DNA of 39,071 nt from Candidatus Magasanikbacteria bacterium RIFOXYD2_FULL_41_14 (GCA_001784475.1 MFRE01000005.1:31649-70719), one strand, 5' to 3'. Positions 1 to 39,071 are shown, numbered from the stretch's first letter. Numbers and translations: made by a program. Notes: generated from the letters alone by a model not told the origin.

Positions 1-771
1 AGTGAATTTCGCAGTATGGAAAGAATTGATGAATATGGCGCTAGCAGTGTTGCGTCAACTTGGCAAAGTAACCAAGGCCCCCGCTTTACTCCACGCACTT
101 ATGGTGGTTCCATGGTTTATGGTTCGCCCCGTGATAACAATATCGGTACAATAGCGCTAATTGGCAATCAATTGGAAAATGAATTAACCCTAACCGCCGC
201 TAATAGCCCATATCTTTTAAGTGCCTATACTATTCCCGCTGGTAAAAAATTAATTATTGGCCCGGGAGCAGTGTTAAAAAGTTATAATAACGATTCTAGC
301 ATCACTGTTTTAGGCACGCTAGAAATGACCGCGACTGCCGATAATCCGGCGATTTTTACTTCCGGTCGCGATCAATCTTTCAGTACGGATGAATTAAATA
401 AATTTATTGGTACTTATAGTATTGATAGCACCTCTCAAGCCAAAGATTGGCAGGGAATGAGATTTAAGTCCGGCAGTACCGGCGTGATTAATAACGCCAT
501 TATTCGTTATGCCGGCAATAATTATTATCCGAACGGGTATATTTATACTTTATCGGTTTCCGAAGCGATTCGGGTAGAAACCGCGACTGTTAGTGTTACC
601 AATTCCACTTTATCTAATGATGGCATGACCTTCATCCGCGCTTTAGACAATTCCGCTCTGACTGTTCAAAATTCTATTTTCAACACCGGTACTACTGCCA
701 TTAAAATTGATAGTAGTAGTACAGCCAATATATCAGATAATCAATATAATGACATTGCGCCCGGGGTTTGA
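1..771 (+). CDS. 5'-partial exported/surface protein, C-terminal right-handed beta-helix region
   Basis: Frame is open from base 1 (agt gaa ttt cgc agt atg), so the ATG at 16 is probably internal. Motifs SPYLL..YTIPAGKKLIIGPGAVLK, PAIFTSGRD, DWQGMRF and INNAIIRYAG are typical of parallel beta-helix surface proteins; Ser/Thr/Asn-rich. Confidence 0.7.
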   Translation, partial: SEFRSMERIDEYGASSVASTWQSNQGPRFTPRTYGGSMVYGSPRDNNIGTIALIGNQLENELTLTAANSPYLLSAYTIPAGKKLIIGPGAVLKSYNNDSSITVLGTLEMTATADNPAIFTSGRDQSFSTDELNKFIGTYSIDSTSQAKDWQGMRFKSGSTGVINNAIIRYAGNNYYPNGYIYTLSVSEAIRVETATVSVTNSTLSNDGMTFIRALDNSALTVQNSIFNTGTTAIKIDSSSTANISDNQYNDIAPGV

Positions 772-780
772 AACAATTAC

Positions 781-789
781 TTATCCACA
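781..789 (+). promoter_or_regulatory. Single perfect DnaA-box nonamer (TTATCCACA)
   Basis: Exact consensus match in an intergenic region, about 45 bp upstream of the -10 box of the next gene; function unproven. Confidence 0.4.
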
Positions 790-806
790 GCTGGATTTAA
801 GATAGG

Positions 807-839
807 TTGTGCCGGGGGGGGGGGCGAGTGTGGTATAAT
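807..839 (+). promoter_or_regulatory. Sigma70-type promoter with extended -10 and a poly-G spacer
   Basis: TG-g-TATAAT at 831-839; weak candidate -35 TTGTGC at 807-812 (spacer 21); G11 at 814-824 lies between them. Confidence 0.65.
814..824. repeat. G11 homopolymer
   Basis: gcc-GGGGGGGGGGG-cgag read directly; other G runs I noticed in the window are 6 or shorter. Confidence 0.9.
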
Positions 840-890
840 ATTATCAACTAACTTTTAATCCATATTTTTTATGGAATTAATTTCAAAATT

Positions 891-3176
891 ATGAATACGG
901 CCGCAACTATGGGAACAACGGATACGTTGACGCGGGTAAAAACCGGAAGCGTCACGAAATTAAAATTAGCAGTCGCCACTCTCGCCGCTGTCCTCGCGGG
1001 CGGGGCGGCGTTTGGTTTTTCACCACCGCCGCGCGGTTCAACTTATTACAACACCGTTTCCTCCTGTCGGGCGATAGCGGGCGGGGTGGCCACCGAAGTT
1101 CAATACACCAATCGTTGTACGGCCGGTAAAAATTATACTTATGTTTGTTTAAACGATAATACTTATCGTTTGATTTGGCGTTCGCCTTGCGCGGGCACGC
1201 CCACGAGCGCGAGCCCCAGTCCGGTTGATACTTTTGTTAATGGCACCTGTCGTCAATTACCAAATGGTATTGTCGTGACGGAAAATTATTTAACTAAATG
1301 TTCCGGTACTAATAAATATACTTATAGTTGCTATTCTCCCACGCGTTTAAAAACAACCAACACTGCTTGTACGGCCACAGCGCCTTATTGCTTAGATACG
1401 GATGGTGGTTTAAATTTTACCACGCGCGCTACGGTTGGTATGTCCAACCCCCGTACCGGTGCTTTTATTTCTGCCGGTATAGACACCTGTGTTGGTAATA
1501 TGGCAAAAGAGGGGAGTTGTATCGGTGGTTCCCCGAGGTTTAGCACCACTTCGTGCCCGTCTAATTTTACTTGTGGCACTACTCCCTCCACAGCGGGCCG
1601 ATGTGTGTACAATAGCCCCAATCGTTGCGTGGATTTGGATAGTGGCGTTGACCAATATACCGCTTCATCCGCTCGTTTGATTAGTTTAAGCAATGGCACT
1701 GTTGTGAGCGAACAAGCGGATAGTTGTTTAGCTGATTCCGCTTTATCCGGTTATGTGAAAGAAGCGTTTTGCGATGGCAACAATATCGCCTTTGTTACTA
1801 GCACTTGCGCGGCGGGCGAGGCCTGTAATGCCGGCAAGTGCGCGCCATTACCACAAGGCACTTTAGATGTTTTATTGCAACCAAATACCGGGCTTTATCA
1901 GGCTCACGCGGTTGGTTCATTTTTTAATAATTCAATAATATATAGTGAGATCACCATTGGTTTATTAGCGCGCAATGAACCGGTACGAATTAATCGGGTA
2001 TTAATTAAAATTAACGCCAGCCCGGGTGATCAAGTGGCCAACGATTATCAGTCAATTCAATTATATAACGGGTCAACAGTGCCATTGGGCAGTGTTACGC
2101 CTACGGTAGTGGATATTCCCGGCGTTGGACCGTCAGTGGTTGCTGATTTTAACAACTTAAATTTTGTTGTATATACGACCACTTCCACCGCTACTAATAC
2201 TGCTTCTTTACCGGTGAGATTTGCCTTCAATAGTTTGGGTGATTCGGCGCTTGAGTCCGGCACCAGCCCGCTTATGTCTTTTGGCACTGGTGGTAACGCG
2301 CAAGATTCAGTGTTTATTGAAGCCGAAGGTGTTAACAGTGGTGTCCGATTAAGCAATGACCAAATTAATGGTGCTGCTTCATCTTCATTTAAAGGGGTGG
2401 GGCGAATGCATTATGTGCTTTATAAATCAATCCCGACGCTTAGCTTGGGGTCTGGTTTTTCACCAATTCTTACTAATAATAGTGAAAATATATTATCAAA
2501 GTTTAGAATTTACGCTTCCAGTCGTGGCCCAATCGCGCTTAAACAGCTGGCGTTTAAATTAGATCTGATTGATAGTGGTACTTTTGATCCGATTTCGGCC
2601 TCTTGGTTTAAATTATATAGAAATTCAACTGATATTTCTGATTTGGTATATTTTAACCGTATTGATCCAGGCACAGGGGCAGTGGTTCGTTTGAGCAGTG
2701 AAGCGTCCGCTCCCACCAGTTCTCGCTTTATCACTGCCGGCGACAATCAAACGCTTTATGTGGTGTGGCGTGATTCCGGTGAGGAAGTAGTACCGTCCGG
2801 CTCTAGTGTTGATTATCAGCTGAAAGCTACTTTATCTGGTTTTAATCACTCCGCTGATAATGATTTAATCCGGACCAAATTATTAGTAGATAACGTAGAA
2901 TTAACGCAAGTGGACGGTTTAGAGCCAAGATATTTAGATGTTTGGTCTGGTGGTACGTGCGAGGATGACCGTATTGGTATAATAGGCCTCCAAAGTTTAA
3001 ATGGTATCAGCTCCGGTCTGTCGCCGGTTACTTCCGCGGCAACATTCGTCTGGTCTGATATGAGCGCTGAACCTCACAGCGCCGCAATGTCCACCTGTTC
3101 CGGAGTCTTGTCTTCCGGTGATTGGTTTAATTCCATTGGTATTACCGGTCCAGTTTACCAAACAATCGTTAATTAG
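891..3176 (+). CDS. Exported Cys-rich repeat surface protein with a beta-rich, S-layer-like C-terminal region
   Basis: Basic plus hydrophobic N-terminal segment (KLKLAVATLAAVLAGGAAFGF); 20 Cys in aa 59-317 arranged as 2+2 repeats including CxDxDxG; Ser/Thr-rich beta-strand C-terminal half. Confidence 0.7.
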   Translation: MNTAATMGTTDTLTRVKTGSVTKLKLAVATLAAVLAGGAAFGFSPPPRGSTYYNTVSSCRAIAGGVATEVQYTNRCTAGKNYTYVCLNDNTYRLIWRSPCAGTPTSASPSPVDTFVNGTCRQLPNGIVVTENYLTKCSGTNKYTYSCYSPTRLKTTNTACTATAPYCLDTDGGLNFTTRATVGMSNPRTGAFISAGIDTCVGNMAKEGSCIGGSPRFSTTSCPSNFTCGTTPSTAGRCVYNSPNRCVDLDSGVDQYTASSARLISLSNGTVVSEQADSCLADSALSGYVKEAFCDGNNIAFVTSTCAAGEACNAGKCAPLPQGTLDVLLQPNTGLYQAHAVGSFFNNSIIYSEITIGLLARNEPVRINRVLIKINASPGDQVANDYQSIQLYNGSTVPLGSVTPTVVDIPGVGPSVVADFNNLNFVVYTTTSTATNTASLPVRFAFNSLGDSALESGTSPLMSFGTGGNAQDSVFIEAEGVNSGVRLSNDQINGAASSSFKGVGRMHYVLYKSIPTLSLGSGFSPILTNNSENILSKFRIYASSRGPIALKQLAFKLDLIDSGTFDPISASWFKLYRNSTDISDLVYFNRIDPGTGAVVRLSSEASAPTSSRFITAGDNQTLYVVWRDSGEEVVPSGSSVDYQLKATLSGFNHSADNDLIRTKLLVDNVELTQVDGLEPRYLDVWSGGTCEDDRIGIIGLQSLNGISSGLSPVTSAATFVWSDMSAEPHSAAMSTCSGVLSSGDWFNSIGITGPVYQTIVN

Positions 3177-3189
3177 GCGACAGATATTA

Positions 3190-3218
3190 TTGACCTTTTA
3201 GTAGAATTTTAGTATAAT
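3190..3218 (+). promoter_or_regulatory. Near-consensus sigma70 promoter of the glycan cluster
   Basis: TTGACC (3190-3195), 17-bp spacer, TATAAT (3213-3218), 40 bp upstream of the ATG at 3259. Confidence 0.8.
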
Positions 3219-3249
3219 AAATAGCGCTTATAAGCGCTATTTATTATAC
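3212..3249. repeat. Perfect 38-bp palindrome
   Basis: GTATAATAAATAGCGCTTA|TAAGCGCTATTTATTATAC; the two 19-bp arms are exact reverse complements. Confidence 0.95.
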
Positions 3250-3258
3250 ATTTTATTT

Positions 3259-5349
3259 ATGAAACGAAGCTTGGAAACAGCTGTCAAAGTTTTAATTTAC
3301 GTCACTTTTTTAGTGCCGCTCGTGGTTTTGCCCACTTCTTTTATTTTTCCTTTTATTGTTCCCAAGATTTTGCTGTTTCGCTCGTTAGTAACTATTATGC
3401 TTGGTGCTTACGCCCTGCTTTTATTTATCAATTGGCAAGAATATAAACCGAAATTTACTGCCTTAAATTTAGTGGTAGTGGCTTTTTTACTGAGCTTCGC
3501 CATTTCAACTTTTGTTGGCACTGACCCTTATCATAGTTTTTGGGATAATCACGAGCGCATGTTGGGGCTGTTCACTCTTTTTCACTATGTGGCTTATTAT
3601 TTTATCGCCACTTCAGTATTTAAAAATTGGACCGACTGGAAGTGGGCGTTGATTGCTTTTTTAGGGGCTGGCTCAATTGTCATGTTGATTGGAGTTTTGC
3701 AAAAAATAGTTGATCCTAATTTGCTGTTAAATCAAGGGTCCACCCGTGTGGCCAGCACTTTAGGTAATGCGATTTATGTCGGTGGATACGGCTTGTTTTT
3801 ATGTTTTGTCAGTTATTTGTTGTATGTAAAAGAAAAAAATACTGTTGCCAAGGTGGTTTTGTCCATTGCCGCGGTTTTGGCCGTCCTTGGTCTTTTTTAT
3901 AGTGGTACCCGCGGTTCAATGTTGGGTTTACTGGCCGGTTTTGGTACTGCTATTGTTGGTTATGCGCTTGTTTTAAAAGATAAAAAAATACGAATAATAT
4001 TGTCGGTGTTTGCTGGTTTGGTAGTAGTAGCGGTGGCATTATTGGTAGCATTTAGGACCACAGATTTTGTAAAAAATATGCCGGCAGTTGGGCGAGCCGT
4101 TAACACTTCGTTTGCGGATATCAAAGATAGTCCGCGTTGGATTGCTTGGGAAATTGCGGTTGAGTCCTGGCAAGAGCGACCGTTTTTTGGTTGGGGACCG
4201 AATAATTATTTTTATGCGTTTAACAAATATTATCAGGCACGCTCTTTGGAGTTTGGCTATGGTGAGACCTGGTTTGACAACGCTCATAATATTATTGTTA
4301 ATACCTTGGCGGTGCAGGGCATTTTTGGCATTATTTCCTATTTGGGAATTTTTGCCATTGGTATTTTTACTTTAATTTACGCCCGGCGGCGTGGGGGATT
4401 GGAAGCGCACATCACTGTCGTAGGCGCGGCTTTTTTGGTGGCGCACTTAGTGGGTAATGTGACTGTATTTGAAAACCCCACCTCTTATTTATATTTTATG
4501 TTTTGGCTGGCAATGGTTAACGCTTTATCAGTTCATATGGGTGAAATCAATCAAAAACCAGCTAAAGTAGCATCAATGGCGTCGCACGCGACTCCAGACA
4601 CTCTGTCGCCCGATGCCGATAAAAAAGTCAAAGTTGGCGCTTTTGTTATTATCGGATCAGTTTGTGCGGTGGTAATTTTTATTTTTAATATCCAACCGGC
4701 CCGGGCCAACATGGGTACTTTAAGTGTCTTGCGTTTATTGGCACAAAGTCCGGCCACTGTTGCTCCAGAGTTAAAAAAAGTTTTTAGTTTTTCTTCTCCG
4801 CATATTGATGATATTAGAAGTGACATCGGACGCAGCGCGGCCCAGACACTTTATAATGGTCGCGCCACTTTAGATCCCGAGGTTAGTAAAGAAATTTGGA
4901 CAATCGTTTACCAAGAATTACAAAAGAATTTAACTTTACATCCTTTGGACATCCGTAATCAAATTTCATTATCTCAACTCGCTCAAATGGGAGCGGAAAT
5001 TATCAGTGACAACCGTCTGTATTTGGAAGCAGAAGGATTTTTAAAGAGTGCTTTAAGTTATTCTCCCGCTCGTCAGCAAATTGTTTATTCTTTGTCTGGT
5101 ATTGAAAGCGCGCTTGGGAAAAATGAAGAAGCAATCAGCATGCTAGATAAAACCATTGTAGCTGATCCAAAGATTGCCGAGGGTTATTGGCGATTGGCGC
5201 TTGTGTACCAGATGTCTGGTCAGGGCGATAAGGCCATGGAAGTAATTAACCGCGCTAATGATAATAAAGTGAAGTGGGACAAACAAGGGGAGAGTGTGGT
5301 GGCGCAAATTTTATTACAGCAACAATCGCAAAATCAAATAAAAAAATAG
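3259..5349 (+). CDS. O-antigen ligase / O-oligosaccharyltransferase (Wzy_C) family membrane protein with C-terminal TPR-like repeats
   Basis: About 12-13 hydrophobic segments; motifs RVASTLGN, SGTRGS, R..AW......W.ERPFFGWG, FDNAHN....LAVQGIFG; helical TPR-like tail (EAISMLDKTIVADPKIAEGYWRLALVY). Confidence 0.85.
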   Translation: MKRSLETAVKVLIYVTFLVPLVVLPTSFIFPFIVPKILLFRSLVTIMLGAYALLLFINWQEYKPKFTALNLVVVAFLLSFAISTFVGTDPYHSFWDNHERMLGLFTLFHYVAYYFIATSVFKNWTDWKWALIAFLGAGSIVMLIGVLQKIVDPNLLLNQGSTRVASTLGNAIYVGGYGLFLCFVSYLLYVKEKNTVAKVVLSIAAVLAVLGLFYSGTRGSMLGLLAGFGTAIVGYALVLKDKKIRIILSVFAGLVVVAVALLVAFRTTDFVKNMPAVGRAVNTSFADIKDSPRWIAWEIAVESWQERPFFGWGPNNYFYAFNKYYQARSLEFGYGETWFDNAHNIIVNTLAVQGIFGIISYLGIFAIGIFTLIYARRRGGLEAHITVVGAAFLVAHLVGNVTVFENPTSYLYFMFWLAMVNALSVHMGEINQKPAKVASMASHATPDTLSPDADKKVKVGAFVIIGSVCAVVIFIFNIQPARANMGTLSVLRLLAQSPATVAPELKKVFSFSSPHIDDIRSDIGRSAAQTLYNGRATLDPEVSKEIWTIVYQELQKNLTLHPLDIRNQISLSQLAQMGAEIISDNRLYLEAEGFLKSALSYSPARQQIVYSLSGIESALGKNEEAISMLDKTIVADPKIAEGYWRLALVYQMSGQGDKAMEVINRANDNKVKWDKQGESVVAQILLQQQSQNQIKK

Positions 5350-5351
5350 TT

Positions 5352-6143
5352 ATGCCACAAGTTAGCGTGTTAATGGCAGTATATAATGGCGAGCGTTATT
5401 TGCGCCAGGCAATTGAGAGCGTGCTTTATCAGACATTCTCTGATTGGGAGTTTGTAATTGTAGATGACGGCTCTACCGATAGTTCGGTCGCGATTTTAAA
5501 TGAATATGCTCAAAAAGATTCGCGTTTTAAAATTATTACAAATCCAAAAAATATTGGGTTGACACGCTCTTTGAATCTTGGCCTTGCGCGCTGTGTCGGG
5601 CAGTATCTTGCGCGTCTGGACGCTGATGATTTGTGCGCGCCCGAGCGTCTGGCCAAACAAGTTGATTATCTTAACAAGCACGCGGAAATTGCCATCTGTG
5701 GCAGTCAGGGCTGGTATATTAGCAGTAGTGGCCAACAAATCGGCGAAAAGAATTTAGCGTTGTCGCCACAAAAAATTAAAGATAAATTATTATATAATAA
5801 TCAGTTAATACACAGCGCTTGGCTCGCGCGTGCGGATATTTTAAATAAAATAGGTCGCTATAATTCTAAATTCACTTATAGCCAAGATTATGAACTGCTC
5901 TTGCGTTTAAGTGGTGCCGGTTATGGGATTGCGAATTTACCAGAGCGTTTGATTAGTTGGCGCGTGCGTCCCGGTTCACTGTCTTGGGGTGGTAAACGGC
6001 AAGAGGGGTGGGCTCTTTTAGCGCGTATTCTGGCTATCGCGCGCTATGGGTTTCCTAAGTGGTCGGGTTTAAGTATTATTTTTATACGTTTGGGGTGGTT
6101 TTTAATTCCTCAAAAATTTAAATTTAAAAGATATGCTAAATAA
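5352..6143 (+). CDS. Glycosyltransferase family 2
   Basis: VSVLMAVYNGERYL, IVDDGSTD, ARLDADD, SQDYEL; start reassigned to the ATG at 5352, just after the upstream stop. Confidence 0.9.
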   Translation: MPQVSVLMAVYNGERYLRQAIESVLYQTFSDWEFVIVDDGSTDSSVAILNEYAQKDSRFKIITNPKNIGLTRSLNLGLARCVGQYLARLDADDLCAPERLAKQVDYLNKHAEIAICGSQGWYISSSGQQIGEKNLALSPQKIKDKLLYNNQLIHSAWLARADILNKIGRYNSKFTYSQDYELLLRLSGAGYGIANLPERLISWRVRPGSLSWGGKRQEGWALLARILAIARYGFPKWSGLSIIFIRLGWFLIPQKFKFKRYAK

Positions 6144-6540
6144 ATATATTTCAGAGCGTAAACAAGTTGTTATTTTAGCCGCGGCGGTGTTGGCCATGGC
6201 TTTGTTTTTTGCCTATGACCAATATGTTGGCTTAGGCCATTATAATCGCTGGACAAAAGTAACCGCCGCAGTTTTTTCCGCCAATCCTTGGGGGGTAGAG
6301 CTGAATGGATATTATAATCGCGTTCATTTATCAAATAATGGAGTTTTGGAAGTATATAATTATCCGGCCGATCCAGAGCCAATTGATTCTGGCACCTGGC
6401 AATATAACAGTGGTGAGTTGCAGTTTGATTTTAGTAGTGCTGTTTTAGATCGTGTTTATAGTAATTTTAAATTTGATCGCGATGGCGTGCTTCATAGTTT
6501 AACTGACGGTAACGAAGAAAAGTGGCATGCCGCTAATTAA
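6133..6540 (+). CDS. Small hypothetical protein, one N-terminal membrane anchor plus a beta-rich domain
   Basis: Overlaps both neighbours (11 and 14 bp); hydrophobic VVILAAAVLAMALFFAY; SGTWQY..GELQF beta motif. Confidence 0.6.
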   Translation: MLNKYISERKQVVILAAAVLAMALFFAYDQYVGLGHYNRWTKVTAAVFSANPWGVELNGYYNRVHLSNNGVLEVYNYPADPEPIDSGTWQYNSGELQFDFSSAVLDRVYSNFKFDRDGVLHSLTDGNEEKWHAAN

Positions 6541-7474
6541 TATGGCAAGTATTGGATTTATTATTCCGACCTTGAATCGGCCTGACGCTTTAAAAAATTT
6601 ATTGGCTTCGTTTGAGTTGCAAATAAATAAACCAGATGAAATAATTATCGTAGAACAAGGTGACGATCGCTCGGCCGATTTGTTGGCGCGATATAATCAT
6701 TTGCCGATTAAATATTTTAAAGTTAATTTTAAATCTTTAACGGCCGCGCGTAATTATGGCGTTGCTCAAAGCACTACCAGTCTGGTTGGTTTTTTAGATG
6801 ATGATATTGTTTTAGCGAGTGATTATGTGGGAAAGACATTGGATTTTTTTGACAATAATCCGGAGGCGCTTGGGGTGCAGGGAGTAATTACTGATTTTGA
6901 AATCGGCCACGCCGCTAAAGTTGGTGGTAATAAATTTATTTATCAATTATATAATTTGTTTGCTAAATTTTTCTTATTGAACAATTCCAGTAGCACCAAC
7001 CGATTGCTCTTGTCCGGTCGCAATCAATATGCCAGTCGGCCGATAGGCACGCAGAATTGCCAGTGGTTAAGCGGTATTGGTATTTATCGGCGCGCGGTTT
7101 TCGCGGACTTTAAATTTGATGAAAAATTGTCCGGCTACGCGCTCGGCGAAGACAAATTATTTTCTTATCCAATTTATCAAAAATTTTCCAAAAGTTTGTT
7201 TGTTGACCCAAAGATTTGCTGTGAGCATCACCATACTTTGGGCGGTCGGCCACAAAATCGCGCCGGGGTGGATATGAAAATCGCCTATACTTATTATCTG
7301 TGGAACAAGCTGTTGCGTAAGCGAACTGGTGCTATCTTTGCTTATTGGTGGGCTAATTTTGGTGATTTGTTGGTGGTATTTTTTTCCGTTATTTTAGTCA
7401 AAAATAGTTTTAAATTTTGGTGGTGGCATTTAGTTAATTATTGGAAAATTTTATGGCACCAGCGGATAATTTAA
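6527..7474 (+). CDS. Glycosyltransferase family 2
   Basis: IIPTLNRPDAL, AARNYG, FLDDD, FDEKL.GYALGED. Confidence 0.9.
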   Translation: MPLINMASIGFIIPTLNRPDALKNLLASFELQINKPDEIIIVEQGDDRSADLLARYNHLPIKYFKVNFKSLTAARNYGVAQSTTSLVGFLDDDIVLASDYVGKTLDFFDNNPEALGVQGVITDFEIGHAAKVGGNKFIYQLYNLFAKFFLLNNSSSTNRLLLSGRNQYASRPIGTQNCQWLSGIGIYRRAVFADFKFDEKLSGYALGEDKLFSYPIYQKFSKSLFVDPKICCEHHHTLGGRPQNRAGVDMKIAYTYYLWNKLLRKRTGAIFAYWWANFGDLLVVFFSVILVKNSFKFWWWHLVNYWKILWHQRII

Positions 7475-8643
7475 ATATATATTTAAATACTAATTTAAAT
7501 ACTGATCCACCTGTCCGACAGGCAGTTTTAAATCATGATGCTTTTGGCAAGTTAAAAAATAAAAAATTGGTTTTATTTTTTACTTATGGGGTAAGCTTGG
7601 ATTTGTGGGAGCGGCGCGGGCTGCTCGCGCGCGAATTGAAATTATATCAAAAATTAGGAGAATATTTTGAAAAAATTTATTTTATAACTTATGGCAGAAT
7701 GGATGGGCGCTTCGCGGCTAAATTAGCGGCTGACAATATCGCGGTTTTGCCGAAAAAATTTCGCTGTCCCAATTTTATTTATTCTTTGATTTTGTCAATT
7801 ATTTATTGGAAAGAATTAAGTGGCGCTGATTTTTACAAAACCAATCAGATGCTTGGTAGTTGGACGGCCGTTATTGCTAAGTGGTTATATAAAAAGAAAT
7901 TAATTGTGAGGACAGGATACTCCTTAAGTTTATTTAGTCAAAAAACGTCATCAATAAAATTTTATTTGTCTAAAGTTATCGAAAAATTTGCGGGAAAATT
8001 TGCTGATATTATTGTGGTAGCGAGCGACAGTGAAAAAATTTTATTTGGTAATAATATAAATAAAGTTACAGTTATTCCGAATTATGTTGATATTGATTTA
8101 TTCAAGCCGTTAGAAAATAAAAAAAATATTAGTAAAGAAATCAGCTTGCTTTCTGTTGGGCGGATGGAGCCACAAAAGAATTTGGGAAATTTATTGCTAG
8201 CTTTAAAAGGTTTGGAAAATATTAAATTAATAATGGTTGGTTTCGGCAGTTTAGAAAATAAATTAAAAAAGATTGTCAAAGATAATAATCTGAACGTAGA
8301 ATTTTTAGGAAATGTACCACACAATGAATTGCCAAAATATTTTAATAATGCCGATATATTTGTTTTGCCCAGCTTATATGAAGGCAATCCCAAAGTATTA
8401 TTAGAAGCAATGGCGTGTGGCATACCGGTGTTAGCAACCAAAGTTGATGGTATTAGTGCTACAGTGACTCATTTACGCGATGCTTTTTTAACAGAAATCG
8501 ATTCGGTTAGTTTACGTGGTGGGATTGAGATTTTATTAAACGATTTGGCGTTGCGAGAAAGAATTGGCCATGGGGCGCGTCAAACAATATTGAATTGTTA
8601 TAGTTTAGACAAAATTATTAATTTAGAATTAAAAAATTATTAA
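7453..8643 (+). CDS. Glycosyltransferase family 4 (GT-B)
   Basis: VIPNYVD, VGRMEPQKN, ADIFVLPSLYEGNPKVLLEAMACG (EX7E). Start uncertain: ATG 7453 or TTG 7567. Confidence 0.9.
   Translation: MAPADNLNIYLNTNLNTDPPVRQAVLNHDAFGKLKNKKLVLFFTYGVSLDLWERRGLLARELKLYQKLGEYFEKIYFITYGRMDGRFAAKLAADNIAVLPKKFRCPNFIYSLILSIIYWKELSGADFYKTNQMLGSWTAVIAKWLYKKKLIVRTGYSLSLFSQKTSSIKFYLSKVIEKFAGKFADIIVVASDSEKILFGNNINKVTVIPNYVDIDLFKPLENKKNISKEISLLSVGRMEPQKNLGNLLLALKGLENIKLIMVGFGSLENKLKKIVKDNNLNVEFLGNVPHNELPKYFNNADIFVLPSLYEGNPKVLLEAMACGIPVLATKVDGISATVTHLRDAFLTEIDSVSLRGGIEILLNDLALRERIGHGARQTILNCYSLDKIINLELKNY
7469..7504. repeat. Three tandem 12-bp units with an ATTTAAAT core
   Basis: atttaaatatat / atttaaatacta / atttaaatactg; 7469-7488 is also a perfect 20-bp palindrome. 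Confidence 0.75.
7510..7525. repeat. Short GC-rich REP-like palindrome
   Basis: CCTGTC-C-GACAGG-CAG inside AT-rich sequence; read in frame as PVRQA. Confidence 0.5.
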
Positions 8644-8651
8644 AAATTCCT

Positions 8652-9458
8652 ATGGAATATTTTGATAAAATCAACAACCGCTTAGTTTTTGTGGAAAAAT
8701 CACCCACAGCTGTTTTTTGGGACGATTTGTGGACTTCATCAGGTGATCTAAAAAAACAGATTGTTAGTGTTAGGAAAGATAATTTAGTTTGTCTTATTAG
8801 CAAAAAATATTTAAAAACCGGTGATAAAGTTTTGGACGGTGGCTGTGGTAAAGGACAATTTGTTTATGCCCTGCAAAATTATTTTAGGTTTGACACTTAC
8901 GGTGTTGATTTTGCCGAAAAAATTGTTGCAAAAATTAATCAAACTATCCCCACTCTAAAAATTAAATTAGGTGATGTCCGCAATTTGTCGTTTGAGGATG
9001 ATTTTTTTGATGGTTATTGGTCATTGGGAGTGATAGAGCATTTTTATGATGGTTACGATAGTATTTTATTGGAAATCAGGCGTGTTTTAAAAAAGGGCGG
9101 GTTTTTATTTATTACCTTTCCGCACCTGTCATGGTTACGAAAATTAAAAATTAAATTAGGTAAATATCGCGAGTTTGTTGGCTCTGAAGATAACAAAAAG
9201 GATTTTTATCAATTTGCGTTAGATGATCATAAGGTTATCGAGGACATAGAAAAGCTCGGTTTTGTTTTAAAACATAGCAAAAAAATTGACGGAGTAAAGG
9301 GATTGAAAGATGAGGTATCAGTAACCAAGCCGATTTTGCGGGTGGTTTATAATTCTAACTTTTTAATTTTAAAAGTTATCAAATTTTTCTTAAATAAATT
9401 ATTATCGTTTTTTTCATCCCACATGATTTTGTTAGTATTTGAGTTGCGCAATAAATAG
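8652..9458 (+). CDS. Class I SAM-dependent methyltransferase
   Basis: VLDGGCGKG, GVDF, GDVRNLSFEDDFFD, GVIEHF, EIRRVLKKGG. Confidence 0.9.
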   Translation: MEYFDKINNRLVFVEKSPTAVFWDDLWTSSGDLKKQIVSVRKDNLVCLISKKYLKTGDKVLDGGCGKGQFVYALQNYFRFDTYGVDFAEKIVAKINQTIPTLKIKLGDVRNLSFEDDFFDGYWSLGVIEHFYDGYDSILLEIRRVLKKGGFLFITFPHLSWLRKLKIKLGKYREFVGSEDNKKDFYQFALDDHKVIEDIEKLGFVLKHSKKIDGVKGLKDEVSVTKPILRVVYNSNFLILKVIKFFLNKLLSFFSSHMILLVFELRNK

Positions 9459-9475
9459 AATTGGATTGATAACAT

Positions 9476-10120
9476 ATGAAAATTAAAAACAAACTTTATT
9501 CATTTTTTATCCGTGTTACCCTACGTTTACACAATTTTTGCTATCGTGTTATTAGTAAATTAGTTTTGCTAGAAAATAACGGCACTCATCCCAAACATCG
9601 GATTATGGACTATGGTTCTTTTTTTGTTAATAATGTTAATGAGAGCGACAAAGTTATCGACATTGGATGTGGCAAAGGAGAGGTAGCCTATTTGATTTCT
9701 AGTCGAGCCAAGGCAGTAGTGGCTGTTGATTTAAAAGAAAAAAATATCAACCATGCTAAAAATAAATTTCGATGTGCTAATTTAATTTATATTGTAGCAG
9801 ATGCAGTGTCTTATAAGTGGGATCAAAAATTTGACAAAGTTATTTTATCCAATGTTTTAGAGCACATAGACGATAGAATTAATTTTTTGCAAAAATTACA
9901 CAGTGTCGCCAGTACTATTTTGTTGCGTGTACCGATGATCAATCGTGATTGGTTGGTTATGTATAAAAAAGAAAAGGGTGTGGATTATCGTCTTGACCCG
10001 ACCCATTTTATAGAGTATGATTTAAATACACTTTTTGCGGAAATGGCGCAAAGTAATTGGAAAATTGAAAGTTACTCTGTTCAATTTGGAGAATTTTGGG
10101 GGGTGGTAAAAGCAATATGA
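9476..10120 (+). CDS. Class I SAM-dependent methyltransferase
   Basis: VIDIGCGKG, VAVD, FDKVILSNVLEHI. Confidence 0.9.
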   Translation: MKIKNKLYSFFIRVTLRLHNFCYRVISKLVLLENNGTHPKHRIMDYGSFFVNNVNESDKVIDIGCGKGEVAYLISSRAKAVVAVDLKEKNINHAKNKFRCANLIYIVADAVSYKWDQKFDKVILSNVLEHIDDRINFLQKLHSVASTILLRVPMINRDWLVMYKKEKGVDYRLDPTHFIEYDLNTLFAEMAQSNWKIESYSVQFGEFWGVVKAI

Positions 10121-11169
10121 AAAAATCTGTAAAAGTAAAAATAATCGGACGGGACTGGGTTAACTGGTCCATTGACAAAGATCGGAAAAATTTATGTTCT
10201 TTTTTATCAGATTTGAAAGGAGTAAAATTATCCTCCAGCTATATTTTTTCGGATATTTATTTTTTTGTTTGGTATGAACAGGTTTTTTCGCTAAAATTCT
10301 TTTTTGTTCGTTTGTTGAAAAAATTTTTTCATAAAAAAATTGTAGCGGTTATTACCAATGATTGTCGCGATGATATCAACAAAATTAATCATTTTAAAGG
10401 TTTGGTAGATTTATTTATCGCTCCGAGCCAGGCGGTGTCGGATTTTTTAACTGCCAATAACTGGCCCAACATAAAAATACCGTTTTATGTTTCTCCGGCT
10501 GAATTTTACCGACTTAGTTTAACCAAATTAGCGCTTTGTGAGCGGTTAAAAATTGATTATTCTTTAGTAAAAGATAAAATATTGATCGGCTCTTTTCAGC
10601 GGGATAGTTTGGGGAAAAATTTGTTACTGCCCAAGTGGCAGAAAAATCCTGATTTACTAGTTAAGATTTTAAGTGGCTTGCCGCGTGAAAAATTTATTTT
10701 AATATTGGCCGGTCCGCGTCGCCATTATTTGGTGAAAGAATGTGAACGTCAATCTATTCCCTATATATTTGTGGGTGAATCTCAATGTTTTGCCGCTGGA
10801 AAGGATGATGTTTTGGTAAATAATTTATCCATTGAAAAAATAAATTGGTTGTATAATTTAATTGATTTGTACCTAGTAACATCTGCTAGTGAAGGTGGCC
10901 CTAAAGCCATTTTAGAAAGTAGTTTATGTCAGACGATGATTTTTTCTACTCCAGTTGGTTTGGCCCCGGATTTTTTGCACCCGTTCTCTTTATTTGATTC
11001 TGGCGATTATAGCAAAATTAGTGAGTATATTTTAAATTGCTTTGATGGTAAAATGAAACAAACGGAATATATAAAGTATAATTTTGAGAAAGTTTTATCT
11101 GTAATGGAAAATAATCATTATCAAGATTTAATTATTAATATTTTTTTTAAATTAAATATCATTCTATGA
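10117..11169 (+). CDS. Glycosyltransferase, GT4-like (GT-B)
   Basis: LYNLIDLYLVTSASEGGPKAILES (EX7E); start set at the ATGA overlap with the upstream stop. Confidence 0.8.
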   Translation: MKKSVKVKIIGRDWVNWSIDKDRKNLCSFLSDLKGVKLSSSYIFSDIYFFVWYEQVFSLKFFFVRLLKKFFHKKIVAVITNDCRDDINKINHFKGLVDLFIAPSQAVSDFLTANNWPNIKIPFYVSPAEFYRLSLTKLALCERLKIDYSLVKDKILIGSFQRDSLGKNLLLPKWQKNPDLLVKILSGLPREKFILILAGPRRHYLVKECERQSIPYIFVGESQCFAAGKDDVLVNNLSIEKINWLYNLIDLYLVTSASEGGPKAILESSLCQTMIFSTPVGLAPDFLHPFSLFDSGDYSKISEYILNCFDGKMKQTEYIKYNFEKVLSVMENNHYQDLIINIFFKLNIIL

Positions 11170-12470
11170 CCAAATCTGACCAAGTTAAAAAAATAGTTAA
11201 GAACGCTAAAAAAGTTTTAAGCTCTAAATCAAATTTTAAATTATTGACTCGCCCCAAGATTATAGTCAATTTGGCACAACAGCATTTTGATGCCAAAACT
11301 TTTAATCCTCGCCCTGGCTCTACCCCTGGTGACGTGGTATTTAGTTTGACTAACATCTGTAATTTATCCTGCCCGATGTGTTCCATTAACAATATCAAGG
11401 CCAAATGCGGGCAGGTGCCTAATTTTATCACTTTTGATGAGTTTAAAAAATTTGCTGAACTACTGGCTGCCGCCACGCGTTTAAGTTTTATGGGATTTAT
11501 TGGTGAGTCAATCTTAAATCCCGATTTTTTTAAAATTATTTCTTATCTTAAAAAAGAGTACAAAACCTTTTTGCATATTTCTACCAACGGTAATGGTTTA
11601 AATGAAAAAGTTCAAGATCAAATGTTGGCGGTTGGTTTTGACTCCATCACTTTTTCTATTCACGGTTTTTCGCCGGAAAGCTATAAAACTCTTCAGGCTG
11701 GCAGTTTGGACTTGGTGAAAAAAAATTTAGCGCGTTTGCTTACCAGACGAAAAGAGTTGAAATTAAAAGTACCTTATGTGACAGTGGTGTTTGCTTTAAA
11801 TCGCGCCAACATTGATGAGGCCCAACAAATGTTGGAATGGGTGGCTGGTCTGGGTGCCGACGCGTTTCACGTTTATCATTTTCACGACTATACCCCCACT
11901 CTAAAAGGGCTCATATTTAAAAAAGAAGAATACCCAGAAATAAACAAAAAAATTGATGCGCTTTATGAGTATGCGCAATTAAAAGGGTGGCTAAATTTGT
12001 TGCCACCCCAAAAGCCGTATTTTAAAGAAGACGCTTTGGAACAAGAAAAAGGGATAGTTAAGTGTGATCGGCCTTGGAAGGGTTTCCAAATGCGTTCGTC
12101 TTTTTCGCATAAGGACTGCTACTATATGGGGGTCTGCAACGTGTTTAATTCTTTCTTGTTTAATTACAAAGAACATCTGGAAAAATATGGTAAACTGGAT
12201 TTCCAAAAAATTTGGCAACATCCGGTTTTGCAATATTTAAGGCAAACCAGCAATTCGGCTGGTCCCAAGCCGGTTAATCCGTTGTGCGCTTATTGTAAAA
12301 GTTCAAAGCGAAAATATCTTAAAAATACCGATAACGCTGCCAATTATAAAGCTAAATTGGAAGCAATTGATGGTTTTTTTAAAGGGTTTAAAAAAGAATA
12401 TCCTAATTTTGAAGAAGTGGGTGGTGTTCAGATGCTATACACCGAAGATGACGAGTTGGCATTGAATTAA
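11166..12470 (+). CDS. Radical SAM protein with a SPASM/twitch-type C-terminal domain
   Basis: CNLSCPMC (CX3CX2C), GES.LNP, ISTNG, ITFSIHG; C-terminal CDRPW...GVC...IW...LR...CAYC. Confidence 0.9.
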   Translation: MTKSDQVKKIVKNAKKVLSSKSNFKLLTRPKIIVNLAQQHFDAKTFNPRPGSTPGDVVFSLTNICNLSCPMCSINNIKAKCGQVPNFITFDEFKKFAELLAAATRLSFMGFIGESILNPDFFKIISYLKKEYKTFLHISTNGNGLNEKVQDQMLAVGFDSITFSIHGFSPESYKTLQAGSLDLVKKNLARLLTRRKELKLKVPYVTVVFALNRANIDEAQQMLEWVAGLGADAFHVYHFHDYTPTLKGLIFKKEEYPEINKKIDALYEYAQLKGWLNLLPPQKPYFKEDALEQEKGIVKCDRPWKGFQMRSSFSHKDCYYMGVCNVFNSFLFNYKEHLEKYGKLDFQKIWQHPVLQYLRQTSNSAGPKPVNPLCAYCKSSKRKYLKNTDNAANYKAKLEAIDGFFKGFKKEYPNFEEVGGVQMLYTEDDELALN

Positions 12471-12612
12471 ATCAATTTCCGAGCCAGGGAGCAAATATGC
12501 CCGCTAAAGATCTCGGTTTAGTCAGGGATGCAATATTCAAATGATTACACCTCAATTACCTCGGGGCATAGCCGCGAAGGGCTATATTATTCAGCTATTC
12601 CAGTTGTGATTT

Positions 12613-13617
12613 ATGAAAGTGAATATTTTATTTTCTTTTAAAAATGGACCCAGTGGTGGGGGGAACCATTTTTTGAGTTTACTGCACTCGGAATATTTAA
12701 AGATGGGTATTTACGAAAACGATCCGATAAAATCGGATATTGTGATTGTTAATAGTTACCATAATTTGATTAAAGCTGCTAAGTTGAAAAATCATTATCC
12801 TAATATTAAATTAGTATTTCGTTTAGGGCCAATATTTTATTATCATCGTGGTAATATTTGGAAATTAATGGATAAATTTATTATTGCATTAGCCAATAAA
12901 ATTGCAGATGGTATTATTTTTCAATCGCACTGGTCGTTAGCTGAGGCCAACAAGCTCGGATTTAATGCGCAAAAAAATTGGCGGATAGTTTATAATACTG
13001 CTGGCCAAACATTTTATCGTGATGATAATTTTATCAAAAATCATAGTAAGATAAAAATTTTAGCAGCCAGTTGGTCATCTAATAAAAATAAGGGATCTGG
13101 TTATTATGAATATTTAGATAAGCATCTTGATTTTAGCAAATATCAGATGTCATTTATTGGCAATTCTCCGGTTAAATTTAAAAATATTGCGATTTTATCG
13201 CCGTTGGACGGTAAGAGCTTGGCTCAAGAATTAAAAGCAGCTGAAATGTTTATTTTTGCTGCCAAAGATGACGCCTGTTCCAATATGCTTATAGAAGCTA
13301 TGGCGGCTGGTCTGGCGGTGGTAGCATTGAATTCCGGTGGAAGTAGCGAGTTAGCTCAGTTTGGGAATTGTAAATTATTTAGTAATGAGAAAGAATTATT
13401 AGATGCCATTGCCGGTTTGGTTGTTAGTGTTGACCACAGAAGTGGTTTGGGTACGGCGGTGACATTGCCAACACCAGAAACCGTGGCCCGGGAATATTTA
13501 TCAGTTATAGATCAAGATAAAAAAGCGACCGAGTGTTCGTTTTGGTTGGTTCTCAAAGTGAGGTTTTACATTTCATTATTTGTTTTAATTGGCAAATTAA
13601 AATTTATTTATGGCTGA
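12613..13617 (+). CDS. Glycosyltransferase family 4-like
   Basis: GGGNHF, IIFQS, NKG, DACSNMLIEAMAAGL....SGG..E. Confidence 0.85.
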   Translation: MKVNILFSFKNGPSGGGNHFLSLLHSEYLKMGIYENDPIKSDIVIVNSYHNLIKAAKLKNHYPNIKLVFRLGPIFYYHRGNIWKLMDKFIIALANKIADGIIFQSHWSLAEANKLGFNAQKNWRIVYNTAGQTFYRDDNFIKNHSKIKILAASWSSNKNKGSGYYEYLDKHLDFSKYQMSFIGNSPVKFKNIAILSPLDGKSLAQELKAAEMFIFAAKDDACSNMLIEAMAAGLAVVALNSGGSSELAQFGNCKLFSNEKELLDAIAGLVVSVDHRSGLGTAVTLPTPETVAREYLSVIDQDKKATECSFWLVLKVRFYISLFVLIGKLKFIYG

Positions 13618-14236
13618 TTATTATCATTATAGTATTCATCGCCTTCTTTTAAATCGGCTTATCAAAAAAGAGTTATCGGCGTTGGGTGGAAAAGTTCTTG
13701 ATGTGGGATCAAAAAATCGTCGGTACGATATATTTTTTAAGGCCGATACCGATATCATCGCAGTGGACAAAATTCCCAACAAATCATTGCAAGTTGAATT
13801 TGGTGACTTGGAAAATGGTTTGAATTTCGTCGATAATCAATTTGATGCAATTGTATGCTTGGAAGTCCTTGAGTATTTGGATAATTATGAACTTGGTTTA
13901 AAAGAAATATCTCGATTGCTTAAGTGGGGTGGAAAGGCAATTGTTTCTGTCCCGTTTCTTTTTGCCGAACATAGTGACAACCAAAGATTTACCGAGCAGT
14001 TTCTAAAGAGGAAATGCGAACTTTATTTTAGTGAGGCGCAAGTGAGCAAAGTTGGTAATGGTTTTACGGCAATATGGGACATCGTGCGAGCTAAAGCTTT
14101 GGTACAAAAAAATATTTTTATTAGATTAATTTTATTTTTGTGCATATTGCCGTATTTATTTTTAATAAAACTATTTAATTTAAAGGCTCAAAAAGATTTA
14201 TTTTATTCTGGTTTGTTTGTCGTTCTAAAAAAATAG
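13610..14236 (+). CDS. Class I SAM-dependent methyltransferase
   Basis: VLDVGS, FDAIVCLEVLEY, EISRLLKWGG...SVPF...H.D..RFT. Confidence 0.85.
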   Translation: MADYYHYSIHRLLLNRLIKKELSALGGKVLDVGSKNRRYDIFFKADTDIIAVDKIPNKSLQVEFGDLENGLNFVDNQFDAIVCLEVLEYLDNYELGLKEISRLLKWGGKAIVSVPFLFAEHSDNQRFTEQFLKRKCELYFSEAQVSKVGNGFTAIWDIVRAKALVQKNIFIRLILFLCILPYLFLIKLFNLKAQKDLFYSGLFVVLKK

Positions 14237-14237
14237 T

Positions 14238-14981
14238 ATGAAGATATTAAGAATAGACGACGTGGGCGCGTCGAGTAAGCATTTTAATCAGCACGGCCGC
14301 AAAGTTTTTCGTTTCAAAGGAGTGCCATTTTTTTATTTTCCTTTGGCTAATTTTTGGTTTTTTAAGCGAGTTTGGCCATTTAAGCGTTGGGGCGTTTATG
14401 ATGAGCTATCAACATCGGAATGGAATAAATATCTGCAATTATTTGATAAATATCAAATCGTTCCCATTGTGGCTGTCACTGCTTGCTGGGTTGAGAAAAA
14501 TGGTGTGTTTGTCCCATTTTACCTGAAATTTCCCGATGAAGCTGAGGTCTTGAAAAAAGCTGTTAAAAATGGTAAAATTACCATTGCCAATCATGGCCTT
14601 ACTCATTGTGTGGTTGGTAATCATCTGCCAAAGATTTGGTCTCGTAATAACGATAATCATCGCGAGTTTTGGCCTTATCTTAGCCAATCTTGGCACAATG
14701 AACACATATCACGCTCCCAGGAAATATTAGAGGGATATTTTGGTGTACCGGTTGAAATTTTGGTGCCACCGGGTAATATTTGGAGCTATAAAACATATTT
14801 GGCTGTTTTAAATACTAATATCAAAAAAATAATTTGCGGGCGTTACATGGCTGATGGTGAGAAAAAAATGGATGGCATTGAATTCGTTGATGACAAAGAA
14901 AATTTTTTGTTACTACACGACAGAGATTTAAAATTAAAAGACGAAGATTGGTTAACTAAGCAGTTATTATCATTTAAGTAA
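14238..14981 (+). CDS. Polysaccharide deacetylase (CE4/NodB-like)
   Basis: LRIDDVG, IANHGLTH (HxxxH), VPPGN, LLHD motifs. Confidence 0.75.
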   Translation: MKILRIDDVGASSKHFNQHGRKVFRFKGVPFFYFPLANFWFFKRVWPFKRWGVYDELSTSEWNKYLQLFDKYQIVPIVAVTACWVEKNGVFVPFYLKFPDEAEVLKKAVKNGKITIANHGLTHCVVGNHLPKIWSRNNDNHREFWPYLSQSWHNEHISRSQEILEGYFGVPVEILVPPGNIWSYKTYLAVLNTNIKKIICGRYMADGEKKMDGIEFVDDKENFLLLHDRDLKLKDEDWLTKQLLSFK

Positions 14982-15040
14982 GCTTAGGATGTGCGTAGTT
15001 TATTGGTTTTTTTACTGACATAATAATTAAAATTAGTGTT

Positions 15041-16429
15041 ATGAATCTAATTTATATTGGTTCCGGCTTTGTAGGTGCGTGTTCAGCCGGTGTGGCCGCT
15101 TCTTCCGGCCACAAAGTGTTGGTTTATGATATCGATGAGAGCAAGATCAATTCGTTGTCATCCGGCGATCATGACCGGATAGAGGCCTGTTTATTTGAGA
15201 AGGGATTAGGCGATTTGTTAACTAGAAATAAAGATCGGATAGAATTTACCACGCAATATTCCAAATTGGATAAATTTTTGGATACAGCGGATGCGGTTTT
15301 TATGTGTTTACCAACACCCGAAGTTGGCGAAACTGGAGAAAGTAATCTATCTTATTATTTTGATGCTGCCGAAAAATTAGCCATTTCGCTTACACGTCGC
15401 AATGGCGGCACACAAACAAAATATGTGGTAGTGGTTAATAAAAGCACGGTGCCAATTGATATGGTTAACCGCACGGCCGACATTTTAACTAAAGCCGGAG
15501 TTAATAATTTTGGGGTAGTGTCTAACCCGGAATTTTTAGTGGAAGGTAAGGCCACAGAAGGTTCACTTCGACCCGATCGGGTCGTGGTAGGGGCATCTTC
15601 GGAGCGTGATTTTTTGGTAATGCGCCAAATTTATCAACGCTTTTACGACTCTCCAGCTGTCCAATATGTTGAAGTTAATCCGCAGGAAGCGGCCGCGGGA
15701 AAGTTATTGGCAAATTTTTATTTATTTAATCGTTTGGCAATTTGTTTTGATGTGATTGGGCGCACTTGCGAGGCGTTTCCGGAATTAAAATTTGAACATA
15801 TTAGAAAAATTTTAACTGGAGATAAACGGATCGGTGATTGGGGTTTTTATGATAGTTTGTATGCCGGCGGAAGCTGTTTTATTAAAGACGCGCGTTCTTT
15901 ATCTCATCAATTGCAAACGGTGGGATATGGAGCAGAAATTATTAACGAAACTTATTTAGCCAACAAACGGCAATTAGAATTATTTTTAGCGCGCGCGGAA
16001 AAAGAAGCCGGTTTTGATTGGGTAGGGAAAACAGTTTGTTTGTTGGGTCTGGCTTTCAAACGCGATACCAATGATATTCGCAATTCGCCCTCGCTTTTGA
16101 TCGCGGATTTTTTGTTAGAAAAGCAAGTAAAGCAGATCAAAGCGCACGATCTGGCTGCGATGGAAAATTTTAAAAAGTATGGATCAAAGAGCGAGAAGAT
16201 AAGTTTTTGGGATGATCCTAAGGAAGCCGTTGCTGGTGCTGATGTGATTGTAATCGCGTCTGATTGGGCTCAGTTTCGTGGTTTGGCCGATTGGGTTTTA
16301 AGCGATTATAATGGACGGCCTTTAATTATGGATGGTCGCCGGATGTGGCAACATTGCTATTTTGATTTACAAAAAGCTGGCTTTAATATTATACCGGTTG
16401 GCGGTTCGTTTCTTAAAGGAGATAAATAA
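15041..16429 (+). CDS. ugd: UDP-glucose/GDP-mannose 6-dehydrogenase family, full length
   Basis: IGSGFVG, CLPTP, NKSTVP, SNPEFL.EG, DKRIG, GGSCFIKD, GLAFK.DTNDIRNSPS, DGR. Confidence 0.85.
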   Translation: MNLIYIGSGFVGACSAGVAASSGHKVLVYDIDESKINSLSSGDHDRIEACLFEKGLGDLLTRNKDRIEFTTQYSKLDKFLDTADAVFMCLPTPEVGETGESNLSYYFDAAEKLAISLTRRNGGTQTKYVVVVNKSTVPIDMVNRTADILTKAGVNNFGVVSNPEFLVEGKATEGSLRPDRVVVGASSERDFLVMRQIYQRFYDSPAVQYVEVNPQEAAAGKLLANFYLFNRLAICFDVIGRTCEAFPELKFEHIRKILTGDKRIGDWGFYDSLYAGGSCFIKDARSLSHQLQTVGYGAEIINETYLANKRQLELFLARAEKEAGFDWVGKTVCLLGLAFKRDTNDIRNSPSLLIADFLLEKQVKQIKAHDLAAMENFKKYGSKSEKISFWDDPKEAVAGADVIVIASDWAQFRGLADWVLSDYNGRPLIMDGRRMWQHCYFDLQKAGFNIIPVGGSFLKGDK

Positions 16430-16438
16430 TTTAAATTT

Positions 16439-17263
16439 ATGAAAAAATATGGAATCATGGGCGTGGGTATGGTAGGAGGTGCGTTGTTGCGTTATTTTAT
16501 TCAGCACCAGCAAATTCAGCCGATTTTGTTCGACCCGGCTAAAAATTTGAATTCGGTTGAAGAATTGAACAACGCAGAAGTAATTTTTTTGTGTGTACCA
16601 ACTCCCTATGACGAACAAAAGGGCGGTTTCGATTTGTCATATCTTGATCAGGCGTTTAGTGTTTTGACCGGTGAAAAAATTATTGTAATCAAGTCAACTG
16701 TTTTGCCGGGAACGACAGAAGAATATCAGCATCGTTTTCCTCAGCATAAAATTTTATTCAATCCAGAATTTTTGACTGAAGCAACTGCTGACTATGATAT
16801 GATTTATCCCACTAGGCAAATTGTTGGCTTCACCGCACAAAGCAAAGCAGTGGCGTCGGAAATAATTTCTATCTTACCGTTTGCCCCATTTCAAAAAATA
16901 ATTCCGGCCAAAGAGGCGGAAATGGTGAAATATTTTGGCAATACTTTGTATGCTCTTAAAGTTGTTTTTGCGAATCAAGTTTATGATTTATGTCAGAAAA
17001 TTGGCGTGGATTATGACACTGTTAAAGAATGTGCCAAGGCCGAGCCAATGGTCGGTAAAACTCATTTGGATGTAGTGCACAAAGGGTACCGCGGTTATGG
17101 TGGTAAGTGCTTGCCCAAAGACACGCGTGCCCTTATACAACTGGGAGAGCGCTTGGGGGCAGAGATGTCTGTTTTAAAAGTGGCGGAAGAATATAATAAT
17201 TCCTTAATTCAAAAGCAGGGAATTAAAAATCAAGATAAAGCGGAATTGGAAAAAGATCGTTAA
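16439..17263 (+). CDS. Short UDP-glucose/GDP-mannose dehydrogenase family protein lacking the C-terminal domain
   Basis: GVGMVG, CVPTP, IKSTVLPGT, NPEFL, AEMVKY..N, GYGGKCLPKD; ends at 274 aa. Confidence 0.85.
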   Translation: MKKYGIMGVGMVGGALLRYFIQHQQIQPILFDPAKNLNSVEELNNAEVIFLCVPTPYDEQKGGFDLSYLDQAFSVLTGEKIIVIKSTVLPGTTEEYQHRFPQHKILFNPEFLTEATADYDMIYPTRQIVGFTAQSKAVASEIISILPFAPFQKIIPAKEAEMVKYFGNTLYALKVVFANQVYDLCQKIGVDYDTVKECAKAEPMVGKTHLDVVHKGYRGYGGKCLPKDTRALIQLGERLGAEMSVLKVAEEYNNSLIQKQGIKNQDKAELEKDR

Positions 17264-17333
17264 CGAAGACCTTTTGAAGCTGGTAGTCGGTCTTTAATTT
17301 AAAATGTAGGTATCTGTTTTGCCACAAATCTAT

Positions 17334-18848
17334 ATGAGTAATAAGGAAAAAATATTGTCAGCCATTTCTTATGATACCATTGGCAATGTTTTGGTAAAAT
17401 TTTTTTTGGTAAGCTCCGGCATTATTGTGGCCCGAACGCTGGGTCCAGAACTTTTGGGTAAATATTCAATTATCTTAATTTTTTGCGGCAGTCTTGGTAT
17501 CATTGTTAGTTTCGGAATGGAAGACGCCCTTGTCAGATATTCGGGGGAGCTTTCTGGTTTGGGGCAAAATAAATGGGTGGGTAGGATGATTAAAGATATT
17601 ATTATTTTTCGAATACTGATAGTTTTGGCGTGCTCGGTCCTGTTGTTGGTATTCACCAATTTTACTTTTGGTGTTCTTGGGCTTGCGGTGGAGTGGTATA
17701 CAATTTTGTTTATCATTTATTTTATTTTTTCCAACGGTTTGTTTTCACTGTTTTCAACTTTTTTACAGACCAAGTTTCAGCAAAAGTATATTAATATTGT
17801 GACAGTGTCAATCTCGGCTGTTAATTTCTTGACTGTTGTTTGTCTGTGGTTTAGTCACCTTCTTACTGTACGCTCTTTGTTGTTGGCGGTAATTGTTTTT
17901 TTGACCACCAAGTTGATATTATTTGGTTGGCGTGCTCGTGTAGTTGCTCGCGAAACGATGAAAAATGATACCGATATTGCGCATGATCCGTTATTTTATA
18001 GTAATTTAAAAAAACGTTTTTTGAAATATAGCGTGACCATGTTATTCATTAGTTTGGGGGGTGTGATTTTGGCGTATCGCTCTGATGTATACTTTATCTC
18101 ATTTTTTTTGGGTTTAACCGCCGTGGGGTATTATAATTTAGCCAATAATTTTATTGAAGGCGCGTTCGGATTAGTCCTTCCCGGATCTTTTGGTCCTATG
18201 TATACCAGTATGATGGTGGAGAGCTATCATAAAAATGGCGTGGCGTCTTTGAATAAATTTTTTCAAAAAAATGTTGAATATGTATTTTTGTTTACTTTCC
18301 CCTTGGCGATCGGCGGAAGTATTTTAGCCCGAGAGTTAATCTTACTATTTTACGGGCCGGCTTATTTACCGGCAACTACTTTATTTATTTTATTTTTTTT
18401 AATATCAGCAATTTTTAAATTTGCCGGTTCGGTCTCGTCTATTTTTGTGGTTTTAGAGAAACCCCACTATTTTATGTGGACGAAAGTTATTTCAATTATT
18501 AACATACCACTTAATTTATTATTTATACCTTGGTTTGGAGTAATGGGAGCATTGGGAAGCACATCAATAACATTGTCGCTGATTTTTTTGGTAGAGTATT
18601 TTTTGGCGAAACATTTGGCATCTATTTCCATCCCTTGGGTGGCGATTTTTAAGATTGGTTTATTAGCGGTGTTTATGGGATTTTTTACTTTTTGGTTGGG
18701 AATAAAATTGCAGTTTTCGCTCGGCGTCAATTTATTTATTAATATTATGTTGAGCGCCTTACTTTACATGTTGTCGGTGTATTTTTTCAAAATTGTCGAT
18801 CGGGAATATTTTGATTTCTTTTTGAAAAAGTTTAAGTTTTCTAAATAA
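17334..18848 (+). CDS. wzx: Oligosaccharide flippase (Wzx/MOP family)
   Basis: About 12-14 TM segments; VARTLGPELLGKYS, DVYFISFFLG..AVGYYNLA, LNLLFIPWFGVMGA; ATG 17334 preferred over TTG 17319. Confidence 0.85.
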   Translation: MSNKEKILSAISYDTIGNVLVKFFLVSSGIIVARTLGPELLGKYSIILIFCGSLGIIVSFGMEDALVRYSGELSGLGQNKWVGRMIKDIIIFRILIVLACSVLLLVFTNFTFGVLGLAVEWYTILFIIYFIFSNGLFSLFSTFLQTKFQQKYINIVTVSISAVNFLTVVCLWFSHLLTVRSLLLAVIVFLTTKLILFGWRARVVARETMKNDTDIAHDPLFYSNLKKRFLKYSVTMLFISLGGVILAYRSDVYFISFFLGLTAVGYYNLANNFIEGAFGLVLPGSFGPMYTSMMVESYHKNGVASLNKFFQKNVEYVFLFTFPLAIGGSILARELILLFYGPAYLPATTLFILFFLISAIFKFAGSVSSIFVVLEKPHYFMWTKVISIINIPLNLLFIPWFGVMGALGSTSITLSLIFLVEYFLAKHLASISIPWVAIFKIGLLAVFMGFFTFWLGIKLQFSLGVNLFINIMLSALLYMLSVYFFKIVDREYFDFFLKKFKFSK

Positions 18849-18858
18849 AATTCTTTTT

Positions 18859-20034
18859 ATGAACAAACAAATTGGTGTTGGTGATATTCGGTTGGGTCCG
18901 CCAGAGAAAAAATATTTGCAAATGGTAATTGATTCCAACCGTCTTTCTTATGGGCAGTTTTCACAACGTTTTGAAAAAGAAATGGCTCAAAATCACGATT
19001 GCAACTTCGGAATTTTTTGTAACAGTGGCACGTCGGCCCTGCTTTTAGCTTTAATGACATTGAAAGAAAAATATGGTTGGAGTGACGGCGATGAAGTAAT
19101 TGTACCGGCCTTAACATTTATTGCCACCAGTAATGTCGTTTTGCAGGCCAATATGGTTCCGGTATTTGTGGATGCTGATGAAAAAACATATAATATAAAT
19201 CCGGATTTGATTGAACAAAAAATTACCAATAAAACTCGCTGTATTATTCCGGTTCATATGTTTGGTTTACCGTGTGAAATGGATAAGATATGCGTGATTG
19301 CCAATGCGAACGGATTGCGCATAATAGAAGATAGTTGCGAAACCATGTTCGCTTCTTTTCATGGGAAAAAAGTTGGGTCCTTCGGTGATTTGGCTTGTTT
19401 TTCAACATACATCGCTCATTTTTTAGTGACCGGTGTGGGCGGATTAGTAATTACCAATGATTCGGATTTAGCGGTGACAGTAAGAAGCATGATGAATCAT
19501 GGCCGTGATTCAATTTATATGTCAATTGACGATGATCGGGATGAGCGCGGGGTAGTTTTAAAGGAAGTAATAAGTAAAAGGTTTTCTTTTGTGCGTATGG
19601 GTTATAGTTTTAGGGCGACTGAGCTCGAGGCCGCCATTGGTTTGGGTCAGTTAGAACAAAAAGAAAAAATCGTGTCAACCAGAATAGAAAATGCTCATTT
19701 TTTTAAAGATGCGCTTAGAGATTTGGAAAAATATCTAATATTGCCGTTCGAACCAGAAGGCCGCGACCATCATTTTATGATGTTTCCAATTGTAGTACGT
19801 AGTGATAAAAAAAATAAACTAATTAATTTTTTGGAAGAGGCCAACATAGAAACTAGAGATATGCCGACAGTAATTGAACAGCCATTTTATAAACAGTTGT
19901 TTGGCGATGCGCTTCACGGTTATCCAGTTACAAAAAAAGTAATTGATAGCGGATTTTATATCGGCTCGCATCAATATTTGACCAAAGCAGAAAAAGGCTA
20001 TATTATAGATAAATTGCACGAATTTTATAAATAA
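18859..20034 (+). CDS. DegT/DnrJ/EryC1/StrS-family PLP enzyme, ColD-like (probable NDP-4-keto-6-deoxyhexose 3-dehydratase)
   Basis: [24 protein letters not shown] and FSTYIAH(187)FLVTGVGG: His at the position of the PLP lysine, as in ColD/E1. Confidence 0.75.
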
Positions 20035-20045
20035 ATTTACCTAGT

Positions 20046-21077
20046 ATGACTAAAAAAGCTTTGATCACTGGTATTACCGGGCAAGACGGTTCTTATTTGG
20101 CAGAGTTGCTATTAATAAAGGGTTATGATGTCCATGGAGTGGTACGTCGTTCTTCTAGTTTTAACCGTGGTCGAATAGAGCAGATTTATACCACTGATCC
20201 CCATACTGTCAAAGAAAAATTTCATCTTCATTATGGCGATCTGAGCGACTCCAGTTCGATTAATTCTTTGGTGGCCAAACTTCAGCCAGATGAATTATAT
20301 CATTTAGGTGCTCAAAGTCATGTTGGTATCAGTTTCCAAATTCCAGAATATACGGCTGATGTCACTGGTTTGGGCACGTTGCGTTTACTTGAGGCGGTGC
20401 GACACCTGTCACCAAAAACAAAATTTTACCAGGCATCTAGCAGTGAGTTGTATGGTAAGGTAGAAGGAAAGACTCAAAATGAACAAACGAAATTTTATCC
20501 CCGCAGTCCTTATGCGACTGCAAAATTGTATGCTTATTGGATAACAAAGAATTATCGTGAATCTTATCAAATGTTTGCTTGCAATGGCATTCTTTTCAAC
20601 CACGAATCTCCTCGCCGAGGCGAAAATTTTGTCAGTCGTAAAATAACTCTCTCGATCGCCAAAATTTTACGGGGCGAGTTGGATAAGTTGTACATTGGTA
20701 ATTTGGAAGCAAAAAGAGATTGGGGATATGCGCCAGAATATGTAGAAGGAATGTGGCGTATAATGCAGCATGATAAGCCTGATGATTATGTACTCGCTAC
20801 TGGCAAAACTCACAGCGTGCGTGAATTTGTTGAAGAAGCTTTCCGTAATGTTGATATTAACATAAAATGGCAGGGCTCTGGTTTATCGGAAAAAGGCATC
20901 GACATAAATTCTGGTAGAGAGATGGTGGCGATTGACGCGGAGTATTTTCGTCCTAACGAGGTTGATGTATTATGTGGGGATTTTTCTAAGGCAGAAAATG
21001 AGTTGGGGTGGTGGCCAAAAACTGATTTTAAAGAATTGGTTAAGATAATGGTACGGGCGGATTCCAATCAGAGCTAA
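20046..21077 (+). CDS. gmd: GDP-mannose 4,6-dehydratase
   Basis: [64 protein letters not shown]. Confidence 0.97.
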
Positions 21078-21088
21078 TCAAAATATTT

Positions 21089-22198
21089 ATGAATAAACCA
21101 TTATTGCAAATTTCACCTTATTTCGACGAGCAAGAAGAAATTGAGTTGTTGGAAGTGGTGCGGTCTATTTGGCTTATAGAGAGGAGTAAAAATGATTTGT
21201 TAGAAAAAATTTTTTCAGAATTTACCGGCGCCCCATTTTCAGTGACTTGCTCTAATGCGAGTGTGGGGATTTTTATGTCTTTAATTGCTTGTGGAATCGG
21301 ACGGGCATCTTTGGTTGGATCGGAAGCGGATGAAGTTATTGTGCCTGACATAACTTTCGTCGCGACAATAAATGCGATATTGTTGGCGGGCGCCAGGCCG
21401 GTGGTCGTGGATATTAACGAGTATGACGCACATATTAATGTAGTGAATATTAAAAAAGCCATCACCAAAAATACTAAGGCTATTATGCCTGTTCATTTGT
21501 ATGGCGGTATGGCAGATATAGTGGCCATTCAAGAATTAGCCGATCGAAATAATTTGGTGATAATAGAAGACGCCGCCCAAGCAGTTGGAGTCAAATTGGA
21601 CGGTCGTCACGCTGGCACCTTTGGTCGTTTTGGAGTATTCTCTCTTTATGGTAATAAGATAATCACCTGTGGAGAGGGTGGTATCGTTGTGTGTCAAAAC
21701 GCTGATGATCGGGATAAAATTTATCGAATCAAAAATCACGGTCGTTTAAAAAAAGGTGCATTCATTCACGAAGAAATTGGTTATAATTTCAGTTTTACTG
21801 ATTTACAGGCGGCAGTAGCCATCGCGCAGATGAAAAAAATTAATTACATTATTAGTCGTAAGCGAGCGATCAACACTCAATATCGAGAGTTATTGAAAAA
21901 TAGCAGGGTATCCTTTTTAGAATCACCTCAAAATATAGATGAGACGTTCTGGTTCACCAATGTATTATGCGACGACGCCGAAGAAATGGCTAATAAGTTG
22001 GCAATTGAGAATATCCAAAGCCGAAGGTTATTTTATCCAATTCACCTGCAACCATGTTATAAAAATAAACAGTTAATACAGTTAGATGGTGAGTATAATA
22101 ATGCTGATAAATTATTTAAACGTCTATTATCTTTACCTAGTTCAGTTTCTTTGACCGCAGACGAAATAGAGTCGGTCGCAAGTGTTATAAAAAAATAA
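21089..22198 (+). CDS. DegT-family sugar aminotransferase, perosamine-synthase-like
   Basis: IMPVHLYG, IEDAAQA, FSLYGNK(190)IITCGEGG, GYNF...DLQAA; directly follows gmd. Confidence 0.85.
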   Translation: MNKPLLQISPYFDEQEEIELLEVVRSIWLIERSKNDLLEKIFSEFTGAPFSVTCSNASVGIFMSLIACGIGRASLVGSEADEVIVPDITFVATINAILLAGARPVVVDINEYDAHINVVNIKKAITKNTKAIMPVHLYGGMADIVAIQELADRNNLVIIEDAAQAVGVKLDGRHAGTFGRFGVFSLYGNKIITCGEGGIVVCQNADDRDKIYRIKNHGRLKKGAFIHEEIGYNFSFTDLQAAVAIAQMKKINYIISRKRAINTQYRELLKNSRVSFLESPQNIDETFWFTNVLCDDAEEMANKLAIENIQSRRLFYPIHLQPCYKNKQLIQLDGEYNNADKLFKRLLSLPSSVSLTADEIESVASVIKK

Positions 22199-22202
22199 AA
22201 TT

Positions 22203-23318
22203 ATGGTCGAAAATAAAAAAATAAAAATCGCCATTATTTCCTATCCATTTCTGTCGTTTTTGGGAGGGGCGGAACGTTATGTGGAAGAAATGGCTAGAGG
22301 TTTTGAGCATAATGGGGTAGATGTGACAATTTTTTCATCGTGGAATTTATTTTGGAAAGAAAAAAGACAAACCGATGCCACTATTATTAAAATTTTTAAC
22401 TTTCCATTTACTCGACGTTTTAAATATTACCACGAGATGTTTTTTAATTTTTTTGTTTATTTTTTATATAGAAAAAAATTGCGTAGTTTTGATTTAATTA
22501 TTCCTCAAGCTCCAGCCGCTTATTTTTTACTTTTTGATAAGTATTTAAAAAACAAAACAGTGCCAGTGAGCTACAATAGTCCTTGGCGTAGAAATCAAAA
22601 AGAGGAAAAGTCAATATATGAGAACGCCTTTTCGGTGATTTGTATAAACCAAGCATGTAAAGAAAATATTTTAAAGAACTACCCGCATATTGATATCAAT
22701 AAATTAGTTGTTTTTAATGAGGGTGTCCACGTTGATAAATTTTATCCCAGATCTACAGATGAAATTGTGGCTATGCGTCAGAAATATAATATTCCAATCA
22801 ATAAGCTGTTTTTATTAACCTTGCAGAGAATGGATAGTCGTAAGGATTTGGTCACACTAGCCAATATTCTAATTAATGTCGCCAAAGCCGCTCCTGACAT
22901 TTTTGTGGGCATAGCTGGTGGTGGTCCGGATCGAGACAAGGTTGCCGTTTTAGTGGACGACGCCGGTCTAAACAATCTTAAAATGCTTGGTTTTATCGAA
23001 GAAAATGATTTATCAAGTATTTATGCTTCCGCCGACGCTTTTTTAAGTGCCACTTGGGGGCAGGTGGCTTTAGAAGCGATGGCTTGTGGTGTCTGCACGT
23101 TTGTTTTAAATGATCATCCGGCTTGTAAAGAAAATGTCTGCGACCTAAATTTGTTATTGCCATGCAACCAACAGTCGTACCATAATATTTTAGGTGTAAT
23201 TGTTAATCGGAATTTATGTAATCATTATGGAAAAAAAGGCCTGGAGTTTATTTTAGATAATTTTAAATGGGATATAATTACAAAAAAAATTTTAAATCAT
23301 TATTTGCAGGTTAAATAG
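22203..23318 (+). CDS. Glycosyltransferase family 4
   Basis: GGAERY, QRMDSRK, IAGGGP, LGFI, YASAD....WGQVALEAMACG. Confidence 0.85.
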   Translation: MVENKKIKIAIISYPFLSFLGGAERYVEEMARGFEHNGVDVTIFSSWNLFWKEKRQTDATIIKIFNFPFTRRFKYYHEMFFNFFVYFLYRKKLRSFDLIIPQAPAAYFLLFDKYLKNKTVPVSYNSPWRRNQKEEKSIYENAFSVICINQACKENILKNYPHIDINKLVVFNEGVHVDKFYPRSTDEIVAMRQKYNIPINKLFLLTLQRMDSRKDLVTLANILINVAKAAPDIFVGIAGGGPDRDKVAVLVDDAGLNNLKMLGFIEENDLSSIYASADAFLSATWGQVALEAMACGVCTFVLNDHPACKENVCDLNLLLPCNQQSYHNILGVIVNRNLCNHYGKKGLEFILDNFKWDIITKKILNHYLQVK

Positions 23319-23320
23319 CT

Positions 23321-24271
23321 ATGGTAAATTTTAGCAAAAAAAAGATTTTAATTACTGGTGGGGCCGGCTTTATCGGTAAGCACCTGATACAAAGATTACA
23401 ACAACAAGATGTGCGATCTATCAGGGTAACCTCTCGTAATTTAGAATCTGATTCATTTTTGAATAATTTAGGTTTAGATATTAAGGTCGGAGATTTAAAG
23501 GATCCTATTTTTTGTGACCAAATTACCGAAGGAATAGACGTTGTCTTTCATTTGGCAGGACAAAAACACAATTATTTCGTTCATTCAGCACAGCCAGCTA
23601 ACATATTGTATGAGAACAATTTAATCAATGGTAATATTTTGGAATCTGCGCGTCATTCAAATGTTAGTTGTCTAGTTATGGCTAGTTCGATTGTGGTTTA
23701 TCGTGGTGGCAATATCAAAACATATGATGAAGATTCAGAAACTATTTTGTCTCGAGAAGCGCCTCACCTAGGGTATGCTTGGTCTAAGCGAATATTAGAA
23801 ATTTTAAGTTATTATTATCGGACTCAATACCACATTGATATAAGAGTTTGTCGATTGGGTAGTGCCTATGGACCGTTTGATAAGTTTAACTCAGAATTTG
23901 CGCAGATAGTCCCTTCTTTGATTAATAAGATCTATCACGGTGACGTTATCGAAATAGACAGTCGGTCCACAATAAAAAATTTAATATATGTTGGCGACAT
24001 CGCTGATGCTCTGATCAAAACATTATTTGTTAATAAATGGTTTAATGTGCCGGTAAATATCGTGGATCCGAAAAGTCGCATTACCTATGGTAATTTGGTG
24101 GATATGCTAGGTAATATTTTAAATATTAAACCAATAGTAAAAGAGATTGGTACTGTTGGTTTAGAAAAATATTTTCGTTCTAAATATAATTTTTACACAC
24201 CGCGAGTGTCTTTAGATGAAGGTCTGCGTGCAACAGTCGATTATTATTTAAAGCATGTCGCAACCAAGTGA
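23321..24271 (+). CDS. Extended SDR, GDP-fucose-synthase/ColC-like NDP-sugar reductase
   Basis: TGGAGFIG, VFHLAG, PA..LYEN..IN.NIL, SS..VY, YAWSK (YxxxK), YGPFDKF, IVPSLI. Confidence 0.75.
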   Translation: MVNFSKKKILITGGAGFIGKHLIQRLQQQDVRSIRVTSRNLESDSFLNNLGLDIKVGDLKDPIFCDQITEGIDVVFHLAGQKHNYFVHSAQPANILYENNLINGNILESARHSNVSCLVMASSIVVYRGGNIKTYDEDSETILSREAPHLGYAWSKRILEILSYYYRTQYHIDIRVCRLGSAYGPFDKFNSEFAQIVPSLINKIYHGDVIEIDSRSTIKNLIYVGDIADALIKTLFVNKWFNVPVNIVDPKSRITYGNLVDMLGNILNIKPIVKEIGTVGLEKYFRSKYNFYTPRVSLDEGLRATVDYYLKHVATK

Positions 24272-24274
24272 TCT

Positions 24275-24904
24275 ATGATAAATTTTAATGAATTTTACCG
24301 TGAAATCGATCCTTGGGGTACTACTAAATTTGCTCACGAGCGTGCGCGGCTACGTCTCACTGAAAAAATGTTGGGCCACAATCAGTTTAATCACGCTCTA
24401 GACCTAGGATGCGGTGAGGGAATATTTACTAAGATAATTAAACAGCACGCCATCTTGGTTGACGCCATTGATATTTCACTCTCGGCAATTAGTCGGGCCA
24501 AACAGAGGTGCGCCGGTGTTGATTTCACAGTGGGCGATATTAGAAATTTTAAATTTTTTGGTAACTATGATTTGATTGTCTGTTTGGAGGTAATTTATTA
24601 TTTAGATTTAGAAGATCAAAAAAATATTTTACAAAAAATGCGTGATTTTATAGATAAGAATGGTTTAATTTTATTATCTTTTGTTATCAACGACCAATCC
24701 TATATTCATTATGCTGATTTTATTAAACTTTTAACCGGAATGTTTAGTCTAAAACTTATCTTGGTGTTGAGTGTTAAGAGCCGTAGTAACATTTTTATAG
24801 ATAGAATAAAAATGTGGTATTATAATTTTTTATTAAATAAACGCGGTTTTGTTCATCCGGCTATTAATCAAGTCGGAGTACTGTTGAAATGCAGTTCTAA
24901 ATAG
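24275..24904 (+). CDS. SAM-dependent methyltransferase, NodS-like
   Basis: N-terminal FY...DPW......ER, ALDLGCGEG.FT, AIDIS..AI.RA, YDLIVCLEVIYYL. Confidence 0.8.
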   Translation: MINFNEFYREIDPWGTTKFAHERARLRLTEKMLGHNQFNHALDLGCGEGIFTKIIKQHAILVDAIDISLSAISRAKQRCAGVDFTVGDIRNFKFFGNYDLIVCLEVIYYLDLEDQKNILQKMRDFIDKNGLILLSFVINDQSYIHYADFIKLLTGMFSLKLILVLSVKSRSNIFIDRIKMWYYNFLLNKRGFVHPAINQVGVLLKCSSK

Positions 24905-24920
24905 AGAAATAACTATTAGT

Positions 24921-25862
24921 ATGAAGAAGATTTCTATTGTAATTCCAACATACAATCGTCTAGAAGTGTTAAAGTCTTGCGTTTTCTCAATAGTTAATCA
25001 GGATTTTAATTCTGCTGATTACGAAATAATCATAGTAGATAATGGACCATCAAATGATGGAACTGATATTTTTATTGCGGAAATTATTAAAACTAGAAAA
25101 AACATTTTTTATTTTCAAAGAAAAGAGAAAGGATGTATTTTTGCTAGAAATTTTGGTTTCCAGGAGGCAAAGGGTGAAATTTTATTGACCGTTGACGACG
25201 ACGTCGAGTTTTTAGGACGTGATTGCCTGACGATACTCGCCCATACGTTTGAGGACAAAGATGTTGGTATGGTTGGGTCGGTTGAGTTGCATGGTAATAA
25301 AGATGAAGTGAGCACAGTTAAGTCTTGTAAGAATATTAATTTAAACAAAATTGGTCGAGTGACTAAATGGGGGAGTTTTTATGCTAGTTTTAATCAGCTG
25401 GACGGCTATGACGATTTGGTAGTTGTAGATCATTTTAGAAGTTGCTTTATGGCAGTCAGAGCTGATTTGTTTAATGCCGTTGGGGGTTTTGATGCTAAAT
25501 ATAACGCCGATGGCATGGGTTTTCGCTACGAGACCGATCTGTGTATGCGAGTCAAAAATTTAGCTAAAAAAGTTGTTATTAATCCCAAAATAAGAATTTG
25601 GCATAAGGTTGCTAAACGTAGTCGAGGTTTTGAACGAGGTAAAGGCAACCGTTATTTATTTTTAGTTTCCCGCAACCACATGTATTTCATGCTCAAATTT
25701 TTTTGGCACAAGCATCGTTGGTTCTGGTTTGTGTATGATTTTTTGATAGGCGCTTACCGAACGCCTGGTTTGCTTTTTTTACTAAAAAGACGAGAGCTGA
25801 GTTGGGCTAATTTAGTATGTGTGTTTAGAGGTAAATTATCTGGTTTGAGTTTTTTAAAATAG
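24921..25862 (+). CDS. Glycosyltransferase family 2
   Basis: ISIVIPTYNR, IVDN, ARNFG, TVDDD, VGGFD, YETDLCMR. Confidence 0.9.
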   Translation: MKKISIVIPTYNRLEVLKSCVFSIVNQDFNSADYEIIIVDNGPSNDGTDIFIAEIIKTRKNIFYFQRKEKGCIFARNFGFQEAKGEILLTVDDDVEFLGRDCLTILAHTFEDKDVGMVGSVELHGNKDEVSTVKSCKNINLNKIGRVTKWGSFYASFNQLDGYDDLVVVDHFRSCFMAVRADLFNAVGGFDAKYNADGMGFRYETDLCMRVKNLAKKVVINPKIRIWHKVAKRSRGFERGKGNRYLFLVSRNHMYFMLKFFWHKHRWFWFVYDFLIGAYRTPGLLFLLKRRELSWANLVCVFRGKLSGLSFLK

Positions 25863-25868
25863 GTTTTT

Positions 25869-27227
25869 ATGGAGCTAAAAGAGGCTATAAAAAAAAGATA
25901 CTCCTGCAGAGATTTTTTAGACAAGTCGGTTCCCAAAGATATTGTTGAGGATATTTTATCATACGCTGTATATTCGGCGACAAGTTGTAATCGGCAGGCC
26001 TGGCAAGTTAAAGTTGTTACTGATTCCGGTTTAAAAGAAAAATTAAATTATGGCTGTGCCGTTAATCAGCATTATTTATACAAAGCGCCAGTGTGTCTTT
26101 GTATATTTTATGATGAAACACAAGAAGTCGGCGACAAAATTGGCGCAGCTGCTATTTCTGTGGGAATGTTTGCCCAAACGATATTACTGCTTTTGCAAGA
26201 GTATGCTCTTGGTGGAATTTTTTTGGCCGGTATTAAAAAACCGGATATGGCCAACAGTATTTTGGATGTAGACAGTAATTATAGGTTAAGGGGGATGATT
26301 TTGTTGGGGCATCCAGCCGAAGGACAGCCGATTGTTGTTCCGAGAAAAAAGGTCTCCGAAATTACAAGTTATAATTATTCTAAAAATGAAAATATTGTAA
26401 GTTTAGAAAATTCTATAAATCCAAACGCTTGGCAATTGGATAAATTAATTAATTTTAGAAATCAGATTTTGTGGTATAAGGGGTTTGACGTCGACAATAG
26501 ATATAAACACGTTGAGCGCATTCCTTCTGGATCAGAATCGTGTTTAAAAATTTTCAACCACATAAACAAGGATATCACCCAAAATTTAATTTCCGTTGAC
26601 AATTATTTTGACTTTCTCTCTTATGGCGGTGAATATTTTGTGGCCAATGAAATGGTAATTAATAACAATGTAAAAAATTTTTATTTATTTGATATCGGTG
26701 CCGATGTTATTCGATATTTAAAAACTAGGATGAGTAGTTTATTTAATGACAAAACTCTAAAGAGTATTAATTTTATTAGTCCCACAATTATAGACGACAA
26801 TGATTTTAATATACCAGTTGATGCCGAGAGTATGGATTTAGTTACTTGTTATTTTCGGCTGGAACTTTTTCAAGATCCAGGTAAAATTATAGATAAATTT
26901 TATAAAATTTTAAAGAAAAATGGTATTGTTTATATTGCTTGCCAGAATAAATATTTTTTTGATTGGTACAAGATAAAAAAGGGATATAACCATGATTATT
27001 CTTTGGGTAGAAATTGGAATATTGGTCCGGAAAAGAAATACTCTTATGGGGAATATTGTGAAATGTTTAAGCATAATTTTGAGATAATTGAGTGTACAAA
27101 AATTAATTCTTCAGGGGTAATTTTAAATAAAGTTATGAAAAAATTTCTAGGGATTAAGTTAAAGTTTTTCGAAGAGAAAATGTTTCTTCCAGAATATTTT
27201 TTATTTAAATTAAAAAAATGCCAATAG
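25869..27227 (+). CDS. Nitroreductase-family domain fused to a methyltransferase-like domain
   Basis: aa 1-170: AIKKRYSCRDF, SATSCNRQAW, AQTILL.....LG, LLGHP, PRK. aa ~245-452: IPVDAESMDLVTC...LE...DP......YKILKKNG.VYI. Confidence 0.75.
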   Translation: MELKEAIKKRYSCRDFLDKSVPKDIVEDILSYAVYSATSCNRQAWQVKVVTDSGLKEKLNYGCAVNQHYLYKAPVCLCIFYDETQEVGDKIGAAAISVGMFAQTILLLLQEYALGGIFLAGIKKPDMANSILDVDSNYRLRGMILLGHPAEGQPIVVPRKKVSEITSYNYSKNENIVSLENSINPNAWQLDKLINFRNQILWYKGFDVDNRYKHVERIPSGSESCLKIFNHINKDITQNLISVDNYFDFLSYGGEYFVANEMVINNNVKNFYLFDIGADVIRYLKTRMSSLFNDKTLKSINFISPTIIDDNDFNIPVDAESMDLVTCYFRLELFQDPGKIIDKFYKILKKNGIVYIACQNKYFFDWYKIKKGYNHDYSLGRNWNIGPEKKYSYGEYCEMFKHNFEIIECTKINSSGVILNKVMKKFLGIKLKFFEEKMFLPEYFLFKLKKCQ

Positions 27228-28492
27228 ATAACAAAAAATTAGTTAGCAAGATAGAAAAGCAGATTCGTTGGTTTGAAACGATGGAGCAAGGTGGTTTTTT
27301 GGGTGGTCCGGTTGTTCATATTTGGGGCAATTCTTTGGATTACTGCGGGCCCGGTTTGGATTGGCGTTATGAAGGGTACTTGTCCGGAATGGTTAAATTA
27401 TACAGACAAACAGGTGATCATTATTTTCTTGATAAAATTACCAATAGTTTAAAAATATTTGAAAATTTTCAATACAAAAATGGCGCTTTTAGGTGCTCGC
27501 ATTTCCAGTCAAATCCAATTAATTATGGCACACCACACGAGGTCGCCGCTCTAATTGGCCTAATACACTGTGCTGATTTGTTAAAAAATGAAAATCCTGA
27601 ATTTTTTGACAAGGCACGTGAGATAACTTTAAATTATTTAAATAATTTTTTGATTAAGTATTTATGGAATCCGGTTTTAGGAGGTTTTGTCGATTGGCCT
27701 TATAGTGTATTTAATTTATTTACGTACAACAAAAATAGTACCGTCGGCTTGTTTTTAATAATGGCTAGTAGGACTTTTAAAATTGACTTAGATTATTATA
27801 TAGAAAAATTAGCCAAACGTTTTTTATTGACACCTACTCTTTATCCTCAGACAGAAGGTAAGTATGAAAATCTTTATATTCCATATTATAACGCTCGGTG
27901 TGTACCTTTTTTAGTTGAATTATCTAAATATCTTAATGACCCCGCTTATTTTAAGAGGGCGCAGGATATTTGCGCGCATATTGCCAATAGTTTTTTGGAT
28001 CTTGATTACGCGCAAGGTTTCGCCTTAACCACGGATAATGTCGGTAATGCCAAAATAAAAAACGTTCTCTGGGTGGCCGCTTCCGGTGACATTCTGTCTG
28101 CTTTTTTGTCAATTAATCAACTATCAGTTTACGATCAGTATATAAATTGGTTGCTTGACAAACAATTGGAAAGCGGTGGTTTCCCAACGTTTATTAGAGA
28201 AGACGGTAGTTATGATTTGTTAGATATTGTGCCAGTTACAGGTTGGAACGATAAGATGTTTAATTTTTTAACAGATTTAGCACAGTTAGAAAAAAATGAT
28301 TTTAAAAATTTAGGTAGTCAACACAGTTATAAATTACAAAATTATCCATTGTGTGGTGGTAAATATTTTTACGCAGAGGATAATGATAGTATGGTGTTAA
28401 AAACTAAAAACAGCGTTGTGTTTAGTTGGACTAAAAATAATATATTTTCGAGTGTTAATAAACTAGAACCGCGTAAGATAAATTTTAAATAA
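27218..28492 (+). CDS. Uncharacterised protein, probable (alpha/alpha) toroid fold
   Basis: Helical repeats LYRQTGDHYFL, FQYKNGAF, LSKYLNDPAYFKRA, WLLDKQLESGGF resemble six-hairpin glycosidase / QW-type motifs; start overlaps the upstream gene. Confidence 0.55.
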   Translation: MPIDNKKLVSKIEKQIRWFETMEQGGFLGGPVVHIWGNSLDYCGPGLDWRYEGYLSGMVKLYRQTGDHYFLDKITNSLKIFENFQYKNGAFRCSHFQSNPINYGTPHEVAALIGLIHCADLLKNENPEFFDKAREITLNYLNNFLIKYLWNPVLGGFVDWPYSVFNLFTYNKNSTVGLFLIMASRTFKIDLDYYIEKLAKRFLLTPTLYPQTEGKYENLYIPYYNARCVPFLVELSKYLNDPAYFKRAQDICAHIANSFLDLDYAQGFALTTDNVGNAKIKNVLWVAASGDILSAFLSINQLSVYDQYINWLLDKQLESGGFPTFIREDGSYDLLDIVPVTGWNDKMFNFLTDLAQLEKNDFKNLGSQHSYKLQNYPLCGGKYFYAEDNDSMVLKTKNSVVFSWTKNNIFSSVNKLEPRKINFK

Positions 28493-28495
28493 GTT

Positions 28496-29836
28496 ATGAA
28501 TATTTTAATAACTCAAGAAAATTATTATCCTCTACACCATGGCGGGACTATGCAGTTTATTATTGGTATGGCAGAATATTTAAAATTAAAAGGATACAAG
28601 GTGTTCGTATATACTTGTAGCTATCGAGAAAGTAATTTATTTGGTGAAGTGGAGCGACCAGAAGCGACGGTGAATTACTCTGATTTTATGGTCGGTTCAA
28701 TGAGCGATCCTTTTGCGGTGACAAAATACATTAGTGAATTTGTTAAATATATACGAGAAAAGAAGATAGATTTGGTATTCGCAAATAATCACAATTCATT
28801 AGCTTGGATTAAAGCATCGAAAAAAGCGGGAGTACCAGTAGTTTATGGATGTCACGGTGTTGGTTTAATGGATCCACTAAAAAGACGTTTTTTGATGCCC
28901 AACGATGAGTTGTGCTATGGTTTTCCCAGTATTAAAGAAGCCAGCCGTTGGTTTTGGATGGAAAATCGTAGTTTGATGAAAAAATTATTAGGTTTTTTAT
29001 TATTTTTTTCACCTTTTATAAGAAGTACTAAAGTGCGAAATTATTGGCAATATAAAGAGGCGGTGGCTATCTTAAATTCAGCGGATGCTAGATATGGAAA
29101 TTCAGCTATTACTGCGAAACTATTTTCAAATAAAAAAAATACTTTTGGGTTTCCACTGGCGATTAATGCTTCCAACCAAATGATGTCCAATCATTATTAT
29201 CCGTTGGTTGATGATGATTTTTTAAAAAAATTTAATCTTAAAAATAAATCATATATTTTATGCCCTGGACGTTTAAATTATATAAAGGGTCAAGAATATA
29301 TGATCAAAGCTTTGCTGTCAATTAAGAACAAAAATTTAAAGTTGGTTTTTACTGGTAACGCCGCTCTGTTTGGTGATAAATTTGAACAGATGAGTGCTTA
29401 TGAAAATAGGATTAGGGACCTAACTAAAGAATATAACTTAAGCGACAGGATAGTATTTACCGGGCTACTTGATTTCGGAGACATGAGAAAAATTTATTCC
29501 TCGGCGTTAGTTACCGTCATACCCTCGGTCTGGCTCGAAACGTTTGGGTATGTTACTATCGAGTCAATGGCCTGTGGTACCTCAGCAATAGTAACTAGTA
29601 ATTGTGGCAGTGCAGAATGTGTTAGTCGAGAGGACGGTTTTATTATCGATAGAAAAAATGAAAAACAAATTTCCGATATTATTAATGACAATGAAAGCAG
29701 ATTTGTTGATTTGGGTGAGCGAGCACGGAAAAAGGTGCTGGATAATTATGATTGGAGTGTATCGGGCGATAAATATCTGGATATATTTACTAAAGTTTAC
29801 AGCGAACGTAAATCAGTCAAAGTCTATAGTAATTAA
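28496..29836 (+). CDS. Glycosyltransferase family 4
   Basis: YYP...GG, PGRLNYIKG, VIPSVWLETFGYVTIESMACG. Confidence 0.9.
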   Translation: MNILITQENYYPLHHGGTMQFIIGMAEYLKLKGYKVFVYTCSYRESNLFGEVERPEATVNYSDFMVGSMSDPFAVTKYISEFVKYIREKKIDLVFANNHNSLAWIKASKKAGVPVVYGCHGVGLMDPLKRRFLMPNDELCYGFPSIKEASRWFWMENRSLMKKLLGFLLFFSPFIRSTKVRNYWQYKEAVAILNSADARYGNSAITAKLFSNKKNTFGFPLAINASNQMMSNHYYPLVDDDFLKKFNLKNKSYILCPGRLNYIKGQEYMIKALLSIKNKNLKLVFTGNAALFGDKFEQMSAYENRIRDLTKEYNLSDRIVFTGLLDFGDMRKIYSSALVTVIPSVWLETFGYVTIESMACGTSAIVTSNCGSAECVSREDGFIIDRKNEKQISDIINDNESRFVDLGERARKKVLDNYDWSVSGDKYLDIFTKVYSERKSVKVYSN

Positions 29837-29861
29837 ATAAAAATATAATATATTTTTATAC

Positions 29862-31016
29862 ATGATTAGCAACGTTAAAATAATAATAATTTTTTTTCCT
29901 GGTGATTTGGACGAAGGCCAAAATGGCACTAAACACGACATCGTCAATCGGATTAAAATTTTTAATGAGCTTGGATTTAAAGTTCATCTGATTGTGTTTG
30001 ATCGCAATGCCAGCGAACAATTGAGGAAAAATGACTTTGGGGCTGAAGTACTGGTGATTCCAAGAGTAATTAGCCGTAGTGAATACTATAGGAGTAGCGG
30101 TCTCGACAATCAATCGGTGATGGGGGTGGTCAGTGCGGAAATTGTGAAAAATAATCCTGATATTTTATGGTTTGAGTATGTAAATTTTGCAAATTTGGCC
30201 GCTATTTTGAAAAAACAATTTCCCGATAAAAAAATATTTTTTCGTTCCCACAATTATGAAATTGGGCACGCTTGGGAAAAGAATCTATATAATTTTAAAA
30301 AAAGTATTTTTAGCCTCCAGACCGTTGCGTCAATGTTGAAAGATTTCTTTTTTATTTACAAATTAGAAAACAAGATGTTTGCGGTAGCGAATAAAATTTA
30401 TTGTATTTCTCGATTAGATTTTAAAAAATACAGCAGGCGGTTTGGAGTTGAAAAGATTGATTACCTGCCGTTTTTTTCTGATTATGCAAGTTTGTATAAG
30501 TACAAACAGAACAAATCAATTCTTGACGTGGTATATTTAGGCAGTGATTTTATTAATAATGTTAATCTTAGTGGTGTTTTATTAATTAATAAAATAGCGG
30601 CTAAATTGAAAAATAGCAGTGTGGTATTTCATATATTAGGTAAAAGTTTGAACAAAAAAATATTGTTAGCAAAAAATGTGGTGTATCATGATTATGTGGA
30701 AGATTTGGACAGTTTTTTTGATGATATGGATGTAGGCATTGTGCCAGTAGAAATTGGGTTTGGGATGAAGGTAAAGGCCTACGAGTTTCTAAAGCGTGGT
30801 TTTCCGACAATTATATCAAAGAGATGTAGTGATGTTTTTGGAGGCGTGCCGTCCAGTGACTATCTGGTAGCTGGCAACATAAATGAATGGGTTAAGTGCA
30901 TTATTTTTTTGAAGGACGATATGGCTAGAAAGAAAATGTCAGAACACGCCTTATTTTTTATGAATACAGAATTTTCTAAAGAAAAAATAGCCGCGACATT
31001 ATCCAGTTGTCAATAA
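29862..31016 (+). CDS. Glycosyltransferase family 4-like
   Basis: RSHNYE, N..G, YVEDL, IVPV..GFGMKVKAYE. Confidence 0.8.
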   Translation: MISNVKIIIIFFPGDLDEGQNGTKHDIVNRIKIFNELGFKVHLIVFDRNASEQLRKNDFGAEVLVIPRVISRSEYYRSSGLDNQSVMGVVSAEIVKNNPDILWFEYVNFANLAAILKKQFPDKKIFFRSHNYEIGHAWEKNLYNFKKSIFSLQTVASMLKDFFFIYKLENKMFAVANKIYCISRLDFKKYSRRFGVEKIDYLPFFSDYASLYKYKQNKSILDVVYLGSDFINNVNLSGVLLINKIAAKLKNSSVVFHILGKSLNKKILLAKNVVYHDYVEDLDSFFDDMDVGIVPVEIGFGMKVKAYEFLKRGFPTIISKRCSDVFGGVPSSDYLVAGNINEWVKCIIFLKDDMARKKMSEHALFFMNTEFSKEKIAATLSSCQ

Positions 31017-31076
31017 TATCTTTTTGTTCATAATAATAAAAATATTTATTAAATAAGATAATTATTTATTAGTCAT

Positions 31077-31991
31077 ATGAAATATCTCATTACCGGTGGT
31101 GCCGGGTTTATCGGTACTAATTTAGCCAAGCAGCTTTTAGCCGAAGGCCACAAAGTAGTGGTAATTGATAATTACGCGGGCGGAAAAAAAGATGATAGAA
31201 TTTTAACTGACGTAGAATATGTGGACGGAGACATTAGAAATGAGGCGGACTTAGACAAAGTTTGTATTGGCATAAATGGTATTTTCCATATGGCCGCCTT
31301 ACCGCGTGTCACTTATTCAGTAGAAAATCCAGATTTAACGCACGACGTAAATGTTAATGGCACCTTGCAAGTTTTATTAGCCGCAAAAAAACACGATGTG
31401 AAACGAGTGGTATTTTCTTCTTCTTCTTCAACTTATGGTGGCACCGAGCCGGGCCAACTGTTGGTGGAAGACAATTTTGTTAAAAAACCCATGAGTCCCT
31501 ACGCTCTCCACAAATTTATTGGTGAACACTATTGCCGATTATTCAGCGACCTCTATGGGTTAGAAACTGTCGCGCTTATTTACTTTAATGTCTATGGTCC
31601 CTATTTTGATCCAGAGGGCGCGTACGCTTTGGTAGTGGGAAAATTTTTAAAGCAAAAAAAAGAAGGCCAGCCAATGACCGTGTGTGGTGATGGTGAATAT
31701 TTCCGTGATTATACGCACGTTAAAGATGTTGTCAGTGCTAATATTTTGGCGATGCAGGCCGATACTGTTGGAAAAGGAGAAATAATCAACATTGGTTGTG
31801 GCCGTCCGACGTCAGTTAATGAGCTCGTAAAAATTATGGGTGGTGAATCAATTGGCGTGCCACCGCGAGCAGGCGATCCGCGTTTTTCCGGCGCGGATAA
31901 CTCCAAAGCTAAAAAATTATTGAACTGGGAGCCAACAGTGAAATTAGAAGATGGTGTAGCCGAATTAAAGCAAGAATGGGGAGTGGAATAA
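31077..31991 (+). CDS. NAD-dependent UDP-hexose/HexNAc 4-epimerase-like SDR
   Basis: TGGAGFIG, HMAALPRV..SVENP, NVNGT, SSSSTYG, SPYALHK, YFNVYGP, GDG...RDYTHV. Confidence 0.85.
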   Translation: MKYLITGGAGFIGTNLAKQLLAEGHKVVVIDNYAGGKKDDRILTDVEYVDGDIRNEADLDKVCIGINGIFHMAALPRVTYSVENPDLTHDVNVNGTLQVLLAAKKHDVKRVVFSSSSSTYGGTEPGQLLVEDNFVKKPMSPYALHKFIGEHYCRLFSDLYGLETVALIYFNVYGPYFDPEGAYALVVGKFLKQKKEGQPMTVCGDGEYFRDYTHVKDVVSANILAMQADTVGKGEIINIGCGRPTSVNELVKIMGGESIGVPPRAGDPRFSGADNSKAKKLLNWEPTVKLEDGVAELKQEWGVE

Positions 31992-32000
31992 AATCAAAAC

Positions 32001-32026
32001 AAAAAAGACCCATACGGGTCTTTTTT
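32001..32026. terminator. Bidirectional intrinsic terminator
   Basis: AAAAAAGACCC-atac-GGGTCTTTTTT between the convergent epimerase gene and rpmA. Confidence 0.9.
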
Positions 32027-32036
32027 AATGATTTGT

Positions 32037-32315
32037 TTATTCAGTAATAACGTGGGCGTAAGTAACAGTTTTTAGCTGACCATCAAATCTGGTGCGTTTT
32101 GACTTCGTAAACTTTACTTTGCCGTTAGCCATTGCGAAAATTGTATCATCATTGGCTCGTTTGGCGTTCTTGCCGGCTCGGACTTTTGTGCCACGTTGGC
32201 GAACAATTGTCATACCGGTCTTAATAACTTGGCCATCATGGACCTTGGCTCCTAGGCGTTGTCCTTGGGAATCTCGGCCCAGTCGGGTAGAGCCACCCGC
32301 TTTTTTATGTGACAT
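32037..32315 (-). CDS. rpmA: 50S ribosomal protein L27
   Basis: MSHKKAGGST..GRDS...RLG.K...GQ......IVRQRGTK...G.N.....DDTIFA...G.VKF. Confidence 0.98.
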   Translation of the reverse strand: MSHKKAGGSTRLGRDSQGQRLGAKVHDGQVIKTGMTIVRQRGTKVRAGKNAKRANDDTIFAMANGKVKFTKSKRTRFDGQLKTVTYAHVITE

Positions 32316-32380
32316 AAGAAGATAATATAAATCAAAAGCTTTTTAGCCCCGCTGTGGAGCGTTTTCTATATTTGTCCATA

Positions 32381-32409
32381 ATTATATACTATTTGGCGTG
32401 GCTTGTCAA
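32381..32409 (-). promoter_or_regulatory. Perfect-consensus sigma70 promoter for rpmA
   Basis: Minus strand TTGACA (32409-32404), 17-bp spacer, TATAAT (32386-32381). Confidence 0.85.
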
Positions 32410-32431
32410 GAGCGTCAATATTTGGTAAGAT
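32403..32431 (+). promoter_or_regulatory. Sigma70 promoter for the membrane protein-ftsW unit
   Basis: TTGTCA (32403-32408), 17-bp spacer, TG-g-TAAGAT (32423-32431). Confidence 0.7.
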
Positions 32432-32474
32432 AAGAGCATATCGGGGCTATGTTAGCCACCTTAAATGTTGTTTT

Positions 32475-32831
32475 ATGCATTTTTATAATATCAAGCTTTA
32501 TTTGCAGGATCATTTTATTGGTCGATTGCTTGGTTTGGCAGTTTTTATTCAGATTTTTATGTGGTGGTATATACTGTCCAGCGTGCACCCAGGTGGCGAA
32601 CAGGTTTTTTTACACTATAACATTGTTTTCGGCATAGATTTAATTGGAAATTGGCAAAAGTTACTTTATTTACCATTGGGCGGTTTACTTATTCTTTTGG
32701 TCAATTATTTGGTTTCCTGGTTATTTTACTCTCAAGACAAATTCTTGGCTCGTTTACTTTCAGTTTGGTCGGTGTTAGCGCAACTTTTTTTAGCATTAGC
32801 AGTGTGGCTAATTGTCGGGTTAAATATGTAA
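32475..32831 (+). CDS. Small 3-TM hypothetical membrane protein
   Basis: Three hydrophobic segments and an LHYNIVFGID..G.W loop; ATG 32475 preferred because TTG 32403 lies inside the promoter. Confidence 0.7.
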   Translation: MHFYNIKLYLQDHFIGRLLGLAVFIQIFMWWYILSSVHPGGEQVFLHYNIVFGIDLIGNWQKLLYLPLGGLLILLVNYLVSWLFYSQDKFLARLLSVWSVLAQLFLALAVWLIVGLNM

Positions 32832-32835
32832 AGTT

Positions 32836-33948
32836 ATGAATGTCGCGTCAAAGCATAAAGCCGATACTGTATTTATATCTTTAATATTAATTATTGTTGT
32901 TTTTGGATTGGTCGCCCTCACTTCTGCTTCTGGTCCGTCTGCCTACGAAAAATTTGGCGATTCCTATTTTTTGTTAAAACGGCAAATTGTTTTTGGTTTA
33001 CTACCCGGTCTGGTTTTATTTTTTTTACTTTCGCGATATGATTATGAACGTTGGAAAAAATTGTCCTGGCTCATCTATGGGGTTACGATAGTTGCTTTGC
33101 TTTTAGTGTTTTTGCCAAATATTGGTTTAACTTTAAATGGCGCTCGTAGTTGGGTAAATATCGGGCCATATTCTTTTCAGCCCGCGGAAATCGCCAAGTT
33201 GGGTGTGATTATGTCAACCGCCTATTTATTGGCATCAAAAAGATTTAATTTGGATGATTGGCAAACTGGACTAATTCCGGTATTGGCAATTTTGTTTCCA
33301 CCATTGCTATTGATTTTATTACAACCCGATATTGGAACTCTGTCAATTTTAGTAGTTATTTTATTTTGCATGTTATATGTGGCTAAAGTGCCGATAAATT
33401 ATTTGATAATTTTAGGATTACTCGGCGTAACTGTTTTTGGGGCGTTAATTTGGTCGGCGCCATATCGGGTGGAGCGTCTGACAATTTTTTTGCATCCGGA
33501 ATTAGATCCGCAAGGAATTGGTTATCATATCAATCAGGCCTTTTTGGCAATTGGCTCTGGTGGTTTTTGGGGATTGGGCTTGGGACACTCACGTCAAAAG
33601 TTTCAATACTTACCGGAAGTAAGCGCTGATTCTATTTATGCGGTTATGGCTGAAGAGCTTGGGTTTGTTGTGGCCGCTGGGTTTATTATTTTGATTTTAG
33701 TTATCGGTTGGCGGGGTCTGCGCATTGCCAAGCACGCCCCAGATGAATTCGGCAGTTTGATAGTAGTAGGCGTTATCACTTGGTTTGTCTGTCAATCTTT
33801 TTTAAATATTGGCGCAATGGTTGGTATCATGCCTTTAACTGGCGTGCCCCTACCATTTGTTAGCCATGGTGGTTCGGCTTTAGCCGCGGCTTTGGCTGGT
33901 GCTGGAATTATCGCCAATGTTAGTCGTCAGTCAAATTTAAATCATTAA
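32836..33948 (+). CDS. ftsW: SEDS-family peptidoglycan polymerase, FtsW-type
   Basis: NGARSW, FQPAEIAK, LQPDIGT, GYH..QA..AIGSGG..G.GLG.SRQK..YLPE...D.I.....EELG, PLTGVPLPFVSHGGS. Confidence 0.88.
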   Translation: MNVASKHKADTVFISLILIIVVFGLVALTSASGPSAYEKFGDSYFLLKRQIVFGLLPGLVLFFLLSRYDYERWKKLSWLIYGVTIVALLLVFLPNIGLTLNGARSWVNIGPYSFQPAEIAKLGVIMSTAYLLASKRFNLDDWQTGLIPVLAILFPPLLLILLQPDIGTLSILVVILFCMLYVAKVPINYLIILGLLGVTVFGALIWSAPYRVERLTIFLHPELDPQGIGYHINQAFLAIGSGGFWGLGLGHSRQKFQYLPEVSADSIYAVMAEELGFVVAAGFIILILVIGWRGLRIAKHAPDEFGSLIVVGVITWFVCQSFLNIGAMVGIMPLTGVPLPFVSHGGSALAAALAGAGIIANVSRQSNLNH

Positions 33949-33958
33949 TTAATTTTTT

Positions 33959-35023
33959 ATGAATATTTTAGATGATGTATCTGCAATAAAAAAATTAGAC
34001 GCGAGCAACATGCTTGGTTCTATTGAGGCCTTGGGCGCCCAGATGGAACAGATGTGGGCCCAGCACAAAAACTTTAAATTGCCGGCTAATTATAAAAAAA
34101 TAAAAAATGTTGTGGTTGCTGGTATGGGCGGTTCGGCTTTGCCGGCGCACGTGCTTAAATCACTGTCAGAAATTAACCTATCGGTTCCTTTGGAAATTAT
34201 TAGTGATTACAATTTGCCAGGCTATGCCAACGCGAATACTTTGGTTATTTTATCTAGTTATTCTGGTTCTACTGAAGAACCAGTGGCTTTGGCCAAACAA
34301 GCAATCAAGCGAAAATGTAAAATAGTGGTAGTTGCCACCGGAAAGAATTTTGCAAAAATGCACGAGTCGGGAACTCCCGGAATTATTTTTGATCCCAAAT
34401 ACAATCCGTGCGGGTCCCCGCGCATGGGTTTGGGTTATCAGTTTATTGGTCTTTTTTTAATTTTTCAAGCCGTCGGACTTTTGAAATTCACTCTGAAAGA
34501 TTTCAATACGGCTTTAGCGCAGGTCAAAAAAAGCACGCACGCCTGGGGCGTGGGTGCTTCTGCCAATGCAATTAAAAAAATAGCTGCCCAATTACCGAAC
34601 CGAGCAGTATTATTTTTTGCAGCTGACCATCTTAAAGGCAATGCCCATGTAGCCGCTAATCAGATGAATGAAAATAGCAAACGGCTAACTGCGCCGTTTT
34701 ATATATCCGAACTAAACCACCATTTAATGGAAGGATTAAGATTTCCATCTGCTAACCGTAATAATTTGCTAGTAGTGATTTTTAATTCTAAATTATACAG
34801 CCCAAAAATTCAGGAGCGCGTCAACATCACCAAAACCGTAATTGAAAAAAATAAAGTTCCCTTGGCAACGGTAAATTTAACTGCCAGCACAAAGTTAGAA
34901 CAAATATTTGAAGCACTAGTAGCTTCAAGTTTTCTGGGATTTTATGGCTCAATGTTGGAGGGGATTGATCCGACCCCGATTCCTTATGTTGATTATTTTA
35001 AAGAACAATTGGCTAAAAAGTAG
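33959..35023 (+). CDS. Bifunctional phosphoglucose/phosphomannose isomerase (SIS family)
   Basis: GMGGS, SSYSGSTEE, PRMGLGY, QMNENSK, ELNHH, GIDPTPIP.VD.FK. Confidence 0.85.
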   Translation: MNILDDVSAIKKLDASNMLGSIEALGAQMEQMWAQHKNFKLPANYKKIKNVVVAGMGGSALPAHVLKSLSEINLSVPLEIISDYNLPGYANANTLVILSSYSGSTEEPVALAKQAIKRKCKIVVVATGKNFAKMHESGTPGIIFDPKYNPCGSPRMGLGYQFIGLFLIFQAVGLLKFTLKDFNTALAQVKKSTHAWGVGASANAIKKIAAQLPNRAVLFFAADHLKGNAHVAANQMNENSKRLTAPFYISELNHHLMEGLRFPSANRNNLLVVIFNSKLYSPKIQERVNITKTVIEKNKVPLATVNLTASTKLEQIFEALVASSFLGFYGSMLEGIDPTPIPYVDYFKEQLAKK

Positions 35024-35046
35024 TTGGTTAATGAAGTTATTTTCAC

Positions 35047-35913
35047 ATGGACTTATCAATTATCACCGTTAACACAAACGATAGCGACAGGATTTTAGAT
35101 CAAATTGCGTCGGTAAAAGACGGGGCGAAGGGTTTAGATTACGAGCAGATAATTACCGACAATGGATCCACTGATGGTTCAATTGAACAAATTCAAAAAA
35201 AATTTCCGGATGTTAAAATTATTTTAAACAATAAAAATTTGGGTTTTGGCGTGGCCAATAATATTGCCGCTAAAAATTCCACTGGGCGATATTTATTATT
35301 TTTAAATCCGGATATGCGCGTGATGCCAGGCAGTTTAAAAAAAATTACTGACTGGATGGATACGCAATCAAAAGTGGGCATCGCTAGCTGTCGGTTAACA
35401 TACGAAAATGGCGATTTAAATATTGGCGCCACCCCTCGTCGCTTTCCGACTTTATTTGATCAGGTAGTTATATTATTAAAATTAAATCATTTATTTCCTA
35501 GTTTATTAAATAAATATTTGTATCATGATATATATCATGATAAAGAAGTTGAGAAAGAAGTTGAGGTAGATAGTGTGCGTGGGTCGTTTATGCTAATGCG
35601 CCGAGAATTGTATGATAAATTAGATTGGGCGTTTGATCCGCGTTATTTTATCTGGTTTGAAGATGTGGATACTTGTCGTGAAGCTAAACGTCTAGGTTAT
35701 AAAGTAATTTACACTCCAATAATTAGTTGTGTGGATTATGTCGGTCAAACTTTTAAAAATTTATCAACTGTTCAAAAGCAAAAGTGGTTTACAGATAGTA
35801 TGCTCAAATATTTTAAAAAATGGCAACCCTGGTATCAGTGGTTGATAATATTAATCCTTAGGCCAGTGGGAATTATATTCGTCCGATTTCACGCACTACT
35901 TAAATCAAATTGA
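35047..35913 (+). CDS. Glycosyltransferase family 2 (WbbL/rhamnosyltransferase-like)
   Basis: DNGSTDGS, NLGFG.ANN, FLNPD, VDSVRGSFMLMR, FD.RYFIWFEDVD.C. Confidence 0.88.
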   Translation: MDLSIITVNTNDSDRILDQIASVKDGAKGLDYEQIITDNGSTDGSIEQIQKKFPDVKIILNNKNLGFGVANNIAAKNSTGRYLLFLNPDMRVMPGSLKKITDWMDTQSKVGIASCRLTYENGDLNIGATPRRFPTLFDQVVILLKLNHLFPSLLNKYLYHDIYHDKEVEKEVEVDSVRGSFMLMRRELYDKLDWAFDPRYFIWFEDVDTCREAKRLGYKVIYTPIISCVDYVGQTFKNLSTVQKQKWFTDSMLKYFKKWQPWYQWLIILILRPVGIIFVRFHALLKSN

Positions 35914-35926
35914 TATTGTAAATTTT

Positions 35927-37018
35927 ATGAGAAAATTGACAATTAATTTAGTAGTTCACAATGGTGAGAATTATATCCAATTTATAATGTCGTCATTGAA
36001 AGAGCAGACATTTAAGGATTGGGAAATGGTGGTGGTGGATAACGCGTCAACCGATCGGTCTGTGGAATTATTGGAGTTGGGGATGAAGACGAATAATTTT
36101 AATTACCGTCTGTTTCACAATGAAAAAAATTTGGGTTTTGCGGTCGCGCAAAATCAAGCCCTAGCTAATGTGCAGACGCCTTATTTTTTGATTTTAAACG
36201 ATGATGTTTATTTGATGCCTGATGCTTTAGAGAAAATGGTTGATTTTATGGATAATCATCCAGATACTGCGGCCACTGCTCCGAGAGTAATGCGTTGGGA
36301 TTTTGAACGCGCCCGATTGGCTTTTCGAGATGGCATTAGTAATTTTGAAGTAGCGCAAGCCGGGTTCACCACTCAAATTGACGCTATTGGCGTTAGACTA
36401 TTTCGCAATCGTCGGGCCGTAGAATGGTTAAGACGCGAGGAGTGGGTGGTGCAAAGCGATAGTAAGGATGTGCGCGATATTTTTGCCAAAAATATTTTGG
36501 AAGTTTTTGGAGGTTCGGGGGCAGTGGCCATGCTTCGTAAATCTACCATCAGCAATACTCTTTTGCCGGGAAATAATTTTTTTGACCCCACTTATCATTC
36601 CTATAAAGAAGATTTGGATTTGGCCTATCGCTTGCGTAATGCCGGCTATGTTTCTTATGTATTGCTGACGGCGGTCGCCTATCACAATCGCACCGGCGTT
36701 GGTCCAAAAGAAATGGGGGATTGGGCGACAATTAAAAATAAGAAAAAACAACCTCATTTTGTGAGTTATCATTCCTACGTCAATCATTTGCGCACTTTGT
36801 ATAAAAATGAATATTGGGAAAATATTTTACGCGATTGGCCATTTATTTTTTGGTACGAATTAAAAAAGTTTGGCTTTCTGTTAATTACTGACCCCAAAGC
36901 GGTTATCGGCGGTTGGGTCGAAATTATTCGTAATCAAAAATATTTAAGACAATCCCGAAAAAGTGTTGTTGCCAGGCGTCGTTTGCATTGGCAAGGCATT
37001 AGGCGTTGGTTTTTATAA
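35927..37018 (+). CDS. Glycosyltransferase family 2
   Basis: VDNASTD, NLGFA.AQN, LNDD, EVFG.SGA, SYKEDLDLAYRL, AYH.R. Confidence 0.88.
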   Translation: MRKLTINLVVHNGENYIQFIMSSLKEQTFKDWEMVVVDNASTDRSVELLELGMKTNNFNYRLFHNEKNLGFAVAQNQALANVQTPYFLILNDDVYLMPDALEKMVDFMDNHPDTAATAPRVMRWDFERARLAFRDGISNFEVAQAGFTTQIDAIGVRLFRNRRAVEWLRREEWVVQSDSKDVRDIFAKNILEVFGGSGAVAMLRKSTISNTLLPGNNFFDPTYHSYKEDLDLAYRLRNAGYVSYVLLTAVAYHNRTGVGPKEMGDWATIKNKKKQPHFVSYHSYVNHLRTLYKNEYWENILRDWPFIFWYELKKFGFLLITDPKAVIGGWVEIIRNQKYLRQSRKSVVARRRLHWQGIRRWFL

Positions 37019-37023
37019 ATTAT

Positions 37024-37076
37024 TGTCATTATTCCGAGCGATAGTTTACCCCGACCTTGCGTCGGGGAGGAATCTC
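37024..37076. repeat. Nested REP-like palindromic element
   Basis: Outer tgtcatt-ATTCCGAGCG...GAGGAATCTC enclosing inner tttaCCCCGAC-cttgc-GTCGGGG; a GC-rich island filling an intergenic gap. Confidence 0.65.
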
Positions 37077-37080
37077 TTGT

Positions 37081-37902
37081 ATGTTTGATGTTTGCGTCAC
37101 CATTGTTAATACCAATGAAAAAAAAGAAATTGAGTCATCACTTGAATCTTTATTTTTTGATTCAAAAAATTCCGGTTTGAACATTGCCGTCGTTGTTGTC
37201 AATAACGCGTCGTTAGATTCAGCTGATGATTTAGCATCTAAGTTTCCCAACCTTACGATTATTAAAAATACTCGTAATGAGGGGTTTGGCAAAGCGCATA
37301 ATCGGGCTTTTGCGTCCGTGCCGGCAAAATATTATTTTGTTTTAAATCCCGATACGGAATTTCCAGCCAGTCAAAATTTTTTACGCCACCTGTACGATTT
37401 TATGGAAGCACACACTCAAGTGGGAGTAGTGGGTCCAAAAGTTATTTATCCCGATGGCTCGTTGCAATATTCTTGCTATCGTTTTCCTACTTTTTGGCAA
37501 CCGATTTTTTCGCGCACACGCTATGGTCAATCCGGTCAAGGCAAAATTATGTCCGATAAATTTTTAATGAAAGAATTTGATCACGCCACCACTCGGCCAG
37601 TGGATTGGGTAATGGGTTCGGCAATGTTTATTCGTAAGACCGCCTGGGACACAGTAGGCGGATTTGATGAGCGCTATTGGATGTATGCGGAAGATTCAGA
37701 TTTGTGCCGTCGGATGTGGGAAGCTGGTTTTGCTGTTTATTATTTGCACAGTGTATATCTGCGCCATGAGCATGGCCGCGCGTCGGCAAAAATTCCGGGA
37801 GTATTTAATGCCCTTATCAAAAATAAATACGCGCGCACCCATTTGGTTAGCTGGCTAAAGTATTTTTGGAAGTGGCGTGGGAATCATAAATACTACCGAT
37901 AA
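37081..37902 (+). CDS. Glycosyltransferase family 2 (WbbL/rhamnosyltransferase-like)
   Basis: NEGFGKAHN, LNPD, DGSLQYSC.RFP, VDWVMGSAM, GGFDERYWMYAEDSD.C; start at ATG 37081. Confidence 0.9.
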   Translation: MFDVCVTIVNTNEKKEIESSLESLFFDSKNSGLNIAVVVVNNASLDSADDLASKFPNLTIIKNTRNEGFGKAHNRAFASVPAKYYFVLNPDTEFPASQNFLRHLYDFMEAHTQVGVVGPKVIYPDGSLQYSCYRFPTFWQPIFSRTRYGQSGQGKIMSDKFLMKEFDHATTRPVDWVMGSAMFIRKTAWDTVGGFDERYWMYAEDSDLCRRMWEAGFAVYYLHSVYLRHEHGRASAKIPGVFNALIKNKYARTHLVSWLKYFWKWRGNHKYYR

Positions 37903-37923
37903 TTTTAAATTGTAAATTTCAAA

Positions 37924-39033
37924 ATGCAAAATAACGATTCAAAATTTAAAATTACGATTGTATATTTGACTTGGAATGACGAACCGCAAAAATATTTGAC
38001 GCGGGCGCTTGAGGCAATCGGGCAACAAACATACGCTCGGGAAAATTTGCGTTTAGTGATCGTTTACAATTCGCATAAAGAAAAAGAATCTTCGCAGTTA
38101 TCATTTGTTAAAACTGAAATAAAAAAATTAGAAAATATTTTACCCGAAACAGTGGTGCTCGCTCCTGATAAAAATTTAGGTTTTTCTGGCGGTAATAATT
38201 TGGGAATGCAGTGGGCGATAGACAGTGGCTGTGATTATGTTTTTTTGCATAATGCCGACGGTTATCTGGCGCCGGGCGCGCTTGCTGAATTAGTCAAAGC
38301 GCTAACCATTGATGCCAATATCGGCCAGGCGCAAGCTCTGGTGCGTTTATACCCGCAAACCGATTTAATTAATAGTGCGGGTAATAGTGTGAATTATCTC
38401 GGTATTGGTTTTTGCAATTATTTTAAAAAACCAGTGGCTAGTTTGAATTTGCCGGCCATAAGTGACATTGGCTATGCGTCTGGCTCGGCCACAATGATAC
38501 GCACAGATTTGTTAAAACAGTTAGGGAAATGGAACGAAGATTTTTACTTATATCACGAAGACCTGGAATATTCTTGGCGCTTAAAAATAAATGGTTATCG
38601 GGTGGTTTTGGCCAAAGAAGCGGAATTTTTTCACGAATATAAATTTGATAAGAATTTAAAGAAGTTTTATTGGCTAGAACGCAATCGGCACGCGTTCCAA
38701 TATTTATTCTATCGTTGGCCGACTCTGATTTTGACTTGGCCCTTGGAAATAGGGTATAATTTAGTCCTGCTGGTGGTCGCGGGCGCCGGCGGGTGGTTGC
38801 CGGAACTATTGCGGGTGTATGGATATTGGCTTAACCCCAGTAATTGGCAAAAATGGCGCGTGGGGAGGTGTTTAAATCAGCAAACACGAAAGTTAAACGA
38901 CCGTCAATTATTAGCACAGTCAACCGCGACTGTTGAATCAGCTGAGCTGGTAGTGTCTGGTCCGATAAAATTTTGCGCCAATTTAGTTTTTAAAATTTAT
39001 TATTATATTTTAAAATTAATAATTTGGTGGTGA
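37924..39033 (+). CDS. Glycosyltransferase family 2
   Basis: NLGFSGGNN.G, HNAD, INSAG, YASGS, FYLYHEDLE.SWR, ERNR. Confidence 0.88.
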   Translation: MQNNDSKFKITIVYLTWNDEPQKYLTRALEAIGQQTYARENLRLVIVYNSHKEKESSQLSFVKTEIKKLENILPETVVLAPDKNLGFSGGNNLGMQWAIDSGCDYVFLHNADGYLAPGALAELVKALTIDANIGQAQALVRLYPQTDLINSAGNSVNYLGIGFCNYFKKPVASLNLPAISDIGYASGSATMIRTDLLKQLGKWNEDFYLYHEDLEYSWRLKINGYRVVLAKEAEFFHEYKFDKNLKKFYWLERNRHAFQYLFYRWPTLILTWPLEIGYNLVLLVVAGAGGWLPELLRVYGYWLNPSNWQKWRVGRCLNQQTRKLNDRQLLAQSTATVESAELVVSGPIKFCANLVFKIYYYILKLIIWW

Positions 39034-39044
39034 TGGTGAATAAC

Positions 39045-39071
39045 TAAAGAATAAAGAATAAAGAATAAAGA
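39045..39071. repeat. Heptamer tandem repeat (TAAAGAA)n, cut by the window end
   Basis: Three full copies plus 6/7 of a fourth. Confidence 0.85.

Follow-up and report, generated by a model that had tools for sequence, protein, structure and literature searches.

The closest described relatives of the system considered here are 3-dehydratases of the DegT fold in which a histidine takes the place of the Schiff-base lysine of the aminotransferases. The chemistry of ColD, E1 and SpnQ has been reviewed, and ColD is presented in that review as having neither the [2Fe-2S] cysteine motif nor a reductase partner (PMC8987622). ColD belongs with Gmd and ColC to the colitose pathway (E. coli O55), and E1 is part of the E1/E3 systems (RfbH/AscC with AscD) that lead to CDP-3,6-dideoxyhexoses. 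In the forosamine pathway of Saccharopolyspora, which runs on dTDP-sugars and serves secondary metabolism, the His-type 3-dehydratase SpnQ carries a [2Fe-2S] cluster, needs a reductase, and acts on dTDP-2,6-dideoxy sugars; it is followed by the Lys-type 4-aminotransferase SpnR and the N,N-dimethyltransferase SpnS. Perosamine synthase (Per/RfbE; Caulobacter 3BN1/3DR4/3DR7, E. coli O157) shares the fold and retains the lysine, in a GNK motif, and in work by Cook and Holden from 2008 Per is said to have acted in vitro on the ColD product to give a trideoxysugar. To our knowledge the NDP-4-amino-3,4,6-trideoxyhexoses have so far been obtained in vitro only and are unreported from any natural glycan; a literature search with names of the sugar proposed below returned no matches, which is weak evidence of absence given that comma-containing names could not be matched. 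A different arrangement of tandem DegT-type genes is described for SerTA of Serratia, in which Ser4, truncated, inactive and devoid of the catalytic lysine, joins Ser5 in an active heterotetramer (PMC11726168).

The window, by which we mean the whole stretch of 39,071 nucleotides analysed from Candidatus Magasanikbacteria bacterium RIFOXYD2_FULL_41_14, had been described in an initial annotation as holding a ColD-like dehydratase, gmd and a perosamine-synthase-like gene in a row, and these were proposed as a natural route to a 4-amino-3,4,6-trideoxy sugar. Codons, translations and Pfam and NCBIfam profiles bore out the gene order and residues of that description, including the length of the His enzyme, and the middle ORF scored above the cut-off of the Gmd model (Table 1). 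The three ORFs, each 11 nt from the next, are genuine genes by their high profile scores and not chance ORFs, and they are embedded in a + strand gene run from 17319 to 31016 with intergenic gaps of at most 25 nt. Because a Wzx-type flippase gene lies directly upstream, we assigned the module to a surface-glycan cluster; a GT4 glycosyltransferase gene begins 4 nt past the end of the aminotransferase gene. The host genome is Patescibacteria-like, 1.1 Mb in size and 96% complete, and the His enzyme and the Lys enzyme of the window are the only two DegT genes in it.

Table 1. Features of the window that bear on the proposed sugar pathway
Feature	Coordinates	Strand	Evidence or remark
UDP-glucose dehydrogenase gene	15041-16429		Profile matches
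Wzx-type polysaccharide flippase	17319..18848	+	Pfam Polysacc_synt and Polysacc_synt_3; immediately upstream of the His gene
His-type DegT enzyme, 391 aa, predicted PMP-dependent GDP-4-keto-6-deoxy-D-mannose 3-dehydratase	18859..20034	+	Pfam/NCBIfam/PDB, alignment
GDP-mannose 4,6-dehydratase (Gmd), 343 aa	20046..21077	+	NCBIfam TIGR01472 535 bits (cut-off 415); Pfam GDP_Man_Dehyd 490 bits
Lys-type DegT sugar aminotransferase, 369 aa, Lys190	21089..22198	+	Pfam PF01041 318 bits, E 1.3e-94
GT4 glycosyltransferase, candidate transferase of the product sugar	22203..23318	+	Pfam Glycos_transf_1, Glyco_transf_4
Very divergent extended SDR, 316 aa, two genes downstream of the Lys gene	23321..24271	+	Weak profile and tree evidence
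NodS-like SAM methyltransferase, candidate amino-sugar N-methyltransferase	24275..24904	+	Pfam NodS 48.9 bits; NCBIfam NodS 58.5 bits
SIS-domain phosphoglucose/phosphomannose isomerase-type protein	33959..35023	+	Pfam bact-PGI_C 93.8 bits

The His enzyme matched the Pfam DegT_DnrJ_EryC1 family (PF01041) with 308 bits (E 1.2e-91). The codon of His187, CAT at 19417-19419 in the context TAC ATC GCT CAT (FSTYIAH), stands where the aminotransferases have their Schiff-base Lys, and the EDSCE sequence was confirmed in the translation. An alignment to ColD and E1, which the initial annotation had called for, placed His187 on the active-site His of both, pairing it with that of the solved E1 dehydrase 3bcx (Lys in the mutant 3bb8) and with His188 of E. 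coli O55 ColD; the residue is kept in all 20 aligned members of the His family. The top PDB match was E1 (3bcx, E 5e-55), with which the enzyme shares an Ala-His active-site dipeptide (Ala186-His187, where ColD has Ser-His), and ColD (2gms) matched at E 3e-45. Unlike E1, however, the window enzyme has no Cys-rich stretch: the E1 segment CyCapgCdntC aligns with the Cys-free siyms.idddrder, and only the Cys of EDSCE is retained. Its top NCBIfam model was RfbH, at 246 bits where the cut-off is 423; on this model genuine E. coli ColD scored 263 bits and a true RfbH from the Patescibacteria locus L004 708 bits. Since the Cys motif is missing and the RfbH score lies under the cut-off, we rejected an E1-type, Fe-S and reductase-dependent reading of the enzyme. 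The genome holds one match to the reductase domain PF00175, on a different contig and at 31.7 bits.

The epithet ColD-like thus stood as regards His187 and the lack of an Fe-S Cys motif, but not as a statement of orthology: the enzyme is 27% identical to E. coli O55 ColD, and in the tree the family of the His enzyme and the ColD/RfbH side form two separate, supported sister clades. By sequence, the enzyme is a member of a large uncharacterised family sister to ColD/RfbH and is no ColD proper. Relatives in this family occur mostly in operons of Gmd, His enzyme and Fcl-like gene, which is the colitose layout. Among 80 genome loci of the family, 23 had Gmd at 40% identity or more and 27 had Fcl-side SDRs, and eight SDRs from such loci scored 188-428 bits on the Fcl model, on which real E. 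coli ColC scored 305. The covered flanks of 75 of the 80 loci contained no Lys-type DegT, which indicates that the dehydratase needs no aminotransferase. Within the phylum, a survey of 400 other genomes found the His enzyme in 7 and a Lys relative in 3, with both in a single genome (G367) and there on separate contigs; no clade-type Lys enzyme stood beside the 7 His loci, where the neighbours were Gmd or an Fcl-like gene. Locus L004, considered as a further example of the triad, was rejected, its second DegT being the true RfbH mentioned above and no Lys enzyme.

In the Lys enzyme, Lys190 is encoded by AAG at 21656-21658 and lies within FSLYGNK, which matched FSFFGNK of Caulobacter perosamine synthase 3bn1, the closest solved relative (E 1.2e-53), in the alignment to Per that had likewise been suggested. 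The nearest database relatives are just 50% identical (P0121 closest), and scanning of metagenomes did not recover the contig of P0121. The enzyme scored 262 bits on the NCBIfam LegC-family model, on which E. coli O157 Per scored 393, and 202 bits on that for ArnB (PDB 1mdo, E 6e-48). A tree built from 88 Lys-type enzymes, with E. coli O157 Per as the characterised Per reference and Caulobacter Per left out, put the window enzyme in a clade of 38 rows (SH-aLRT 98-99) with E. coli O157 Per outside it; this tree, like that of the His enzymes, was made with the 'quick' search setting, many of the contigs have little length, and related loci do not count as independent samples. Conserved positions at which the clade and Per-like enzymes diverge are E31/S, N216/D, R219/M, F225/Y, F234/Y, K250/R and Q321/M, two of these changes (F225, F234) being Tyr-to-Phe. 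The earlier designation as perosamine-synthase-like therefore applies to the DegT fold and to Lys190 in its GNK motif but not to clade membership, and on this comparison the enzyme is no orthologue of characterised Per.

A survey of synteny, also proposed with the initial annotation, revealed that the pairing of His and Lys enzymes recurs and is concentrated in the clade of the window's Lys enzyme: a His-type DegT lay within 3 kb of 15 of the 20 clade members whose context could be assessed, versus 2 of 26 Lys-type enzymes outside the clade. Five clade members had room on both sides and yet no His partner. The His partners span two deep lineages, namely the window's own family, in three separate places of the tree, and the ColD side (one GHH type and one YSHQ type), which suggests repeated recruitment. 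An overlap of 4 nt between the two genes of a pair is frequent (for example in L111, L119 and L123). The triad is not confined to the window, and the His/Lys pair recurs as a two-enzyme cassette in many environmental microbes.

The neighbourhoods of these pairs vary. In the metagenome locus L114 the order is His, NodS-like methyltransferase, Lys and GT4, with no SDR across its 13 kb, and the methyltransferase there is 24% identical to that of the window; L140 and L138 likewise have a GT4 gene directly after the Lys gene. The Cloacimonadales locus L033 has Gmd, an RmlC-like protein, the His enzyme, a WecE-like aminotransferase, an ATP-grasp protein, a GT-like protein and an LbH acyltransferase in a row, and the whole 3.1 Mb chromosome that carries it (G401) contains no Fcl-like gene, the best match reaching 55 bits. 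Gmd is close to clade members in L115, L123, L125 and L140, and it likewise adjoins Per-like enzymes outside the clade, while in L130 the pair lies beside dTDP-rhamnose genes and no Gmd. Of the 18 metagenome loci that have a pair, three, the marine L123, L125 and L154, combine Lys, His and Gmd with a clear Fcl-like gene, which scored 234-270 bits on the Fcl model; in these each of the two enzymes could contribute to a sugar of its own.

Taking these observations together, we propose, with a probability of roughly 0.5, that the two DegT enzymes act sequentially, 3-dehydration being followed by 4-transamination to give a GDP-4-amino-3,4,6-trideoxyhexose. Gmd, as its family membership shows, converts GDP-mannose to GDP-4-keto-6-deoxy-D-mannose. 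The His enzyme would then strip the 3-hydroxyl in the manner of ColD, using PMP and the His as acid/base with neither an Fe-S cluster nor a reductase partner, to give GDP-4-keto-3,6-dideoxy-D-mannose, a step suggested by the presence of His for Lys, by the lack of the E1 cysteines and by the Gmd and Fcl-like genes that customarily adjoin members of the family. Comparative genomics points to the third step, in which the Lys enzyme would aminate C4 of the 3-deoxy intermediate and so form GDP-4-amino-3,4,6-trideoxyhexose (GDP-3-deoxyperosamine), the same reaction as that attributed to Per in vitro. More speculatively, the NodS-like methyltransferase might N-methylate the amine and the adjacent GT4 might move the sugar onto a glycan. 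We infer the substrate preferences of both DegT enzymes entirely from sequence, and adjacency to Gmd is the sole support for the use of a GDP-sugar by the Lys enzyme.

Set against the known pathways, the locus resembles that of colitose in its adjacent Gmd and in a DegT fold with His for Lys and no Fe-S motif, but differs in that the host genome has no ColC/Fcl-like gene by the NCBIfam model and has an aminotransferase in the downstream slot. With forosamine it shares the succession of His-type 3-dehydratase, Lys-type 4-aminotransferase and N-methyltransferase, whereas the window enzyme lacks the Fe-S motif and would work on GDP-sugars in a surface-glycan cluster; by analogy, the His/Lys pair is proposed to do with GDP-sugars what SpnQ/SpnR do with dTDP-sugars.

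By the NCBIfam model the 96%-complete genome contains no Fcl/ColC-like reductase, the best score being 58 bits; the divergent SDR of the window gave 59.8 bits on the Fcl model. Its top PDB match was a UDP-glucuronate decarboxylase (71 bits), its top relatives in a large protein database were about 30% identical (120 bits), and its best match overall was an Fcl-like SDR from an Elusimicrobia locus of the His family (141 bits). Its placement in the SDR tree, on the Fcl/ColC side (SH-aLRT 95) with a branch length of 2.08, is weak, and a custom Fcl-like HMM gave it 140 bits versus 119 for the GalE-like SDR at 31077. Aligned to human UXS it has Val/Ile at the Glu of the STSE stretch, a residue that we take to be catalytic. 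With NCBIfam, PDB, the large database, the tree and the custom HMM weak or conflicting, we abandoned assignment to a named family. The SDR may be a 4-ketoreductase that acts on the dehydratase product, or may have nothing to do with it; since its nearest relatives and its side of the tree are Fcl/ColC-like, it could complete a 3,6-dideoxyhexose route.

Such a route is central to the principal alternative, in which the shared Gmd intermediate gives parallel products, the His enzyme with the SDR making a GDP-3,6-dideoxyhexose (colitose-like or its unepimerised isomer) and the Lys enzyme making GDP-perosamine, with genes that adjoin merely through their common need for Gmd. The customary context of the His family, the affinities of the SDR, the three marine loci with an Fcl-like gene and the fact that the solved structure closest to the Lys enzyme is a perosamine synthase all speak for it, but we regard it as rather unlikely. 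The SDR is hardly separable from generic SDRs, and sharing of Gmd explains neither the confinement of pairing largely to one clade, when outside Per-like enzymes also adjoin Gmd, nor the replacement of the His partner across lineages. Moreover, L114 and L033/G401 are without any Fcl-like gene, and a scan of 34 window ORFs revealed no perosamine-type N-acetyl- or N-formyltransferase, nor is there a PerB-type N-acetyltransferase nearby.

A use of the Lys enzyme on some other nucleotide sugar, with no relation to the His enzyme, appears improbable. One example would be an ArnB-like 4-amino-pentose route, in which the neighbouring UDP-glucose dehydrogenase and the SDR supply a UDP-4-keto-pentose from UDP-glucuronate, and the presence of the dehydrogenase gene, the decarboxylase matches of the SDR, the match of the Lys enzyme to ArnB and the dTDP-rhamnose genes of L130 are in line with it. 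Yet, set against its scores on other models, the Lys enzyme does no better on ArnB than genuine E. coli Per does, the SDR lacks the UXS Glu, and the Lys gene lies 11 nt past Gmd, with four clade loci near Gmd as well. We give still less credence, and very little, to the notion that the His protein is an altered subunit in a hetero-oligomer with the Lys aminotransferase and no dehydratase, after the precedent of Ser4/Ser5. The stop/start codon overlap in many pairs would suit it, but the His protein is full length where Ser4 is truncated, its invariant His occupies the position of the catalytic His in ColD and E1, and it belongs to a conserved family of its own whose typical partners are Gmd and an Fcl-like reductase and which usually has no Lys partner.

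The initial proposal of a natural trideoxy-amino-sugar route accordingly emerged in part strengthened, by the lack of an Fcl/ColC-like reductase, the clade-specific pairing and the two lineages of His partners, and in part weakened, by the nearby SDR and the marine pairs with an Fcl-like gene. Extended to the cassette as a dedicated and widespread natural route to NDP-4-amino-3,4,6-trideoxyhexoses in Patescibacteria, marine bacteria and Cloacimonadales (GDP-3-deoxyperosamine where linked to Gmd, and here probably N-methylated), it is tentative, with odds slightly short of even. Were the sequential action of the two enzymes true, bacterial glycobiology would gain a new deoxy-amino sugar together with the route to it, and nature would be shown to have a pair of enzymes dedicated to an 'unnatural' product of perosamine synthase. 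Two large uncharacterised DegT groups, currently labelled in databases only as 'DegT/DnrJ/EryC1/StrS aminotransferase' or 'perosamine synthetase', would receive a function, the enzymes would be of use in glycodiversification, and the clade-specific residues would offer a handle on how the aminotransferase selects between 3-deoxy and 3-hydroxy substrates. Were the products parallel, the locus would be an ordinary glycan cluster for a colitose-like sugar and perosamine. The question is also relevant to the chemistry of the cell surface in uncultivated episymbiotic bacteria.

As to precursors, no CDP-glucose pathway genes were found in the window, and its SIS-domain protein is a possible source of mannose 6-phosphate. 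Elsewhere the genome has a single PGM/PMM-family gene and an NTP-transferase whose top model, mannose-1-phosphate guanylyltransferase, scored 178 bits, under the cut-off.

The glycan-biosynthesis genes of the window lie in a run on one strand of a 1.095-Mb genome that is 96% complete, and encode a Wzy_C/O-antigen-ligase-like protein, many GT2 and GT4 transferases, methyltransferases, a radical-SAM protein, a UDP-glucose dehydrogenase (UGDH) and a Wzx-type flippase; named relatives of the window proteins come mostly from Patescibacteria, Omnitrophota and Elusimicrobia. Between the flippase gene (17319) and position 31016 the intergenic gaps are at most 25 nt. Here the gene order is a His-type DegT protein (His enzyme), Gmd, a Lys-type DegT protein (Lys enzyme), a GT4, a short-chain dehydrogenase/reductase (SDR) and a NodS-like methyltransferase, the first three spaced 11 nt apart. 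The initial annotation had placed a His-type DegT, gmd and a Lys-type DegT in this row, and both the family scores and the active-site codons, CAT at 19417-19419 in FSTYIAH and AAG at 21656-21658 in FSLYGNK, bear it out.

Features of the window and of related loci (L numbers, from genome and metagenome scans)
Feature	Position	Assignment
His enzyme	18859-20034	DegT/DnrJ/EryC1 family, 308 bits
Gmd	20046-21077	535 bits (cut-off 415)
Lys enzyme	21089-22198	DegT/DnrJ/EryC1 family, 318 bits
Candidate reductase	23321-24271	SDR
Large ORFs upstream of glycan genes	891-3176; 16-771	
Radical-SAM protein	11166-12470	SPASM/maturase-like
Full-length UGDH	15041-16429	
Truncated UGDH-like ORF	16439-17263	274 aa
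Fusion ORF	25869-27227	452 aa
Operon ORF	27218-28492	424 aa
Two 3-dehydratase systems	L004:2604-8123	
His-type/GT2 fusion (example)	L068:6004-7902	
Radical-SAM gene	L111:4963-6312	
Truncated UGDH-like ORF	L112:6205-7080	291 aa
DUF6165 proteins	L111:670-1059; L112:1013-1399; L115:949-1386; L123:5622-6008	

The best solved relatives of the His enzyme are the E1 dehydrase of Yersinia (3bcx; E 5e-55), the Caulobacter perosamine synthase in its N-terminal half only (E about 5e-51) and E. coli ColD (2gms; E 3e-45). Both the active-site His of E1 and His188 of ColD, the latter taken from the E. coli O55:H7 genome, line up with His187; over 365 residues the identity to this O55 ColD is 27%. The cysteine-rich stretch of E1 has a Cys-free counterpart in the window enzyme. 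The review PMC8987622 describes ColD-like enzymes as working with a His acid/base and needing neither a [2Fe-2S] cluster nor a reductase. Given that His187 matches the His of ColD and E1 and that the E1 cysteines are absent, the His enzyme is predicted by these criteria to be ColD-like in mechanism. It scored 246 bits on the NCBIfam RfbH model, on which genuine ColD scored 263 and true RfbH 708. The family is very large (7214 of 8000 candidates scored reached E 1e-30 or better); its 120 best matches, the window's own protein excluded, are 56-68% identical, and all 20 members that were aligned have the active-site His. The tree resolves the family and the ColD/RfbH side as two starred sister clades. 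Five genome loci (L039, L047, L067, L068 and L078) encode ORFs of ~632 aa in which a GT2 domain, similar to polyprenyl-phosphate hexose transferases (AglJ-like), is attached to the C-terminus of the His-type dehydratase.

Of 328 confirmed relatives in genomes, we took the 80 best loci to survey the context of the His family. Gmd (at least 40% identity) flanks 23 of these and SDRs of the Fcl/ColC side (GDP-fucose synthase and colitose-pathway epimerase/reductase) occur in 27, commonly in the order Gmd, His enzyme, Fcl-like; eight such SDRs scored 188-428 bits on the GDP-fucose synthase model, against 305 for real E. coli ColC and 551 for Fcl. Given this usual context, the likeliest role of the family is that of the 3-dehydratase in colitose-type pathways of many uncultivated phyla. 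A Lys-type DegT flanks only 5 of these best 80 loci, none of the five being a near relative of the Lys enzyme in the window. Across the window's phylum the His enzyme has a scattered distribution, being present in 7 of 400 other genomes, next to Gmd or an Fcl-like gene, and in none of six genomes of the window's own taxonomic family. Locus L004 of a Patescibacteria single-cell genome carries two adjoining 3-dehydratase systems: a CDP-glucose-4,6-dehydratase-like gene with true RfbH (708 bits), then Gmd, an enzyme of the His family and, at 413 bits, an Fcl-like gene.

The closest solved relative of the Lys enzyme is the Caulobacter perosamine synthase (E 1e-53). Among NCBIfam models it scores highest on the LegC family (262 bits), as does authentic Per of E. 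coli O157, the GDP-perosamine synthase (393 bits), and its closest relatives in the database reach only 50% identity. From a metagenome scan for relatives we took the best 80 of 576 loci and aligned every DegT gene in them to sort His-type from Lys-type; 18 of these 80 also hold a His-type DegT. A Lys-type tree of 88 rows (81 locus genes, a 300-aa minimum having removed four others; the window enzyme; five context-free database relatives; and E. coli O157 Per) placed the window's enzyme in a 38-row clade (SH-aLRT 98), with E. coli Per outside.

Context of Lys-type genes inside the window's clade (38 rows) and outside it (50 rows); related loci are not independent samples, trees come from quick searches and many contigs are short
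Context	Inside	Outside
His-type DegT within 3 kb	15 (14 loci and the window)	2
His-type DegT absent, each side at least 1.3 kb	5	24
Undecided, short contig	13	23
Without context	5	0
Reference (E. coli Per)	0	1

Beyond the clade, too, Per-like enzymes often adjoin Gmd, and thus common use of the Gmd product does not alone explain the His/Lys pairing. Conserved residues distinguish the clade from Per-like enzymes (clade/Per-like: E31/S, N216/D, R219/M, F225/Y, F234/Y, K250/R, Q321/M); the two Tyr-to-Phe changes might fit a lost hydroxyl partner. An NHGR motif is common to the clade (window residues 216-219, KNHGR) and the His family (residues 213-217, NHGRD) in an equivalent loop, where Per-like enzymes have G/D-x-G-M.

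By alignment and tree, the His-type partners of the clade fall in two deep lineages. One is the window's own His family, in which the window, L110/L114 and L175 occupy three separate places; the other, on the ColD side, is made up of ten enzymes of a 'GHH' group and four of a 'YSHQ' group (three of the latter in the tree), and joins E. coli ColD at SH-aLRT 95. Since neighbouring Lys-clade branches pair with different His lineages (for example, L140 with the GHH type, the window with its own family), it looks as though the partner was replaced while adjacency was kept. There is a 4-nt overlap between the paired genes in L111, L119 and L123, and a spacing of 1-2 nt in L130 and L138. The 13-kb locus L114, within which there is no SDR, runs His enzyme, NodS-like methyltransferase, Lys enzyme, GT4, NUDIX, an order that echoes the window's, the two NodS-like methyltransferases being only 24% identical. 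On a 3.1 Mb Cloacimonadales chromosome (L033) the order is Gmd, RmlC-like epimerase, His enzyme, WecE-like aminotransferase (a different subfamily from the window's Lys enzyme), ATP-grasp ligase, GT-like protein and LbH acyltransferase; chromosome-wide there is no Fcl-like gene, the top match scoring 55 bits. A small DUF6165 protein (~130 aa) lies directly upstream of the Lys gene in four marine pair loci.

The best-supported reading, to which we give a probability of about 0.5, is that the pair would act sequentially. Gmd forms GDP-4-keto-6-deoxymannose, from which the His enzyme would strip the 3-hydroxyl in the manner of ColD; the Lys enzyme would then transaminate C4 to give GDP-4-amino-3,4,6-trideoxyhexose, whose amine may be N-methylated by the NodS-like enzyme and which the GT4 may transfer. 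A supply of GDP-mannose is plausible: the window encodes a PGI/PMI-type SIS protein, and the genome holds a single PGM/PMM-family gene and, elsewhere, an NTP-transferase whose best model is mannose-1-phosphate guanylyltransferase, below cut-off. Such chemistry has been seen before: perosamine synthase reportedly takes the ColD product as substrate in vitro (work of Cook and Holden in 2008). SpnR is the partner of SpnQ in forosamine synthesis, and this dTDP-sugar pair follows the same two-step logic. The chemistry of SpnQ in that route is treated in PMC8987622. Our literature searches returned no report of a natural 4-amino-3,4,6-trideoxyhexose, which is weak evidence given that the search could not match comma-containing chemical names, and none of the His/Lys gene pairing, likewise weak evidence.

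Less likely, though the main rival, is a reading in which the two enzymes serve separate products, a 3,6-dideoxyhexose and perosamine. In L123, L125 and L154 a clear Fcl-like gene stands beside the pair (234-270 bits on NCBIfam for the two tested; >320 bits on a custom HMM for all three), and it is possible that both colitose and an amino sugar are made there. In the window that part may be played by the SDR, the sole candidate reductase and an orphan. The genome has no DegT genes other than those of the His and Lys enzymes. With the whole genome scored, the best NCBIfam match for an Fcl-like gene was 58 bits; the SDR itself scored 59.8 bits on the NCBIfam Fcl model, is 24% identical to E. coli ColC, and has UDP-glucuronate decarboxylase as its top PDB match (71 bits). 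Among 5.8 billion proteins the closest were about 30% identical (120 bits), and its best match overall, at 141 bits, was the Fcl-like SDR of a His-family locus in Elusimicrobia. It falls on the Fcl/ColC side of the tree (SH-aLRT 95) on a branch of length 2.08 with an unresolved base, and its 140 bits on the custom Fcl-like HMM are little above the 119 of the GalE-like SDR at 31077. The ambiguous role of this SDR is the point at which any conclusion is weakest; what probability remains falls to other substrates or a hetero-oligomer.

Several further window genes were noted. The two large upstream ORFs have no Pfam match, and one of them (761 aa) is Cys-rich and Ser/Thr-rich with a hydrophobic N-terminal segment; both may be surface proteins. 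Inside the operon, one ORF fuses a nitroreductase-family domain to a methyltransferase-like C-terminal half and matched no NCBIfam family, and the 424-aa ORF matched neither Pfam nor NCBIfam. The radical-SAM gene lies within the glycan cluster, and L111 has one downstream of its Lys/His pair. Straight after the full-length UGDH comes a truncated UGDH-like ORF with the N-terminal and central domains and without the C-terminal UDP-binding domain; the marine pair locus L112 has a similar form, 33% identical, adjoining a relative (41% identical) of the window SDR at 31077.
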